This document shows, one piece after another, positions 1 through 64,000 of a stretch of DNA of 64,000 nt. The DNA is taken from the IMG/VR virus record IMGVR_UViG_3300032782_000002, one strand, 5' to 3'. Origin of the DNA: a virus (lineage: Duplodnaviria; Caudoviricetes). Each line of letters opens with the position of its first letter. The stretch's first letter is position 1. The position numbers were made by a program, and so were the translations under genes. The notes beneath the pieces were generated by a model. It was given only the letters and a program-made list of their open reading frames with translations. It did no database searches and had not been told where the DNA came from.

Positions 1-2
1 GC

Positions 3-611
3 CTCAAGAGGGCCCCCGAACGCCGCGCGACGTTCGAGCGGTCGGCCGCCGCGGTCGGCTTGCAGGACTGGTCCGTGTTCGACGCGATCGACGGACGGGA
101 GAACGCTCACCGGATGCCCCCGCGATCCTCAGGAGGGCGTGGTCTCGGTGGTCAGCTCACCCTCGGGGAGCTGGGATGCTTTCTCTCCCACGTGGCTGTC
201 GTCCGCGAGGCGGTCACGCGCAACCTCGACACGGTGGCCGTCTTCGAGGACGACGTCGTGTTCGCGCGTGAGGCTGCGGAGTCCTGGGCGAAGTTCCGCG
301 CGACGGTGCCGGCGGGCTGGCGCGTTCTGCACCTCGGGATCGCGGGCCAGCAGACACGCGAACGGCGTCGACCACGCTGGCGCCGTATCGTCTACGACGG
401 CTCCGCGACCAAGGCAGCCTGGTCGTGGGGATCGTATGCGTACGTCCTCAATCGTGCCGGCATGCAGGAGTACCTCGACCACCCGTTGATCCAGACCATG
501 GAGTTCCCAGTGGACGGGATCATGCGCGACATGCAGATCAGTGGCGGCTGCTGGCGGCCGACGTGGCCGATTGTGCAGCTGTCGGACGTGCCTTCTACGC
601 TGAGCGAATGA
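3..611 (+). CDS. Glycosyltransferase family 25 (5' partial)
   Basis: Frame is open from the window start: LKRAPERR...FDAIDG...GELGCFLSH...VFEDDVVF, typical GT25 motifs. Confidence 0.85.
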   Translation, partial: LKRAPERRATFERSAAAVGLQDWSVFDAIDGRENAHRMPPRSSGGRGLGGQLTLGELGCFLSHVAVVREAVTRNLDTVAVFEDDVVFAREAAESWAKFRATVPAGWRVLHLGIAGQQTRERRRPRWRRIVYDGSATKAAWSWGSYAYVLNRAGMQEYLDHPLIQTMEFPVDGIMRDMQISGGCWRPTWPIVQLSDVPSTLSE

Positions 612-874
612 TCGAACTGCCCCGGGCTCCCTGGAACGGCCGCGTGCCCTATGTGCCCGGCTCCTGGGATCTGCCGCGCTACCAGCCACCGTGGTGCCGC
701 GATCTCGCCACCATCGATCTCGCAATCATCGTGTGCCCTCGTGGCCACGCCACGCGCATGAGCGCGAGCGTCCATCGCGTCGGTCCCAGCGGCGTCGTGT
801 CGCCGTCCTACGTGTGCACCGTCACGGGCTGCCGGTGGCACGTGTTTCTGCGTCTGGTGGGATGGCCAGGCTAG
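608..874 (+). CDS. Small Cys/His protein, DUF6527-like
   Basis: ATGA overlap with GT25; CPRGH...VSPSYVC..GC.WHVFL pattern. Confidence 0.55.
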   Translation: MIELPRAPWNGRVPYVPGSWDLPRYQPPWCRDLATIDLAIIVCPRGHATRMSASVHRVGPSGVVSPSYVCTVTGCRWHVFLRLVGWPG

Positions 875-1214
875 CCAGCACGGCCTCGGCGACAAGCGGC
901 TCTGTGCGCTCCCACGCCAGGTAGCCGCCTTCATCCACAATGCTGAGACGGTTGTGGATGACCAGCCCGCGCTCGTCGGGCGTGAAGGCGATCTCGCTGT
1001 GGCGGAGACCCTGCACGCGCAGCACGACCTCGCGCAGGCTGTCTTCGGTGTAGATGAACATCGACTTGGGCGGCTTGGGCTCGCGTAGCCCCATGAACAC
1101 GGCGAAGATACCTGTTGCCGGAACGCGCTCGACGATCTCGACGAGCGGGGCGTTGCCGACCAGGCCTGACAACCCCGGCGATAGAATGATCAACGGCGCG
1201 ACGACGACGTTCAT
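822..1214 (-). CDS. Hypothetical protein
   Basis: ATG at 1214 overlaps the stop of the upstream ORF. Confidence 0.55.
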   Translation of the reverse strand: MNVVVAPLIILSPGLSGLVGNAPLVEIVERVPATGIFAVFMGLREPKPPKSMFIYTEDSLREVVLRVQGLRHSEIAFTPDERGLVIHNRLSIVDEGGYLAWERTEPLVAEAVLASLAIPPDAETRATGSP

Positions 1215-1546
1215 GCACCCTCGACTTCGGCCCGTACGGCTACTTCGACGAGAGGCTCTGCGCGCACCCACCCGCTCGCGCGACTGGAATCTCCGGTCAA
1301 CTCCAAGAAGCCCGCCGACTTGGGCACCAGCACGATCGCGCGCTCGCCGTCGAAGGGGACGTCCTCGGTGCCACCCGCGATCTTCACGCGGAGCCAGGTG
1401 TCGCTGTACTCGAACCATGCCTGCGGCGCCCCGAGATCGCAGAGGAAGACGGCGTACAGGTGCCCCGGAGTAGGGCGCCCTTCAACGGCGCGCACACCGT
1501 AGTCGCGATCGAAGGTGTGGCCTGGTACTAGGACAGTCCGTTTCAC
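1211..1546 (-). CDS. Hypothetical protein
   Basis: GTGA-coupled to the upstream ORF; globular composition. Confidence 0.55.
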   Translation of the reverse strand: MKRTVLVPGHTFDRDYGVRAVEGRPTPGHLYAVFLCDLGAPQAWFEYSDTWLRVKIAGGTEDVPFDGERAIVLVPKSAGFLELTGDSSRASGWVRAEPLVEVAVRAEVEGA

Positions 1547-1928
1547 CCCCGACTCCTCGTCGCATTCGTTGCGCGAGACCAGTACCCCGGGTTGGGCCCC
1601 AGGTTCTGGAGCATCATCTGCAGCCACATCTTGCGCCCCATCTCGTCGTAGGCGTCGGCCGCCGCCATCGCGTCTACGGGCGTGTCGAAGATGCCGAGGC
1701 TCACCAAGCGGTCGCCGAGTACGCGCAGTGCGTTGCTCGGCTGGCGCATCCGCAACGCGTAGCGCCCTGAGGGAGTGATCGCGACGTGGTAGAAGCCCCG
1801 ACCGCGCTGGCTCGGGGCTACGATCTCATTCGGGGCGATGTTCCGCCACGCCAGCATCAGCGCCCCGCTCGGGTGCGTGTGCGCGTACGGCTGGCGGTAT
1901 TGGGCGGCTTCATCTCTGCGAGTCTACC

Positions 1929-2135
1929 TCAACGTTCGTTCTTCGTGGGCGTACGGCCCGGTGCGTGGAAGTGGATCTTGCACCGCCGGCAGAAGACGCA
2001 CCAGTCGGTCGGTACGATGCCGATGCGGCACCGCATGATCATCATGTTGCCGATCGTCGGGTTGCCGTTGGGCTCCTCGGTCGGCCCGCCACACCGGCGG
2101 CACGGAGGGAGTTGTTTGTTCGGCGTGGGCTGCAT
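1929..2135 (-). CDS. Small zinc-ribbon protein
   Basis: CRRC...CRRC pairs. Confidence 0.5.
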   Translation of the reverse strand: MQPTPNKQLPPCRRCGGPTEEPNGNPTIGNMMIMRCRIGIVPTDWCVFCRRCKIHFHAPGRTPTKNER

Positions 2136-2161
2136 CAGAGACCTTTCAGCGTAGCAGACGC

Positions 2162-2189
2162 TTGCGCTTCAATCAGATCGTGATAGACA
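2162..2189 (+). promoter_or_regulatory. Putative promoter (16-bp spacer family)
   Basis: TTGCGC-TTCAATCAGATCGTGA-TAGACA; near-identical to the minus-strand promoter at 48227-48254. Confidence 0.6.
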
Positions 2190-2204
2190 GTCGATTCACA
2201 TCCT

Positions 2205-2705
2205 ATGAGCATGACCATCAGCCAGGGCCTGCGTCGCATCTCGAAGCTCAAGGGCCAGCTCTCCGAGCTGCAGAACCGCGCGTCGGCCGCCGTCACGCAC
2301 CTGGCCGACCAGGAGCCCGCGTTCGCGTTCAGCGCCTCGATGGAGCAGATCGCCAAGGTGCGCACCGAGCTGCTCGCCCTGCAGACGGCCGTCGCCATCG
2401 CCAACGCCACGACGACGATCGTGTGGGACGGCAACGGCATGACGCTCGCCCTCGCGCGTCGGACGCTCGACGAGCTGCGCGGCGAGATCGCCTGGCTGCA
2501 GAAGCTGCCCGTCAAGGCGCACGAGAAGAACGTCGTCGCGACGCGCGATCACGACGGCGAGAAGTACATCACCGTGACGCAGACGTTCACGTGCCACCTG
2601 CCCGAGGCCAAGCGCGCCGATCGCGTCCAGGCCCTGCAGGACCGCTTCGACAAGCTCAACGACATCGTCGAGACCACCAACCACAAGACCACCCTCGGTA
2701 GCTGA
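2205..2705 (+). CDS. DIP1984/septicolysin-like coiled-coil protein
   Basis: MTISQGLRRISKL...LQTAVAIANATTTI...MTLALA...LNDIVETTNHKTTL fits the family pattern as recalled. Confidence 0.75.
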   Translation: MSMTISQGLRRISKLKGQLSELQNRASAAVTHLADQEPAFAFSASMEQIAKVRTELLALQTAVAIANATTTIVWDGNGMTLALARRTLDELRGEIAWLQKLPVKAHEKNVVATRDHDGEKYITVTQTFTCHLPEAKRADRVQALQDRFDKLNDIVETTNHKTTLGS

Positions 2706-2711
2706 TCCAGC

Positions 2712-2956
2712 TGCCGGCGGGCGGCGGGAGGAGAGCCGACCCGGGAATACGACGAGCAACGCCGGGCTGCGGTAACCCCGCAAGATCAAAACCGGCACGA
2801 CCCTTCGAAAAGGTCGTCCCCGATACCGGCAAGGACCCTCGTCAGAGGGTCAGAGGTCAGCTGTCACAACGATCAGCCGTTAGCACTCAGCGCCCAGCGC
2901 GAGCACGGATTGTCCGTATGGCTTCCGTGTCGAGCCCCCAGCTGTCGTCGTCCCGA
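2712..2956 (+). ncRNA. Putative structured ncRNA with 7-nt-periodic YCAG repeats
   Basis: 5' and 3' ends pair (gggcggcgg/tcgtcgtcc; gccgacccgggaatac/gtatggcttccgtgtcgagc); internal hairpins acgacc..ggtcgt and gaccctc-gtca-gagggtc; repeat tract at 2842-2904. Confidence 0.65.
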
Positions 2957-2960
2957 CCTC

Positions 2961-3137
2961 TTACTCGTCGTCCGAACGGGGCGGTGCTTCCCGTCGTCCG
3001 CCGGCAAGCTGGATCAGCCTGGCGAGCGTGCCGCGCCAGGTAGTCGGCGGCCGCCCGGTGGGCGGGGCGTCGTCCTGCTCGCCCCGGATTGCCTGCAGAA
3101 ACCCCTCCACCCAGCTCGTGTCGACCTTGCGCGTCAC
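2961..3137 (-). CDS. Small hypothetical protein
   Basis: GTGA-coupled to the SDR gene. Confidence 0.45.
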   Translation of the reverse strand: MTRKVDTSWVEGFLQAIRGEQDDAPPTGRPPTTWRGTLARLIQLAGGRREAPPRSDDE

Positions 3138-3799
3138 GGCATGATCCTCCGTAGCTTGCCGGCCTCGGGCTCGGGCTCGGCCCAGTACTCGGTCCCCTCG
3201 CGGACGCTCACCAGACGCCCCGTGACGTGCCGGCCGGCGGCGCTGGTCAGCCAGTCCACGAGCGCCACGGCGGCGTCTGCAGAGGCCCCCTGCCAGCCCG
3301 TTAGGCGGGTGGCGACCTGGCCGGGGGCGACGCTGTTCACCCTCGTCCCCGGGTACCTGGCGGCCAGGCACTCGGCCATCTGCACGACCGCCGCCTTCGT
3401 CGCGGTGTAGAGGGCGTCCACGTCAGCCCCCGGGTGCGGTCCCCCGACTCCCCCGCCCGAGAAGAGCACGATGCTCTCCGGCCGGTAGACCAGCGCCTCC
3501 TGGCACAAGCGCCACGTCCCGAGCACGTTGGTCTCGATGACGGCGTTGTCGCGGCCGCTGATGGTGCCGGCCGTGTTGATGACGATGTCCAAGCCCCCGA
3601 GCGCCAGGTGAGCCTTGCGTACGATGTCGTGCGCGTCCTGGGCCACGTGGCCGTGCGCGCCGTACACGCCCAGCCGATCGCAGATGTCCTCGATGCCGTA
3701 GCGGGCGGTGATGAAGACGGCGTCGCCGCGCTGCTTGAAGTGGGTGGTGATGGCCAGCCCGATGCCCCGGGATCCCCCGACGACCAGAACTCGCTTCAC
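3134..3799 (-). CDS. Short-chain dehydrogenase/reductase (SDR)
   Basis: GGSRGIG, INTAG, YTATK, RVNSVAPG motifs. Confidence 0.9.
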   Translation of the reverse strand: MKRVLVVGGSRGIGLAITTHFKQRGDAVFITARYGIEDICDRLGVYGAHGHVAQDAHDIVRKAHLALGGLDIVINTAGTISGRDNAVIETNVLGTWRLCQEALVYRPESIVLFSGGGVGGPHPGADVDALYTATKAAVVQMAECLAARYPGTRVNSVAPGQVATRLTGWQGASADAAVALVDWLTSAAGRHVTGRLVSVREGTEYWAEPEPEAGKLRRIMP

Positions 3800-5583
3800 T
3801 TACACACCGCGTGGATGGCGATGTACTTGTTGGTCACCGTGCCACCGAAGTCGCGCAGCGTGCCCGTGTTCCACACGAGTCGCTCGTAGTCATCGCCCCC
3901 GAAGTGCTGCCAGAACATGGCCTCGGTGAGGTTGTGCGGATGTCCCTCGCACACGCCCAGATCGATCCACTCGAAGATGCGCACGGCCCGGCCCATCGCG
4001 ACGACCTTGCGCAAGATGGCGTGCGGGTCGTCGACGTGCTGCAGGCAGTTGTAGATCCAGACCTCGTCGAAGACGCGGTCGTTGGGCATGTCCTCGGCCT
4101 TGACGTTGAGGAACTCAACGTTGGCATCGGCGTAGCGCTTGCGGGTCTCGTCGGACACGGCGAGCGGATCGACACCCCGGCTTCTCCCGTGGACCGACCG
4201 CTGCAGCATCGACACCGGCCCGCAGCCCACGTCGAGGATGGTCTTGGTGCCGTAGTTGGCGTCGTCCGGCATGTCCATCAGCCGCGCGTAGGTCGCCTGC
4301 TTGCGGATCTCCTCGTCCCAGCGCGCGTTCCAGTCCAGGCCCCACCACGAGCGCTCGAAGTGCTGGGCCTTCTCCCACTCGCTCGTCTCGGGCTCGATCG
4401 GCGGCGGCTCGTGCGGCCGCTTCGTGTCGACGCGCATGTGTGGCGCCAAGGTCGGGTAGTCGCGCGTCAGCCAGTCGAGCTGCGTGCGGTTCGGGTTGGG
4501 CATGAAGAAGCCCGTCCGCCGGACGTTCAGGACCTGCTGGAAGTACTCCTCGTACATGAGCGCGACGCGCTCCAGCGAGAAGTTGTCCGCCGCCCACGCA
4601 TGGATGGCCCCGGGATCCAGCTTGTCGATGCCGTGCTTCACGGCCCAGACGAACTGCTCCATGGTGCGGCAGCGGAACCCCGAGATCCCCTGCAGGACCG
4701 TTTCCGGGAAGACTCCCCAATCGGTCGTGATGACGGGTGTGCCCGACAGCATGGCCTCGACATGTACGCCGCAGAACGGCTCGACGTAGAGCGTCGGGGT
4801 GAGCACGGCGCGCGCCTTGGCGAGCAACTTCCGGCGCCCCTCGATCCCCACGGGAGGCAGATACCGCACGTGCTTGCTGTCGCGCAGGAACGGCGCCGGA
4901 TCGCCCTGCCCCACGATCGCGATCTTCATGCCCGCGCGCTTGGCGACGTCGATGGCCAGCGCGACGCCCTTGTCCGTGTTGAGGCGCCCCAGGTAGAGCA
5001 GCTCGTCCTCGCGCTCGTTCATGCGCGGGTTGAAGTCGAACATGGACAGGTCGAACGCGTTGGGGATGACCGCCCAGTAGAACTTGTTGCCGCTGAACAG
5101 GTCCGCCGCGCCCATGTGCATGTGCATCCACGCGTACGACTCGTAGACGCGGTAGTTCGACCAGCTATGGCGGTAGCCGATGCCGCTCTCGATCTGGAAC
5201 TGCGGGACGCCCTCGCAGGCCGTGCGCTGCGTACCGCCCCAGGTCAGGCAGATGATGTCCTCGTTGGGTCGCCCCATGCGCTTCTGGATGGCTGCCTTGG
5301 TGCTTGCCGCCCACGCCGCATGGAACGGCGCGTACTTGCCGCCCGTCTCCAGATCGTAGAACGCCGTCCCCGGCTTGTTGTAGAGGGCCTTCCAGTCCTT
5401 GTGGCTCGCGACGACGACGTTCTCGGTGCAGACCGGATCGGAGCCCTCGTTGCCGTAGTGGAAGACCTCGTGACCGCGATCGGTCATCATCTTGCAGAGG
5501 TTGCGCACCTTCACGGTGAAGGCGCACGTGGTGAACTCGTCGGACGTCTTGGTGTGGGGCAGGCCGAGAATGTGGATGCGCAT
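3796..5583 (-). CDS. GT4 glycosyltransferase fused to a class I SAM methyltransferase
   Basis: LYLGRLNTDKG and EPFCGVHVEAMLSGTPVITTD (GT4); ILDVGCG...NCLQHVDDP (SAM MTase). Confidence 0.9.
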   Translation of the reverse strand: MRIHILGLPHTKTSDEFTTCAFTVKVRNLCKMMTDRGHEVFHYGNEGSDPVCTENVVVASHKDWKALYNKPGTAFYDLETGGKYAPFHAAWAASTKAAIQKRMGRPNEDIICLTWGGTQRTACEGVPQFQIESGIGYRHSWSNYRVYESYAWMHMHMGAADLFSGNKFYWAVIPNAFDLSMFDFNPRMNEREDELLYLGRLNTDKGVALAIDVAKRAGMKIAIVGQGDPAPFLRDSKHVRYLPPVGIEGRRKLLAKARAVLTPTLYVEPFCGVHVEAMLSGTPVITTDWGVFPETVLQGISGFRCRTMEQFVWAVKHGIDKLDPGAIHAWAADNFSLERVALMYEEYFQQVLNVRRTGFFMPNPNRTQLDWLTRDYPTLAPHMRVDTKRPHEPPPIEPETSEWEKAQHFERSWWGLDWNARWDEEIRKQATYARLMDMPDDANYGTKTILDVGCGPVSMLQRSVHGRSRGVDPLAVSDETRKRYADANVEFLNVKAEDMPNDRVFDEVWIYNCLQHVDDPHAILRKVVAMGRAVRIFEWIDLGVCEGHPHNLTEAMFWQHFGGDDYERLVWNTGTLRDFGGTVTNKYIAIHAVCK

Positions 5584-5586
5584 CTC

Positions 5587-5841
5587 TCACTCGAAGGGTT
5601 CGGGGGATCGATCGTTCAGGTTGGCACCGGCAGGCGGCGGGGGCGGATCGCCGCTCGGCTGCCGCGCGAGCGTCACGGGGCCGACGGGGCCCCGCATGAT
5701 GGCACTGATGCGGTAGCGTGCGCGCAGCGGGAACTGCTTGCTGCGCAGCACCGTCACGAGCGCCGCCTCCAGCTCCTTGGGCGTGACGTCGCGATCGAAG
5801 TCGAACTGCATCACCAGCGACAGGCTGTGCTTGGCGCTCAT
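5587..5841 (-). CDS. Hypothetical protein
   Basis: ORF directly upstream of and co-oriented with the GT4 gene. Confidence 0.5.
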   Translation of the reverse strand: MSAKHSLSLVMQFDFDRDVTPKELEAALVTVLRSKQFPLRARYRISAIMRGPVGPVTLARQPSGDPPPPPAGANLNDRSPEPFE

Positions 5842-5903
5842 CTAGCGGCCGAGCTTAGACCAGCGAGCTGAGCGTGTGTAGTTTTGGTGTAGACGCGCGG
5901 TGC

Positions 5904-5931
5904 TTGACAGGTCGTGTTCGCTCGGTATGGT
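5904..5931 (+). promoter_or_regulatory. Putative sigma70-type promoter
   Basis: TTGACA-16 bp-TATGGT upstream of ORF 6058. Confidence 0.55.
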
Positions 5932-6057
5932 TGGGGCTGCGGCTAGCACCCGCTGCGTCATCCCTGCCCTGGCGACCGCCCCTACCAACCGCGGGACGGT
6001 CAACGAACGAAGGACGGGTTCAGGACGTAGGTCAACCAACTCACGTGGTGATCCGTC

Positions 6058-6453
6058 ATGTCAGCACAGCTCAAGATCCTTCAGGCCGTTCAGCACGCGG
6101 AGAAGCTCGCGGAGCTTCGCGGGATCCTCAAGTTTCTCAAGGCGGCCAAGCAGACTACGACGTACGTGCCTGTGGCGATGGCGCTCGGCATGTTCAGCGG
6201 CAGCGCGGCGCTCGCCGGGATGCTCGGTGAGATCCAGGTGGAGGACTCCACGATGGGTGCGCCCTTCCTGTCCTCGCTCGTCGTCAGCTCCGTCACCGGC
6301 ATTCCCGGCAAGGGCTACTTCGACCACGCGCGCAAGCTCGGGTGCTCGATCGGCAAGAGCCCGAACGACGAGCTGGAATTCTGGCTGAACCAGCTTCAGA
6401 CGCTCGGCGTGCCCGCGCAGGGCACCATGCTGTCGTGCTCATGCTCGACCTGA
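6058..6453 (+). CDS. Putative winged-helix DNA-binding protein
   Basis: TTY...LG...LGEI...PFLSSLVV...GIPGKGYF pattern of a small wHTH family. Confidence 0.55.
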   Translation: MSAQLKILQAVQHAEKLAELRGILKFLKAAKQTTTYVPVAMALGMFSGSAALAGMLGEIQVEDSTMGAPFLSSLVVSSVTGIPGKGYFDHARKLGCSIGKSPNDELEFWLNQLQTLGVPAQGTMLSCSCST

Positions 6454-6773
6454 ACGACGAGCCGCTCGCGCAAGAGGCTCTTCGCGCCGTACAGGAGTGT
6501 AACCTCGCCGCGCTGCTCGATGCGTGCGCCGCGGTGGGGTACACCGAGATCCTCGTCGAGGCGGGGAGTGTCACGGCGTACTGGCCGGGTAAGTGGAACC
6601 ACGTGCGCGGCCCCGAGGATGGCGGGGGATGGCCCATGCTCTGGGTCATCATCCGGGCTACGCATTACGACCGCAGGGCTGGCGGTCACCACCAGCGGGC
6701 GATCGATCCGCGTGCGTTGCCGCTAGGGCGGTTCTCGTGTGTGCGCGACGCGTCGGCTTCTTCTGGTGGGTAG
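6441..6773 (+). CDS. Hypothetical protein
   Basis: ATG overlaps the end of the previous gene. Confidence 0.55.
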   Translation: MLDLNDEPLAQEALRAVQECNLAALLDACAAVGYTEILVEAGSVTAYWPGKWNHVRGPEDGGGWPMLWVIIRATHYDRRAGGHHQRAIDPRALPLGRFSCVRDASASSGG

Positions 6774-6783
6774 AGCGAGAGTC

Positions 6784-7413
6784 TCAGTCGACCTTGAACC
6801 GGGCGTACTTGTGATCGAGCGTCAGTGTGAACGTCGTGACGCTGTCGACAGGGATCAGATACCGCGATCTGTCACCAGTCACGATGAAGAAGTAGTCGAC
6901 GTCCGCGCTGGAGTACAGGATGCGCCGTCGCCGACCGTTGGCGTTGGCTGGGCTGGTGGCGTTGTAGGCAGCACGATACGCATGTACGGTCCACCGACCG
7001 GACTTACCCTTCTGGTTCGTGGACTTCACCTGCACGCGGATGAGGCCCTGGTCGGACTCGACAACGAGATCGTAGCGCACCGGATCGACTGGGATGCTCG
7101 GAGTGTAACCGCGACTCAGGAACCAGTGGATGGCGTCGCCGATGGCAGCCGATCGCAGCTGGCGCGCATGTGGGTGACGACTGAATACGCTGGGCCGTTC
7201 GTGTGCAGGGACGCGTGGCGGTCGAACAAGTACAGCCGCATCGAGGCTGCGCAAGATGCCCATGCGGCGCACTCGCTTGAACACGGTGACGGGATCCTCG
7301 CAGAGCACTGACGCGATCTTGCGGCAACCGAGGCCGATCTCGTACAAGGGTCGTATCCTTGCGTCCAGCGCCACCATCTCTTTCTTCAGCCTCTTGGGTC
7401 GCCTGGCGTGCAT
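6784..7413 (-). CDS. PD-(D/E)XK endonuclease, group I intron-associated type, with N-terminal HTH
   Basis: YDLVVE...RVQVKS...YSSADVDYFFIV motifs; lies directly downstream of the tRNA array. Confidence 0.8.
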   Translation of the reverse strand: MHARRPKRLKKEMVALDARIRPLYEIGLGCRKIASVLCEDPVTVFKRVRRMGILRSLDAAVLVRPPRVPAHERPSVFSRHPHARQLRSAAIGDAIHWFLSRGYTPSIPVDPVRYDLVVESDQGLIRVQVKSTNQKGKSGRWTVHAYRAAYNATSPANANGRRRRILYSSADVDYFFIVTGDRSRYLIPVDSVTTFTLTLDHKYARFKVD

Positions 7414-7429
7414 GGCTCTCGCGCCTTTG

Positions 7430-7503
7430 TACCAACGGTCCGATTCGAACGGACACTGTACACGGTCTGAACGTGTTGCCTCTACCAGTTGGGCTACGTT
7501 GGC
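7430..7503 (-). tRNA. tRNA-Leu(CAG), short variable arm
   Basis: Cloverleaf; anticodon arm ACACG-TT CAG AC-CGTGT; TTCGAAT T-loop. Confidence 0.9.
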
Positions 7504-7536
7504 GTGTCAGTAGGTGGTGCGGCCACCTACCCGTAG

Positions 7537-7621
7537 TGCGCACGAGAGGAGTCGAACCTCCACAGGGCTTTCGCCCCGCCAGCACCTCAAGCTGGTGTGT
7601 CTGCCATTCCACCACGTGCGC
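7537..7621 (-). tRNA. tRNA-Leu(GAG)
   Basis: CCAGC-TT GAG GT-GCTGG; long variable arm. Confidence 0.95.
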
Positions 7622-7626
7622 GTTGT

Positions 7627-7654
7627 TTGCAACTTGATACGGATCAGATAAGGT
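7627..7654 (+). promoter_or_regulatory. Putative promoter (16-bp spacer family)
   Basis: TTGCAA-CTTGATACGGATCAGA-TAAGGT just before ORF 7664. Confidence 0.5.
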
Positions 7655-7663
7655 CGGTTCCTG

Positions 7664-8347
7664 TTGGTCTCGTGGAAGTCCTACCGGCCGTCGAGAGTGC
7701 TGACCCCGTACGAGGGCCGTCAGGTTGTACGGGTGCAGGCTGCACTGATGCAGGCCATCGCGCGGGCCGGCGTCAAGATCGAACGTCTTGATAACCCCAG
7801 AGTCCACGCTGTCTACCGGCCGTTGACGAAGACCATCATGCTGACGTCCACGCCGTACCCGCCGTGGGGTCCTCCGCCAGCTGTAGAGCGCCTGTTTACG
7901 CTGGCGCACGAGTTCGGGCACTTCAAGAGTCACGTGCGACACGCCAAAGTGGGGCGTCGAGTCGATCTCGGAAGCGTGCCGCACCAGCTCTTCGAGGAGT
8001 CGCGTGCGTGGAACGAAGCGGGGTACCTGCTGCGCTACTACAGACTGCGGGGCGCGCGCCTGTGGCACTGGTTCGCGCAGGCTGTCGGCATGGCGTTGTG
8101 GCTGAGTGTCAGCGACTACACCGACTACTTCTGGCTGACCGACAAGCTGCGTCGCCAGCGCGTGCGATGTCCGCGATGCCGATCGCGAGCGTTGGTCGTA
8201 CGCAGCTCGTGTGCGGAGCACGCGCTGCTGTGTCGGGCGTGCAAGGCGCACACTCCATCGACGAGATCAGTCGAAAAGTTGGCGGCGCGGATACGTGGCT
8301 CTCGATTCGGCGGTCTTTGCCGATGTCGTCGCGGCTGCACGCCGTAG
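7664..8347 (+). CDS. ImmA/IrrE-like HExxH metallopeptidase with C-terminal zinc ribbon
   Basis: FTLAHEFGH, downstream EESRAW, CPRC...CRAC. Confidence 0.65.
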   Translation: MVSWKSYRPSRVLTPYEGRQVVRVQAALMQAIARAGVKIERLDNPRVHAVYRPLTKTIMLTSTPYPPWGPPPAVERLFTLAHEFGHFKSHVRHAKVGRRVDLGSVPHQLFEESRAWNEAGYLLRYYRLRGARLWHWFAQAVGMALWLSVSDYTDYFWLTDKLRRQRVRCPRCRSRALVVRSSCAEHALLCRACKAHTPSTRSVEKLAARIRGSRFGGLCRCRRGCTP

Positions 8348-8381
8348 CTCCGGGCTTGGGAGTAGTTCCGGGCTTGGGAGT
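8346..8381. repeat. 18-bp tandem duplication of the tRNA-Gln 3' end
   Basis: agctccgggcttgggagt followed by agttccgggcttgggagt. Confidence 0.85.
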
Positions 8382-8442
8382 CGAACCCAATTCACTCTGG
8401 CCCCGCTTCAAAGGCGGGAGGACGAACGCGTCGCAACCCGGA
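8366..8442 (-). tRNA. tRNA-Gln(TTG), atypical D and variable regions
   Basis: CCCGC-CT TTG AA-GCGGG; T arm TTGGG-TTCGACT-CCCAA. Confidence 0.75.
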
Positions 8443-8443
8443 G

Positions 8444-8517
8444 TGCGCACGCTGGGAGTCGAACCCAGAGACCGGTGGGTTTGGGCCACCGAGGTTTGCC
8501 GGTTACCTCACGTGCGC
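8444..8517 (-). tRNA. tRNA-Leu(CAA), short variable arm, C33
   Basis: GGTGG-CC CAA AC-CCACC. Confidence 0.8.
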
Positions 8518-8523
8518 GATCAG

Positions 8524-8608
8524 CGGAGAGTGGAGGTCTCGCACCCCAGTGGGTTTCCCCACCGCGTCGGTTAGCAACCGGGCCTGGCCCTCGGCCAGTT
8601 CACTCTCC
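8524..8608 (-). tRNA. tRNA-Ser(GCT)
   Basis: TT GCT AA loop, long variable arm, G73. Confidence 0.85.
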
Positions 8609-8612
8609 GTAG

Positions 8613-8698
8613 CGGAAGGTAGACGAATCGAACGCCCACGGCTCATCACCGCGCCCTCGGGTTCGGACCGAGTCGCCGACCATTCGGCAGTACCTTCC
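8613..8698 (-). tRNA. tRNA-Ser(CGA), C33
   Basis: CTCGG-TC CGA AC-CCGAG; long variable arm. Confidence 0.9.
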
Positions 8699-8704
8699 AA
8701 GTCG

Positions 8705-8790
8705 CGGAAGACGGAGGACTTGCACCCCAGTGGCTCGCGCCACCGCATCGGTTTCCGACCGAGCCCACGCCTACGCGCGGTTCGTCTTCC
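8705..8790 (-). tRNA. tRNA-Ser(GGA), C33
   Basis: TC GGA AA loop; long variable arm. Confidence 0.85.
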
Positions 8791-8795
8791 AACAG

Positions 8796-8867
8796 TCAGA
8801 GCGGCGGGATTCGAACCCGCTCTACGTGCTCCCCGAGCACGTGTGCAACCGGTAACACTTCGCTCTG
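8796..8867 (-). tRNA. tRNA-Pro(GGG), C33
   Basis: CGTGC-TC GGG GA-GCACG; C1-G72, A73. Confidence 0.9.
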
Positions 8868-8895
8868 ATGGGGCGCTCTTGCGAGCGCCCACCGT

Positions 8896-9453
8896 TCACG
8901 CCGTCTGGGCGACGTCCGTGATGTACGGATGCCACTCGGGCGGTGTCTTGCTCACGTCGATCAGGAACGGTGCATGGTCGACGTTCAGGTGATGCGGCCT
9001 GTGGGGCTGGAAGTGCATCGTGAGCCCTGCCTCGGCCGGCGTGCGCGATCCCTTGCGGGTGTTGCACGGGTAGCAGGTGGTCACGATGTTCTCCCAGACC
9101 GTCTTGCCGCCACGAACGCGAGGCAGCACGTGGTCGTAGTTGAGGTCCTTGGGGTTCTTGCGCTTGCCGCAGTAGCAGCAGCGAAAGCCATCACGGGCGT
9201 AGACGTTGCGTCGGCTGAACTTCACGCCGTCCTTGTGCATCTTGACAGCCTTGCGCAGCCGAACGACGGCCGGCACGTCGAACACCAGCGGGTCACGGCC
9301 CTCGTAGCGGTTGCCCGCCGAACGGACCGTAGCCTGGTAGGTTTCGAGCACGTCGACCTTGTCGTCCACGACCAGCACGATGGCGCCCTGCCACCCCACT
9401 ATCCCGTGCGGGCGCATCCACGGGGACAGTACCAGGGTCCTCAACTCGTTCAC
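8896..9453 (-). CDS. HNH endonuclease (McrA-like)
   Basis: RDGFRCCYCG...DHVLPRVRGG...WENIVTTCYPCNTRKG. Confidence 0.93.
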   Translation of the reverse strand: MNELRTLVLSPWMRPHGIVGWQGAIVLVVDDKVDVLETYQATVRSAGNRYEGRDPLVFDVPAVVRLRKAVKMHKDGVKFSRRNVYARDGFRCCYCGKRKNPKDLNYDHVLPRVRGGKTVWENIVTTCYPCNTRKGSRTPAEAGLTMHFQPHRPHHLNVDHAPFLIDVSKTPPEWHPYITDVAQTA

Positions 9454-9505
9454 GGATCACCTTCGCCTTCGTTGCTTGTACCTGCTCATGGTTGTTCTCC
9501 TGTAG

Positions 9506-9577
9506 TGGGCGCACGTGGAATTGCACCACGACCTGCCGCTTATCAGACGGCTGTCCAGACTACTAGACTATACGCCC
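9506..9577 (-). tRNA. tRNA-Ile(GAT)
   Basis: GCCGT-CT GAT AA-GCGGC. Confidence 0.9.
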
Positions 9578-9578
9578 G

Positions 9579-9654
9579 TGGTACGGGGCAGCGGGATCGA
9601 ACCGCTCAGGACCGGCTTGTCGAGCCGGCGTCCGCACCAGCGAACATGCCCCGT
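9579..9654 (-). tRNA. tRNA-Val(GAC), C33, encoded CCA
   Basis: CCGGC-TC GAC AA-GCCGG. Confidence 0.88.
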
Positions 9655-9676
9655 GTGGATGTGGTAGAAGGAATGG

Positions 9677-10189
9677 ATGTCGATCGTCGTCACGCCGCTG
9701 AGCATCGACAATCCCGACGCGGACATCGGTGCCAGCGTCATCGCGGACGTCGCGGGCGGCGAGACGATGATCTACGAGACGCCGACCGACGACGGCGAGC
9801 TACGCCGCATCCGCGAGATCGGTGTCACTACCGACAGGCCGATCGTTGTCTTCCTGCGCCGCAAGGACGCTCAAGGCATGCAGCTGCGTCGCGTCGGGGT
9901 TGGTCAAGGCGGCACCATCCTCTGGCGCATGGCACCGGAGGAGCCGTGCATCGCGACGAGGGGGAGCCCGCTGCAGCTCTGCGTCGACTCGAAAGAGCAC
10001 ACCGACGTAACCCAGATCACCGCCCACGTGTACTGGGATGCCGTCGCCCGCCCCGCCTTGGTCGAGGAGGCCACCAGGGCGCTGCGTGAGCTGGAAGCGG
10101 GCGCCGTCGTCGAGTGCACCGCCGTGGAGTCGAACCACCATGCCGAGCCGTTCATAGGGCGGCCCCCGGAGCCCGTCCGGGCTAGGTGA
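9677..10189 (+). CDS. Hypothetical protein antisense to the tRNA array
   Basis: Coding-like composition; last ~25 codons overlap a tRNA on the other strand. Confidence 0.6.
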   Translation: MSIVVTPLSIDNPDADIGASVIADVAGGETMIYETPTDDGELRRIREIGVTTDRPIVVFLRRKDAQGMQLRRVGVGQGGTILWRMAPEEPCIATRGSPLQLCVDSKEHTDVTQITAHVYWDAVARPALVEEATRALRELEAGAVVECTAVESNHHAEPFIGRPPEPVRAR

Positions 10190-10195
10190 CGGTGC
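10115..10195 (-). tRNA. Atypical tRNA, anticodon TAT (Ile?)
   Basis: Acceptor GCACCGT/GCGGTGC, canonical T arm, loop CC TAT GA, enlarged D region. Confidence 0.6.
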
Positions 10196-10199
10196 GTAG

Positions 10200-10267
10200 T
10201 TGGACGCCAGGGAATCGGACCCTGCGCTGCTCCGTGTGAGAGAGCTGCTCTCGCCAGATAGCGTCCA
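10200..10267 (-). tRNA. tRNA-Val(CAC), shortened D arm
   Basis: GCTCT-CT CAC AC-GGAGC. Confidence 0.7.
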
Positions 10268-10273
10268 GTGAAG

Positions 10274-10343
10274 TCGCAGCGAAGGGACTCGAACCCTAGA
10301 CACAACGCGTATGAAACGTCGGCCTCACCTTGAGGGCGCTGCG
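10274..10343 (-). tRNA. tRNA-Met/Ile2(CAT)
   Basis: TT CAT AC loop; canonical T arm. Confidence 0.75.
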
Positions 10344-10344
10344 G

Positions 10345-10417
10345 TTGCGGGGGCCGTGTTGCACCGGCGTGGCCAGGGTTATGAGCCGTGGTCGGGACTA
10401 AGTCCACCCTCCCCGCG
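10345..10417 (-). tRNA. Initiator-like tRNA-fMet(CAT)
   Basis: CGCGGGG acceptor with C1:A72 mismatch; CT CAT AA loop. Confidence 0.85.
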
Positions 10418-10418
10418 G

Positions 10419-10490
10419 TGTCCTCGGAAGGAATCGAACCTTCATCGCTGGTTCCGTAGACCAGAGCCTTATCCGTTGGGCTACGAGGAC
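10419..10490 (-). tRNA. tRNA-Arg(ACG)
   Basis: CTGGT-CT ACG GA-ACCAG; canonical cloverleaf. Confidence 0.95.
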
Positions 10491-10514
10491 AGATGATGCG
10501 TGACGTTGCGCAGT

Positions 10515-10757
10515 TTACTCTGCCGTGCCTTCGCGCACGGCTTGCTTGTCGAGCTGACGGCCTTCCTTCGCGGCGAGGCGCGTCCACAGCTTGCGGTTGC
10601 GGCGCAGGATCTTATCCGTCGAGCCGAACGCCCGCCGCTGGGCCAGGAGCCATCCGTGGTGGTCGCTGCGAGGGCGTACCGTGGGTACCTTGCGGGCCCC
10701 GGCTTTCTCGACGCCAGGGTGATCGCCAGCGGTCGGGTGCTTGTTCGAGCGGGACAT
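10515..10757 (-). CDS. Small basic protein within the tRNA array
   Basis: 80-aa Arg/Lys-rich ORF filling the gap between two tRNAs. Confidence 0.55.
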   Translation of the reverse strand: MSRSNKHPTAGDHPGVEKAGARKVPTVRPRSDHHGWLLAQRRAFGSTDKILRRNRKLWTRLAAKEGRQLDKQAVREGTAE

Positions 10758-10774
10758 GGCGTCGAGCCTACCAG

Positions 10775-10843
10775 TGCCTCCGGACCGAGTCGAACGGTCA
10801 TGACCAAGATTCGTATTCTCGGCACCAGTCCCCTGGCGGAGGC
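10775..10843 (-). tRNA. Second tRNA-Arg(ACG), atypical D arm
   Basis: CGAGA-AT ACG AA-TCTTG; canonical T arm. Confidence 0.7.
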
Positions 10844-10844
10844 G

Positions 10845-10878
10845 TCTCTTCGCCGGGAGTCGAACCCGGACACGGCTT
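10845..10878 (-). pseudogene. Orphan tRNA 3' half (Arg-like)
   Basis: T arm CCGGG-TTCGACT-CCCGG plus acceptor strand CGAAGAG-A; no matching 5' half nearby. Confidence 0.7.
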
Positions 10879-10981
10879 TGCCCGACAAGTCGCGCCTGCC
10901 CGACAAGTCCCCCGGCTGCCCGGTAATTGCGCGTAGCGTTACCGTAGACCGTCCGTGCGGTAGTGGGATACGACGGGGGCC

Positions 10982-11623
10982 GTGCCCATCGATCGCGCTA
11001 GGCCGGAGCCGTCGAAGTTCAACTCCAAGCTCTCTCTGCCATACCAGCTCCGCATCGACGACTTCAAGCTGGCGATGCAGGACATCTACGACTTCTTCTA
11101 CGACGTGAACAACCTGCTCGCGTCGAAGGGTCTCGCCCGCCTGGACGACATGCTGCGTCCCGCGGGCATGTCCGGGCTTCTCTCCGACATGCTGACGGCC
11201 AGCCTCTCCAAGCACTCGCGGACGCTGACGGAGAACCTGCACCACAACGGGCACCCGGACCTCATCGTGCGAGGCAAGTATCCCAAGAACGCCATCGAGT
11301 CCGGGACGGACGGTGTGGAGATCAAGACGACCCGAAAGAAGGGCGGCGCCGTGGACACGCACGGAGCACGGGACCAGTGGATGTGCGCCTTCGTCTACGC
11401 CGTGGACAACAGCACCGAACCCGCGGTGGATCGGCGTCCGATGATGTTCACTGAGGTCTACCTGGGACATGTCACGAAGTCCGACTTCCGAAAAAACCCA
11501 CGCGGGGAGCTGGGGACGCGCACGGCGACGCTCGATAAGGACGGTATCGCTAAGCTCCGCGTGAGCTGGCTTTACCTCGACGAGAAAAAGGAAGAACGAG
11601 ACTTGAAGAAGTGGCGCCGCTGA
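10982..11623 (+). CDS. Putative Type II restriction endonuclease
   Basis: HPDL...VEIK PD-(D/E)XK motif; convergent with the DNA methyltransferase. Confidence 0.7.
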   Translation: MPIDRARPEPSKFNSKLSLPYQLRIDDFKLAMQDIYDFFYDVNNLLASKGLARLDDMLRPAGMSGLLSDMLTASLSKHSRTLTENLHHNGHPDLIVRGKYPKNAIESGTDGVEIKTTRKKGGAVDTHGARDQWMCAFVYAVDNSTEPAVDRRPMMFTEVYLGHVTKSDFRKNPRGELGTRTATLDKDGIAKLRVSWLYLDEKKEERDLKKWRR

Positions 11624-12521
11624 CCTCGATGCGGGCGAGGCGGGGGATTGCTTCCGCTGCCGTGGCGAAGTACGTCGCGTCCAGTTCGATGCCGATGCTC
11701 TGGTAGCCGATCGACTCGGCAGCGGCGATGGTCGAGCCGCCGCCCATGAATGGGTCGAGTACGATGCCCTCGCCCAACGGCAAGGATGCCCGCACGAGCT
11801 GGCGCATGAGCGCTTGTGGCTTTAGCGACGGATGAGGGGCGATGCTGCGCTCCCAGCGTCGCGTCGGGGCCGATTGGATCACGTCGGAGAACGGCTGGTC
11901 CGCTGAGATGCGCCGCAGCGCCCCAGCCTTCCACTTACGGAGGTTGTCCTGTACGCGCCCCTCGACGGGCTTGCGAAACAGTCCCCACGGTTCCCAGCCC
12001 GACCGCGGCATCACAGTCACGTCGTCGAACTCCTCGTGCGCGTTCTTCGGTCGGTCGCCACCGCGAAGTGTCTGGACGAGACGGATGATCTCGCCACGCT
12101 TCTCGAAACCCGCCTCGATGAACGGTCCCCACGTCACGTGTGAGAGCAGAGGATTCGATGCGATAAAGACGTGGCCGCCTGGGACTAGGACGCGCATGGC
12201 GCCCTCAGCTAGCCGCACGAAGAAGTGGCGCAGGGCCACCTTGTCCGTATCGGTCAGCACCGTGAAGCGCGGGAGCGGGCTGCGCTCGTGGCCGTCGAAC
12301 GACGGGGGGATGCGCCACACGCCACCGCGCCCCTTACGGAGCTTGCCCTTCTCTTCGTCCGTGTACTCCTTCACACCGTAGGGCGGATCGGTCACGATGG
12401 CGTGGATCGACTGCGGAGCCCGCTCAGCCATCCACACGAAGCAGTCCGCGTTGTGGATCGTGTAGCGGCCATCGCTGAGAGAGCGTCCCGTTCGGACGGT
12501 GACGGCAGCTCTCGCCTTCAC
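11550..12521 (-). CDS. DNA methyltransferase, N6-adenine/N4-cytosine, beta class
   Basis: VTDPPY precedes HPSLKP and LDPFMGGGST; probable GTG start at 12521. Confidence 0.92.
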   Translation of the reverse strand: MKARAAVTVRTGRSLSDGRYTIHNADCFVWMAERAPQSIHAIVTDPPYGVKEYTDEEKGKLRKGRGGVWRIPPSFDGHERSPLPRFTVLTDTDKVALRHFFVRLAEGAMRVLVPGGHVFIASNPLLSHVTWGPFIEAGFEKRGEIIRLVQTLRGGDRPKNAHEEFDDVTVMPRSGWEPWGLFRKPVEGRVQDNLRKWKAGALRRISADQPFSDVIQSAPTRRWERSIAPHPSLKPQALMRQLVRASLPLGEGIVLDPFMGGGSTIAAAESIGYQSIGIELDATYFATAAEAIPRLARIEVSGATSSSLVLPFSRRGKASSRGA

Positions 12522-12675
12522 GACGCGGCCCCGTCGTGCGCCTGGCGCACAGCGCCAGTAACCCGGATCCGCGACCCCACAACCACCGTTCTTTTCGGCG
12601 TCGTATGGCGCGGCCCACAGACCATCCACACCTGAACACACACGGCTTTTCCACCGGGGTTGCGCACAGGTTGTC

Positions 12676-12864
12676 CTACTTCTTCCCGGCTGCTTGGCGC
12701 GGGACATCCCAGTGGACCGACTTGCACTTGGGACAGAGCTTCGGCCGCACGTCCTCTGCCGCCATCCCACGCGGCACGTTCTCCGCCCGGGGCCCTCGCG
12801 CCTGCCATTCGTGCCCGCACCGCTCGCAGCGGTAGCCGGGCACCTTCATCGTGATGCTCGCCAT
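12676..12864 (-). CDS. Small zinc-ribbon protein divergent from the transposase
   Basis: CERCGHEW...CPKCKSVHW. Confidence 0.75.
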   Translation of the reverse strand: MASITMKVPGYRCERCGHEWQARGPRAENVPRGMAAEDVRPKLCPKCKSVHWDVPRQAAGKK

Positions 12865-12921
12865 ACCCAGGGACCTTACGCACGAATTACTCCACGGTCA
12901 AGGTTTCTTTGCCGGTAAGCC

Positions 12922-12950
12922 TTGACGAACTTACCTAGCCGGGTAATAAT
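12922..12950 (+). promoter_or_regulatory. Transposase promoter (leaderless mRNA)
   Basis: TTGACG-17 bp-AATAAT, 6 nt before ATG 12957. Confidence 0.6.
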
Positions 12951-12956
12951 AGGTGC

Positions 12957-14069
12957 ATGGTTGACGCGCGGCAAGAGAAGGGGCGGTCCCTGGCTAGGGA
13001 CAAGCGGATCCGCAAGGTCGAGGGCGCGACGTGGTACGTGCCCTCCGAGTCCAAGAACGAGGGCGGCTACCTCGTGAACATGCTCGGGCAGACCTGCTCG
13101 TGCCCGGACCACGAGACCCGGATGTGCAAGTGCAAGCACATGTGGGCGGTGGAGTTCGTGCAGACCGTCGAGGTCGCGGCGGACGGCTCCGCGACGATGA
13201 CCGAGACGGTCAAGGTCACGCGGAAGACCTACGCGCAGGACTGGCCGGCCTACAACGCCGCGCAGTGCGCCGAGAAGGAGACTGCCGCCGTCCTGCTCCG
13301 GGGCCTCTGCGACGGCATCCTGAGCCCGCCCCAGGCCGGCCGTGGGCGTCCCCGCACGCCGCTCTCCGATGCCGTGTTCGGGATGGTCACGAAGGTCTAC
13401 ACGACCGTCTCGGGACGGCGCGCCTCGACGGACCTTGAGGCGTGCGCCGAGGCAGGCCACATGCGCAAGGCCCCCAAGTACAACACCCTGTTCGACTACA
13501 TGGAGAAGCCCGAGCTGACGCCGCTGCTCACGCGGCTGGTCGAGGAGAGCGCCGCACCGCTGGCGTGCGTCGAGACGCAGTTCGCGGCCGACTCCACCGG
13601 CTTCTCCACCGTGACCTACCGCCGCTGGTACGACGCCAAGTACGGCCACGAGATGAAGGAGCACGGCTGGATCAAGGCGCACGCGATGGTCGGCACGACC
13701 ACGAACGTCATCACCGCGATCCGCGTGACCGACTCCGACGCGCACGACGGCCCCGAGCTTCCCGGGCTGGTCAAGGCGACCGCTCAGCGGTTCACCATGG
13801 GCGATGTCTCGGCCGACAAGGCGTACCTGTCCCACGCGAACCTTGCTGCCATCGAGGCCGCGAACGCCGTCCCCTACATCCCGTTCAAGTCGAACAGCAA
13901 GGGCGCTGGCCCGGCCGCGTGGCGTCGCATGTGGGGCCTGTTCATGTACCGGCTGGAGCCGCACCCTGCGGCTTCACCTGCACTGCTCCGGATGGAGCAT
14001 GGAGCGGATCGCGGGAATCGGACCCGCCTGGTGCTGCTTGGAAGGCAGCTGCGGCGCCTTGCCGCCTGA
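12957..14069 (+). pseudogene. SWIM zinc finger plus DDE (IS4/IS5-like) transposase, C-terminally truncated near 13951
   Basis: CSCPDH..CKCKHMWAV (SWIM), ADSTGF, ADKAY; no third catalytic Glu region; the tail is translated antisense tRNA sequence. Confidence 0.8.
13951..13981 (-). pseudogene. Orphan tRNA 5' half (Gly-like)
   Basis: GCAGGTG-AA-GCCG CAGGGTG CGGC-T-CCAGC, then transposase sequence. Confidence 0.55.
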
Positions 14070-14074
14070 TCCGC
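14000..14074 (-). tRNA. tRNA-Gly(TCC), encoded CCA
   Basis: GCTGC-CT TCC AA-GCAGC; U73. Confidence 0.9.
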
Positions 14075-14078
14075 ACGG

Positions 14079-14149
14079 AGCCACGTGTTGGATTCGAACC
14101 ACCTCGCTCGCTTACAAAGCAAGTGCATCGCCGCAATGCTTCACGTGGC
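14079..14149 (-). tRNA. tRNA-Thr(TGT)
   Basis: CTTGC-TT TGT AA-GCGAG. Confidence 0.82.
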
Positions 14150-14154
14150 GTCAG

Positions 14155-14226
14155 AGCCGACGAGGGGAGTTGCACCCCAGCCCGTCCCCGTACCAAGGGG
14201 AAGCACCACTCCGGTGCTGCATCGGC
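14155..14226 (-). tRNA. tRNA-Thr(GGT)
   Basis: TCCCC-TT GGT AC-GGGGA. Confidence 0.88.
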
Positions 14227-14230
14227 GTGC

Positions 14231-14297
14231 CAGGAGGTCAGGACGACCCTTGCGGGTGGCGACCTCCCACTTCCCGAGCCGTGAGGCTCGCGTCCTG
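14231..14297 (-). ncRNA. Pseudoknotted structured RNA abutting the tRNA-Ala 3' end
   Basis: Two crossing 7-bp helices plus two tetraloop hairpins. Confidence 0.55.
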
Positions 14298-14368
14298 TGG
14301 ACCTGCGGGGAGTCGCACCCCTGACGACCGCGCGTGCAAAGCGCGTCGGCTGCCTCCAGCACAAGCCC
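14298..14368 (-). tRNA. tRNA-Ala(TGC)
   Basis: G3:U70; CGCGC-TT TGC AC-GCGCG. Confidence 0.85.
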
Positions 14369-14374
14369 GAGCAG

Positions 14375-14445
14375 TGGACCGAGCCGGAATCGAACCGGCA
14401 TCTCTGGCTTGCGACGCCAGCATCTTCCCGTTAGACGATCAGCCC
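14375..14445 (-). tRNA. tRNA-Ala(CGC)
   Basis: G3:U70; CTGGC-GT CGC AA-GCCAG. Confidence 0.9.
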
Positions 14446-14446
14446 G

Positions 14447-14517
14447 TGGAGCGCGCGGGAATCGAACCCGCATTCCGAGACTGCCAGCCTCGTGTCCTCC
14501 CGTTGGACGAGCGCCCC
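14447..14517 (-). tRNA. tRNA-Ala(GGC)
   Basis: G3:U70; CGAGG-CT GGC AG-TCTCG. Confidence 0.92.
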
Positions 14518-14749
14518 GTTGTACTATCAGCCCGAAGACGAACCGCGACGACTCTCGGTCACGCTACGCAGCAGACCACGCCGTAGTCCTTCAGCTTCGA
14601 CCGCCTTGAACTCGCGCCGCCACCGCCTGCCGTGCATGCGCGACACCGGATGGTCCGGATCGATTCGAACAGGTGGTATGTCAGCTCCTCGTAGCGACGC
14701 AGGAGCCGCCCGTCAGATAGGTCGCGAGCGGCCATGCGAACGAGTCTAG

Positions 14750-14820
14750 CACCGGGCGAAGGAATCGAACCTTCTCGACGCGGGTTTTGGAGGCCCGCCG
14801 GCGACCATCGCCTGCCCGGC
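14750..14820 (-). tRNA. tRNA-Trp(CCA)
   Basis: CT CCA AA loop; G73. Confidence 0.85.
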
Positions 14821-14826
14821 ATGAAG

Positions 14827-14898
14827 CGCCTCGTAGGGGACTCGCACCCCTCTCACTCCATAGACAGTGGAGCTGCGACACTCGTCGCATCACGAGGC
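14827..14898 (-). tRNA. tRNA-Asp(GTC)
   Basis: CTCCA-CT GTC TA-TGGAG; G73. Confidence 0.88.
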
Positions 14899-14972
14899 AA
14901 GAGCGGCGACAAGAATGGCGGAGACGAACTTTTCCATGGTGTAGTCCCCACCGCATTCGCCGCGATCATCAG

Positions 14973-15045
14973 CCTCCTCGCCGCGAGTCGAACGCGGAGC
15001 ACGCGGTTTAGGAAACCGCAGCCGGGGATCCGCCCGGACGAGGAG
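14973..15045 (-). tRNA. tRNA-Arg(CCT)
   Basis: GCGGT-TT CCT AA-ACCGC. Confidence 0.85.
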
Positions 15046-15129
15046 AGGCGCAGCCGGCGAGCACGGTCGCATAAGTCGAACACCCCGAAGGGCACCCGGA
15101 TCGTACGCGCGGACATCGCTGCTGCGCGG

Positions 15130-15203
15130 GGTGAGTAGCCGGAGTCGAACCGAGCTTCGGCGGGTTCACAGGCCGCCCTCGTTACCGAACGAGTACACCC
15201 ACC
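15130..15203 (-). tRNA. tRNA-His(GTG)
   Basis: G-1:C73; CT GTG AA loop. Confidence 0.88.
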
Positions 15204-15216
15204 ATAACAGTTGCAG

Positions 15217-15291
15217 TCAGGGAGGCCGGAGTTGCACCGGCACCTTCCGCTTCCAGAGCGGGGATGCTGAGCTGTTGAACACTACTCCCTG
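15217..15291 (-). tRNA. tRNA-Pro(TGG), C33
   Basis: C1-G72, A73; TC TGG AA loop. Confidence 0.82.
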
Positions 15292-15292
15292 G

Positions 15293-15366
15293 TCAGTGCG
15301 GCCGGATTCGAACCGGCACTACTCGCTCCCGAAGCGAGGGTGCTACCGTTGGGACACTACGCACTG
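15293..15366 (-). tRNA. tRNA-Pro(CGG)
   Basis: CTCGC-TT CGG GA-GCGAG. Confidence 0.92.
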
Positions 15367-15483
15367 ATTGGCGGCGCTTTCGCCGCTGTCACCCCTGTTC
15401 GTTCCCTTCGCCCGCCGACCGAGGATGCGTCGCGTTGGCTAGCCCGCGTGCTTCCAGGCACTCTGAGGGGCTCGGGTTCTGCG

Positions 15484-15558
15484 TGCACGGCCGTCGAATC
15501 GAACGACGTTCTTCCGCTCTTCAGGCGGACGCTGAATGACCACACTAGCTCGCCGTGC
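15484..15558 (-). tRNA. tRNA-Phe(GAA)
   Basis: TCCGC-CT GAA GA-GCGGA. Confidence 0.9.
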
Positions 15559-15565
15559 ATTGTCG

Positions 15566-15637
15566 TACACCGTACGGGAGTTGCACCCGCCTCGCGAGCT
15601 TGAAAGGCCCGCCGCCACACTCGCTGCGTCACGGTGC
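15566..15637 (-). tRNA. tRNA-Glu(TTC)
   Basis: CGGGC-CT TTC AA-GCTCG. Confidence 0.85.
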
Positions 15638-15641
15638 GTAG

Positions 15642-15714
15642 CGCCCCCACTGGGAATCGAACCCAGCTCTCCTGATTGAGGGTCAGGTGACTTGAGCCTC
15701 TGGTCGATAGGGGC
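15642..15714 (-). tRNA. tRNA-Glu(CTC), C33
   Basis: CCTGA-CC CTC AA-TCAGG. Confidence 0.88.
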
Positions 15715-15788
15715 GTTATGTTAGAAAAGGCCGGTTGCCTTGAACATGGCCGCGACCTGCGCGGTCTTGTTCAAGCAAGCTGCCATAG

Positions 15789-15857
15789 AGCCGGATGAGG
15801 GAGTTGCACCCTACCTGCGCGGAGTACGAACCCGCGATGGTCCTCGACCGATCCGGC
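15789..15857 (-). tRNA. tRNA-Thr(CGT), short D arm
   Basis: GCGGG-TT CGT AC-TCCGC. Confidence 0.78.
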
Positions 15858-15861
15858 GTAG

Positions 15862-15934
15862 CGGTGCGTGGAGGAATCGAACCTTCCTGTCGGCAGGCTA
15901 ACAGTCTGCTGCTGGGCCATTCAGCTTACGCACC
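15862..15934 (-). tRNA. tRNA-Asn(GTT)
   Basis: CT GTT AG loop; G73. Confidence 0.85.
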
Positions 15935-15940
15935 ATGAAG

Positions 15941-16013
15941 CTCCGGGAAGAGGAATCGAACCCCTGCAGGACTCGTGAACAGCGAGTTGCCCAAGCCATC
16001 AGGCGCTCCCGGA
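15941..16013 (-). tRNA. Second tRNA-Asn(GTT)
   Basis: ACTCG-CT GTT CA-CGAGT; U1-A72, G73. Confidence 0.85.
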
Positions 16014-16103
16014 ATTGCGCGGCGTCTTACGAGACAGCCCGCGCGTCTTCACACACGAACACGGAGAGGCACCATGCGCCCGTTCGGGTCGCCGCCACGT
16101 CCG

Positions 16104-16123
16104 TTCAAGTTTTCAGGGAGCAA
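16104..16123 (-). promoter_or_regulatory. boxA-like antitermination element
   Basis: TTGCTCCCTGAAAACTTGAA resembles the rRNA-operon boxA (GCTCTTTGAAAACT-like). Confidence 0.5.
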
Positions 16124-16144
16124 AGCGTGGCTGCCGCCATCGCC

Positions 16145-16220
16145 TGGTTGGGGCTGAGGGAATCGAACCCCCATAAGCAGGGTCAGAGACTGCTGTCCTA
16201 TGCCATTGGACGAAGCCCCA
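16145..16220 (-). tRNA. tRNA-Gln(CTG), encoded CCA
   Basis: U1-A72; CT CTG AC loop. Confidence 0.92.
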
Positions 16221-16221
16221 G

Positions 16222-16293
16222 TGCGCTCGGACGGAATCGCACCGTCACCTCAACGGGTAAGAGCCGCGTGTGCTACTTTGACACTACGAGCGC
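16222..16293 (-). tRNA. tRNA-Lys(CTT)
   Basis: CT CTT AC loop. Confidence 0.85.
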
Positions 16294-16301
16294 GCGTCAC
16301 G

Positions 16302-16374
16302 TGGGCCCGGAGGGAATCGAACCCTTCACCTCATCGGGTAAAAGCCGAGTGTGCGACCGTTACACCACGAGCCC
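16302..16374 (-). tRNA. tRNA-Lys(TTT)
   Basis: CT TTT AC loop; canonical T arm. Confidence 0.9.
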
Positions 16375-16433
16375 CTGATCTCCTTGGTTGGGCTCGCGTT
16401 TGGTTCTGCGGATCATCGTCGCTCTCGTCTTCG

Positions 16434-16515
16434 TGTAGCGGGGTGGAGTCGAACCACTCGCCGTAGGCCACGGTTTTACAGACCGCTTGGGCATGCCCTG
16501 CCCTCGTCCCGCTAC
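16434..16515 (-). tRNA. tRNA-Tyr(GTA)
   Basis: GCGGT-CT GTA AA-ACCGT; long variable arm. Confidence 0.85.
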
Positions 16516-16811
16516 ATGGAACTGCTCGTCGCGCTGCTTGCAGGGCCCAAAACGACTGCGGCCCGCCGGGAGGTCTTCCGGGCGGGCCGCGTGTGCGCTT
16601 GAGCGCTTCAACGTCGGCCTGCCCTACTCGATACCCGCCTCCGGCTTGGGATTCTGCTGCGACGACCGGAGGCTTTCGCGCACGCAGGTATACCTGACGG
16701 CCCAGCGGGTCGTCGTGGTATCCAGATGCAACGCGAAAGAACGTGTCATCGAAGGTACTCGGACCATGACACCGCTGCGCATCTTGCGCAAGAGCAAAAA
16801 CGCAACGCTCG

Positions 16812-17180
16812 CTAGAAAGGTGCGACGTGCGTCATGCCGACGCGTGAGCCCACGAGGATCCCCGCGGCTCCGCCGATCGGAAGCTCCAGCACGTAGCGGT
16901 ATGGCGTGCGGCGCCCGCGCACCTGGGGCACTCCTGCCGGCACGTTGGGCTGCACGTCGAGCACGGTCCCGTCGTCGGCGAGGAACACGAAGTCGAGCGG
17001 GAAGGGCATGCCCGTCATCGTCATCGGCCACGCCCCGGGCATCGAGAAGCGAAAGAGCATCGGCGACGCCGCCGCACGGCCGTAGAGGCCACGTGTGAGA
17101 TCGGACAGCTGCGAGGCGAGTTCCGCGCGCACGGGCGGGATGGTCCCGAAGTGCAGCATCACGCTGGGCAGGTCGGACAT
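16812..17180 (-). CDS. DUF192 family protein
   Basis: RGL.GR..MLF.F...M..MPFPLDFVFL..DG.V...YVLELP.G. Confidence 0.85.
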   Translation of the reverse strand: MSDLPSVMLHFGTIPPVRAELASQLSDLTRGLYGRAAASPMLFRFSMPGAWPMTMTGMPFPLDFVFLADDGTVLDVQPNVPAGVPQVRGRRTPYRYVLELPIGGAAGILVGSRVGMTHVAPF

Positions 17181-17189
17181 GGTGGGTCT

Positions 17190-17570
17190 ATGCTACCCCG
17201 GATCGTGACGCTCGCTGCCCCGACAATCCGGTTCGAGGTGGATTCCGTAGCCCCCGGCGAAGAGCTGACCGTCGAGGCCATCACCACCGTCACGGCGCGT
17301 TACGACACCCTCATCGTCGAGACCTGCGAGGGCTTCGAGCTGAGCGAGCTGCTGGTCGACGACGAGCCCCAGTTTGGTGCTGGGGGTAGCTCCATTCCAG
17401 CTACCACCTTCGCCCCCGATCGTCGGCCGATACGCCTCGCGCTCGGTCACGGCACCGAGATCGGCATCTTCGAGGGGATGCGCGTGGGTCTGGTGCTGCG
17501 CAACGTCGGCGAGGTGGCGGCGCCGTTTCGCGCCATCCTGCTGCGGGGGCCGCAGACGACGGGGCGTTAG
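17190..17570 (+). CDS. Hypothetical beta-rich protein (start 17190 or 17205)
   Basis: Coding-like ORF divergent from the DUF192 gene. Confidence 0.6.
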   Translation: MLPRIVTLAAPTIRFEVDSVAPGEELTVEAITTVTARYDTLIVETCEGFELSELLVDDEPQFGAGGSSIPATTFAPDRRPIRLALGHGTEIGIFEGMRVGLVLRNVGEVAAPFRAILLRGPQTTGR

Positions 17571-17815
17571 AGCACGAGGTTCGGGCCGCCCTTGGACTCC
17601 GGGTACTTCGTGCCGCAGAACGGGCAGTAGCTCGCGATGAGACGATGCAGCTTCACGCGCGGTGTACGACGCTCGGTGGCGATGATGGCGCGCTCCGGGC
17701 CGCCGCGAAGCGAGATGGTGACGCAGAGCCGTGCGCCCTGTGCGGCGAGCGCCTCGTCGACCTTGTCGGTGCACCGGCACGTCTTGGGCTTCTTGGTCTT
17801 GGCAGTCTTGGTCAT
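17567..17815 (-). CDS. Small Cys-rich phage protein
   Basis: CRC...SYCPFCG. Confidence 0.65.
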   Translation of the reverse strand: MTKTAKTKKPKTCRCTDKVDEALAAQGARLCVTISLRGGPERAIIATERRTPRVKLHRLIASYCPFCGTKYPESKGGPNLVL

Positions 17816-18279
17816 GGCTGGATCACCTGTAGAACGTGATAGAGGAGACTGTGCACGGCCGAGGCGATGCCCGGCGCTCGGCTCTCGCGGCTGCCCGCGA
17901 CGTTGAGAATGCGCGGCTGCGCCAGGTGCAGCCATGCGATCAGTCGCGCGCGACCGTACTCGCCGCGCGAGGTCGTGTTGGCGATGATGACAAAGGGCTT
18001 GCGGATCTGGCGGCAGTAGTCGCGCGTGCGCGCGCTGCCGGCGGTCATCCTGTCGACGAAGATGATGGTGCCGTCCGAACTCTCGACGTTGCGTTTGGTG
18101 CGTACGAGGTAGCCGTCGTCGCGCGTCTCCTGCAGCTGGTAGTGGTCCGGGATGCGACCGTCCTCGGCGCGTCGACCGCGCGGGCACCAGCCGCCGTGCG
18201 GGATGCCGAGCTGGATGGCGACGTTGAGCGCGGCGCGATCCGCGCCGGTCTGGCCACCGCTGATGATGCGTTCGATCAT
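17812..18279 (-). CDS. SLOG-superfamily protein (putative molybdenum-carrier type)
   Basis: IISGGQTGADRAAL...GGWCPRGRRAEDG...RTKRNVESSDGT...LNVAGSRES. Confidence 0.9.
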   Translation of the reverse strand: MIERIISGGQTGADRAALNVAIQLGIPHGGWCPRGRRAEDGRIPDHYQLQETRDDGYLVRTKRNVESSDGTIIFVDRMTAGSARTRDYCRQIRKPFVIIANTTSRGEYGRARLIAWLHLAQPRILNVAGSRESRAPGIASAVHSLLYHVLQVIQP

Positions 18280-19509
18280 GCCTTGCTCGTCAGGTAGGCG
18301 CGCACGGATTGGCCGAGCACTTCGAGCACGCGCGTCAGTCGGGACAGATCCCTGGTCAGCGCGGCGTTGAATGCGGCGGAGACGACGTGATCCTTGGCGG
18401 CGAGGATCTCGGCGGTGAGCTTCTGCTGCGTCGTCGAGCCGTACGTGCAGCAGCGCCGACACCCCGCACTCGAAAGGGGTGACGCGCACGTACAGTGCGG
18501 GATGCACGGCGTCGTGTGCTTGCAGGGACACGCGCGCGACGCGTCGCGGAGCGCCGTCAGCTCGTTGCGCACTCGGGTGAGCAGTGCCCGGTGTGTGCTG
18601 GTAGGCGGTAGCCGCTCGATCGCGTTATCGAGCAGATCGGTCGTGGAGGGCTGCTTCACGGCTGGACTCCGATCAGCCAGCGCAGAAAGCGCAGCCACCA
18701 CGGATCGCGCAGCGCCTTCTCGGCGCCGTCCAGGCAACGCGCGCAGATGCGGCCGCCGTTGCGGGTGAACTTGCCGCACCAGATGCAGTTCTCAGGGAGC
18801 ATCAGGACTCCTGCGTGATCTGCTCGCGCGCCTGGCGCCGCGCGGCCTTCTTCTGTCGGCGGCGCATCGCGGCCCACTCGGCCAGGCAGATACGCCACTT
18901 GCGATGGCGCCGCAGCCCGGCCAGGCGGCTATCCATGTGGGTCTCGCCGTAGGGCTTCATGTGGGCCCCGGGATCTGCGAGCGCAGACGTTTGATCTCCT
19001 CAACCAGGATGGACTTGATGTCCACCGGCACGATCGGCCCGGAACGCAACCAGTTGAACTCGGCCACCTCGCGCACCTCGTAGTCGAAGCGGTGGTGATC
19101 CACGTTCGCTGCCTCCCCGGTCACCCAGCGAGGTAGCTCCCGCAGCATCTCCTCGATTGTGCCCGTCACGCAGAACCGTCCGTCCTGTACGCACCAGATG
19201 CCGTACTTCATCCGAGGATGTCTCCCAGGCCAGGGGGCTCTTCCAGGTCGGCCTCTTCCAGCTCGCTCTTGGCATCCTTGGCCTCGGCGATCAAGTCGCC
19301 GGGCGTCTCGCGGACCAGCCCACTGACGACGAAGCTCGATACCACCTCGTAGACGACGTAGCGCACGCCCGGCCATTGCCGCGCGAGCTTGGCGGCCTCG
19401 GCTTCCGCGGCGCGCTGGGTCGTGTAGTCATCGCGCCACGTGCGCGCTGCGTGGTTCGTGTCGGCTCGCGCGTTGCCCGCGTCGTCCAGTGCGACGCGCC
19501 AGTACCGGT

Positions 19510-20064
19510 TCATGCTGCCGCCTCGAAGGCCGAGTCGAATTCTGCCTTCTTCGCTACGAGGGCCTGCTGCGCCTTGGTTCGCTCGGCCGCTGCCTCCTCC
19601 ATCTCCCGCTGGGCGGCGAGTAGCTTGGCTTCGCACTCGCGCGCGTGTTCGTTGGTCAGCGCGTAGTACGCCTTGGCTTCCTTCAGCTCGTTGAACAGGC
19701 GTTCCATCTTGGCCTCGTGGGTTTCGGGTGGCGGTGGCGGGGGCGCGGCCGCTTCGACGGCGCTGTTGTGCTCTTCGATCCAGTCTTCGGGATGCGTCGT
19801 GCTCACGGGCGCGGTCTCGCGCGCGGCTCGCCGCTCGACGGCCTCGTCGTTCTTGCTCGGCGGCGGCCACTGGAAGCCTCGGCGCCGCAGATCCCGGACG
19901 GTGTTCTTGAAGGCGTGGTGGTCTTCGCTGTGGCTGAAGTGGACGATGCCTTGTGATCGGTCTGGGGGCACGGCCTGCAGGTGGCCCCGACCTGTCTGCG
20001 TGACCGTCCATCCCTGCCGGCGAAGCTCGTCTGCCAGCTCGTCCCAGTGCTTGCGTTCACCCAT
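19510..20064 (-). CDS. HicA-like N-terminal domain plus coiled-coil protein
   Basis: LRRQGWTVTQTGRGH...NTVRDLRRRGF followed by a heptad-rich tail. Confidence 0.55.
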   Translation of the reverse strand: MGERKHWDELADELRRQGWTVTQTGRGHLQAVPPDRSQGIVHFSHSEDHHAFKNTVRDLRRRGFQWPPPSKNDEAVERRAARETAPVSTTHPEDWIEEHNSAVEAAAPPPPPPETHEAKMERLFNELKEAKAYYALTNEHARECEAKLLAAQREMEEAAAERTKAQQALVAKKAEFDSAFEAAA

Positions 20065-20382
20065 TGTCGTCTCCTGTCTCTGCCTGCAACTTGAGAGCTT
20101 GGTGTGCTTCGGCGACGAGCGGCGGCATGCCCGTGCCGTCGCAGGCGTCGCAGGGGTACGTACAGCCCGTGGCCGTCGCCTCACCCTTCGGGCCGCCGCC
20201 GTCGCCCAGGACGATCTCGCCCATGCCCCCGCATTCCGGACAGCGGTCGTCGAACGACGGCAAGACCGCGGGTCCGAACGTGAACGGCTCGAACTCCCAC
20301 GAGGGCGGGATTGCCGGCTTGTAGGGCTCCGCCGTGCAGTCGCCGAGCTGGTCGTTGCCGAGCGGCTTGTCGTCCGGGCGGC

Positions 20383-20775
20383 TCACTCGCTCACCTCGAA
20401 GTCCATCGGATCCTTGTTGTGCACCGGCCCATTGTAGTTGATGGTCAGCTCCTCGCCGCGTGCGATGTCGCGGCGAGCGCGGTACATGATGGTCTGCTTG
20501 GCGAACGCCCGGCGCCACGTCATGTTCGGATCGAACGAGTGACTGTAGAGCGAGCCGTAGCCGAGCGCGATGGCTGCGTGATCGTCGGTCCACCAGTAGG
20601 CCCACTCGCCCAGGCGGTGGCGCGCTGGCCAGCGGTTGTCCACGATGATGACCGGTGCGATCTCGATGATCGTGCCCGCGTGGATGGGCCCACCCGCACG
20701 CACGATGCGGCCCTTGGTCGGGTGCCGGCGGACGAACAGCGGCACCGGTGCGAGCATCCTGGCGATGGGATTCAT
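20383..20775 (-). CDS. SET-domain protein (bacterial type)
   Basis: ALGYGSLYSHSFDPN...ARRDIARGEELTINY. Confidence 0.85.
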   Translation of the reverse strand: MNPIARMLAPVPLFVRRHPTKGRIVRAGGPIHAGTIIEIAPVIIVDNRWPARHRLGEWAYWWTDDHAAIALGYGSLYSHSFDPNMTWRRAFAKQTIMYRARRDIARGEELTINYNGPVHNKDPMDFEVSE

Positions 20776-21326
20776 CGCGTGGCCTCCGCCCATGCGAGGC
20801 AGACGATCGTAAACGCCAGGGCGCCGAAGACGAAGAGCATCATGACACGGTCGCGATCAGATCGGCGAGCAGGACGCGCTGGCGATAGCGCAGTTGGGCG
20901 CCAGGGACGCGAGCGCCCCGGATCATGAACTCCTCGACGACGGCGTCTGTCGGTGACAGTAGCTCGATGAGCGTCTTGTCGGGCGCGTCCCGCAGATCGG
21001 TTACCAGGACGTAGACGACGGCCTTGTGGCTGGCGAAAGCGATGCTGTCGGTCAGGCGGCGTCGGATCTTGTCGTGCGGATCGCGATCCATCAGCGCGCC
21101 CACCAGCGCTTGCCGGCCGCCCACTTGACGAATGCGTCCTTGGACACGCCGCGCTGCTGCGCGACCGCCCAGAACGCCTCGATGTCCGGCTTGTGGTTCG
21201 TCGAGCACGCGAGGTTGCCGTAGGCGAAGTCCAGCCGCTGCAGTTGGCGCTCCTCTTCGGTCGGTGGCGGGAGCAGCTTGGCTTGCTCCATGAGACGGGC
21301 GAGTCTCTCTGCGGTGCTGGGCGGGT

Positions 21327-22070
21327 TCATGTCCGGTCTCCGATCTCGATGCGGGCGATCTCTTCGTCAGGGGTCGCCAGGATGTCCCACGAGTACCCGG
21401 ACTCCGAGCGCTTCCACAGCCATCGACCCTGACCGGGGATGACGATCTCGGCGATGTACGGCCCGCTGTTCGGTCGGACCTCGCCAAGACGCCGTCGTAG
21501 GATCTCACGCATGGCCCAGTACAGCACCGTCCGGGTGATGGTGCGGAAGCGCATCATGTCGCCCCGGCATGCCCGCGTGTATCGTCGCGTCAGCTCCATA
21601 CCCAGCGCGCGGTTGATCTGCTTGGTGTGCATCTCGACGTGGGCTTCCCGCGCAGTGTCCACAAGGGGCTCGCCCGTACGCTCGATCTTCGAATCACGCA
21701 TCGTGAAGGTCAGCTGAAGATCGCCGTTCACGGTGGGGGCGTTCTCGACGTGCCACATGTCGTAGCGGTCGTCCTCGCGATCTCGGGCGAACGCGACACC
21801 GCCCGCTTCCTTGATTGCGCGTACTAGCGGCCAGATCTGGGTCGTCCAGTAGCGCTCTTCGCGGCGGTGTGCAGCGAGTGACCAGCGGGCGGTCCGCGCG
21901 AGGTTCTTCAGCACGCGCGGTGGGTAGACGACCCAGTCGTTGATCTTGATCGTGCGCTTGCCGATCACCTCGCCCTTGGCGTTGACGGGCTGCGCGTCCT
22001 CGTCGAACCCGGCGAAGGCTTCGGCCATCGGCAGGCGGACGTCGTAGTGGATGAAGATCTCGGGTTGCAT
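21327..22070 (-). CDS. Hypothetical protein
   Basis: 247-aa ORF coupled to its neighbours. Confidence 0.65.
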   Translation of the reverse strand: MQPEIFIHYDVRLPMAEAFAGFDEDAQPVNAKGEVIGKRTIKINDWVVYPPRVLKNLARTARWSLAAHRREERYWTTQIWPLVRAIKEAGGVAFARDREDDRYDMWHVENAPTVNGDLQLTFTMRDSKIERTGEPLVDTAREAHVEMHTKQINRALGMELTRRYTRACRGDMMRFRTITRTVLYWAMREILRRRLGEVRPNSGPYIAEIVIPGQGRWLWKRSESGYSWDILATPDEEIARIEIGDRT

Positions 22071-22685
22071 CACCGGGTGCTCGCGTTGCCGACAGCCGTG
22101 GCGATGTCGTTGGCGTCGACCGTGTACTTCTTGCCCCCGATCGTCAGCACGACGTACGTGCGCGCGGTCGTCTGTCGCCAGTCCGACTCGACGACGATGA
22201 CCGGCTTGTCTTTGGCGTTGCTGTCGACGCTCTGTCCGTCGACTTCGTGTACGGGTACCTCGCAGTGGATCTTGATCATGGTGTCCTCTCAGGTGACGGG
22301 AGCCGCGCCGAGCGCGTCGCGAAACGCAGCCCAGAGGGCGGCCTCCGTCTTGGTATCGACGGTGGTGGGCTGGACGGCAACAAGCGAGCGCCCGGCGCGC
22401 ACGAGCTGGTTCAGGGCGTGCTGGACCTGGCTGGGCGGGGCGCACGTTGATCTCCCCGCCGTTGAGGATCTCCCTTGTCCCCGAGGCTGGGCGAGTTGGC
22501 GGTCGCAGCAAGCGTTGAAGTGCAGACAGACCCATCCACGAGGGTACCGCTCGAACCCTCGCGTTCCCCGCCGGCCGCAGTCTCGACACACGTGCACGTC
22601 GCCCATCGGATGAGCTTCCTGACCATAGCACACCCGGCAGGGCTTGATTGACTTCGAATCAACCGCTGAGGTAGCCTCGTCGGTC

Positions 22686-22877
22686 ATGGGCAGCCTCACC
22701 GATAGGCAGATCGAGGAACTGAGGCTGCGGATGCACAAGCACGCCGTCGTCGGAGACGTCGCCGTCGTCGTCCTGACGGCGGCCGAGCTTGGCGGTCTCC
22801 TCGATGAGGTCACCGGGCTACGACGTCTGCTCGCCTCGGAGCGTGCGCGCGACGGTAGCGAGCCGGAGGGGATCTGA
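22686..22877 (+). CDS. Small hypothetical protein
   Basis: Preceded by TTGACT-18 bp-TAGCCT; immediately upstream of the nuclease gene. Confidence 0.55.
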   Translation: MGSLTDRQIEELRLRMHKHAVVGDVAVVVLTAAELGGLLDEVTGLRRLLASERARDGSEPEGI

Positions 22878-22878
22878 G

Positions 22879-24099
22879 ATGCCGCAGCCCACGATGTCCA
22901 AGGCCGGGCTCGTCCTGCAGTGCGGCTGGGCGTTCAACAACGACAAGGTCCCCAAGGTCGTCGCCAACGTGCCCATGCGCTACGGCAGCGCCTTCCACGA
23001 GCTGGTCGCCGGGCCGCTCGCGGCGGGAGTGCCCACCAAGATGCCCCTCGATGCCGTCGAGAGCGTCGCCGAGCGCTTCCAGATCGACGCTGTCGAAGAG
23101 CTGCGCGAGCACGCGTCCGCCGCCTATGCCACGCTGCGTGCGTGGCTCACCGGCGACAACGCGTGGGGCGCCAACCTGCTGCCCGCCCCCAAGGGCGCCA
23201 TCCTCGTCGAGACGGCCATCGCCTACGACACGCGCACCGGCAAGGCGCGGCTGCTACCACCGGTCGACGACAACCACGTCTACATCGGTGTCGGCCGCCG
23301 CGACCACCCCGGCACGGTGGACGTCGCGATCAATCTCAAGGCGTACGGCAAGCGCCTTCCATCGCGCCTGCGTGACGCCGTGCTCATTCTCGACCACAAG
23401 ACGGGCGTGTCGTTCGATCCGCCCCAGGAGAGCTACCAGCTCAAGTCGCTCGCGCTCGCGTTCTCCCGCCTGTGGGGATGCAGTCGCGCCATCGTGGCGA
23501 TCAACCACGCGCCTCGCGACGGCATCCCTGCGGTCTTCGCCGACGAGCTGCCATTCTACGATCTCGACCAGCACGCCAAGAAGCTCAAGCGCGCCTTCCT
23601 GCGGATCGGCGACGGCAGCCTGCGTCCCGGCAAGGAATGCGGCTACTGCCCGGCCAACGGCGTGTGCCCCGCCTACGGCGGCAGCCTCGCCAGCCTCACG
23701 CGTGATCTGCGCCACACGCTCGACACGCCGAACGAGCCGCTCGTACAGGAGGCGTCCAAGGCCCTGGCGATCGACGACGGCAGGCCCAACCTCGACATCA
23801 CGACGCCCGAGGGCATGGGCGCCACGCACATGATTCTGCAGATGATCCGCCGCGTGGACGACGAGTGGAGCGAGCGGATCAAGCAGCAGCTGCGCGAGGG
23901 CGGCCCGGACGCAGCTGGCGTGCGCCCGGACGGGCAGCTCACCGTGCTCAAGGTGACCGAGCGCGAGAACCTGTCGCTCGCGTCGATCAAGCGCGCGTGC
24001 AAGCCCAAGCGGGCCGCCGAGATCGAGAAGATGCTGCGCGACGAGAAGTGCATCGAGGTGCTCAAGCGCGAGGAGCTGCGCGCCGTCGCGGACCGCTAA
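22879..24099 (+). CDS. Cas4/RecB-like PD-(D/E)XK exonuclease
   Basis: GSAFHE, GTVD, ILDHKTG, YQL, PGKECGYCP....CP. Confidence 0.85.
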   Translation: MPQPTMSKAGLVLQCGWAFNNDKVPKVVANVPMRYGSAFHELVAGPLAAGVPTKMPLDAVESVAERFQIDAVEELREHASAAYATLRAWLTGDNAWGANLLPAPKGAILVETAIAYDTRTGKARLLPPVDDNHVYIGVGRRDHPGTVDVAINLKAYGKRLPSRLRDAVLILDHKTGVSFDPPQESYQLKSLALAFSRLWGCSRAIVAINHAPRDGIPAVFADELPFYDLDQHAKKLKRAFLRIGDGSLRPGKECGYCPANGVCPAYGGSLASLTRDLRHTLDTPNEPLVQEASKALAIDDGRPNLDITTPEGMGATHMILQMIRRVDDEWSERIKQQLREGGPDAAGVRPDGQLTVLKVTERENLSLASIKRACKPKRAAEIEKMLRDEKCIEVLKREELRAVADR

Positions 24100-24236
24100 G
24101 CATGCCGAATCCGGAGGAACCGAATCGCACGTTTGCTGAGGCGATCCAAGACGCAATCGACTTCTCGTCGGTCTACCGATTGCACCAGCCGGAGTGAGCT
24201 GCACGCGTTTGCGCCGGGTTGGGTATAATCCCGGCC

Positions 24237-25175
24237 ATGCCCCACCTCGGCACCTGCAAGAGCTGCGGTATGGCCCTGCAGTCGCCGGCCAAGGTGGTGT
24301 GGTGCCCGCGCGGGTGCCCGCGGCGTGTCGTTCTACGCCCCGTGCGGCTCGTTCGCAGGGGCCAGCGCACCAAGTGCGGCGCCGCGTGCCGCAAGGCGCG
24401 GACGCTGCACTGCGACTGCGAGTGCGGTGGGATCAACCACGGCAAGCAAGGCGGCTACTACGTGCCGTCAGGTGGCGCACGCCATGCGGATTCGGTCCCC
24501 GACTGGGAGGGGCTCGTCACGGACGCCGAGTACGTGCCTGCCGTCGTACGGCCCCAGATGCCCGGCGTCGTCGAGCGGCTCAAGGCGAGCGGGGCCCCAC
24601 CTCCCTACGAGTACATCGGCGCCGGCATGACCTCGGTCGTGTTCCGCTCCGGCGCGCTCGCCTACAAGGTGGCGCGCGGCACGAGCGACAGCACCCGATC
24701 GCTCTTCCTCGACGAGGCCGAGTTTCTCAAGACGGCGAGTCGCGTGGCGCGCGTCCGACATCGCGTGGCGAAGTTCGTTCGGTTCGATCCGGTCAACTTG
24801 GTCATCACACGTCGCTACGTGCCCCGGGATCCCAACGCCAGGCGCGGCGCCGTGGACCTCTGGGACCTGCACCGCGAACTCGAACGTCTGATGCTGCCCC
24901 ACGGCTGGACGGCGCCCGAGTACAAGGACGACTCCTATGTGCTCGCCAAGAGGGGCCCCGTGCTGGTCGATGCCGGCTTCGCACACCGGGTAGGCAAGGT
25001 CCTCTTGCGCGACGTCGAGGAGAAGCTGACGGGGCGGCGGCCGTGGTTCCACGATACGCCCCAGGATCTCGCGTTCGCCCTCCGCATGGAGGTCGGTAAG
25101 ACGCTGACTCAGGAGCAGATCGCTCCGCTGGAAGCGAAGCTGAAGGGACTGGCGGCGCCTATGGCGCGCTCGTAG
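24237..25175 (+). CDS. Cys-rich Zn domain fused to an atypical protein-kinase-like domain
   Basis: CDCECGGINHG; YIGAGMTSVVF..AYKV, DEAEFL, VLVDAG; TATAAT 7 nt before the ATG. Confidence 0.7.
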   Translation: MPHLGTCKSCGMALQSPAKVVWCPRGCPRRVVLRPVRLVRRGQRTKCGAACRKARTLHCDCECGGINHGKQGGYYVPSGGARHADSVPDWEGLVTDAEYVPAVVRPQMPGVVERLKASGAPPPYEYIGAGMTSVVFRSGALAYKVARGTSDSTRSLFLDEAEFLKTASRVARVRHRVAKFVRFDPVNLVITRRYVPRDPNARRGAVDLWDLHRELERLMLPHGWTAPEYKDDSYVLAKRGPVLVDAGFAHRVGKVLLRDVEEKLTGRRPWFHDTPQDLAFALRMEVGKTLTQEQIAPLEAKLKGLAAPMARS

Positions 25176-28100
25176 GAGGCGGCTTGATGGTCTTGGCGCG
25201 CACGATCCAGTGCGCGCCGCAGCCCCAGTTGTTCTTCTTCTTGTCGATGTTGTTGAACAGATGCACCTGATGGAAGTGTCCGCCCTCGCAGGCGTCGCAC
25301 TCGCAGTACTTACGGGGATCGTGCCAGACCCACTCGTCGCCGCATCTCGGGCATGTGGGCGCCATCGGGTTGCTCCAGTCCAAGATGAGCGGCGCGGCCG
25401 GTTTGGGTGTGGGCCTGGACGTATCCGGCGGCGTCTCGGGCGGTGTCTCCGGCGTTCGGTACGGCCCGAGCTGCGGCATCTCGACCGACTGCAGCTGCGG
25501 GTGCTCGGCCGCGAAGCGTTCGAGCGTGGCGCGCACGTATCGCTGGTGACGTCGGTTCTCGATGTAGATCAGAACGAGAACGAGGACGCAGCCGATGGGC
25601 CCCAGGATCACGGCGTGGTCCCGCCTGCGAGGCCGTCCGCCTTGGCGATGAGATCGTCGAGGGCAGCGCGCCACCGGTGGCCCGGCGCAACCTCTTCGAT
25701 CACGGTCGCGCGGTCGCGCTCGAATGCTTCGCCGCCCGCGCTGTCGCGCGCCGACACCTTCACGTGATCGATGCGCACGAGGTGGTAGCGTGCCGGGTGC
25801 GACTCGCGTTCGCAGTACAGGCCCGCCCAGTGCTTGCCGCCGGTGAAGTGCAGCACGGCGAACGCGCCGCGCCGGTAGCGCAGCGTGACGTGGCTGTTGA
25901 AGTTCACGCCGGGCGTCTTGACCTGCTCGCCCAGCTCGCGCGGCAGCTTCACGGTGTACTCGTTCATGAGGGCTCACACCTTCGCCCCGGCCTGGCGCCG
26001 CAGACCGGGCAAGTGACGTGGCGCACGTGCCGCGCGCTCCGCTCGAACGCGGTCTGGAACCGTTCGAGGTGGGTGGTCTTCTCGTCGGGGTGGCCGCTGC
26101 CGAGCCGCGCGAGATCCTTGGTCGTCATCGGGCGCCAGCGCGAGTTCATGATCGCCGCGGGAAGAGGGCGTTGACGCGCTCGGCGACCTGGCCGAACACG
26201 GGGCGCATCGGCATGTCGCCGACCCAGCTATAGCCGCGCCTGTGGCGGTGGGTGGTGTGCATCTGCGCCTCGCCCGACGCGAACTGCACGAGCCAGACGT
26301 CGCGCACGTACTCGGCAGTGAGGGGCTGGTTGATGACGCGATGAAGCAGAATGACGGCCTCCTGGTTGTACTCGTCTCTCGGGGAGCCGATTCGGATGAG
26401 TCCCTCGGGATCCAGCTTGTTCAGCACCTTCATGATCTTGTCCGTGTCGCTCATCGCAGCCTCCTCACGCCGGGCGCAGAACCCTGGCGAACGTCCGACC
26501 GACCTCGGTTTCCTCGTCCGACGACCATTCGCGGCCGCCGTCGGTGTGCAGCCCCCGGTGGCCCTCGCGCATGGTGCAGAAACGGATCGACGTCGACCCG
26601 CGCGAGACCATGCACTGGCGCCCGCCGCGCTTGCGGTCCTGTTCGATCCGGCGCGTGATGCGCCGCCGCTCACACCCCTCGCGGTTCAGGCAACGGCCCT
26701 CCACCAGAGCCGCCCGCTTGGATCCGCACACGCTGCATTCACTCATGGGTTCCTCCGTTTACGAAGACGTACGACGACAGCGTCGTGCTCACGCGCGGCG
26801 GCGTGCGCCGCGGTCTTGGAGGCGAAGCGCTTGGCGCCGCGCTGATCGGTCCACTCGCCGTCGCCCAGGTAGTAGATGGCCTTGGGCAGCACCTCGTAGA
26901 TCTTCACGAGCCAGACTGGCTGCGGGCTCGCCTCGTACGCGTCGGCCGCCTTGCATCGTGCGCAGCCACACGCACACTCGGCCCCGCTACGGCGGAAGCA
27001 CCCGCTGCTGGCGATCTGGCAATGAACGCGGCGTTGCATGCTACTTCCCGATGAGCCGCCGCAGGTGGTGCAGCTCCATCACGCGCCCGCTCAGCTCACT
27101 GTCCTTCGAGGCGTCGTTCGGCTCCAGTGCCATGAGGCGCGCGTCGATGACTCCGAGAATGCGGGTGCGCTCCTCGCGGGTGGCCGCCTCGCGCAGGCCG
27201 CGGAGCGTAGTGCCGGGGATGGTCCTGTGGATGGAGCAGAGCCCGGAGGGATCCGAGTGCTGGTTGTTGCACGTGACGTCACCGAGGATCATGTCGCAGC
27301 GAAAGATCTTCATGTCCGACCACGTGCAGTAGCCGCCTTCAGGGCATCGCGGATCGGCGAAGTATTCCGGGCGGGTGCGGCCGCACTTCGTGCACTTTTC
27401 GGTGGGCATGGTTCTCCTCAGAGCTTGCGGATGGGGGTCAGCGCCACGACGCGGCATCCGACGGACGCCACCGTCGGGAAACGCATCTTCTCGGCGAGAG
27501 CCGCTTCCTTGGTCGGTGCGCGCCATGCCGTCTTGACGGTGCCGCCGAACATCGGGCCGATGCCGGTCATCTGCTGGTAGTAGCCGCTGCGGGCGCTCTT
27601 GATGGCGTACTCCTGCCTGTTGCGCTCGGTGTCGTACTGCTGTCGGCTCTTGACGGCGTTGGCGTAGGCGATGGCCGCCTCGCGTAGTCGCTTGCGAGTG
27701 TGCTGACGGTCCACGCTTTGGGCTGCGTTCAGTAGCATGTGCCACGTGGCTCGTTCCTCTGCGTTCATCGTGCCTCCTCGGGTTTCGGAACCTTCACCGC
27801 GGCCTCTTCTCGCGGACCTTGACGCGCGTCGGCACGCCCAGATTGCGCATCACATAGGCGATGCGCGCGTTGCAGCGCATCCACTGCGTGCTGCACTTGT
27901 GCCTGGCCGGCTCGGACGCGTCGCACTCGCATCCGGGCGGGCGCTGCCACGGCTTTGCCATCTTGCGCTCCTGCCGGAGCGTATCGCGCCCCGCATCGGT
28001 TGCCTCGATCGTCCTGGCGTGAAGCCAGTACACGAGTCCCATCTTGTAGAGGCGCTCGGCGACCTGGTACTCCGAGCTGCCCCGCAACCACGCGCCCTTC

Positions 28101-29273
28101 GCTGCGCGCTGGAGCATACGCAGCTGTGGTTGATCCGGAACGGCTCGCGCAGCAGCACCACACCATCACGCGACTTCGTCATCGCTTCTTCCCGACGCGC
28201 CGTCGCTCGTGCCAGCCGTTCGCGTACGCGAAGGGGCAGTCGCCGCGGATTCCTCCGGTTAGCGGGCAGCTACAGCGCTTGGTAGGCATCGACTCCTCTC
28301 AAGGTGGCGAAGAACCACCACCGGCTACGCGATACGCGCTCCCAGTTCGCGTTACCTTTCGGTGGCTCGTACTGGCCGGTCAGGCGCATGCAGAGCAGAC
28401 GCCCTCGGTGGTCCAGGTGCTCGGATGGCGGAGCGCCGCAGTGTTTGCAGTTCATCGCGTTGCCTTTCGGTAGTCGATGATCGCGCAGTCTTCCGGTAGT
28501 CGGTTGCCCAGATCGTCCATCGTCGCGCACATGATAGCTTCGTCTCGCAGCCGCGGCCGGTGCATGCACGCTCGGCAGATGAGCCGCCGGCAGATGACGC
28601 ATCGGCGTCGTCGACCGCTGTCGGACGCCGTGCACACCCGCCCGCATCGCTCGCACGGCTTCATCGCTCAGTCGCTTCCGCCGAGGCCGCCGCCGTGCGC
28701 CTGCATGTCGGCCATGTCCGGTATTCGTCCGTGTGGAAGGGGCAGTCGACGTCGCCGCACGCGCCACGCCGCGCGCCGTGATCGCACCGCGGGCCCGTCT
28801 CGACGATGCGATTGAAGGTCGCCGACAGCTCACGGGAGTGCCTCTCGCGCCGCTCGCACTCCTCGGTGCGGACGTGCGCGTTCATGTGGTCGTCGTAGTA
28901 CGGGTGCGAGACCGGCTTGTTGTGGTCGATGTAGCAGATGTCCCCGAGCTTCTTCACGGCGTGCGCCTCGGGGTGCAGTACCGGTCGCGCACCCGCTGCG
29001 CCAGCGTCACGAGATCGGGCGCTGCGTTCGGCGACGCCAGGACGGCATCCGAGAGCCGGTGCAGCGCCGCGCGCACGAAGTCCTCGCCGGAGAGGTTGCC
29101 GTCCGCGTGATCCTGCTCGTACAGGTGCAGAAACTCGCGCACGTCATGCGCCAGCCCGTCGGCCTGCCCCGCGAGGTAGGGCTCGCCGCCCCATCCCTCG
29201 CGCTTCGCTCGCTCGATGTGGTCGCACCTGGACTTCATGCGCCCCACCAGCTCTCGTCTTGCTCCCGCGTTGT

Positions 29274-29834
29274 TCACGGCTTCTCTCCTCTGTCGAGATG
29301 GTCGACGTTGGCGTTGGTGCGTCGTCCGTGGCTCCAGTCGACGACGGCGACGGCTCCGTGCACGTAGACGACGACGCCCTCATCGCCCACACGGAGCCCC
29401 AGGATGTCGAGCTTAGCGGTCGGGAATCGATCCGACACGCGCACTCGATCGCCTCTTTTCATGGGGACGGGCATGCGTGTCGGCAGGCGCTTCCACCAGT
29501 GGACGCCCGCATCGGGCACCGACGTGTAGCCCCAGAACGTGTCGCCCTCTTCGGTGGGCACTGCCGGCACGCGCAACCCGATCGAGTCGGTTCGGCCCAT
29601 GTCGTGCGTGCGCCCATCTGCGTCCTTGACGAACCACTTGATCCGCCCGTCGGCGTCGATGGCGCTCACATCCTTGTCCTGGCTCTTGCCGGCACAATCG
29701 CAGCACACCAGCTCTGTGTGGTCGGCGAAGGTCTGGTACTCCCGCCAGAGCTTGCAGCCGTGCGCGCCGCACGTCGTGCACCGGTAGAGAGCGGGCGGCG
29801 TGGTGTTCGCGTAGTTGACTCGTCCGAAGTTCAT
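29274..29834 (-). CDS. Cys-rich hypothetical phage protein
   Basis: CTTCG.HGCKLWREYQ...CCDC; clean ORF within the operon. Confidence 0.65.
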   Translation of the reverse strand: MNFGRVNYANTTPPALYRCTTCGAHGCKLWREYQTFADHTELVCCDCAGKSQDKDVSAIDADGRIKWFVKDADGRTHDMGRTDSIGLRVPAVPTEEGDTFWGYTSVPDAGVHWWKRLPTRMPVPMKRGDRVRVSDRFPTAKLDILGLRVGDEGVVVYVHGAVAVVDWSHGRRTNANVDHLDRGEKP

Positions 29835-32800
29835 CGGCGGGCCTCTTCACGTGCGCGCACTGCGTAGCCCACAACTGCGCCCACGTTGAAAGTGACACTG
29901 AGGATGAATAGATCAAAAAGCCACGTCGGCATTGTCTCTCCTCGCTTTCGCCACCGCCTCGTCCCATCGCGCGGCCCACGCCTGAGCGTCGGCTGGTAGT
30001 CGCTGACGCAGGCTCTCACCGGCCGCGATGAGGTTCACGATGGCGGCGTGCATCGACGGGGATGACGAGTCTACGGAGGCCAGCATGTGCGACCGCAGTT
30101 CGACCACCAGCGCGCGTGTGGTCGGCGTCATGTCCCACTCCTGGCCGCGTTCGCTGACGACGCCAGCCGCGTCGAGCAACGCACGCTCCACATCCGCCAC
30201 CCGTGCGCGCTCGCGGTCGATCATGCCGAAGAGCGAGCGAAGCACTCCACCGAGCGGGTCGCCGACCTCGGATGCCATCTTGCGGAGCGCGTCCTCTGCC
30301 TGTCTTTCGCCGGTCTCGTCAGCCATTACGCCTCTCTTTCAGCCCGCAGTGCGCGCCGGAGCGCCACCGTCACTACTGCACGAGATGTTGTGAATCATCG
30401 GCCCCCGTCCAAAGTTCATGGGCGCGTTGCCGCACGCCGGGCACGCTACCGCCAGCTTGTCCGCCGCCGTCAATCCGGCCGGACATTCGTTGCGACACTC
30501 CCCGAGACGGAACCAACCACACCAGCACCGTTGTGCCGGTGGTATGCGCTCCAGCGCCTCGTAGGCGGCCCTTTGCTCTCTGTTCATCCAGTCTAGGGAC
30601 ACGTCTCCTCGCTCATCGGACTACCGTCCGTCCGTTTACGGTGTCTGTGCCCGTCAAGCCAGGGCATCCGTCGTGCGGTGGGTGCGGATAACAGGAGGTA
30701 CACCAGTGCGAACTCGTGTCGCGGTCGATACGACGCTCGCGCTTTCTTCGCGCCTTCGGCCGCGCCGTTTCGCCCGACTTTTTGCCCGCCATTGTCTACG
30801 CCTCGGGAACGTCACGAACCCAGAACCACAAGATCGGCTGCTTCGACGCCCGCATCTCTCCGAGCACGGAGCCGCACATCACCCACGCGGAATCATCAGG
30901 CGGGCAGGGATCGTCGACGTCATAGATGCTGAAACCAGGCTCGTCCCAGTTCAACGTCCCGATCGTCGTTCGGTACTCTCTCATCCTCTGATCTCCTCGT
31001 TGCCGAGCAGCTCGTCGATCTCCTCGATCTCATCGACTGCTCGGTTGTACGCCTTGCTGAAGACGCGGACCCTGTCCACAACCTCTTCGGCAGCTTCGCG
31101 GCGACGAAGTAGGTAGGTGCGCACTTCTGGGTTGGTCCTCTTCTTCTTGTGCATCGACCTAATCCTCGCGGATCGCCCTCACCTCGACCTTGCAGTCCGG
31201 ATACAGTTTTCGGAGATGCTCGGCCTGCTTGGCGGCTTCCGCGTGTGACCCTTCCCATCGATCGCCGTCCTGATCGCCGTCGTTCATCCACCGCCCTTGC
31301 GGCTTGACAGGCTTGGGTGTGAGAAAGACACCGAATCGCTTGCTCATGGTCTTGCTCCCGCGCGAGTACTGCTTCAGCGTGTGTTCTAGCTCGCGCGCAG
31401 CTTTGTCCGCGCTGTCCTGAGCCGCCCAGGCGAATCGGCAGATACCGGTGCGTGACAGTCGCTCGCCGACCCCGATAGAGATGCTGGCCTCCCAGAAGTA
31501 GTCCTCCCCATCCCGACGCTCGATTCTCGTGGTCGCTTTGGTCACGCGGGCACCCTGTCTGTGTGTAGGCGCAGCCATCGAGCCTGCTCTTCGATGACGG
31601 CGCGGGCTATGGCCTCCCACCGAGCTTGCGTGTCGGGTGCGATGCCCGACCACGGATTGGCCTCCTCGGCACCGAGAAACGCGCGCTGGCGTACGGCCTC
31701 CTCGAACGCGGCCTGGCCCGGGGTTCTCCGCTCCCGCGCTGTTTCCAACTGCGCGACCCGCGCACGCAGATTCAGGATTGTCAGGTCGCGAGCGCTGATG
31801 TCCGCGCTGTACTTCGTCTCCAGGTCTTCGAGCAGCTCGCGGACGCTCGCCTCGTTCTCCGTTGCGAGCGGCAGCGCCTCGCATCCAGTCGCGGCGTGCT
31901 TGTGGCCGTCGGGGCTGAGCCATGCGGCCGCGCCATCCGGGATGACCGCTTTGCCGCAACTGCAGCGACGCGCGCTAGCGGGCGACATGGTCCTTGCACC
32001 CGCTCATGATGTGGGTGGTCAGCAAGTGCTTCGGCACGTTGCGGCCGCACGTGGCGCACATGCCGAGGGGCGCGTCGCCCTGCAGTCCAGGCGTCACGCC
32101 GCCGACCATGATGGGTGGCGGTGCCGGCGGCGGTGGCGGCGCCTGCGGCAATGCTTGCGGCACCGGGGGCGTCTGCGCCTGGTGCGTGGCTGGCGGCGCG
32201 ACGGAAGGCGTGCGGCCGCCGGCCTTCGTGATGATCAGCTCGCAGAGCGTCGCCAGCGCCACGGTCGGCAGCGGGTGCACCTCGCCGTTCTTGAGCTTCA
32301 CGTTGCGGCGCTGCGCGTCGATCTCGCCGCCGATGGCGGCAATGCGCGCGGCGATGTCGAGGGCCACGTCGTCGAGGATGGTCACGGGGTCTTCTCCTGC
32401 TCTGCTAGGTCCAGCGCAGTCCGTTCGTCACGGTGCGCAGGCGGTCCAGGTGTTCGCGGACGCCGCGCGGGACGGCCACCGACGGCGGATCTGCGCACGC
32501 CGGCAGGTTGAGCATCTGCGCGATCTCGCAGAGCGCGGTCAGGTGCCGGTCGTCGCCGCTCGTGGGCGGCGGTGCGGGCGTCTCGCGCGTGAAGGCGCTG
32601 ACCAGCGCCGTCACGACCGCAACCGACAAGGGCTTGTACTCGCCCCAGGATCGCGACGCGAGCACGATGTCGCGCCGCGCCAGCCACGCCAAGAACGTTG
32701 TGATGTACATGTCGGGGCTCCTACTGGATGAGGTGTACGCCCTCGTTGAGGGTGAAAGTGTTGTTGTCGGTGTTGTACGTGCCGGCGCCGATCGTGACGA

Positions 32801-33703
32801 GGATGGACAGGCTGCGGCGGTGGCGCGCCTCGGTGGGGAGGGGCTCGGGCGCGGCCGCCTGCGCGGCGCGCACGATGGCGTGCTGCGCGCGGGTGAGCGC
32901 GAAGATGCGTGGGCCGACGCGCACGAGGTGCGTGTGGCTCGCGGTTCTCGATCCGGAACGGCCTCCCATCAGATGGTCTCCTGGGTGATGTCGGCGACGA
33001 CGACGTAGACGCTGACGGCGATGCGCTCGGCGCGCACCTGGCGTGTGTGGATGCGCGGCCGTCGTCCGAGCGCCTTGTGGTGGTCGCGGCACTCTTCCGC
33101 GTCGGCGCGCACGAGGAAGACGTTGTAGATGCAGCGCCCTGCCACGGTCATGTGTACCACTCATCCGGTTCCAGCAGTTCCTTCGCCACCTGCGCCGACA
33201 GCTCGCTGTTGGCCGGCAGGTGTGGCGCGCATGCTCGCAGTAGCTCGCGCAGGCGGTTGACGCGTTGGTGGCTGGCACGAAGCCCCTCGTCGGCATGTCC
33301 AGCCGCGAAGGCGTCGTCGTCGCTGCTCGGGTGCAGAAGGCTCATGGTTCACCGGGGGTGACGATCCGCTTCGGTGGGCGGAAGCGGTACTCGATGCCGC
33401 AGTTGTCGCAGTGCCAGCCGCTCACATGCGCCTGCTGCGGCGGGCTGCCGAGGACGTCACTGGGGTGGAAGCGGATATCGGCGATGACGAGGCCCTCGCA
33501 GACGTAGCAGGTGCCGGGATGCGGTGCGTACTTGCCGGTGAGCGTGCGCTGCTCCTCGTCCTCGCGCTCGCGCTCTTCCATGCGGCGTGCCAGCTCGACG
33601 GGATCGACCCGGAAGAATCGCGGCAGATCCGGCGGGATCTCGGGCAGCCGCACCTTCGGGCGCTTCGGACGCCGTGTCGAGAGTCGTCGAGGGCGGCGCT
33701 CGG

Positions 33704-36376
33704 TCACGCTTCGATCTCCTCGGCATTGGGGTCGGCGGCTTGCTTGGCCTTCATGCGCTCGTACAGACCCTTGAGCACCTGGACGGGCGTCTTGTCGCCG
33801 CCCTCCAGATCCCTCTGCAGGCCGTCGCTGCTCTTGCCGACGCTGTCCTTGAAGTCGCTCATCTTGCGGATGATGGTGTCGCGAATCAGCTCGTCGGCCG
33901 TGCCGCGCGCGACGACGTACTGGAAGAGCGTGCGCATCTGCTGGCGGAAGCGGTGCATGCGGCCCTCCCACTGCACCAGCTTGCTCGGCACGTACGGCAG
34001 CTCGGCGCAGATGCCGATGTTGGCGTAGGTCAGGTCCAGGCCCACGCCCATCGAGTCGATGGTCGCGCAGAGCACTGTGGGCTTGGCCTCGATGATGGCG
34101 CGCCTCTTGGCGGCCCCGACTTCCCCGTGGATGACCTGCGCGTCGACGCCCTCGCCACGCAGCGCGTCCGCCAGCTGCTCGGCCACGATCTTGCGCCACG
34201 TGCCGATGACGATCTTGCTGCCCGCCTCGGCGTGGCTGTACGCGAGCGACGCGACGTCGTTGAGCTTGCCGTCGGCCGCCATGTCGAGCGCGCGGCGCAG
34301 CGACTCGTCGTTCTGCAGCGCGACGGCCATGGAGAGCTGGAAGCGCCGCTCCACGTCGACCTCGATGATCTGCCGCGTACGCGGCGGAAGCTGCATGCCG
34401 ACGTCGTCCTTGGTCCGGCGCAGCATGAAGAACGACAGGCGACGCTGTAGCTCCGGCAAGTCCGAGCTGCCCTTGGTGTTCCACACGACGCGCTCGGCGC
34501 TGATGCGCTCTTGGAAGGCCCCCGTGTGCTTTTTGTAAAAGGCGAATGGTGCGCCGAATCGGCCTTCGCTCATCACGTTGATGGGCGCCCAGAGATCCCG
34601 CGGGCGGCTCGTCATCGGCGTCGCCGACAGCAGCATGCGGCTCTCAGCCAGCTTCGCGAGCTTCTCGGCCGCGCGCGTGCGCCGGGCCCGGTCGCCCATC
34701 AGCATGTGGGCCTCGTCGAAGATGATCGTTCTGGCACCCCACGCGAGCAGGATGTCCGTCCAGGCGTAGAGGATGTCGTAGTTGATGATGACGATCTGGA
34801 TGTCGCCGTCGGGCTTGAGCAGCTGCGCCTGCTCGTACGTGTCGCGCGCAGCCTTCGAGGGCGGCTTGACGCCGGTCGTCTCGATGATGCGCTTGAGCTG
34901 CCCCTTGTTGTCGGCGGTAGCCTTCGCCAGTGCGATGGTGTCGAGCGCCATCTTGGTGTTGGCCAGATCCTCGGGGCTCGTCTGAACGCCGGTCAGCACG
35001 AGCACCTTCTGCCCCGGCCATCCGGCGGGGGTCGGTGGATCGAGCTTCGCGTCACCTTCGAGCCCCGTGACCCAGACGCCCTTGAGGAATGTCGGGCACA
35101 CAATGATGGTGCGCCCCCGTAGGGCGCGCGCTGCGCGAAGCGCCTGTACTGTCTTACCGCAGTTGTGGACGACGATGCCGTCGGCAACGAAGTTGCGGTG
35201 CGGATCGGCGCAGACGATGTCGTAGACATGCGTCTCGCCGTCCGGACGCACGCGGACCACACGTTCCTTGTGGGGGAAGAACACGACCTCCCCGCCTTTG
35301 CCGCCGATGCCGCCGTGCAGATGACGGAACTTCTCTTCCTCACCGTGCAGCTGCGCGTGCACGCTCTTGGTCATCAGTTCGAGGTTCGCGAGGCGGTTGT
35401 CGTCCTTGATGCCGTTCTTGTGGTGGACGATCTCGTCATCGGTAAGGTACCGCCGGAGGTGGGCCTCCATGACGAGCCGGTGTTCGGGAACGCGCCCACC
35501 AGCCCGCGGTGGGTGATCGTGCATGCCGCTGACGAGGACGTACCCGTCCGCGTCGTAGTGGCGGCCGCCGATGGATGTCGGCTTCGTGCGCAGGTGGCGG
35601 TAGATACACGTGCGACAGTGCCCGGTGAACCGCGGTCTGGATGGATACGACGGGGTAGTAGTGACGCCCTTGGTGGATCCGCACCGACGGCATCGTGCGC
35701 GGCCGTTGGCCAGCACGTACTGGCCTGGGCGTAGGGTGTCGGCTCTCACGAAGCCGTCAGGTGTTCCGATCTCGTGATCGGGTGTGACGCGGATCGTCTT
35801 GCCCGAGTCGAGTTCGACGCGCACGACTGCTCGCACACCACGATCGACGACGTCTCGGATCGGGTGCAGGCGCAGTGTGTCCCCGCAGAGCGAACGCACG
35901 TAGGTCGGAATGGACGGGCGCCACGTCTTGCCGCCGTGGCTCTTGCCGCCGTGGAACTTGTGGTGGAGGGCCGCGAGCTTGATGACGAAGCTCTTTGCGG
36001 CGCGGCTTACACGCACGGTGGCCTCGCCGTCAACGCAGCCGACTTCGTCGGCGAGGAACGCGCCCTCGCCCGAGTGCACGACCAGGAACTTGACGCCGTC
36101 CTTCTGGTAGTCGCGCAGATCCGTGAACGAGATGGGCGCCAGCACGTTCTTCGGGATGGCGCCGGGCGACGGCAGCCGGCTCATGTCGATGCGCAGCTTC
36201 TTGGCGGCGATGCGCCGCGCGGCCGCGTCCACCGCGTCCACGTAGCCAACCCACGCCTTGCGCTCGGCCGCCCAGTGCAGGCCCGGTGTGGCCTTGCACT
36301 CCTCGCGCACGGTGGGGCTGTAGATCGGCGTGTGGATGCCCCACTCACTGCCGCCGTAGTGTCGTACGAGGATCAT
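33704..36376 (-). CDS. SNF2/HARP-like DEAH helicase containing an intein
   Basis: LRDYQ, LADEVG|CGKT, IIFDEAH, LSATP, LRRTK, QWEGRMHR. Confidence 0.92.
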   Translation of the reverse strand: MILVRHYGGSEWGIHTPIYSPTVREECKATPGLHWAAERKAWVGYVDAVDAAARRIAAKKLRIDMSRLPSPGAIPKNVLAPISFTDLRDYQKDGVKFLVVHSGEGAFLADEVGCVDGEATVRVSRAAKSFVIKLAALHHKFHGGKSHGGKTWRPSIPTYVRSLCGDTLRLHPIRDVVDRGVRAVVRVELDSGKTIRVTPDHEIGTPDGFVRADTLRPGQYVLANGRARCRRCGSTKGVTTTPSYPSRPRFTGHCRTCIYRHLRTKPTSIGGRHYDADGYVLVSGMHDHPPRAGGRVPEHRLVMEAHLRRYLTDDEIVHHKNGIKDDNRLANLELMTKSVHAQLHGEEEKFRHLHGGIGGKGGEVVFFPHKERVVRVRPDGETHVYDIVCADPHRNFVADGIVVHNCGKTVQALRAARALRGRTIIVCPTFLKGVWVTGLEGDAKLDPPTPAGWPGQKVLVLTGVQTSPEDLANTKMALDTIALAKATADNKGQLKRIIETTGVKPPSKAARDTYEQAQLLKPDGDIQIVIINYDILYAWTDILLAWGARTIIFDEAHMLMGDRARRTRAAEKLAKLAESRMLLSATPMTSRPRDLWAPINVMSEGRFGAPFAFYKKHTGAFQERISAERVVWNTKGSSDLPELQRRLSFFMLRRTKDDVGMQLPPRTRQIIEVDVERRFQLSMAVALQNDESLRRALDMAADGKLNDVASLAYSHAEAGSKIVIGTWRKIVAEQLADALRGEGVDAQVIHGEVGAAKRRAIIEAKPTVLCATIDSMGVGLDLTYANIGICAELPYVPSKLVQWEGRMHRFRQQMRTLFQYVVARGTADELIRDTIIRKMSDFKDSVGKSSDGLQRDLEGGDKTPVQVLKGLYERMKAKQAADPNAEEIEA
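35162..36037 (-). mobile_element. Intein with HNH homing endonuclease (292 aa)
   Basis: Starts CVDGEA; block B TPDH; ends VYDI...NFVADGIVVHN|C; internal EHRLVME...VHHKNGIKDDNRLANL. Confidence 0.92.
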
Positions 36377-38009
36377 CGGTCGGCTCTGTCCGTCTGGATG
36401 GCGAGGGCGAGATCCCGCTCGGCGTCGCGAAGCGCCTGGTTCATGTCGGAGATGCGCTTCTGGGCGCCCTCGACGATGTTGGCCAGCAGCTCGATGAGCG
36501 CGTCTTCGGGCGTGTCCGCGAGCATGTTGCGGTCCACGTGGCGCGTGGAGTGGTTGCCGCAGGTGGCGCTGTACTTGGGCGTGTCGGCGTCCAGGTGGGT
36601 GCCCACGGTGATCTCGATCAGCGTGGCGGTCGGGATCTCGCGACTGACGAGCGCGTGGATCCGTTCGTAGCGCTGGGTGATGGTCAGGCTGCGCAGGCGC
36701 TGGGTGAGCGCGTAGCGTACGGCGCGCTTCGACTCGTCGACGAGCGGCGGGTGGCTGGCTTCGCCCTTCACGGCTTCCCCGCGATCTTCAGGATGGTCAG
36801 TTGTGCGGCGGCTTCCACGGTCTCCTCGTCCATCAGGCCATGTTCTGGGATCAGCTCCACGCGCGTCTTGGGGATGGGGCTGCGGTTGAACCTGCGCTGG
36901 ATGCGCAGCGCCTCGCTTACGTAGCCGACGCCGTGCGGATCGCCACTCGGGACGAAGCAGTCGTCGATGGCACGCCATCCCCAGGTCTCGCCGTTGCGCG
37001 CGACGCGTACGTGGTTGCCCGCGGCGATCTGGACGGTGCCGAGCACGAGGGTCTTGCCGTCCTCGCTGCCGAGAAACCACACCTCCATGCCCTCACTGGC
37101 CCAGGCGACGCGTTCGTAGCTCACAGCGGGCACCTGGGAGGAAAGGGGGTTGTCTTGGGGGTGGGGTCGTCACTCCGGGTGTGAGGCTCGTCGGGGCACC
37201 ACGGGTGGCCGTCGCGTTCTCTGCGCTGCGGGTGCTCGCAGCACGACACAGCAAAGAACCCCATCGACCGCTCCGGATCGGCTGGTGCGCGGTACGGGCA
37301 CTCGAATCGGTTGTGGACGTCGAGCGTGACGCGCTTCACAGCTTTCATGGCTGGCGCTCCGCAGCCAGGCGCGCCTCGATCCACTCCAGCAGCGCCACGG
37401 CGTCGCGGTCTTCGGAGCGCCCGCAGATGAGTCGACGGGACCCGCAGTGCGCGTCGCAGGCGTGCAGCTCCCCGCACGGCTCGTACTCGCCGTAACAGCT
37501 CCCCGGAGTGCGTGCCACCGCGCCGCTCGGGCTCCCGACGTGGACGTGCGCCCGGTAGCGAAGCCTCGCGAGCGCGTCCTCGAACGGATGCGCGCCGCAG
37601 TGCTTGCAGCGCCGCAGCCGGTACCGCGTCTCCGGAAGCCACTCGTGCTGGCAGCCGGCGTCGCGCTCGCGATGGACGGCGCTGTCGTGCAGCTCGTGGT
37701 GGGCGGCGTTGTCGTAGGTGCTCACTTGCGCCTCGCCTTCCTGCGCTTGCGCTTCTCGCGGCGGCGCACAGGCTTCTCGCGACGGCGCACCGTCGAGAGG
37801 GCGGAGGTGGTCGTCACGACGGTCTCACTCAGACCCCCGGTTGCCCGGACGCGAGCCCACCGCAGCACCGGCACGTACCCGGCTTCGCGCAGCAGGTGCT
37901 CCTCGGTCTTGGTGACGCTCGGGAACAGGCCCACCATGGCCTCGTTGTTGGGATCGGCAGGGCGCATAGCGGCGGCCACGAGCGTATCGGCGAGCTGAGG
38001 CATTGTCAA

Positions 38010-38819
38010 TCAGCGGGTTTGGCGGGTGTACCGGTCGGTCAACTGCCGCAGCCGGCGCCCCGAGATCCCCTCGCGGGTGCGCGCTTCGGCCATGGCTGCC
38101 TCGGCGCCTCTGCAGAGCTTGTCGTAGAAGGCGGGCGCGTCGAAGGGCGCGGCCTCGACGATGCCCGAGACGGAGTTGAGCGCTTCGTCGGCGTACCGAA
38201 TGAGCAGCGCTTCGTGCTCGTCGGTGTCGTTGACGAGATCGGCGAGCATCCGGTTGCGGATCTCCTCATGGCTGATCCGGGGCCCGGCGGTATTGTCGGG
38301 GTTCTCGATCCACTCCACCATCAGCTCGATGGTCCCGGCGCAGTACGGCGCGTCGCACCGGCACGGGTGCTGGCTCTTGTCGATCGCCGCTTTGAGCCCC
38401 AGCCACCCGTAGTGGATGGTGATCTCCTCGCCGGCAGCGATGGGGCGCGTGGCGCGCACGAGCAGCGCGCTGTATTCGACGCGGCCCCACCGCGCGTTGG
38501 GTCGGCACGAGTGGTTGATGAGGTGCGCGCCGATCGCGTCGAGCTTCTCGGGGTAGAGATGAGCGTTCGTCGACGGCAGCAGCGCGGCGTACTCGTTGAT
38601 GAACTCGAAGCGCGCGCGATCGGTGGCGTGCAGCGCGAAGAGAGCCGTCCGGTCGATGGTCTTGCCGAGGTAGGCCGCGACGAAGTCGCCGGGCTTGAAG
38701 TCGCGCGTGGCGTACAGGCCCCGCATCGACTCGCCGGAGGGTAGCTGCCGCTCGCCGATGCGTATGCCCTCGTGGCGCAGCGCGCGGGTGATGTGTTTGC
38801 GTTCGGTCCAGGGTTTCAT
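38010..38819 (-). CDS. SET-domain protein with post-SET Cys motif
   Basis: RGLYATRDF, LINHSCRPN, IAAGEEITIHYG, CRCDAPYCAG. Confidence 0.9.
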   Translation of the reverse strand: MKPWTERKHITRALRHEGIRIGERQLPSGESMRGLYATRDFKPGDFVAAYLGKTIDRTALFALHATDRARFEFINEYAALLPSTNAHLYPEKLDAIGAHLINHSCRPNARWGRVEYSALLVRATRPIAAGEEITIHYGWLGLKAAIDKSQHPCRCDAPYCAGTIELMVEWIENPDNTAGPRISHEEIRNRMLADLVNDTDEHEALLIRYADEALNSVSGIVEAAPFDAPAFYDKLCRGAEAAMAEARTREGISGRRLRQLTDRYTRQTR

Positions 38820-39590
38820 GCGCGTAGCGACTCCGCCATCTCGCGGTGGCACTCGGGACTGCAGATGCACTCGCGATCCCCGCCCAGCGCCTCGACGGCC
38901 TTGTAGATGTCCTCGCCGCAGTTCATGCAGCGCCCCACCCGGACCTGCGTGCCGGGTGTCCACGGGATGTACTCGCCCACGCCGGCCCCGAATTGCCCGG
39001 CGGTGGGGTCCACGATCTCGCCCTGCGGTGTGACGCACCACCAGTGCTCGACGCGCCCGGCGGGAGCGACCATCACGTGCCCCGGGATCGCCTTCAGCTC
39101 CGGAAACGTCTCGACCATCTCGCGCGTCGCGCTCTGACACGTGCCGTAGAGGCGGTCGTGATGGCGCTTGGCGAACGCAGCGATCCACGCAGCATACTCA
39201 GGGTTCATGAGCCTCCTCACATGGCGGCAAGCTTGCGCAGGCAAAGCTTGCAGGTGACCTTCTCACGCTGGCGCGTCAGGTTGCGCACCGCGACGTAGAC
39301 CGTGTCGCAGATCTGCGCGCCGTCCTCGGCGTAGTGGACCTTGCGCGGCGTGAAGTGCAGGACCTCTTCCTTGGTGGCCTGGCGCGCTTCGGCCCAGCGC
39401 GGGTACACGTCGCGGCCGCCCAGCGCCAGGAACCGCTCGCGCAGCAGGGTCTGGATCTCCTCGGCGGCGAGCTGCAGTCGCACGTAGTCGGCTGCCGGGA
39501 AGATGCCGAGGATGCTGATCTCGACCACCGTGGCGATCGGGAATCGCGGCGGCGCCGTGAACGGGAGCTTCGGATCGTCCTTGTCGTCGC

Positions 39591-40007
39591 TCATCGACGG
39601 GTCCTCCGCTTGGCGTGGCGCTTGTCGAACTCGCGCTCGTGCGCCTCGCGCATCTCCTCGAACGAGTCGTAGACCGGCGCGTTCATGTCGAGCTGGCGCG
39701 CGTCGTACACGCCGATGCGCTCGGAGATGCGCATCATCTGCGACGGCTGCCCCAGCTTCTCCAGCAGGATGAGCGCCCCGGCGCAGTGGACCTCGCCCGT
39801 ACTGTCTCGCAACTCCAGCTCCAGCAAGCCGTCGTCGCGCTCCGGTGCGGAGTCGTAGTTGACCGTCTTGTGGCACGGGAACTCGCCGCGCACCAGGCCC
39901 TGCTCGATCTCGTCCACGCGCTCGGGGCGGATGAATGGGCGGATGTCCGAACGGAACGGGCAGCTGGTGCACGGCGTCTTGAGCGCGTAGGGCGGGTGGA
40001 CTCGCAT
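39591..40007 (-). CDS. Cys-rich phage protein (CxxCPF...FPCHKT...CAGA family)
   Basis: PCTSCPFR, FPCHKT, HCAGA. Confidence 0.7.
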   Translation of the reverse strand: MRVHPPYALKTPCTSCPFRSDIRPFIRPERVDEIEQGLVRGEFPCHKTVNYDSAPERDDGLLELELRDSTGEVHCAGALILLEKLGQPSQMMRISERIGVYDARQLDMNAPVYDSFEEMREAHEREFDKRHAKRRTRR

Positions 40008-41094
40008 TACTTCTCCACGTCGGTCAGCACCTTGCGCAGCAGCGGCACGGTCTTGATCGGCCAGTCCAGCGCCACCTCGATGGCCAGCGCGCGTATCGCT
40101 TCGATCTGTAGCAGCTCCATGGCGCCCGGCTTCTTGGCGGCGATGATGTACAGATGGGCTCCGGCGAAGAGAAAGACCTGCGTATCGGTGCGGTGTACGT
40201 AGATGCGAGACGGCCCGTACATCAGCACGCGCGCGGCTTCGTGCACCTCGTCGGGGATGTGGCGCTGCATGAAGTGTTTGAGGGCGCGTGTCTCGCTGTC
40301 GTTGAGGGGTATGTCGAGCCACTCGTCGGCGCTACGGATTGCGACCCAGTCGTGCTGCGCCATGTAGAGCTGAAGCCCCATCAGTTGAGCGTGCGCGGGT
40401 TGTCGCGGGTGAGGCGCCGTTCGAGCAAGCGGGCACCGAGGTTGTCGTACGCGCGGTGGGTGGGGAGATCCTCGCGGCGCGCCAGGATGAGGATGCCCGT
40501 GTCGTCCGGGTGGCCGCACAGGGTGCAGATGCAGATGAGCGCGCCCCCGCGCACGACGCAGTACGCCACGGGGCCCCGGCATCCCCCGGGATGGCTGTCC
40601 TTGCAGTCACACTCGCAGTGAGCGGCCATCAGGCACCTCGCGTTCTGGTGACGCACGCTTCGATCAACAGGTAGTCGCACCGGAGGCAACGCCTGTCTCG
40701 CGGCCGTAGTTCGCTCAGCGTCGCCGGGCGTGCCTCGGGGCTGTAGGGCAGTCCGCAACGCGACTCGGAGGCGCGCGCGGGGAATTGATGCGGCGTGTGC
40801 TGTGCCGGCAGGATGTACCACCCCGACATCGCGACCGTCGTCATCCCGCGCCTCGTGTCTTGGTGAGGTACTCCTCGAACTCCTCGCGCGTCAGCTCGAC
40901 CTGTTCCTTCGAGTGCACGCGGCGGTAGTAATCGGCGGCCTGATCGTGCACGGCCTTCTCCATGCGGTCGGCCATGAAGGGGTCGACGGTGCGCAGCGCC
41001 TCCAGCCCGGTCAGGCCGGTCGGCACGCGCGCGAGCAGCCGGTGCTTGCGGCTCACCTGCTGGTAGCCGGCGGCGATGAGATCGTCGACGCGGC

Positions 41095-41718
41095 TCACGA
41101 CTCGTCCTTCGGGGTGAAGGCGCCGAAGTTGCCGCCGGCTTCCTTGTGGGCGCGCAGCTGCGCAGCGATGGCGCGGCCGCGCGGGGTCAGCCGGTAGCGC
41201 GGGTTGACGGCGGACCCCAGGTTCTCCAAGAGGCCCTCGCGCGCCAGATCGTCCACGCAGTCCCAGTCGTCGTGGTGGGTGAGCGTCTTGTCGCCCTTGA
41301 GGCGAGTCGGGTGGGCGCTGCCGTCGCCGTTGCGGCCGACAAGCATCGGGTGCCGATTGGCGTGGCAGCGCATGCTCTCTCGCTGCGGGCTCCCGCCGTG
41401 GTCGACGCAGCGTGTCTCGATGTAGCCGAACGTCGACCAGTGGTCCTTGCCGAAGTCGGCCATGGTCGGGACCGGCTCGGCGGCCGTCTGCGCGGCTTTG
41501 CGGCGCTCGGCTCGGTTGCCGACGCCGCGGTCCGTGGCCGGATCGCAGTCCTCCGGGTACGCGAGCACCTTGCTTGCCGGCTGCGTGTCCAGCTCGATCC
41601 AGGCGCGCACGCCGTCGGTGAGGATGCGCGTTACCCGGCCGCTCTTGTTGATCGTCTTGTCGTCCTCGTCCTTGCGCACGAAGACGGGCTGCCCCGTGTG
41701 AAACTTGTTGACGCTCAT
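41095..41718 (-). CDS. Hypothetical phage protein
   Basis: Clean coupled ORF. Confidence 0.65.
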   Translation of the reverse strand: MSVNKFHTGQPVFVRKDEDDKTINKSGRVTRILTDGVRAWIELDTQPASKVLAYPEDCDPATDRGVGNRAERRKAAQTAAEPVPTMADFGKDHWSTFGYIETRCVDHGGSPQRESMRCHANRHPMLVGRNGDGSAHPTRLKGDKTLTHHDDWDCVDDLAREGLLENLGSAVNPRYRLTPRGRAIAAQLRAHKEAGGNFGAFTPKDES

Positions 41719-41914
41719 GACTGGGTTCCTTTCAACGGCAGCTGGTTGCCGTTCTTGTCGGTCGGGCGACGCCGTCGCCGCTTCGGGGGCAGCGCGCTCG
41801 TGGGGATGTCGGCGCAGATGCGGGTCTTGCCGCAGTCCTCGCAGGGGCCTTCGCTGCGCGTGAAGATGAAGACGTTGGGGTGCCGCTTCCGGAGGCACGG
41901 TCCGCAGATGAACA

Positions 41915-42562
41915 TCAGGGATTCTCCTGTAATGCGCGCTCGCGCTGGACGCGCAGCCAGTTGTCCAGGGGGATGAGCGCGCGTCGCCCCAGCTTGTCGA
42001 TGGCAGCGTAGATCGTGGCGGCGTGCACGCCGAGCATGGCGGGATCGGCATTGGCGAGCCAGAAGAGCTGGGCGTCGCTCATCTGCCCCGGCTCGTAGTC
42101 GGGGCGATCGAGTTCGCGATCCAGCCTGAGGAGCTTCTCGATGAACGCCCACGCCGTACCGTACGGCAGCACCGTGTAGTCGAAGAAGTGCTGCTCTTCC
42201 TCCGGATCCCAGCGCGGGGGTAGACCAGACGTCGCCGCGCGGAACTGTGTGCCGCCCTCGTCGTAGTGGTCGGCCGGCCCGATGTAGAGATACGGCGCGA
42301 TGTGCTCGAAGACCCAGCGTGTCGGATCGAGCACGCGCTTGTCGGGCAGGATCACCCAGCCGTGCTGTACGAAGAGAGGACCGGTGCGGTAGAAGCGCGA
42401 CTTGGGGTGTACGGGGCCGAGCCAGTGGCCGTAGACGGCGACGCCCTTGACGGCGCCGCGATCGACGAGTCGGCAGGCGATCTCGTAGCAGCGACCGGCC
42501 CACTTGGTGGCGGGCTCGCCAAGGACCTTCTCGGCGCGCTTGAGCGTGAGGATGGCGCCCAT
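41915..42562 (-). CDS. Hypothetical protein, possible transglutaminase-like Cys-His-Asp triad
   Basis: GRCYE...HGWV...VLDPT; a similar pattern occurs in ORF 38816-39208 (GTC...HWW...IVDPT). Confidence 0.5.
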   Translation of the reverse strand: MGAILTLKRAEKVLGEPATKWAGRCYEIACRLVDRGAVKGVAVYGHWLGPVHPKSRFYRTGPLFVQHGWVILPDKRVLDPTRWVFEHIAPYLYIGPADHYDEGGTQFRAATSGLPPRWDPEEEQHFFDYTVLPYGTAWAFIEKLLRLDRELDRPDYEPGQMSDAQLFWLANADPAMLGVHAATIYAAIDKLGRRALIPLDNWLRVQRERALQENP

Positions 42563-43527
42563 GCTATGCGAGCAGCAGTTTGGCGATGGCCGCGGTCCGA
42601 TCGCCGAAGTTGAGGTGACTGCCCACCGACTTCTCGGCGAGCGCCCAGGCCGAGGCGTCGAGATCGGCCGGGATCGTCGCGCCGTGCGGCAGCGAGATCT
42701 CGTAGATGCCCGGGTATGCCGGGCCGGCTTTGATTCCCCCCGGGTCCACCGTGGCCCGCACCGGGCATACGGGCCAGCGCTCGCCGTTCATCTCGACGTA
42801 CTCGATCGGCTGCCACGCCAGGGGTGCCGTGGCGCAGCCGACAGCTCTCGCGGCGAGCGTCCGCGTCTCGTAGAGTGTGCGCTTGACGGCGCCGAGCGCG
42901 TGAACCTCGCCGCTGTTCGAGGCGCGCTCGAACTGCCAGATCACCACTGTGACGACGCCCTTCTTGCGCGTGCTCATTCCGCGTCGTCCTTCTTGACCGG
43001 CTTGACCGGTGCGGGCGGCAGCAGGCCCTTGATGCGCTCGTCGCTGCGCAGCGCCTTGATGGCCGGGCTCACCGACTGGCTGTACCAGTCGCGCCACTGC
43101 TTGTCGGGGCCGGACGACGGCAGCCGGTCGATCCGGACCAGCTCCGCGTTGCGCGCGAGCGCCTTGTGGGCGCTGTTGACGCGGCGCACGTTGCCCGGCA
43201 TGGACGACTTGACGACGTCCAGGTCGTCCACCGTCGCGCGGGCGCCGACGCCGCTGACGTTGCGCATGTCGCGCTTGTACTTGTCCTGCAGGATCGGGCG
43301 CATCGACGAGATCTTGCGCCGCAGCGACTCGACCTCCTCACTGCTCGTGCGGGGCGTGTGGTCGTACCCCATGATGTACTTGAGCATGATGTTGTACGGG
43401 ATGATGGTGCCCGCCGACTTGTCCGCGGCCCACGCGAGCAGCATCGCTCCCCGCGCCGGGATGGACATGGTCATGTCCATCTTGAAGCCCTTGAAGAACG
43501 CGCCCCAGTTGATCGTGGTGCTCATGG

Positions 43528-44484
43528 TCAGTGGTCTCCCTTGTCCGTGCTCTGGTACGACTCTTCGACGAGGCGCATGGCCTCGACAGCCTTTTCAAAG
43601 TGCCCGCGCGCGTCCGGCGACGGGTTGTGATCCGGGTGGTACTCGCGCGCGAGCTTGCGGTAGTTCTTCTTCGCGAGACTGTAGCTGGCGAAGTCCACGG
43701 CACCCCCGGCATGCCGCGGAGGGTCGATGCCCAGCAGCGTGCACGCGTCGCGCAGCTCTCGCCGCTTGGTGGACGGCTTGATGATCGGCTCGTCGAGATC
43801 TGCGTTCTTCTTGACCGAGCGGATGCGCGCGTTGAGCAGCTTCACGAGCGACTGCACCTCGGCCTCGCACTGGCCGCGCAGCCGGTCGCGCACGCGCGGG
43901 TCCATCTCGGTCCCCAGCTCGCAATCCAGTACACGCAGGATGGCGGCTCGCACGGCCGTCCACGCATCGGATGGGGGCGGCGCGGACGTCGGCTCTTTGG
44001 ACGCGCGCACCGCCCTCGTCTCGGGCGGTCGGCATCGATACGATCGGCCGTTAGGCAGCCGTCGCATGATCCACGAGTCGTAGATCCGCAGCTCCTGCTC
44101 GACGGCTTGTTGCACGCTGATGGATTGCTGCTTCGCGGCGATGCGTGCGCGGCTCACGATGCCGGCGGCGCTGTTGAGCGTCATGCGCTCGGGGCCGTCT
44201 ACGCGCTCCCAGATGATGTCGCTCGCGGGCTGGGCGCGACGCAGCATCATGCGCGCCTCGGTGTCGTTGATGCCGACGCCGAGTGTGGCGGCGAGCCACT
44301 TGGCACCGCCCATCTTGTGGGCGTCCTCCGGCGCGAGCACACGGGCCACGTCCCACATGCGCCCCTCGATCTCGGCGCGTTGGCGATCCGTGGTGGTGTA
44401 GGACCACATGGCGCGCAGATCGGCCATGTCGATCTTGGGGTTGCGCGACGGCGGCGGCTCAGGGGGTTGTTGGCTGGTCATCAC
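43528..44484 (-). CDS. Protein with C-terminal DnaJ (J) domain
   Basis: AKKNYRKLAREYHPDHN...FEKAVEAMRLV. Confidence 0.85.
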   Translation of the reverse strand: MMTSQQPPEPPPSRNPKIDMADLRAMWSYTTTDRQRAEIEGRMWDVARVLAPEDAHKMGGAKWLAATLGVGINDTEARMMLRRAQPASDIIWERVDGPERMTLNSAAGIVSRARIAAKQQSISVQQAVEQELRIYDSWIMRRLPNGRSYRCRPPETRAVRASKEPTSAPPPSDAWTAVRAAILRVLDCELGTEMDPRVRDRLRGQCEAEVQSLVKLLNARIRSVKKNADLDEPIIKPSTKRRELRDACTLLGIDPPRHAGGAVDFASYSLAKKNYRKLAREYHPDHNPSPDARGHFEKAVEAMRLVEESYQSTDKGDH

Positions 44485-44805
44485 GGGCGGCTCCGCTTGA
44501 TGCGCTCGCGGATGCGCGCGATGGCGGCATCGTCGAGCGGCTTGTCGTAGATGCGCGTGGTGGGGGCGGGGCCCTTGCGCGGCGGCACGCGTACGCCGTG
44601 CTCCTGTAGCGTCTCGCGCGTGACGGGGCGTGAGACGTGCTCGGGCGGGTAGCTGTACTCGTCCTCGATCGGCTCGGGCGGCGGACGACGGCGGCGGCTC
44701 ATGCGCACCTCGGGCGGACGTCGAACCGCCAGTCGGGATGCTCGGCGCGGCCCTGCGCGGCGCACGCGGCGGCTTCCCTGAGCGACGCGAGCGGCGGCGT
44801 GTCGT

Positions 44806-45906
44806 TCACGACTCGTCCTCCTCGATGGGCTTGAGCCCCAGATCGCGCTCGATACGGTGGAACCGCTTGTCGAGACGCACCAGCACGTCCACGATCTGTG
44901 TCAGGCGCTCGGCGATGACGGCGAAGGGATCCTCGACGGCGGCGGTGGGCATCGCGGCGGGTGTCGTGAGGGTCTCTTCCGGCGACGCCGACGTCAGGCT
45001 GGGCATGGCGGCTGGTGTCAGGCCGCCGCCCCAGAGCACGTCACTCAGCTGCTCGTCGGTCATCTCGCGCACGAAGGTCTGCATGGTCTCCGGGATCTGC
45101 CACAACACACCCGGACCGTTCATGCCTGTGCCGATCTGCTCGTGGCGTTCGATGAGCCCCGCCTCGCGCAGTTTCTTGCCGAGGCGGCTCGTCTCGGCCG
45201 CGATGGTGATCCGATAGATGGGCGGGCGCTGGCCATCCGCGCACGCATGTAGCCATCGGCGCACGTCGTCGAGGATGCGCTGGCGCTTGCCGGCGTAGGT
45301 GCTCGGGACGGGATCCTTTGACGGGGTGTACGGCGGCGGCACCGCTGCGGCGGCGGCGGTGTCGGTGTCGGTGTCGGTGTCGGAGACGCCGATCTCGACG
45401 TCGGGGATAGGCGGCGGCTGCTCGGCCTTCATGATCGCCAGGACGTCGTTCAACTCGAACGTGGCCCCGGATTGCGCGAGCGCGATGAGCTTTCGCGTCG
45501 CGACGGTGCCGCCCGCCGGGCCGCGCAGCATGGCGACCAGCCCCATGGCTACGAAGCGTTCGACATAGCTGCGCAGCACGTGACGAGGAATGGAGTCGCT
45601 GATGGCGTGGACCGGCATCCGGTTGCCCGCGGCCAGGTGGATGAGCCACTGCTGGATGGCGCCCGCGATCTCGGTCAGATCGTACCGGGTGTGCGGCTGA
45701 TGCTGCGACACGACGGCTTCCTCCTCCTCGACGGGCTTCTCGGCGGGCGCCTCGACGCTGACAGGCGCCGACTCCGGTACCGGCGTCGCCACTCTGGCCA
45801 GTGCTTGCGCGAGCTGGTTGCCGCGTAGCGGCTCGGGGCTCTTGCCGCGCTCCGTGTACGTGTTGTGCGAGTAGGACGGATCGACCTGGATGGTTCGGCG
45901 GCTCAC
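44806..45906 (-). CDS. Hypothetical protein
   Basis: 366-aa ORF with a low-complexity DT/A linker. Confidence 0.6.
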   Translation of the reverse strand: MSRRTIQVDPSYSHNTYTERGKSPEPLRGNQLAQALARVATPVPESAPVSVEAPAEKPVEEEEAVVSQHQPHTRYDLTEIAGAIQQWLIHLAAGNRMPVHAISDSIPRHVLRSYVERFVAMGLVAMLRGPAGGTVATRKLIALAQSGATFELNDVLAIMKAEQPPPIPDVEIGVSDTDTDTDTAAAAAVPPPYTPSKDPVPSTYAGKRQRILDDVRRWLHACADGQRPPIYRITIAAETSRLGKKLREAGLIERHEQIGTGMNGPGVLWQIPETMQTFVREMTDEQLSDVLWGGGLTPAAMPSLTSASPEETLTTPAAMPTAAVEDPFAVIAERLTQIVDVLVRLDKRFHRIERDLGLKPIEEDES

Positions 45907-48226
45907 GTGGATGCTCGCTTCCTCTTTGCGCGGTAGGTGGTCTTGGACGCGCGGACGCGGACGAACGGCGGCCAGATCAGCGCGGTGACGGTGGCGTATG
46001 TCGGCCGCGTCTTCCTTGGCGGCCGTGCGGGCTGCCCCCGACCTCTCGGTATGTGACGCTGGCCGCGCTGTCGGTGCCGCCCTCGTAGACGAAGTTCACA
46101 GGATCTCGCGGCGTGTGCGCAGCGCCTTGAGCACGGCCTGGAACCGCGCTGTAGGGTCGTGGTTGACGGGCCACTGCCTCATCTCGACGACGGCGGCCTT
46201 GATGTCTTCGAGCGACAGCGTGAGATCGGCCATGGCCTTCAGCTCCCCGACATCGAACGTGATGCCGAGAGCGGTGGCAGCGGCGAAGTAGGCGAGCTGC
46301 GCCTCGGCGCGGTTGACGGTGCGGGCCATTCAGCCGTCCCTCCGCAGCGGCTTGATGGCGCGCACCGGGGCGGGTGCGATGCGGGCGAGGCGGGTCGGCC
46401 AGTGGGTCGACACGGCGCCGCGGAACGCGTTGATGGCGGGCGACATGGCGGCGCCGCACTCGGCGGCCGTCGTCTCGCCCGGAATGTCGATCTCGAACAC
46501 GACTTGGATCTTCATGCGCTTCTCCTGTGCGGCTTGGCCATCTCGATGGCGATGGCCGCGTCGGTTGCGGTGTCGATGAGACCTTCTCTGATCTCGGCAG
46601 ATACCCAGTGCGCTCTGTCGAGCACTGTGGTGGTGATGGACGGGTCCTCGATGCCCGGGAATGCTTCGCGGATAGCCCAGAGGAACCTGCGTGCGACGCG
46701 GAAGGGATCCTGCTCTCCCATGCCTGCTGACAGGCCGATCTCGTGGCGCACGTAGAGGCACACGCCGTGGGGCATGCGGGCCCCGCCGCCTTCCCGCACC
46801 GGCCGGCGCAGTCTCTCGGTCCAGGGCAGCCACACGTCGCACGATCGGGTGCCGGTCGCCTTGCGGACCGTGGCGATGAGGCGCGGCCGCTGCTCGATGG
46901 GGACGTCCGCGAAGATGTCCGTCAGGAACGTGGTGCCCATCAGCGCTTCCTCACTTTGGCCAGCTGCGCGGCGGCTCGGTTGAGCGCTCTGTCGTACGCC
47001 AGCGCGGCGTCGACAAGATCGGTCAGGGTAGTCCACGTGACCCCGTCGAGGGAGCCGTCCGACCTGCCATGCGGTGGCCGGTTCTGCGCCTCCGCGAGGA
47101 CTTCGCTCAGCTGCGCGATGTTGTCGCCGCGCGCGGTGTGGGCGAAGCGGGCGAGGCACGAGCGGGCGCGTTCGAGCTGCGTGCGCGGCGGCGGGTTGCG
47201 GGTGCTGCTCATGCTACGGCCCGGCCGAACGAGGTGATGGTCCTGCATGCCGCCTCGGCGCGCAGCAAGAGTGCGATCTCGGTCCACACCTTGTGCAGCG
47301 GGCCGCGCACGTCCGGCTTGATGCCCATCTGCTCGGTGACCGTACGGCGGATGAACCGGCGCGACGCGGTGCGCGAGGGCGGATCCTTGGTGTATCCGAG
47401 GTGGTTGGCCGCGTCGCACGTTAGGCACCACAGCAGCTCGGCGACGGTGGTCAGCGCCCGCGCGTCGTACTTGTCGGCGCCGTCGTGATCGTAGATGACG
47501 ACGTGGTGCTCCTCGATGCGGGGCTGGCGCGGCGTCTTCGACGTGCGCACCTCCCAGATGGGGCGCGCCGCGCTGTGGTGCAGGAGCAGGTTGGACAGCA
47601 CGTGGTTGCCGCACCGGAAGTTGGCGTTGACGTCCTCCTGGCTCATGGTGGCGAGCTTGCGCTCCCGGCGTCGCTTGGCCTGTCGCTTCGCGCGCTCCGC
47701 AGCGCGGCACCGCTTGGCCTCGATCTTCGACGAGACACGCTCCGCCAGCCGCCCCGACTTCTCCGAGCAGGCCAGGCAGTAGCGGCGCACGTCGTCTCGC
47801 CGCGGTCGGCTCGGCCCCAGCACACCTGGGTGCGCCTCGTTCGGGCAGTTCCAGCGAATCATCTTGGTCATGTGGTGGTCTCCGGGATGAACGCGCGTGT
47901 GATGAACTGGTACGGCAGCTCGACGTGGCGCGCCTTCACGTTGCTGCCGAAGAAGGCGCCGCACTTGGGGCACGCCGTGCGCGGGTACTTCCGACCCCGG
48001 CGCGATCCGCCTCGGCCGATCACGGGGGCACCGGCCGGCCGAAGTGGCGCGCAGCCATCTGCGCCAGGTTCCGTTTGCCCGTGGCGGTGGCGATGACGCC
48101 GCACTTGGCGCACTGGTCCTCGGTCTCGTTGACTGGGCGCCACACGTGGTGCGGCTCGCACCGGTACGCGCGGATGAGCAGGATGGTCTGGCGCGCGAGG
48201 GCGGCGACTTCCATGAAGGGACCTCT

Positions 48227-48270
48227 AGTATATCAGGTTCTGATTGAAGTGCAAGTGCCGTTGCACTGGC
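48227..48270 (-). promoter_or_regulatory. Promoter with overlapping palindromic operator
   Basis: TTGCAC-16 bp-TATACT; GCCAGTGC-AACG-GCACTTGC overlaps the -35. Confidence 0.7.
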
Positions 48271-48279
48271 ACTGAGGGG

Positions 48280-48891
48280 CTAGCGTTGCCCCTGGTGCGC
48301 CTCGCGAGCGTGTCGATCGTTCTCCTCGCGGGCGAACCGTTCGACGTCGCCGGTGCGCTCGATGCGCCGCTTGAGCCACTGCCGCTGGATGCGACACGCG
48401 CGGCGGTAGGCGCGCAAGATCCAGCGGTCGGTGGAAGACGATCCGCGCCCGCACATGGCCGGCAGCTCGAAGTGCGTAGGCGGCAGCAGACCGAGGCGCA
48501 TGAACGCCTCGCAGATCTCCCAGGCCATGTCCATGCCCCCGCCTGTCAGCGCGAGGCCCCACTGATCGTCGTCGCCGTCGAACTGCACGAGGACGAGCGG
48601 CAGGTGCTTGATGCGGCGCGCAGCGCGTGCGACGTCGGTGCACACACGCGGCGGCAGCGGGTAGTAGTAGTTCATCGCGGGCGGGTAGCCCTGATGCCAG
48701 TCGCACTTGCCGTGCTCCTCGACCAGGCCGTCGACGGCCAGCATGTCCTTCTGGCAGCCCAGACACTCGACGAACTCGAAGTAGTTGTAGTTGCCCTCGT
48801 CGGAACCGACTTCGTGCTCGTTCCAGCGGTAGTCGATGGGCTTGGTCTCGATCGCGTCGGTGTGCAGCTCCGTGGTCCGCGGGCGCTTCAC
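48280..48891 (-). CDS. Hypothetical phage protein
   Basis: Clean ORF containing GLALTGGGMDMAWEICEAF. Confidence 0.65.
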   Translation of the reverse strand: MKRPRTTELHTDAIETKPIDYRWNEHEVGSDEGNYNYFEFVECLGCQKDMLAVDGLVEEHGKCDWHQGYPPAMNYYYPLPPRVCTDVARAARRIKHLPLVLVQFDGDDDQWGLALTGGGMDMAWEICEAFMRLGLLPPTHFELPAMCGRGSSSTDRWILRAYRRACRIQRQWLKRRIERTGDVERFAREENDRHAREAHQGQR

Positions 48892-49124
48892 GGCGCCGCC
48901 TTGATGGCGCGGATGCGCGCCTTCTCGAAGGCCGCCTTCAGGCGCGGCTCCTTGTTCAGCCAGCGGCGCAGGGTGTCGACGCTGATCTTGAGGCGCCGCG
49001 CGGTGCCGTTGAGGTTGCCCTCCTCGGCTTTGACAGCCGGCAGCAGATCGTCGCGGAGAGCGGCCGAGCGGTCGTCGGCGAACTTGCGGCTGAGCTTCGG
49101 GTTGAGCAGGCGGGTGGGGTCCAC
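48888..49124 (-). CDS. Fis-type helix-turn-helix protein
   Basis: EGNLNGTARRLKISVDTLRRWL. Confidence 0.75.
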   Translation of the reverse strand: MDPTRLLNPKLSRKFADDRSAALRDDLLPAVKAEEGNLNGTARRLKISVDTLRRWLNKEPRLKAAFEKARIRAIKAAP

Positions 49125-49135
49125 GTGGTTTTCTC

Positions 49136-49888
49136 CTAGAGGCGGGTGATGCAGAGGTTGGTGATGGTACCGGCGAGCGGGCCGTCCGCGATCGAGCATG
49201 CGTCGGCGCCGACCGTCAACGCGGGCAGCGTGCCAAGCACGTTGGTGTCGGGGGCTGGCACGCTGGCGGGCGTGGCGTCCACGCGCACGTAGATGGTCCC
49301 CGCCTGGCGCCAGGCGGCTACGTGGTGCTTGCTACCGTCGTTGACGCCGGTGCCGCCGACGGTGAAGACGCGGTCGGCCCCCTGGCCGTCGTCGGTCTCC
49401 AGCTCGACGGCGCCGGTGGGCGAGGTGTAGAGGGCCCAGCCCGCGTACGGCGCGCAACTCGCGCGCTGGCTGGCAAGCGCCTGGCTCGTGGCGCCGGTGG
49501 TCACGACGTCGAGATCGATGCGGAAGTCGCCCGCGCCGATGTTGGACAGATCGGTCACGCAGGTCGGGCCGGTCTCGGCGGCCATGGAGTCGGCCGCGTC
49601 GTCCGGCGCGTCGGTGCCGGCGTCGGAGTCGGGGGTGCCGGAGTCGGTCGCGATGGAGTCGGCGCCGGAGTCGGCGGCGTCGGAGGCGTCGGAGGCGTCG
49701 CGATGATCACCCTCGTCCCCGGTGTCCGGGTCCATGGCGCCGCTGTCCATGGTCCCGGTTTCCCCGCCGGAGCTGGACGCCGACTCGTGGCCGGCATCGC
49801 TCTCGGCCTTCACGTCGCCGACAGTGAACGGCGCGCCGCCGCATGCGACCAGGGCGAGCAGCGCGGGCAAGGTGGCCAGACGGTTCAC
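49136..49888 (-). CDS. Lipoprotein with D/A/S/G-rich linker and LamG/concanavalin-like domain
   Basis: Lipobox LVAC; VNDGSKHHVAAWR...IYVRVD. Confidence 0.75.
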   Translation of the reverse strand: MNRLATLPALLALVACGGAPFTVGDVKAESDAGHESASSSGGETGTMDSGAMDPDTGDEGDHRDASDASDAADSGADSIATDSGTPDSDAGTDAPDDAADSMAAETGPTCVTDLSNIGAGDFRIDLDVVTTGATSQALASQRASCAPYAGWALYTSPTGAVELETDDGQGADRVFTVGGTGVNDGSKHHVAAWRQAGTIYVRVDATPASVPAPDTNVLGTLPALTVGADACSIADGPLAGTITNLCITRL

Positions 49889-50807
49889 GGCTTGTTCTCC
49901 TCTTCGGCGGCGGCGGCGGCGTCGTACTCGTCGTCGGATGCCTTGAGCGCGGCACGCACGTCGTCGGGCGTGACGCGCCCGGCCTTGTGCAGCTGCTCGA
50001 CGACGATCCACGCGGAGTCGCGCATCGTGTCGCCGCGCTCGTGGAAGGGCCAGATCAATGCGTCGCGCGGGTTGTCGGACGGCTTGAGCGCGTCGACGAG
50101 CGCGCGCAGCGCCTGATCGACGTTCTCTTTGAGCGCGTTGAACGTCAGCTCGCCCTCGCCCGCGTAGACGCTGACCGACGAGCCGTAGCGATTCTCGATG
50201 CACCTAAGCTCGAACGTGGAGACGGCGGCGTGGGCCTTGGCCCAGGGCGCCTTGCGCAGCGTGAAGCGCCATCCCGTCTTCCAGACCGGCGCGGCGAACC
50301 AGTCGTCTTTCTGACGCCGATCGGGCCGCGGGTTGGGGATGTCCTTGGTGAGCACGTAGATGCCCTCGGCGAGGGGGCACGGCCGCACTTCCTTGCCGCG
50401 GAACTCCTCGGCCATAGCGTCGATCGCGGCGCGGTCCTCTGGCATCACGTCGTGCAGCTGCGCCTGCGTAGTGCCGTCAGATTGGATGACCTGTTTCGTA
50501 TGCGTCGTGTACGCTCGCTCGCGGGGCCCCACGCAGCGGAGGTTGGACGCGAAGGCGACGGCGAGCCGCTCGGTCGGGAACTCGTAGATGATGGTCGGTG
50601 CGGGGGTCATGGGCTCCTCGGGTGGCAGCAGAGTGTAGTCGCCGAGATCCTCGGCGCGGATGACGGCGAGGCCGCCGTCGTCGAACTTGATGACGGCCTT
50701 CATCTGCAGCGTGGGCGGCTCCTGCACGCGGCCGTACGTCGGCGTGTAGCCGGCGGGGCGGTAGCACACGCGCGCGCCCGCCTGCAGCATGAGCGCCTCG
50801 GTGACGT

Positions 50808-51014
50808 TCATCGGCGGCTCCGACGCTTGCTCTCGTCGCGGTCGGCGATGTGGCCGTGCTCCTCGGCGATCCGGCGGCAGAGCTTCACCAGGGAGCGCGC
50901 AGCTTGCGCCTCGTTCTCGCTCAGATCGTCCGCGTCGCCATCGTCCAGGGCCCGCGCGCAGTCGCGCAGATCGGCCAGCGTGTTCTCGAATCGGCAATAG
51001 CTCATGTTGGACAT
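50808..51014 (-). CDS. Small conserved-looking phage protein
   Basis: MSNMSYCRFENTLADLRDC. Confidence 0.7.
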   Translation of the reverse strand: MSNMSYCRFENTLADLRDCARALDDGDADDLSENEAQAARSLVKLCRRIAEEHGHIADRDESKRRSRR

Positions 51015-51472
51015 CAGTCGTCTCCGATCTCGTAGTTGTCGAGGAGCTTGCACGCCTCGCGGTGCAGCGCGGTCCTCTCGTTGAGGATGTGGTGTTCCCA
51101 GCGCGCGCGGGCGATGGTGTTGTTGGCGTAGCGGATCGGCACCTTGCGCAGCGCGTACGCGTTGAGGATTGCGCACATGTGCTCGGCCACGTCGAGATCG
51201 CCCCCGTTGTGCTCGATGTCCATGCGACCCGTGTACGTGTCGCCGTCCGTGTAGACGACCGACAGGTCCACCTTGTCGTAGCCGTCCGGGCTCACGGTGG
51301 CCGCCCAGCCGCGCAGCACGCGGTTGGCCTCCAGCCACAAGTTGCCGCCTCCGCTCGCGCCGCGCTCGATGGTGACGCGCACGCACTCGTGCGGGAAGCC
51401 TTCCGCGCGCTCCAGCACGATCTTGGTCGCGCGGATCTTGGTCGTCTTCAGGGTCTCGACGAGGGTGGTCAT
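51014..51472 (-). CDS. LPD25-like (large polyvalent protein domain) protein
   Basis: GYDKVD..V...DG.TY.GR.D motif. Confidence 0.5.
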   Translation of the reverse strand: MTTLVETLKTTKIRATKIVLERAEGFPHECVRVTIERGASGGGNLWLEANRVLRGWAATVSPDGYDKVDLSVVYTDGDTYTGRMDIEHNGGDLDVAEHMCAILNAYALRKVPIRYANNTIARARWEHHILNERTALHREACKLLDNYEIGDD

Positions 51473-53087
51473 GACGGCTCTCGCAGAGCGCGGCGCAGCG
51501 CGCGCCGTGCGGCGTGGCGGTCTCGCCGATGGAGTATCCGGCGCACGGCGGCGCTCGGACGCATCTTGCGCAGGCTCGTCGGGATCACGAGTCGAGATCG
51601 GCATCGGGATCTCCGATGGCCGCCTCCGTGGTGTCGAAGAGCTGGATGATGTACTGGTTCATTCGCTGGCGCAGGATGAGCAGCGCCTGGCGCAGCGTCT
51701 TGGGCTCGCGCGTGATGCGCCGGTAGCCGCGCTTGAACATCACCTCCACGTGGAAGGTGGTGGGCTTGCCGGTGAGCAGCCGCGCGATGCCCACGGACCC
51801 GGTGCTGTGGTCGGGCGTGGCGCACACGAGACGCGGCGGGCACGAGACCAGCTGCGCGAGGTTCATCAGCGCGAGTTTGTCGAGGACGGAGAGCTTCTTG
51901 GGGGTCGTCATGCGGGCTCCTGGTTGAGGTCTACTTGCGCCACTCGTTGTCGCGGGCCAGCATCGCGGCGCGCTCCGGCGTGCCGTGCATCGCTTGGAGC
52001 TTCATCAGCTCGGAGCACGGCTTGCAGTTGGGCGCGTGGCCCATGTGGCTCCAGCGATGCAGCCGATCGCCGCCGCGGCACTGTTTGCCGTGCGGGCACT
52101 TGTGTGGGTGGCTGCCCCGGTTGCCGCTGACGCGACCGCCGACCGGGTAGTGCGCCACGATCCGTCCGCAGACGTGACACGGGCGCTTCGTGTGCTCGGC
52201 GGCCATGGCTACCGGGGCCCCACGATCGGCGCGAGGGCCGCGATGACGGCGCGCGCCTCGTCCTCGGTGTTGGCGACGAGACTGATGCGGATGCCCTCGG
52301 CCTCGGCCTCGAACTTGAGTCGGCCCTCGTAGATCGTGCGCTTTGGCCGCTTGCGCCCCACGATCCGCGCGATGCCCAGGGCGTTGGCGTCGCGCCTGGC
52401 GTAGCGCGCCTCGTCCCGCTCGCGCTCGGCGGCCCAGCGCTCTTCGTCCGCGCGCTGGCGTGCGACGTCGGCGACGAGCGCCTGGGCGATGGCCTCGACG
52501 TCGAGGCTGTCGTCCTTGCGCACCTTGAAGAGGCGCAGGCCGCCCGGCTCGTTGATGCGCCCGCGCCCGACGTTCACGTGGCTGACGCGGTCCGGGCCGC
52601 GGATGTAGCCGCGCATGCGTGGCTCCCAGCGCGGGCACTTGCCGTTGACGGTCGCGATGCGCCCGTTTGGTGCGATCTCGACGACGGCGCCGGCCGCGAT
52701 GAGCGCGGTTTGGATGCGAGTGATCAGCTCTTCGTAAGTCATGGCGCCATGGTCTCCGGGCGGTTGTGCACGACGAGGCTCGCCCTCGCCGGCCAGGTGT
52801 TGATCGAGATCTCGCCGCGCTGCTCGCGCAGGATGACGATGGCCGCCTCGACGAGCGGCTCGCATGCGACGCGGTAACCAAACGCCGGGTGCGCGGCGAC
52901 GGCCAGCGGCTCGGCGAGCCACGTGGTCGTGGACGGCATGCCCGGGTCGCCGTCGAGCGCGCACGCGTGCTGCGTGCAGACGCGGGCGACGACGTCGCCG
53001 CGCTCGTCCAGGGCGATCTCGTCGACCGAGGCTGGGCAGCGTGTGCCGTCGTTGAAGTCGCAGCGGGCGATGTCGATCATGGTTTAG

Positions 53088-53154
53088 GGGGCTGGCGGGG
53101 AGTCGAACCCCGCGAGGGCGGCGGAACCCCGCGCGCCCTCGAACCGTCCAGCCC
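53088..53154 (-). ncRNA. D-armless tRNA-like RNA
   Basis: Acceptor GGGCTGG/CCAGCCC, T arm CGGGG-TTCGACT-CCCCG, long central hairpin with a 4-nt loop. Confidence 0.7.
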
Positions 53155-53162
53155 TGGGTCTG

Positions 53163-54071
53163 CTACTGGCCGGCCGTCGCGAGGGCGGCCGTCGCTACGG
53201 CGGCGCGGGTCTCGTCGATGACGGCGCGCAGCTCGTCGAGCTTGCCACCGAGCAAGCCCTCGTACGCCGCGACGCGCTCCAGCAGCGACGCGGTCTCTTT
53301 CTCGCGATTGGCCAGGGCCCGCTCGCCCATGTCGCCGTCCGCGATGTCGTCGGCGATCTTGTTGCACGCCTGGCGCGTGGCGTCCGTCAGCGAGGCCAGG
53401 ATGGCCTCCGCCGCGTCGGAGCTGCGCATCGCGGGGATGACGTGCACGCGGTGCTTGCTGCACGCCTGCAGCGCCTTGACGATCTTGTTCCACTTGTCGA
53501 CCGAGAATTGCGGCAGGAAGTAGACGCCCCCGCGATCCCGCAGCGCCACGGCCTTGAGCGCGGTCAGCTTGTCACAGAGCCACGTGCCGATGTCCGACGG
53601 CGCCAGCGTGTGGCGGGCGACCTCGTACGCGGCGCGGATCTGCTCGGCGCCCTGCCCCTCGATGGTCAGCGTCTCGACGCCGGCCTTGTCCCGCTCGACC
53701 TTCGCCTCGCAGGCGATGGGGTACTGCAGCGTCTTCTTGCCGTCGACCTCGACCTCGGTCGGCTTGCTGACGATGGCCCAGCTGCCGCGCGCCTTGTGGT
53801 GCACGTCGAGGTGGCCCAGCGTCTTGGCGACGGCGTCGACGGCCCGGTGCAGCGCCACGAGCGCGCTGGGCTCCTCGGGCGGCAGCGCGTGGCTCGTGGC
53901 CGCGATGAGCGCGGCGGCGAGCGCGCTGCTCGTCACGTCGCCCTGGTTGCTCCACATGACGATGCGCCCGCAGGCGCGCTTGTCGATCTCGTTCTGCGGA
54001 TCGATGGCGATGACGGTGCCGCCGGTGGAGAGCGACGGCTTCGCGGGCGTGGAGACGGTGGTTGCGTTCAT
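53163..54071 (-). CDS. Hypothetical protein (DUF6744/DUF3150-like) of the AAA-vWA module
   Basis: G.IVMW...AVALRDRGGVYFLP...YEGLLG pattern; operonic with the vWA and AAA genes. Confidence 0.6.
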   Translation of the reverse strand: MNATTVSTPAKPSLSTGGTVIAIDPQNEIDKRACGRIVMWSNQGDVTSSALAAALIAATSHALPPEEPSALVALHRAVDAVAKTLGHLDVHHKARGSWAIVSKPTEVEVDGKKTLQYPIACEAKVERDKAGVETLTIEGQGAEQIRAAYEVARHTLAPSDIGTWLCDKLTALKAVALRDRGGVYFLPQFSVDKWNKIVKALQACSKHRVHVIPAMRSSDAAEAILASLTDATRQACNKIADDIADGDMGERALANREKETASLLERVAAYEGLLGGKLDELRAVIDETRAAVATAALATAGQ

Positions 54072-54095
54072 GGTGGTTGGTTGTCCTTCTCTTCT

Positions 54096-55337
54096 TCAGG
54101 GGTGGTTGTGTTGCGTAGCGATGTCGCTGGCGTCGATGACGTCAGCCCAGGGGGGCGGTGTGCCGTATCCCTGGCGAGTGAGTACGACGACGACGGGGCA
54201 GTTGGGGGGCGTGGCCGGCCAGCCGGTGCCGCCGTCGGTCACGACGACGATCACGTCGGCGCCCGTCTGCTCGGCGCACTCGATGCCGACGCACATGTTC
54301 GTGCCCCCGCCTCCGCGCAGCGCGTCGCGCAGGTCGTCGATGTGCGCGATGTCGACCGGCTCGGCAGCCTGCGTGTCGCAGCCTAGCGCCTTGACCGTGC
54401 CAAGGACCTGGACGGCATCCCAGACGACGCCGATCACCTTGCCGATGTCGGTGTCGTCCATGCTGGCGCTCGTGTCGCCGACGATCGTGACGTTGGCGCG
54501 GGGCGTCCGGTGCACGGGCAGCACGAGGCCCCCGTTTTCCCGGCGCGAGGGCCGCGCGTAGCTGGCGACCGGCCCCAGGCGCGTCTCGATGTGGTAGCGC
54601 ACCCGGCCCGCGATCATGTCGCGCCAGTCGATGTGCGGCGGCGCCAGGAACTCCTCGGCCCAGCGCAGCAGACCCGCCGCGACGTTGCCCGGCTGGCCCT
54701 TGTGGTGCTCGCGGATGGCGTGCGCCACCTGGACGCGCACGATCTCGGTCTCGGCCTCGGTGAGGCCCTTGGGTCCCTTGGTCGGGTCGGGCGGCAGCTC
54801 CCACGGTCCGGGAACGCCGGTGACCCCGGATCCCCCGCTGCACATGGCGCCCCCGCCGTCCTTGCCGTCGTCGTCGAGGCGGTAGTACTCCTCCGCCGAC
54901 TTGTGCGCCGGCCAGCCCAGCCGCTCGGGGGTCAGATCCTTGCTCCAGATCTTGATCCCGGCGGCCTGGATGTCCTGCACCAGCTCGCAGTCGCCGCACT
55001 TGTTCCACTTGGCGTGGTTGACGGCGCGGAAGGCGATGCCGCGCGTCCTGTGACGGCGCAGCGTGTGAAGGCACTCGTGGATGACGCCGGTGATGAGGCA
55101 CTCGAAGTCCTCGGCCATGCACTCGGCGATGTGCGCGGGGTTGACGTACACCCGCCACCGATCGTCGATGGCCATCGTCGGCACGGCGTCCGTCAGGATG
55201 TACTGGCAGGCGTACAGGCCTTTGGCCAGATAGGGCAGCTTCTTCGTAGCCCACCAGCGGGCTTTGATCAGCAGCTCCATCGGCGTCGGGCCGCCCCGGG
55301 TTACCGGGCGGGCAGCGGCGGCGGCGGGTGTGGTCAT
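54096..55337 (-). CDS. DUF2201-type metallopeptidase plus vWA domain protein
   Basis: TMAID, IHECLH (HExxH), GDTSASM MIDAS, GGGGT, VTDG. Confidence 0.88.
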   Translation of the reverse strand: MTTPAAAAARPVTRGGPTPMELLIKARWWATKKLPYLAKGLYACQYILTDAVPTMAIDDRWRVYVNPAHIAECMAEDFECLITGVIHECLHTLRRHRTRGIAFRAVNHAKWNKCGDCELVQDIQAAGIKIWSKDLTPERLGWPAHKSAEEYYRLDDDGKDGGGAMCSGGSGVTGVPGPWELPPDPTKGPKGLTEAETEIVRVQVAHAIREHHKGQPGNVAAGLLRWAEEFLAPPHIDWRDMIAGRVRYHIETRLGPVASYARPSRRENGGLVLPVHRTPRANVTIVGDTSASMDDTDIGKVIGVVWDAVQVLGTVKALGCDTQAAEPVDIAHIDDLRDALRGGGGTNMCVGIECAEQTGADVIVVVTDGGTGWPATPPNCPVVVVLTRQGYGTPPPWADVIDASDIATQHNHP

Positions 55338-55353
55338 GGGTGTCGGGCTCCTC

Positions 55354-56481
55354 TTACTGCGCCAGCAGGGTGGCCATGCGGGGCGTGTACTTCGCCATCA
55401 GCACGTGCGGCCGGGTGAGCTTGGTCACGGCGTTCTTGTCGCGCTTGGCGACGTCCCGGTAGTGGGTGACGAGCATGTCGCCGCCGACCACCGCGGCGTC
55501 GAACCCGCCGGTGTCCGTGACGTGCCCCATGATCTCCCAGGCGGCCGCCCAGCGCTTCTCGGTGAAGTCACTCTGCACCGCGGCCACGACGGCCGTCAGC
55601 GCGGCGATGGAGCGGTCCACGCGGTCCGCCTCCAGGGTGATGCTCTTCGGGTCCGCGAGCCACGCCTCAGCGTCGACGAGGTCGGCGTCCGTGCAGTAGG
55701 CCATGAAGGAGATGGCGGCGCCCTCGCCCACGCATCCGCTCAGCAGCGCGAGGCGGTCGTCGACGCTGTAGCCGAGTGACGCCGCGACGGCGTACACCTT
55801 CTCGGCGGCCTCCCACGATCGGGGGCTCGGCCACGCCTTGCCCGCCAGGGTGGGATCGTCCGGCTCGTTGTCGAGCATGTCCGGCATTCGCTTGATGAAC
55901 GCGCTCGCCAGGGCCTTGACCTTGGTGAGCGCGCGAGACTGCTCGTCCGCGTCTGGCGTCGGGAAGTCGGCCTCGTCGGCGGCCCAGCCGACCAGCTGCG
56001 CCTGCGCCCACGCCTGCGGGTTGGCCGGCACCTGCAGGTGGCAGAACCGGTTGGCGGCGGCGCTGCCCAGCGCGCGCGCGCTCTGGCCTCGCTTGACCGG
56101 GTTGCCGGCGGCGACGACGGCGACGTACTCCGGCGGCGCGTCGATGCGGTCCAGGGCCGCGTTCTCGGTCTCGCGCGTGGCCCGGTTCAACTCGTCGTAG
56201 AAGGCGATGCCGCCCTTGACCTTGCGGGCCTCGATGACGAGATCCTCGATCTCGGGCGGATCGCAGACGATGACGCGGCCCTCGTGGTAGACGCGGGGCT
56301 TGAGGTCGATGGGCTCGCAGCGGCTCAGCAGCCAGCGCTTGTAGTGCCGGCCGGTGATGCGCGCGTACGCCTCGGTGCGGCTCGTCTTGCCGGTGCCAGG
56401 GCCGCCCTCCATGTAGACGGGCACCAGCGCCGTGACGCAGGCGTGCAGACGGCGCATGATCGGATCGGGGTGAAGGTTCAT
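55354..56481 (-). CDS. MoxR-like AAA+ ATPase
   Basis: GGPGTGKT, FYDELNRA, AAGNP, ANRFCH, PSPRSWE. Confidence 0.9.
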   Translation of the reverse strand: MNLHPDPIMRRLHACVTALVPVYMEGGPGTGKTSRTEAYARITGRHYKRWLLSRCEPIDLKPRVYHEGRVIVCDPPEIEDLVIEARKVKGGIAFYDELNRATRETENAALDRIDAPPEYVAVVAAGNPVKRGQSARALGSAAANRFCHLQVPANPQAWAQAQLVGWAADEADFPTPDADEQSRALTKVKALASAFIKRMPDMLDNEPDDPTLAGKAWPSPRSWEAAEKVYAVAASLGYSVDDRLALLSGCVGEGAAISFMAYCTDADLVDAEAWLADPKSITLEADRVDRSIAALTAVVAAVQSDFTEKRWAAAWEIMGHVTDTGGFDAAVVGGDMLVTHYRDVAKRDKNAVTKLTRPHVLMAKYTPRMATLLAQ

Positions 56482-56997
56482 CGGGAAGCTCCGGGTGGGG
56501 TGGGCGGGTTGACGGCAGCGGCCTCGTAGAAGGACCGCGAGGTGACGGGTGGACGGTTGGCGCGTACGCCGTACGCGCCGGTGTGGCGCTCTGCCCAGCG
56601 CCAGAAACGCGCGTTGCAGGTGGGGCAGCGTAAGGGCTCGTTGCAGTAGTGATCCATCTCGACGGTGGGGCGCTCGCGGCGAGCGCGCACGCGGTCGCAG
56701 GCGTCGTACAAGGCGGCCTTCTCGGCCTCGTAGGTGCCGAATCGGTACCACGTCTCGCCCGGTGCGGGCGGCTGCCCGATGCTCGCCTCGATGGCGGGGT
56801 TGTACCGGGTCAAGACGTCGTCGACCGTCTCGGTGACCCCGGGATCCCGGACGCGCCAGACCATGGCCGGCGGCCGCTTGGCGGCGGGCATCGCCAACCA
56901 CGCCACGGCTTCCGCCCCGATGGCGCGCAAGCGGGCGACGATCTCGGCCGGCGTGCGCTTGGGGGTTGCGGTGTCCACGGTGGTCATTGGAAGCTCC

Positions 56998-57041
56998 AGT
57001 CTATCAGAAGTGTATCAACGCGCCAGTGCTATGGCACTAGC
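56998..57041 (-). promoter_or_regulatory. Promoter with overlapping palindromic operator
   Basis: TGGCGC-16 bp-TAGACT; gccagtgc-tatg-gcactagc at 57022-57041. Confidence 0.65.
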
Positions 57042-57616
57042 TCACGTCACGAGAGCCAGCTGGCGCTCGTCAATCTCGCCGCGGGCCCTGCGCCGTGCGG
57101 GCGAGTGCCACGCCCGGATGCGTGCCTGCGCATCCGCGATCGTCTCGTGCTCGTACATGAGCATCCCGGTCGGCAGCAGCAGGCCGGTCACGCCGCGCTC
57201 CAGCACGATTGCGGGTTGGTCGTCGAGCAGCCGGCTCGCGTCCATCTCGCCGAGGGCCACGGCGGCCTCGCGCGCGACGGCGACGAGCGGATCGGGCTCC
57301 ACGCGCACGGCGCCGACGCACAGCTTGTTGTTCTGGCGCCACGCCTGCACGCGCGGGCAATACGTATGGATCTTGCTGGACGTCGTCATCGTTGCCCAGC
57401 CGCCCGAGCGGATTGCGACGATGCCGTTGTCGCCGTTGTACGTCACGACGTCGGTCTCGTGGTAGCGGACCGCGATCTGCCGGGCGTCGAGGCGGTAGAG
57501 AGTCGTCGCCTTGCCGGGCAGCCGGAGCTGGGCGCGGCCGCGCAGGTGCGTCTCGGCGTCGGTGTACTCTTGCCCGCCGTGCGGGTTGAAGTGGCGCGCG
57601 CTCATATGCTGGGCTC

Positions 57617-58072
57617 CTACTTGGTGGCGCGCTGGCCGCGCATGAAGGCCAGCCAGCGGTCGCGCTGGACGGCGGTGAGGAAGTTCGCCCACGGCTTGCC
57701 GTCGCGGTAGACGGCGAACGGCAGGTCCGGCACGCAGCTCGGCGCGGCGCGCCAGTCGGGTTCGACGTACCGCGAGTGACGGAACGTCTCGACGCCGTCG
57801 ACCAGCATGCGCAGCACGCGGTCGACCGAGATGGCCGTTCCGCCCGTGGAGCGGCGGCTGGCGAGCAGCAGCGGCGCCTTGACCGTGCCGGTCGAAAGGC
57901 CCACGTAGCCGGTCACGTCGTTTTCCTCGCCCCAGTCGCGGCCCGTCTCCGGGTCGCCGTAGAAGAGGCGCACGCGCTTGGCGCTGCCGGCCAGGCGCGG
58001 CAGGGCGACGGCGGGGAGGCTGTTGTGGGCCTCGGTCGCCACGACGACGAGGGCGGGGATCTCAGACGTCAT
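57617..58072 (-). CDS. Hypothetical phage protein
   Basis: RVRLFYGDPETGRDW.EE.DV.GYVG.STG..K.PLL. Confidence 0.7.
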   Translation of the reverse strand: MTSEIPALVVVATEAHNSLPAVALPRLAGSAKRVRLFYGDPETGRDWGEENDVTGYVGLSTGTVKAPLLLASRRSTGGTAISVDRVLRMLVDGVETFRHSRYVEPDWRAAPSCVPDLPFAVYRDGKPWANFLTAVQRDRWLAFMRGQRATK

Positions 58073-58363
58073 CGGGGCGGCTCCTCTCTATCTCGTCGAT
58101 GCACGTCATGAGATCGGCGTAGAAGGCGTCGAACACGCTTCGCGGGGCTCGGCCGTCGGACACGACGTCCTCGCCGTTGCCTGCAATGAGGAGCAGCTGC
58201 GCGCGGGCGTCATCGCTCGTGCGGCGCAGCGGGATCCATCCGTAGCCGATGGCGTCGATGCAGCGGCAGACGTCCTCGCTGGACGCGAGGTTGCCGCCGA
58301 GCTTCCAACCGAGGCGTGCCAGGATGGCGAGCGCCTGTTTCACGCGGGCTTGCTCCAGGGCGA

Positions 58364-58756
58364 TCATGTGCTCCTCACGAGGTAGGTGGTTCCGTCGAAC
58401 GTGATCTCGCGGTAGTCCACGCGCAGCTCTTCCGCGGCGGCCTTCCAGTCGATGTGGTTGCACGGCCACTTGGCATCGGCGGGGATGCACCCCAGATCTC
58501 CGGCCAGCTCCTCGGCGTACTCCTCGAACTCGTCGATGGGAACGGCCGTAGGCTCATTGGCGGCGTACTTCGTCAGGCCGCGCAGCTGGTCATCCAGCGC
58601 GACGAGCGCGTCGTAGCGCTCGCGCTCGACGGAATCGAGCGGGTCGACGTCGAGGGCCGCTTGCGCTTCCTCGACGAGCGGCTCGGTCTCCAGGCGCTCG
58701 CGCAGCGCGTCCAGCTCCTCGGCGAGTAGCCGCAGATCGATGGCATGGATGGTCAT
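58364..58756 (-). CDS. Acidic protein, ArdA-like antirestriction candidate
   Basis: Very acidic; FEEYAEELA...IDWKAAAEELRVDY. Confidence 0.55.
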   Translation of the reverse strand: MTIHAIDLRLLAEELDALRERLETEPLVEEAQAALDVDPLDSVERERYDALVALDDQLRGLTKYAANEPTAVPIDEFEEYAEELAGDLGCIPADAKWPCNHIDWKAAAEELRVDYREITFDGTTYLVRST

Positions 58757-58912
58757 CGCGGGCCCGGTTGCAGCGGCTGCACCGGGTAGTCGGGAGGGAT
58801 CTCGTGCATCGGTGGTGTCTCCGGTTGAGATTCAAGGCGCAAGGGCGGCCGCGTCGTGTGGACGCGGTCGCCCTCGCGGGCGAGCGGTGTGCTCGCCGGC
58901 TCGGGTGTCGTG

Positions 58913-59302
58913 CTACTTGCCCTCGCGCAGCTTGGCCAGCTCGGCCTCCAGCTTGGCGATCTTGTCGGCGCGCGCCTTGTCGGCGGTCGCCTTGAGGGCG
59001 GCGTTGACCGCGGCCACGCGGGCCGTGGTGGCGGCCTCGCGCGCGGTCACGGCGGCGGCCTCCGCCTCGCGTGCGGCCGTCTCCAGGGCGGCGATGCGCG
59101 CCTCGACGTCGGCGGGCAGGGCGATGCTCGTGGGCGACTTGGGCGCCGCCTTGCGGACGCGCTTGGGCGGCTTGTCCGCGGTCGGCATCTCGTTGGCGGG
59201 CGTGGTGTCGGTCGGCGGCGCGGGCGTGGTGTCGGTCGCCTGGACGTCGACGGGGGCAGCAGTGGCGGGCGCGGTCGCGCCGTTGACGGGAACGGTCTGC
59301 AT
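58913..59302 (-). CDS. Ala/Thr/Pro-rich coiled-coil protein
   Basis: Composition; C-terminal heptad repeats. Confidence 0.6.
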   Translation of the reverse strand: MQTVPVNGATAPATAAPVDVQATDTTPAPPTDTTPANEMPTADKPPKRVRKAAPKSPTSIALPADVEARIAALETAAREAEAAAVTAREAATTARVAAVNAALKATADKARADKIAKLEAELAKLREGK

Positions 59303-60599
59303 GGCGGTTGGATCCTTGGTTGGTTGGTGAGTCGGGCGCACAAGGCGCGACCGTCCAGGCGGACGGTCGTGCCCCGCGGACGCGACCTCAGGGGATGACG
59401 TTGCCCTCGGCGTCGAAGTCCTCCGCGCGCCAGTCGCCGCGCTCGCGGCGGCGGTCGCGCCAGTAGCGATCGGAGGCGACCGTCTCCGGGTGGTCGCCCG
59501 GATCGGTGTCGTACAGCGGCGCGTCGTCGTTGCCGCGCGTAGACTGCCGCGCCTCGGGCGCACGGGTCGCGACGACACCGATCGTCGGATGCCGGACCCG
59601 CAGCGTGGGCTGCGTGTCGACCACGATGCGGTCGCCTACGAGCCGCTCACTGGCGAGCATGTGCGCGCCGCCGTGCTTGGGCGCGCCCGTGTCGAGGCGC
59701 GGCCGGACGAGCACAAGCGTGCCCTTCTTGCCGCTGCGCCGCGTGCTGCCGTCGACGCTCGTCATGCGCGTCTGTGCGACGCGCGCGCCGAACGTGGGCG
59801 CGCCGTCAACCTGATGCGGGGTGTGCCCCGCGTACGCGCTGGCGCGCGGGCCGTGCGTCACGATGACGTCGGCGCGCATGTCGTCGCGCTTGTCCGCGGC
59901 GAGCGCGATTGCTCGCGCCGCCTGTGCCTCCTGAAACTTCCGCTTGGCGTATCTAGGCATCGCGGTCGACACCCGAGCCGACTAGCTCGTGCGTCGACCG
60001 CGACGGGCGGGGTACCAGAGGAGAGGCATCGTCCCGCACGCGGCCTTGACCTTGCGGTCCGGCGTACGCGCGCGGCGCGACGCTGCGGTGTGCGGCGTCA
60101 CTCCTCATTGTCCCCGCCTGTTGCGGCGGCTTTGCCCGTCCTTCCCCGGTGGTGTGCCGGTCTCGCCTCTCGGCGAGCGGCCTGTGCCACTGCAGCGCCC
60201 CGACCGCGACCTCGACGCCGGCCGCGCGCTGCCGCCTACAAGCGCGCCGTACTGGCCGCGGTAGGTGGGGCAGCGCGCGGGCCGTCGCGAGTGACGGTAT
60301 CCGCGCTAGGGTACTCACCCCGGCCGTGTCCGGCGCGCGCCTCCTTTTGGGCACGTGCGCATTGCACCGTCCGGTGCGGGGTGTGCGTTGAGCTGGTCAG
60401 CCCGGATGGCCGGGGCGGATCGCCTGCCGGCGCACGCGCGAGGGCCGCGTGCGCCCGACGATCCACCGTCCCGCGCGGCACTGGCGTGGCGCGCGGCTCG
60501 GGTCCGGGTCGGTGAAGGGGGCCGCATGCCGGCGCGCGCACCATGCGCGCGGGGGAACGGACCGCACCAGGCGCCAACCGGCGCCGCCCCCGCCGACCG

Positions 60600-61210
60600 G
60601 GGGCAGACCACAAGCCTAGCACCGCATGTGCCAGTGCTAGTGCACTAGCACTAGCATACGGCTAAGTGCTTGATATTGCTCGTGAAAACGGGGATCGGAC
60701 GGGGGGTATGCCCCGGCTGCGGGGCGCCGATCATGACATTCGAGTCGCGGTGTGACCGGATCCGGCTACTGCGTGCGCGACGCTTCTCGGATCGGCCGAT
60801 CCGCGCGATCGGCGGATCGGCCCCTAGATCGCCGCTGATCGGCGATCGGCCCTTGATCGCCCTTGCGCGCGATCCTCAGGTACGAGTTACACGTGAACCG
60901 CAGTTCACTTTTGCCCCAGGATCGACGCGCGCGACCCGGGCGAGGGGGCAGTGGCCGGACCGCGTCCCGGCGCGTAGGCGGGCCGTTTCCGGGGCAGCAA
61001 TCGCTATGCAGATTGTTCCGATCACGGCAGATCGGAAGCCAATTCACGAGCAATTCCACGTAGTTACGCACCGCACGTATTCCGGCCGTAACGCGTCAAA
61101 AACGACCCTGCCGCGCGGTCGGCGCGTGAATACCGGCCCCCGATCGCCCGTCGACGGCCGATCGGAGAAAAGGGGGCGTGGTCATTCCTCCGCTTGTCAG
61201 ATCGGGGCGC
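60600..61210. other. Non-coding strand-switch region (candidate terminus, pac site or origin)
   Basis: Divergent transcription, operator palindrome at 60630-60649, GGGGGGTATGCCCC, dense GATC cluster. Confidence 0.5.
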
Positions 61211-61229
61211 GGCGCGCGTCGGCGTGATC

Positions 61230-61469
61230 ATGCCTTGCCCCGTTTGCGGTAACCCCGATCTGGCCACGTTCGAGATCTGCCCCGTGTGCGCGTGGGAGGT
61301 CGACATCGCGCACGACGAGTGCCCCTGTGGGCGCCACGACTGGTCATCGGCCAACGGCGCGTGCCTCACGCGCTACATGCTGCTGCACATCGCGCGCGAC
61401 GTGCGCGCCCGCTACCACGCGCAGCTGCGCGTGATGCGCGCGCTGCGCTCCGGCCGCGACCTCTTCTAG
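61230..61469 (+). CDS. Cys-rich CPCC-type small protein
   Basis: CPVCG...FEICPVCAWE.D...SSANG..L. Confidence 0.7.
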   Translation: MPCPVCGNPDLATFEICPVCAWEVDIAHDECPCGRHDWSSANGACLTRYMLLHIARDVRARYHAQLRVMRALRSGRDLF

Positions 61470-61806
61470 CGCGCTGCTCGTCAGACAATGCAACGCTCAG
61501 CGTCGAGCGTATGTGAGCAATCGTCCCGCGGGACGGCGCCCCCGCTACGTGCGCGCCATTGCCGATCGCTTCCCTCCTCAGTCTGACGGCTACGTGCTCG
61601 ATATCGAGTGCGCCGACGGACGTCGGATCGACGACTGGTTCCCCGGCTCGGTCCAGCAGGCCGTGGGAGCCGCGCGCGTCGCGCACCCCGGGTGCGCCAT
61701 CCGCGGCGTGATGGAACTGTCCTGGGCCGACTGGGTCGGCACGCTGGACGACTGGGCGCTCGGCCCCTGACGTCAGAACGGGCCCCGGTCGGGCGTCGTC
61801 TGCCGC

Positions 61807-62265
61807 ATGACGACGCCCCGCTACGCTCCACGCTGGTACCGCCGCCGCGCACGCGCGCGCGAAGAGCTTGTCCACGCCGCCCAGACGGCGCTTCTTGAGC
61901 CCCTCGTGGCCGAGGCGCGCCTTGCCCTGTGCGCGCCCCCACCGACGGCCGTGTTCCTCGATCCGCTCTCGCGCGAGCGGATCGTCTACGCGGCCAGCGA
62001 ATGGGATCGGCGCGGCGTCGCGCTCGTCGGCATCGATCGGGATCACGTGTGGATCGGGACCGAGTTTGCCGCCCTCATCATCGAGGACGGCGGCGAGCTG
62101 TGTTTCGAGCTGTGGGGCGTGCTCTTCGGGCACCTGTGGCACGCCTGCGTGGTCGCGCGCAGCGAGGACGCGGCCCGGAGCTTCGCTCTGCGGATCGGCG
62201 CGAGCGACGTCAACGTGGACGGCCTGGCCTTCGATCCGTCGGATCTCGATCCGCCCGGCGCCTGA
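61807..62265 (+). CDS. Hypothetical protein
   Basis: Clean ORF. Confidence 0.55.
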   Translation: MTTPRYAPRWYRRRARAREELVHAAQTALLEPLVAEARLALCAPPPTAVFLDPLSRERIVYAASEWDRRGVALVGIDRDHVWIGTEFAALIIEDGGELCFELWGVLFGHLWHACVVARSEDAARSFALRIGASDVNVDGLAFDPSDLDPPGA

Positions 62266-62367
62266 ACCCGGTGCGTATCGGCAGGATTGCCGATAGCACA
62301 TCCTGCGCCGATTGTTGAGGGCTACCAGCCTCACCTTCGCGCGCCCCGGTTGGGGTAGCATCGCCCG

Positions 62368-63138
62368 ATGCGTTACCTCCTCGTTCTCCTCGCGCTCGTC
62401 GCTGGTTGCAGCGGCAGCTGCAGCTGCACCCCTGCCCCCGCGATCCCCGACGCGGCCCCCGCCTTCGACGGCGCGGCGGACGCCGCCGCCGACGGGGCAC
62501 CGGCCATGGACAGCGCCGCCATGGACGGCGCTTCCGACGCGCCCTCGCCGGCCGCCGGCTACGAGGTCACGGTGATCAACGGCACGACGGCGGCGACGAC
62601 CGTCTACGTCGCATTCGGATCGGACTCCGCGATCCGCACCTGGCCGTTCTGCCAGACCGATGCCGGCTTCGGCGGGTGCGTCTTCCCGCTCGTGGCCGGC
62701 GCCTCGCGCGGGCTGCCGGTCGGCGGCAAGTACCTCAACGCGACCGTCTCGCTCGGCGGCAACGGCTGCAACGCGACCAAGGCGGAGATCAACCTCAACA
62801 ACCCCGCCTGGACGAGCGACACCGCCGACGTGTCGCTGGTCGATGGCTACTCGAACAAGCTCTCCATCCAGGTCGTGCGCGGCGCCTCCGACGGTGGGGT
62901 GCTGCAGCTCGGACCGCCGCTCGGCAAGGACGGCAACGCGCACGTCTTCGGGCTCTTCCCGTACGGCTGCGACGTGTGCGTGGCGCGCCAGGCGCCGCCG
63001 TGCGGGATCACGCCGTGCGGCTCGCCGACCGACGGCGGCGCGTGCGGGTGCAAGGCCGGCAGCCAGTACAACCCCGCGGTGCCCTGTCAGTGGTCCGGGC
63101 CGCGCGGGCTGCACTACCTCATCGAGCTGCTGCCGTGA
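62368..63138 (+). CDS. Thaumatin-like lipoprotein
   Basis: Lipobox VAGC; DA-rich linker; ATKAEINL...DVSLVDGYS; many Cys. Confidence 0.7.
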   Translation: MRYLLVLLALVAGCSGSCSCTPAPAIPDAAPAFDGAADAAADGAPAMDSAAMDGASDAPSPAAGYEVTVINGTTAATTVYVAFGSDSAIRTWPFCQTDAGFGGCVFPLVAGASRGLPVGGKYLNATVSLGGNGCNATKAEINLNNPAWTSDTADVSLVDGYSNKLSIQVVRGASDGGVLQLGPPLGKDGNAHVFGLFPYGCDVCVARQAPPCGITPCGSPTDGGACGCKAGSQYNPAVPCQWSGPRGLHYLIELLP

Positions 63139-63518
63139 CGACGCTCGCCTACCGCGCGGGCAAGCTGCCCGACGAGCTGGCGGTCGGCGAGTGTGTCATG
63201 CGGCCCACGCGGGCCGGCAGCGTCGTGTACTGGCGCCTCGACTTCTGCGTCACGCGCACCGACAACGGGCAGCCGCAGATCGCAGGCGTACCGGTCAACA
63301 TCGGCGGCGACTACACGCAGAGCGGCCCGGCCGGCAAGACCTGGGGGCTCAAGAAGATCGCCGAGGGCACGTGGCAGGTCTCGCCTTCGATCAACGTGCT
63401 CGCGGGTGGCGCGCCGCATCCGGGTGAGCATCCGACCGAGCCGTCCATCTGGCACCATACGCCCCAGATCGTCGGCGTGCCGGCGGGCGAGCGGTGGCAG
63501 TCGGGCGCGGCGCCCTAG
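63135..63518 (+). CDS. Hypothetical protein, DUF6527-like
   Basis: GTGA-coupled; W..VSPSINV...WH. Confidence 0.55.
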   Translation: MTTLAYRAGKLPDELAVGECVMRPTRAGSVVYWRLDFCVTRTDNGQPQIAGVPVNIGGDYTQSGPAGKTWGLKKIAEGTWQVSPSINVLAGGAPHPGEHPTEPSIWHHTPQIVGVPAGERWQSGAAP

Positions 63519-63715
63519 ACCTTCAGCATCTGGGCGGCCGACTCGCGCGCGAGCCGGACGATCTCACGGCGGCGATCCGAGTCGCCGCCGTCGAGCACGT
63601 ACACCTGGATGCCGTCGCGGTAGATGGCCAGGTGCTGCAGGTGGATGACCAGCCGCTCTACGAAGCGAAGCGCCGCGCCCTCGTCCTCGAAGACGAAGAG
63701 GTAGTGCGGCGGCAT
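63515..63715 (-). CDS. Small hypothetical protein
   Basis: Clean 66-aa ORF. Confidence 0.55.
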   Translation of the reverse strand: MPPHYLFVFEDEGAALRFVERLVIHLQHLAIYRDGIQVYVLDGGDSDRRREIVRLARESAAQMLKV

Positions 63716-63721
63716 GGCGGA

Positions 63722-64000
63722 CTAGACGATCCGGCGCACCGATCCGCCGAACTTGTCGTAGAGCAGGAAGCTTCCCGCGGCGATGGCGCCGCCGAGGGCA
63801 AACCCCCCGAGGACGGTAGCGATCTTGCTCCACGTCGTCCCGAAGTCCTCCCCGCGGACCGGATCGTGCGGCTTCTCGCCGGGGCGCGCGGCGTACATGG
63901 CGGCAAGCGCGTTCTGTACCGCCTCGGAAGCGCTCTGCTTGGCGACGAAGTGACCGAGGTCGGCGACCGTGATGTAGCCTTTGCCGTCCCAGTCTAGGCC
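63722..64000 (-). CDS. C-terminus of a membrane-anchored protein with an EF-hand-like loop (possible transglycosylase tail), 5' partial
   Basis: GLDWDGKGYITVADL...IATVLGGFALGGAIAAGSFLLY. Confidence 0.55.
   Translation of the reverse strand, partial: GLDWDGKGYITVADLGHFVAKQSASEAVQNALAAMYAARPGEKPHDPVRGEDFGTTWSKIATVLGGFALGGAIAAGSFLLYDKFGGSVRRIV

Follow-up and report, generated by a model that had tools for sequence, protein, structure and literature searches.

A structured spacer in a viral tRNA array is probably a degenerate tRNA-Glu fragment

Is the compact, hairpin-rich sequence that directly follows a tRNA-Ala gene in a viral tRNA array a new kind of ribozyme, a tRNA mimic, or the debris of an ordinary tRNA? 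The element makes up a 71-nt spacer (14297-14227, minus strand) between tRNA-Ala(UGC) and tRNA-Thr(GGU) in a window of 64,000 nt, by which we mean the whole stretch of DNA that was analysed; the GC content is 63-72%, with an overall figure of 68%. The window is part of a 122-kb contig, and a near-identical gene set is found on a 221-kb contig. Its minus-strand array (7429-16515) holds about 40 tRNA-like genes, among which lie an HNH gene, a DNA methylase and a DDE transposase. Relatives of the HNH protein were found in syntenic arrays adjoining capsid and portal genes; therefore, the source is most likely a large GC-rich phage. Several tRNA genes within 7430-16515 are missed by ARAGORN at default settings because their loops are deviant, including Pro (15216-15289), Asp (near 14824-14893), Met (10344-10416) and two Ser tRNAs (8518-8611 and 8699-8794).

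A first-pass annotation had read the spacer as a pseudoknotted RNA starting exactly at the tRNA-Ala 3' end. The start is real but not special, since 31 of the 34 ARAGORN calls in the array end in C. For most of these calls the C directly follows the discriminator, and C14297 probably corresponds likewise to the first C of a CCA end. The four proposed helices (Table 1) are all present on the minus strand where they had been placed, and all pairs are Watson-Crick. P1 and PK do cross, as had been claimed; however, both need G14239, so they cannot coexist in full and no more than 23 pairs can form together. These pairs occupy 46 of the 67 nt (69%) of the interval first assigned to the RNA, which is at odds with its description as paired at nearly every base.

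Table 1. Features of the spacer and its two flanking genes (window coordinates)
Feature	Position	Strand	Basis
tRNA-Ala(UGC) gene, upstream neighbour, no encoded CCA	14298..14368	-	ARAGORN, sequence
Helix P1, 7 bp	14297-14291/14245-14239	-	Watson-Crick
Helix P2, 6 bp	14290-14285/14280-14275	-	Watson-Crick
Helix PK, 7 bp	14267-14261/14239-14233	-	Watson-Crick
Helix P3, 4 bp	14257-14254/14249-14246	-	Watson-Crick
Like tRNA-Glu positions 20-26, D-stem 3' strand; also P1 5' strand	14291..14297	-	Glu covariance model begins at model position 20; 7.7 bits in arm model
Anticodon-arm-like hairpin (P2), 5-bp stem with 6-nt loop or 6 bp with 4-nt loop; no intact anticodon	14275..14290	-	Stem match, pair probability 1.0
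Variable-loop-like linker	14271..14274	-	Glu covariance model, arm model
T-arm-like element, 5-bp stem (14270-14266/14256-14252), 9-nt loop, 2-nt insertion, no T-psi-C	14252..14270	-	Glu covariance and arm models
P3 hairpin with GNRA loop, built from T-stem 3' strand and acceptor 3' strand	14246..14257	-	Helix check
Acceptor-3'-strand-like heptamer and G at the discriminator position (G73)	14244..14251	-	Models; 5.1 bits
17-nt tail with most of the P1 and PK 3' strands	14227..14243	-	Helix check, folding
tRNA-Thr(GGU) gene, downstream neighbour	14155..14226	-	ARAGORN, Rfam

By a pair-count score that was designed after the element had been seen and is tailored to it, 23 pairs were reached by 3 of 20,000 dinucleotide shuffles, and about five other places in the window reach 23 too. 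The nested minimum free energy (MFE) is modestly better than that of shuffles (z -1.9 to -2.3). In the nested ensemble of ViennaRNA, which cannot form knots and has P1 and PK together outside its model, pair probabilities are at least 0.94 for P2, PK and P3 (1.0 for P2) and 0.00 for P1. The combination of PK, P2 and P3 has an energy of -28.1 kcal/mol, against -25.9 kcal/mol for P1, P2 and P3; as modelled, nested folding prefers two hairpins without the 5' helix P1. A glmS-like double-pseudoknot register using a 4-bp helix (14270-14267/14259-14256) was rejected, having no glmS motif and a nested probability of 0.00.

The element is probably a 5'-truncated, degenerate tRNA-Glu(CUC), spanning roughly positions 20-73 and followed by a 17-nt tail that folds back. 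Its bases 1-54 are in register with positions 20-73 of phage tRNA-Glu(CUC), and the parts follow in tRNA order: the D-stem 3' strand, an anticodon arm with a short loop, the variable loop, a T arm with a 2-nt insertion and the acceptor 3' strand. Compared with tRNA-Glu(CUC) of large GC-rich phage arrays (L007:7612-7685 and L008:3986-4059; RF00005), it has the same arm order and spacing, a 4-nt variable loop and G73; the 5-bp anticodon stem is identical to that of both genes, and 24 of 27 positions match the L008 gene. In contrast to these genes, it lacks positions 1-19 and the CCA, its anticodon loop is 6 nt long, its T loop is 9 nt long without T-psi-C, and its tail pairs back in competition with the T stem. 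Both the anticodon and T loops are thus damaged, no acceptor 5' strand is present upstream, and neither ARAGORN nor Rfam calls the element a tRNA. The earlier suggestion of a tRNA mimic was right about a tRNA connection, but taking P1 as the acceptor (a 7-bp stem followed by ACC) fits worse than the tRNA-Glu register.

The T-arm-like element shares bases with the PK 5' strand and cannot form together with P3; in nested folding of the present-day sequence, its stem reaches a probability of only 0.04. Of 37 true phage Glu tRNAs, 25 have a hairpin of 3 bp or more within the last 16 nt, comparable in position to P3. Descent from a tRNA accounts for one hairpin and probably for the other as well. 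On this reading the D-stem strand, the anticodon arm and P3 come from the tRNA, and only the double pairing of the tail remains to be explained; the tail itself may be D-arm or 5'-end sequence of a tRNA.

The element was aligned with 1,567 array tRNAs and spacers. The top two alignments were of bases 1-26 with the L008 tRNA-Glu(CUC), noted above, and of bases 19-47 with a tRNA-Gln; they fall in the same tRNA register, each alone with p ~0.05, and several of the weak matches of a model of the element are tRNAs as well. With a sequence-only Glu HMM, bases 2-53 matched positions 21-71 at a score reached by 11 of 2,000 shuffles, or by 127 of 2,000 after allowing for all models, and this weakness after correction counts against the tRNA-Glu remnant. 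With a Glu covariance model built on 37 related phage tRNAs, the element matched model positions 20-73, truncated on the 5' side (14.7 bits, E 2e-4); the chance of this match is ~5e-3 by an empirical control before isotype correction, and the E-value becomes ~0.08 after correction for 16 isotypes. In a structure-aware arm model, Glu scored 24.7 bits, the next isotype 11.8 and the opposite strand below 0. This model was designed after the resemblance had been noticed and allows loop indels, so that its p values are optimistic: the Glu score was reached by 0 of 10,573 dinucleotide shuffles. Since the element has a real hairpin, helix-keeping nulls were also run. With all four helices kept, 2 of 14,090 sequences reached the score as the best of 16 isotypes. 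With the pseudoknot kept (n = 40,699), the counts were 1 for Glu, 3 for Glu without two look-alike rows, 0 for Glu(CUC) and 153 for non-Glu tRNAs. Almost every spacer with a higher arm-model score than the element can be recognised as a tRNA or tRNA-like gene that ARAGORN had missed. The tRNA-Glu signal is robust to the controls run.

It is known that RNase P cuts the 5' ends of tRNAs and that host nucleases process their 3' ends. A rearrangement of the fast-changing phage array probably left the tRNA-Glu remnant between tRNA-Ala and tRNA-Thr; the short sequence GGTCCA, present at the tRNA-Ala 3' end and also in the D-loops of some phage Glu tRNAs, may mark the site of the left junction. The element would then be co-transcribed in the array precursor, and a spacer of at most 71 nt would be released by ordinary processing, with RNase P acting at tRNA-Thr and host 3'-processing nucleases at tRNA-Ala. 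The released piece would for the most part form two hairpins, one made by P2 and the other by PK around P3, to which P1 could be added; presumably unable to be charged or to decode and having no catalytic job, it would then be degraded. Consistent with a remnant, the array contains a second tRNA fragment, a 15-nt copy of a tRNA-Gln 3' end (8363-8349), and related arrays have nothing, or else unrelated sequences, at the corresponding slot. The tRNA-Gln(UUG) copy, also on the minus strand, sits right after its gene and before a 743-nt insert, and looks like an insertion scar. A decayed tRNA fragment matters little, save as a caution for ribozyme-like readings: tRNA remnants in GC-rich phage arrays give ready-made helices that can be read as a ribozyme-like pseudoknot.

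Homologues were sought with one sequence and exact patterns as queries, a design that distant members could escape. About 70 related array loci were gathered by means of the HNH protein and the tRNA-Ala end, and their Ala-to-Thr slots held nothing or RNAs unrelated to the element. When these loci and 50 whole viral records were searched with a covariance model of the single sequence, no match was credible and the top-scoring array sequences were tRNAs. BLAST of the element or its region against phages and plasmids returned chance fragments only. Exact-pattern scans gave 0, 0 and 1 chance match in viral sequences, 16 chance matches with no tRNA there in another scan, and 13 chance matches in GTDB; a loose topology descriptor gave many chance matches. 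In metagenomes scanned with the tRNA-Ala 3' end, the element followed in 0 of 48 loci. Rfam had no match over the spacer at the gathering score or to E 10, and literature searches found no described RNA of such form. A homologue search for covariation was one of the checks that the first-pass annotation had proposed for its reading; it yielded no homologue and hence no covariation, the computational half of the outcome named there as counting against that reading. Homology to a slot spacer RNA shared by L001 and L030 was considered and rejected, as the pairwise p of ~0.008 is not significant among 249 spacers and a model of the L001/L030 RNA misses the element. A possible likeness to the linkers of glutamine, ZTP and c-di-GMP-II riboswitches has no Rfam support.

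It is conceivable, though doubtful, that the tRNA-Glu-derived RNA has been exapted, in which case selection would have rebuilt both loops and the tail to let P1 and PK stack as a compact pseudoknot. Such an RNA might be a stable small RNA cut from the precursor, or a folded trailer that covers the base following the tRNA-Ala discriminator and thereby times 3' maturation. The 23 pairs, with P1 and PK both free of mismatches, are in line with this, as are two further G-U pairs by which the sequence could extend PK on the tRNA strand only, and the occurrence of other structured spacers in related arrays. In addition, the indels hit both functional loops and leave the stems intact, and the T-loop insertion lies within the PK helix and looks like remodelling, which argues against pure decay. 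With random tails and the head fixed, both crossing helices form in 0.6-1% of trials. This rarity also speaks against a plain tRNA-Glu remnant; it is suggestive as a single test but unremarkable for a scan over many spacers, a 1% event being expected among many spacers and windows. Against exaptation, moreover, stand the missing homologues and covariation, the lack of any weight for P1 in nested folding, and folding in context, which gave no sign that the element insulates tRNA-Ala, although ViennaRNA misfolds tRNA-Ala as well. The argument for an exapted pseudoknot is that of the perfect helices and no other, and a functional pseudoknot is possible but unsupported. We think it unlikely that the phage fashioned from the broken tRNA-Glu a dedicated pseudoknot at the tRNA-Ala 3' end, in which a new tail pairs with the D-stem strand and T loop and which controls or performs the release of this end. 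If this were true, the element would capture a new structured RNA in the course of emerging from a tRNA; if the knot is functional, it would be a small system in which the remodelling of a tRNA into a processing element or small RNA could be tested. Phage T4 has stable RNAs, species 1 and 2, in its tRNA cluster. By description, these and the element are alike non-tRNA pieces that processing of the flanking tRNAs would release; however, the T4 RNAs are stable, whereas the element is known here from its sequence alone. Bacterial Y RNAs have been proposed to originate by remodelling of tRNA (PMC4201824).

We give rather little credence to a collapsed Y-RNA-like RNA or circularly permuted tRNA mimic, in which PK would be the terminal stem, or the tail would supply a sealed acceptor hairpin and D-stem to give a cloverleaf opened at the D-loop. 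What suggests it is a YrlA-like permuted tRNA in the corresponding slot of two relatives, L114 and L146. Bases 29-46 match the outer-stem strand of the L146 RNA (its 5' stem strand) at 16 of 18 positions, with an A-U for U-A swap (p 0.009 among 10 syntenic spacers); therefore, the ancestry of the element may be mixed. A permuted cloverleaf can also be drawn (-24.4 kcal/mol), but it lies 9.5 kcal/mol above the MFE. YrlA-type Y RNAs (RF02553) are defined by a T arm, an acceptor-like hairpin, a D arm and invariant tRNA loop bases (PMC4201824). The element resembles them as a tRNA-derived RNA in a phage tRNA array; unlike them, it does not have the T-then-D arm order, it has no intact T-loop motif and no match to RF02553 in Rfam, the Ro60-binding motif GNCGAAN0-1G is absent near its 5' end, and tblastn found no Ro60/TROVE relative in the 64-kb window.

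A new or decayed self-cleaving ribozyme that frees the tRNA-Ala 3' end is, on our analysis, very improbable. Theta ribozymes are minimal HDV-like ribozymes at phage tRNA 3' ends, and need G1 at the tRNA end and a catalytic C in J4/2 (PMC10879173). Like them, the element directly follows a tRNA, and its start at +1 lies within the 5 nt of the tRNA 3' end where a cleavage site is expected (PMC10879173), a positional match only. A relaxed HDV-like descriptor also fits its front half, in the order of HDV P1-P2-P3 (P1, a 25-nt J1/2, P2, a 3-bp P3 and a CC-containing L3); however, the first base is not G, L3 starts with A and not U, and zero nucleotides are available where P1.1, P4/L4 and J4/2 with its catalytic C belong. 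The absence of P1.1 and J4/2, with 0 nt between the P1 and P2 3' strands, bears out the earlier statement that this is not a canonical theta or HDV-like ribozyme. Core motifs of hammerhead, twister, pistol, hairpin and glmS ribozymes were absent from both strands, and Rfam gave no match to E 10. In the related arrays, the HDV descriptor with C had 8 matches against 6, 6 and 7 for inactive controls, i.e. no excess and no theta ribozymes, and the array of the element is not a gut phage array with many such elements. With no catalytic motif of any known class, no homologue and no covariation, the proposal of a new self-cleaving element is without support; position is in favour of the ribozyme reading and nothing else is. 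An HDV reading of the plus strand was discarded, being antisense to the array and having neither G1 nor J4/2.

Several other spacers of these arrays appear structured. The RNA in the Ala(UGC)-Thr(GGU) slot of L146 (3960-4150, minus strand) and L114 (~11540-11693, minus strand) is a circularly permuted tRNA-like RNA, with a T arm, a closed acceptor hairpin, a D arm and an anticodon arm within an 11-bp outer stem, the sequence of which differs between the two phages while pairing is kept. It matches YrlA weakly (23 bits, gathering score 69), and near-identical copies are present in L123, L136, L138 and L156. The Rfam-negative spacer shared by L001 (3739-3813, plus strand) and L030 (4731-4810, plus strand), the only two members found, follows tRNA-Ala. 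It contains two inner hairpins, a purine-rich strand that is conserved, and a 5' hairpin with a loop that might pair to the 3' end; one compensatory change was seen in the 5' hairpin. In L163:4026-4113 and L026:8313-8399, long outer stems surround two hairpins and a similar TTAGYAG strand; for the L026 spacer, Rfam gives nothing meaningful. A motif around GAGTCCAAAGG with a hairpin after it recurs in spacers, mostly beside tRNA-Arg(UCU) (L001:4520-4684, L008:5179-5303, L009:4770-4850 and L163:4759-4940). Within the window array, the non-tRNA spacers at 14893-14971, 15046-15129, 15367-15482 and 15715-15787 (minus strand) seem self-complementary and have no Rfam match. The layout of the Gln-to-Asn spacer (16014-16144, minus strand), a TTGA-A/C-AA box followed by hairpins, is conserved across related arrays and is possibly an internal promoter or an RNA. 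Elsewhere in the window, an SNF2 helicase gene (33704-36376, minus strand) carries an intein that bears an HNH domain, and a SET-domain protein is encoded at 38010-39188.

Follow-up and report, generated by a model that had tools for sequence, protein, structure and literature searches.

What is a perfectly paired, tRNA-shaped RNA without a D arm or an anticodon doing between two protein-coding genes of a phage operon? The window analyzed here, the whole 64,000-nt stretch of DNA from a large uncultured virus of the Caudoviricetes, contains 29 tRNA genes, and its tRNA array ends at position 16515. A second tRNA-like structure, ~36.6 kb from the array, had been picked out by a sequence-only reading, which offered three functions for it: an RNase P/RNase Z processing signal, a decoy for tRNA-targeting defenses, or an RNA partner of the adjacent ATPase module.

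A tRNA-shaped element in an intercistronic gap

The sequence, acceptor stem, linker, ~12-bp stem and T arm of the element were confirmed at 53088–53154 on the minus strand, and the spacings given for it, including the distance from the array, proved correct. It fills an 82-nt gap in a co-directional, tightly packed operon. As the TAG stop codon of the DUF6744 gene occupies 53163–53165, the element begins 8 nt past that stop; the next ATG, at 53080, lies 7 nt past the discriminator. From upstream to downstream, the features are:

55354–56481, minus strand: AAA+ ATPase gene (phrog_1297; weak AAA_5/AAA_3 matches)
54096–55337, minus strand: gene for a DUF2201_N (putative metallopeptidase) plus DUF2201 (VWA-like) protein; domain assignments solid
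53163–54071, minus strand: gene for a DUF6744 protein of 302 aa, immediately upstream and last of the conserved module; assignment solid
53088–53154, minus strand: whole tRNA-shaped element, 67 nt (66 nt plus the discriminator C at 53088)
53148–53154, minus strand: 5′ strand of the acceptor stem, GGGCTGG, 100% complementary to 53089–53095
53142–53147, minus strand: linker ACGGTT, 6 nt and GG-bearing, in place of the D arm
53113–53141, minus strand: hairpin replacing the anticodon arm, 12 bp in all (8 bp, then 4 bp beyond a bulged C) with the loop GGTT; pair probabilities 0.84–1.0
53096–53112, minus strand: T arm CGGGG/TTCGACT/CCCCG, containing the tRNA consensus GGTTCGACTCC
53089–53095, minus strand: 3′ strand of the acceptor stem, CCAGCCC; G3 pairs with C70, not U70
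53088, minus strand: discriminator C, position 73
53085–53087, minus strand: trailer C74-T75-A76; no encoded CCA
52739–53080, minus strand: downstream 113-aa gene without relatives (GC3 0.94, no Shine-Dalgarno sequence), which opens a lineage-specific stretch

The anatomy of the element is intact, and a chance origin is unlikely. Its pairs are Watson–Crick throughout (24/24), and both stems are 100% complementary. The tRNA-like fold has an energy of −46.3 kcal/mol, compared with −46.6 kcal/mol for the minimum-energy fold, the two differing only in the T-arm region, and the folding z-score is −3.1. A strict scan of the window for an acceptor stem and T arm (7-bp acceptor with at most one G-U, 5-bp T stem with the G53–C61 pair, and a TTCRA loop) returned the element as its sole match outside the tRNA array; the same scan gave a mean of 0.07 matches per window in 30 Markov-simulated windows. 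The T arm, with GGTTCGACTCC, also fits the motif GGTTCRANYCC.

The element lies on the border between the conserved ATPase/DUF2201/DUF6744 module and genes without relatives; the 113-aa protein itself had no relative among 5.8 billion proteins. The earlier label for the upstream genes, a ‘MoxR AAA-vWA/peptidase-DUF’ operon, stands for DUF2201_N, DUF2201 and DUF6744, but its ‘MoxR’ part is weak: the ATPase scores 20.9 bits with Pfam AAA_5, under the cut-off of 22, and matches phrog_1297 (‘ATPase’) at 5e-38. No sigma-70-type promoter was found near the element in a scan for the sigma-70 consensus only. Identity as an intrinsic terminator was rejected, there being no U tract and no terminator near the element in the scan.

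Resemblance to the phage’s tRNAs and search for relatives

Judged as a canonical tRNA, the element has the 7-bp acceptor stem, the 5-bp T stem and the 7-nt T loop, and has neither a D stem-loop nor an anticodon arm ending in a 7-nt loop. ARAGORN did not call it as a tRNA in the window, and no Rfam family reached its own threshold on it, the best score in clan CL00001 being 15.8 bits for tRNA-Sec (threshold 47). In the trailer, C74 is present in 29/29 tRNA genes of the window and the full CTA in 10 of the 29, CTA making up only 0.55% of trinucleotides on the minus strand; with this trailer in common, the element bears the 3′ flank of the phage’s real tRNAs. Its nearest counterpart among these is tRNA-Ala(UGC), which matches at 25 of 32 positions. 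Two internal repeats, CGCGGGGTTC and GGTTCGA, each occurring twice, point to local rebuilding of the element from T-arm sequence: the top of the hairpin at 53113–53141 repeats the 5′ half of the T arm, CGCGGGGTTC, and the linker together with the next three bases yields GGTTCGA, a copy of the T-loop sequence. Two other identities were set aside. A histidine identity, as C73 might indicate, was given up for lack of G−1, the base at −1 being A, and an attP core was dropped, both acceptor strands being present and no integrase being found among the neighbors scanned.

The element is real, but in the loci, genomes and collections searched it is found only in this phage. Megablast, tblastn and blastn searches against cultured phages returned nothing, or T-arm fragments only, and an exact 23-mer from its 3′ half had no match in IMG/VR. 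A single-sequence covariance model of the element (R1) gave no matches in 30 homologous AAA/DUF2201/DUF6744 loci (173 kb), in 100 further viral loci, in two whole related viral contigs, in four actinobacterial genomes or in 151 Actinomycetota genomes. The covariance-model check suggested along with the sequence-only reading thus yielded neither homologues nor linkage to the module. ARAGORN and a structural scan likewise detected no tRNA-like module in the 173 kb of homologous loci. The pattern ACGGTTCGA...GGGTTCGANTCCC, run on IMG/VR and 185,579 species genomes, retrieved only ordinary tRNAs, tmRNA ends and RNAs consisting of the tmRNA tRNA-like domain (TLD) only; the RF00023 match on a related viral contig turned out to be a normal tRNA-Met. 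In the 30 related loci the following gene usually overlaps the DUF6744 stop, and it does so, with the element absent, in the closest relatives (69%, 61% and 52% identity). As there are no known relatives, there is no covariation and no sign of selection beyond the perfect pairing.

A candidate RNase P/RNase Z processing signal

The reading that we favor, with about even confidence, is that the element derives from a tRNA and acts, much like a t-element, as an RNase P/RNase Z processing signal, freeing a stable small RNA in the process. This is the best supported of the three functions originally offered, although the overall interpretation is only partly supported. The evidence in its favor is indirect: the acceptor/T-arm module and its GGTTCRANYCC motif are intact, the element is placed exactly between cistrons, its trailer is tRNA-like, and neither a promoter nor a terminator consensus lies nearby.

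The closest parallel is provided by the t-elements of plant mitochondria, which were found through the GGTTCRANYCC motif, are substrates of both RNase P and RNase Z, and gain non-encoded C and A (Forner et al. 2007, PMC1920247). Model hairpins consisting of just an acceptor stem, T stem and T loop are likewise cleaved by RNase P (PMC11143913). Like t-elements, the element combines a non-canonical tRNA-like fold and a T arm of this motif with a place beside coding regions in an mRNA precursor, here at a cistron boundary (8 nt past a stop and 7 nt before a start). t-elements are dispersed and lineage-specific, and the element likewise sits at the edge of genes without relatives. The two differ in setting, a plant organelle as opposed to a bacterial virus, and in that t-elements have degenerate D and anticodon arms, whereas the element has a perfect GC-rich 12-bp hairpin, is present as a single copy and has a predicted processing only.

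In the proposed mechanism, the element would be a remodeled descendant of a tRNA-type gene of the same phage. It would have kept the parts read by tRNA end-processing enzymes, namely the acceptor stem stacked on the T arm, the T loop and a GG linker able to form the elbow, and would have lost all of the decoding parts. Transcribed, presumably, within the long minus-strand operon, it would be cut at its 5′ end by RNase P and past the discriminator by RNase Z or an equivalent 3′ pathway. These cuts would split the ATPase/DUF2201/DUF6744 message from that of the downstream lineage-specific genes, give the 113-aa gene a leader of 7 nt, and free a stable tRNA-shaped RNA of ~67 nt, which may receive CCA. 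In function, the element would then be the bacterial-virus counterpart of the plant-mitochondrial t-elements. Of 30 operon genes, 24 have a Shine-Dalgarno sequence; the 113-aa gene does not, and, since its start is 7 nt from a structure of −46 kcal/mol, it would be translated more readily from a processed 5′ end.

Two observations run against a processing signal. The base at −1 of the element is A, unlike the C or T that the phage’s tRNA genes carry there, and a 7-nt leader is not truly leaderless.

Among Rfam families, the best match of the element is mascRNA-menRNA (RF01684), at 21.2 bits against a gathering threshold of 42.5 and over the acceptor stem and T arm only. In mascRNA and MEN-beta, a tRNA-like module ends a longer transcript, and its excision by RNase P and RNase Z makes the ends of the neighboring RNA. 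The element is similar in that a tRNA-like module is tied to a longer transcript; it differs in that mascRNA is a vertebrate nuclear RNA and in a score far below the RF01684 threshold. If cleavage were confirmed, the locus would show clearly that a bacterial virus can cut an operon transcript by means of a tRNA look-alike; until now, such cutting has been documented chiefly for organelles and vertebrate MALAT1. At present its weight is modest: there is a single copy, it is not conserved, and its processing is predicted.

Alternative readings

The other structured gaps of the same operon hold plain strong hairpins, one of them with the same outer stem (GAGGGCG...CGCCCTY), so a simple stabilizer role fits too. 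In this alternative, which we consider fairly unlikely, a former tRNA gene has been rebuilt, and what remains acts only as a very stable hairpin between cistrons that keeps 3′ exonucleases off the upstream message, or does nothing at all; its likeness to a tRNA would be inherited, not functional. The failure of any search to return relatives is consistent with such a remnant, as are the internal duplications, which suggest recent slippage. However, 24 of 24 perfect pairs, the T loop, the G53–C61 pair and the tRNA-type trailer have all been retained; a plain stabilizer needs no such features, and neutral decay would break some of them. A repeated hairpin family was rejected, the outer stem being common to only two loci, compared with 0.32 expected.

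A further comparison is with the TLD of tmRNA, whose layout the element shares: there is no D stem, a loop bears GG, and a helix replaces the anticodon arm. The likeness to this domain drawn in the sequence-only reading is therefore fair as a description, but membership fails on score and on sequence features. The element has G3:C70 rather than G3:U70 (an absence that had been noted correctly), C73 rather than A73, and the trailer CTA rather than a CTCCA 3′ end; the conserved TCGAC...GGAC junction at the base of P2a is also absent, its place being taken by a fully Watson–Crick CGAG...CTCG. With the Rfam tmRNA model RF00023, DS6A scores 34.7 bits and L072 scores 42.2 bits; the element is not listed. 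On a TLD-only model (R2), tested on held-out members that had been left out of model building, the element reaches 22.6 bits, compared with 53–65 for held-out members and 14–39 for the window’s tRNAs; true mini-tmRNAs of the TLD-only type from phages, that of DS6A among them, reach 53–76. Membership was rejected, the element scoring like the window’s ordinary tRNAs. G3:U70 and CTCCA are present in 76/76 of the TLD-only RNAs collected; because TCGAC and CTCCA were built into the search pattern, however, the set is silent on whether variants lacking them exist. For the boundary of the phage TLD-only mini-tmRNA family, it follows that layout alone is insufficient for membership.

It is nevertheless from these RNAs that an unlikely alternative derives: a tag-less, non-chargeable mimic of the tmRNA TLD that would be excised, bind SmpB and dampen host trans-translation, in the manner of DS6A. 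This mycobacteriophage has a TLD-only (tag-less) tmRNA according to the papers that cite the original report (Mao et al. 2009, as cited in PMC4131195 and PMC11915505). The TLD-only RNAs of DS6A and of its many relatives in uncultured phages resemble the element in size (~60–85 nt), in their acceptor stem, T arm, unstemmed GG loop and helix replacing the anticodon arm, without a variable region, and in lying in intergenic gaps between co-directional genes; the DS6A copy is 11 nt past a stop codon within a gene cluster. The TLD-only model also aligns to the element end to end, and the first 16 nt of the element share 15 identities with nt 2–18 of Rhodococcus tmRNA, with one 1-nt gap (hand count). 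Against this stand the substituted G3:U70, A73 and CTCCA, the missing GAC...GGAC junction, the tRNA-like score and the lack of conservation. In one variant, which is distinctly unlikely, the element would be a tmRNA TLD whose alanine identity disappeared when the register slipped by one base, with loss of G1, a change of U70 to C and a new pair added at the base, and would now act as an uncharged SmpB sponge. If true, such a sponge would represent a second, non-aminoacylatable class of phage trans-translation inhibitor beside the DS6A-type TLD-only RNAs.

The decoy function originally offered fares no better. Here the element would act in trans, as a decoy or sponge that diverts a host factor recognizing the acceptor end or the overall shape of tRNA, such as a CCA-end-modifying toxin or a tRNA-sensing defense. 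Its helix lengths (12 bp + 12 bp) are those of a full-size L-shaped tRNA mimic, and the 29 tRNA genes in the window speak for a heavy investment of the phage in tRNA biology. The element is, however, unconserved in related phages, no defense or counter-defense gene was identified among its neighbors, and, having no anticodon loop, it cannot distract anticodon nucleases. We regard this function as distinctly improbable, and found no support for it as first proposed.

The likeness to bacterial Y RNAs was not borne out: no Ro60/TROVE gene is adjacent and no Y-RNA family (YrlA) appears among Rfam matches with E-values up to 10, the 16 neighboring proteins scanned lack a TROVE domain, and the VWA-like domain belongs to DUF2201. 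That the AAA ATPase/DUF2201/DUF6744 module uses the element as its RNA partner or substrate, as the position 8 nt past the module’s last gene might suggest, is extremely improbable, the element being absent from 30 homologous loci, including the closest relatives. Such absence is the very outcome that the sequence-only reading had named as counting against its proposal.

Among phage RNAs, a last parallel is offered by the stable RNAs C and D (species 1 and 2) of T4, whose ends resemble those of tRNAs and which have neither a decoding role nor a known function. Compared by description rather than by sequence, these RNAs are longer than the element (119–139 nt) and lie inside the tRNA gene cluster.

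A solitary tRNA-shaped sequence

The element lies in the gap between the DUF6744 gene, whose TAG stop is 8 nt before its start, and a 113-residue gene, whose ATG is 7 nt beyond its end:

53088–53154, minus strand: 67-base tRNA-shaped element, with sequence and pairing as follows

The acceptor stem (GGGCTGG/CCAGCCC) encloses a linker (ACGGTT), a hairpin in which a bulged C separates 8 bp from the 4 bp under a GGTT loop, and a T arm (CGGGG/TTCGACT/CCCCG); the discriminator base is C, and every pair is Watson–Crick. The tRNA-like fold is calculated at −46.3 kcal/mol versus −46.6 kcal/mol for the minimum-energy fold, a gap of 0.3 kcal/mol, with pair probabilities of 0.84–1.0 for the acceptor and hairpin. 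A scan of the window required a 7-bp acceptor containing no more than one G–U, a 5-bp T stem closed by G53–C61 and a TTCRA loop. It returned 17 sites within the tRNA array and a single one outside it, the element itself; 30 Markov-simulated windows gave a mean of 0.07 hits. These criteria do not count the perfect hairpin that occupies the rest of the element or its precise fit to the intergenic gap. The tRNA-shaped element first described from sequence alone is confirmed: it is real, unusual, solitary and tRNA-derived. It is not a tRNA.

Two direct repeats lie within the element: CGCGGGGTTC, shared by the top of the hairpin and the T arm at a distance of 19 nt, and GGTTCGA, shared by the linker and the T loop at a distance of 36 nt. 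A 10-nt repeat was reached in about 1% of composition-matched shuffles. The closest of the phage's own tRNAs is tRNA-Ala(UGC), identical at 25 of 32 acceptor and T-arm positions. Together, the repeats and this likeness point not to slow decay but to a tRNA-type gene that was rebuilt locally out of its own T-arm sequence.

The 3′ flanks offer a further comparison. The window, a phage-like stretch of 68% GC, holds 29 tRNA genes at 7.4–16.5 kb (7429–16515, minus strand), all with C at position 74; C-T occupies positions 74–75 in 17 and C-T-A positions 74–76 in ten, and CCA is encoded by only three. This uniform signature suggests a shared 3′ processing rule. C-T-A also follows the element's discriminator, although CTA accounts for only 0.55% of trinucleotides on that strand; the element thus bears the 3′ flank of the phage's genuine tRNAs. 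Its base −1 is A, unlike the C/T preference of those tRNAs.

The array itself contains two more tRNA-shaped sequences, 10776–10843 and 9583–9654 (both minus strand; 68 and 72 nt), with perfect acceptor stems and T arms, that are not called by ARAGORN. In one, which has a 4-bp D stem with a 4-nt loop, the anticodon-like loop reads ATACGAA; in the other the loop reads TCGACAA and puts C in place of U33. An isolated perfect T arm (10853–10869, minus strand) lies outside any called gene, and an HNH endonuclease gene sits within the array (8896–9453, minus strand).

Operon setting and proposed RNA processing

From about 59960 to below 43000 every gene is encoded on the minus strand, with little space between neighbours; the genes 5′ of the element are those of an AAA+ ATPase, a protein with DUF2201_N and DUF2201, and the DUF6744 protein. 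The ATPase matches phrog_1297, and its match to AAA_5 is weak, so the label ‘MoxR’ given to it in the sequence-only reading is not established. The 113-residue gene has a coding-type GC3 (0.94), and its protein has no relative among 5.8 billion proteins; it lacks a Shine–Dalgarno sequence, which is present in 24 of 30 operon genes. A scan near the element found neither a sigma-70-type promoter nor an intrinsic terminator; if expressed, the element is part of a polycistronic RNA.

For RNase P, an acceptor stem with a T stem and a T loop suffices (PMC11143913). The t-elements of plant mitochondria, non-canonical tRNA-like folds found through the motif GGTTCRANYCC, yield mRNA ends when RNase P and RNase Z cleave them, and C and A residues are added to them (PMC1920247). 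The element shares with them the acceptor/T-arm module, the motif and the position at a cistron boundary; since it also has the parts of an RNase P substrate, its excision from the operon RNA is proposed. A t-element-like processing signal is the reading that we consider most likely, with about an even chance of being correct. Excision would uncouple the message of the conserved module from downstream genes, leave the Shine–Dalgarno-less 113-residue gene with a 7-nt leader freed of the −46 kcal/mol structure, and set free a stable RNA shaped like a tRNA.

The other structured gaps of the operon hold plain hairpins, and the three genes with neither a Shine–Dalgarno sequence nor translational coupling (starts 58756, 53080 and 51472) each follow a structured gap, a pattern that processing and simple stabilization fit equally. 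Very stable intergenic hairpins in the same operon lie at 58817–58885 and 59331–59386 (both minus strand), one region having z = −6.0.

Comparison with the tRNA-like domain of tmRNA

The element's layout invites a reading as the tRNA-like domain (TLD) of tmRNA, and RNAs consisting of this domain alone have precedent in the literature. We located the DS6A prototype at JN698994 28479–28556 (L154:1500–1579 in the fetched locus), where the GenBank record has no annotation. A pattern scan of IMG/VR (fetched loci L156–L272) gave at least 76 distinct TLD-only RNAs of 59–85 nt; every match listed carries G3:U70, the junction TCGAC...GGAC and CTCCA, although TCGAC and CTCCA were demanded by the pattern itself. 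A small inner hairpin is also conserved among the matches listed. The Rfam tmRNA model gives 34.7 bits for the DS6A RNA and 42.2 bits for a viral example; it is absent from the element's Rfam matches, the best of which, mascRNA (21.2 bits) and tRNA-Sec (15.8 bits), are far under threshold. When 18 TLD-only RNAs were used to build a model, it gave 53–65 bits for seven held-out members, 22.6 bits for the element and 14–39 bits for the phage's ordinary tRNAs. Thus, the proposed resemblance holds for layout and for end-to-end alignment to the TLD-only model, but membership is rejected on these scores, the element falling inside the ordinary-tRNA range.

Some likeness remains, namely this alignment and an identity at 15 positions, with one gap, between the element's first 16 nt and nt 2–18 of a Rhodococcus tmRNA; however, ordinary tRNAs can have ACGGTTCGAG too, where it spans the D loop and D stem. 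A role as an SmpB sponge is kept as an improbable alternative.

Separately, a 68-nt Ala-type tRNA-like sequence (MAG locus L323:7755–7822, plus strand) has G3:U70, A73, no D stem and a 7-bp stem with a 7-nt loop, CTGAGCA. An identical copy is on the minus strand of L330; the two MAGs are labelled Eremiobacteraeota and Vulcanimicrobiota.

The ATPase module at related loci

About 25 proteins are related to the DUF6744 protein, and 30 loci (173 kb) around them were gathered from metagenomes, IMG/VR, ENA, NCBI and Logan. Neither a covariance model of the element nor ARAGORN nor a structural scan found anything tRNA-like in these loci. By the earlier reading's own standard, this absence refutes the functional tie to the ATPase module that it proposed. 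Most of the loci, those of the closest relatives (69%, 61% and 52% identity) among them, have a following gene that overlaps the stop codon of DUF6744 and leaves no space for an RNA gene; the genes 3′ of DUF6744 vary between loci. As a lineage-specific insertion, the element borders the conserved module, and no relatives of it were found in the collections searched.

Two related large phages encode a DUF2201 protein of about 800 residues (loci L028:1–2401 and L029:3162–5576). Precomputed Pfam matches of the L028 protein include faint intein and LAGLIDADG families, which suggests that an intein has invaded the second gene of the module there. In the window, a SNF2-type helicase is split by an HNH-bearing intein (33704–36376, minus strand).
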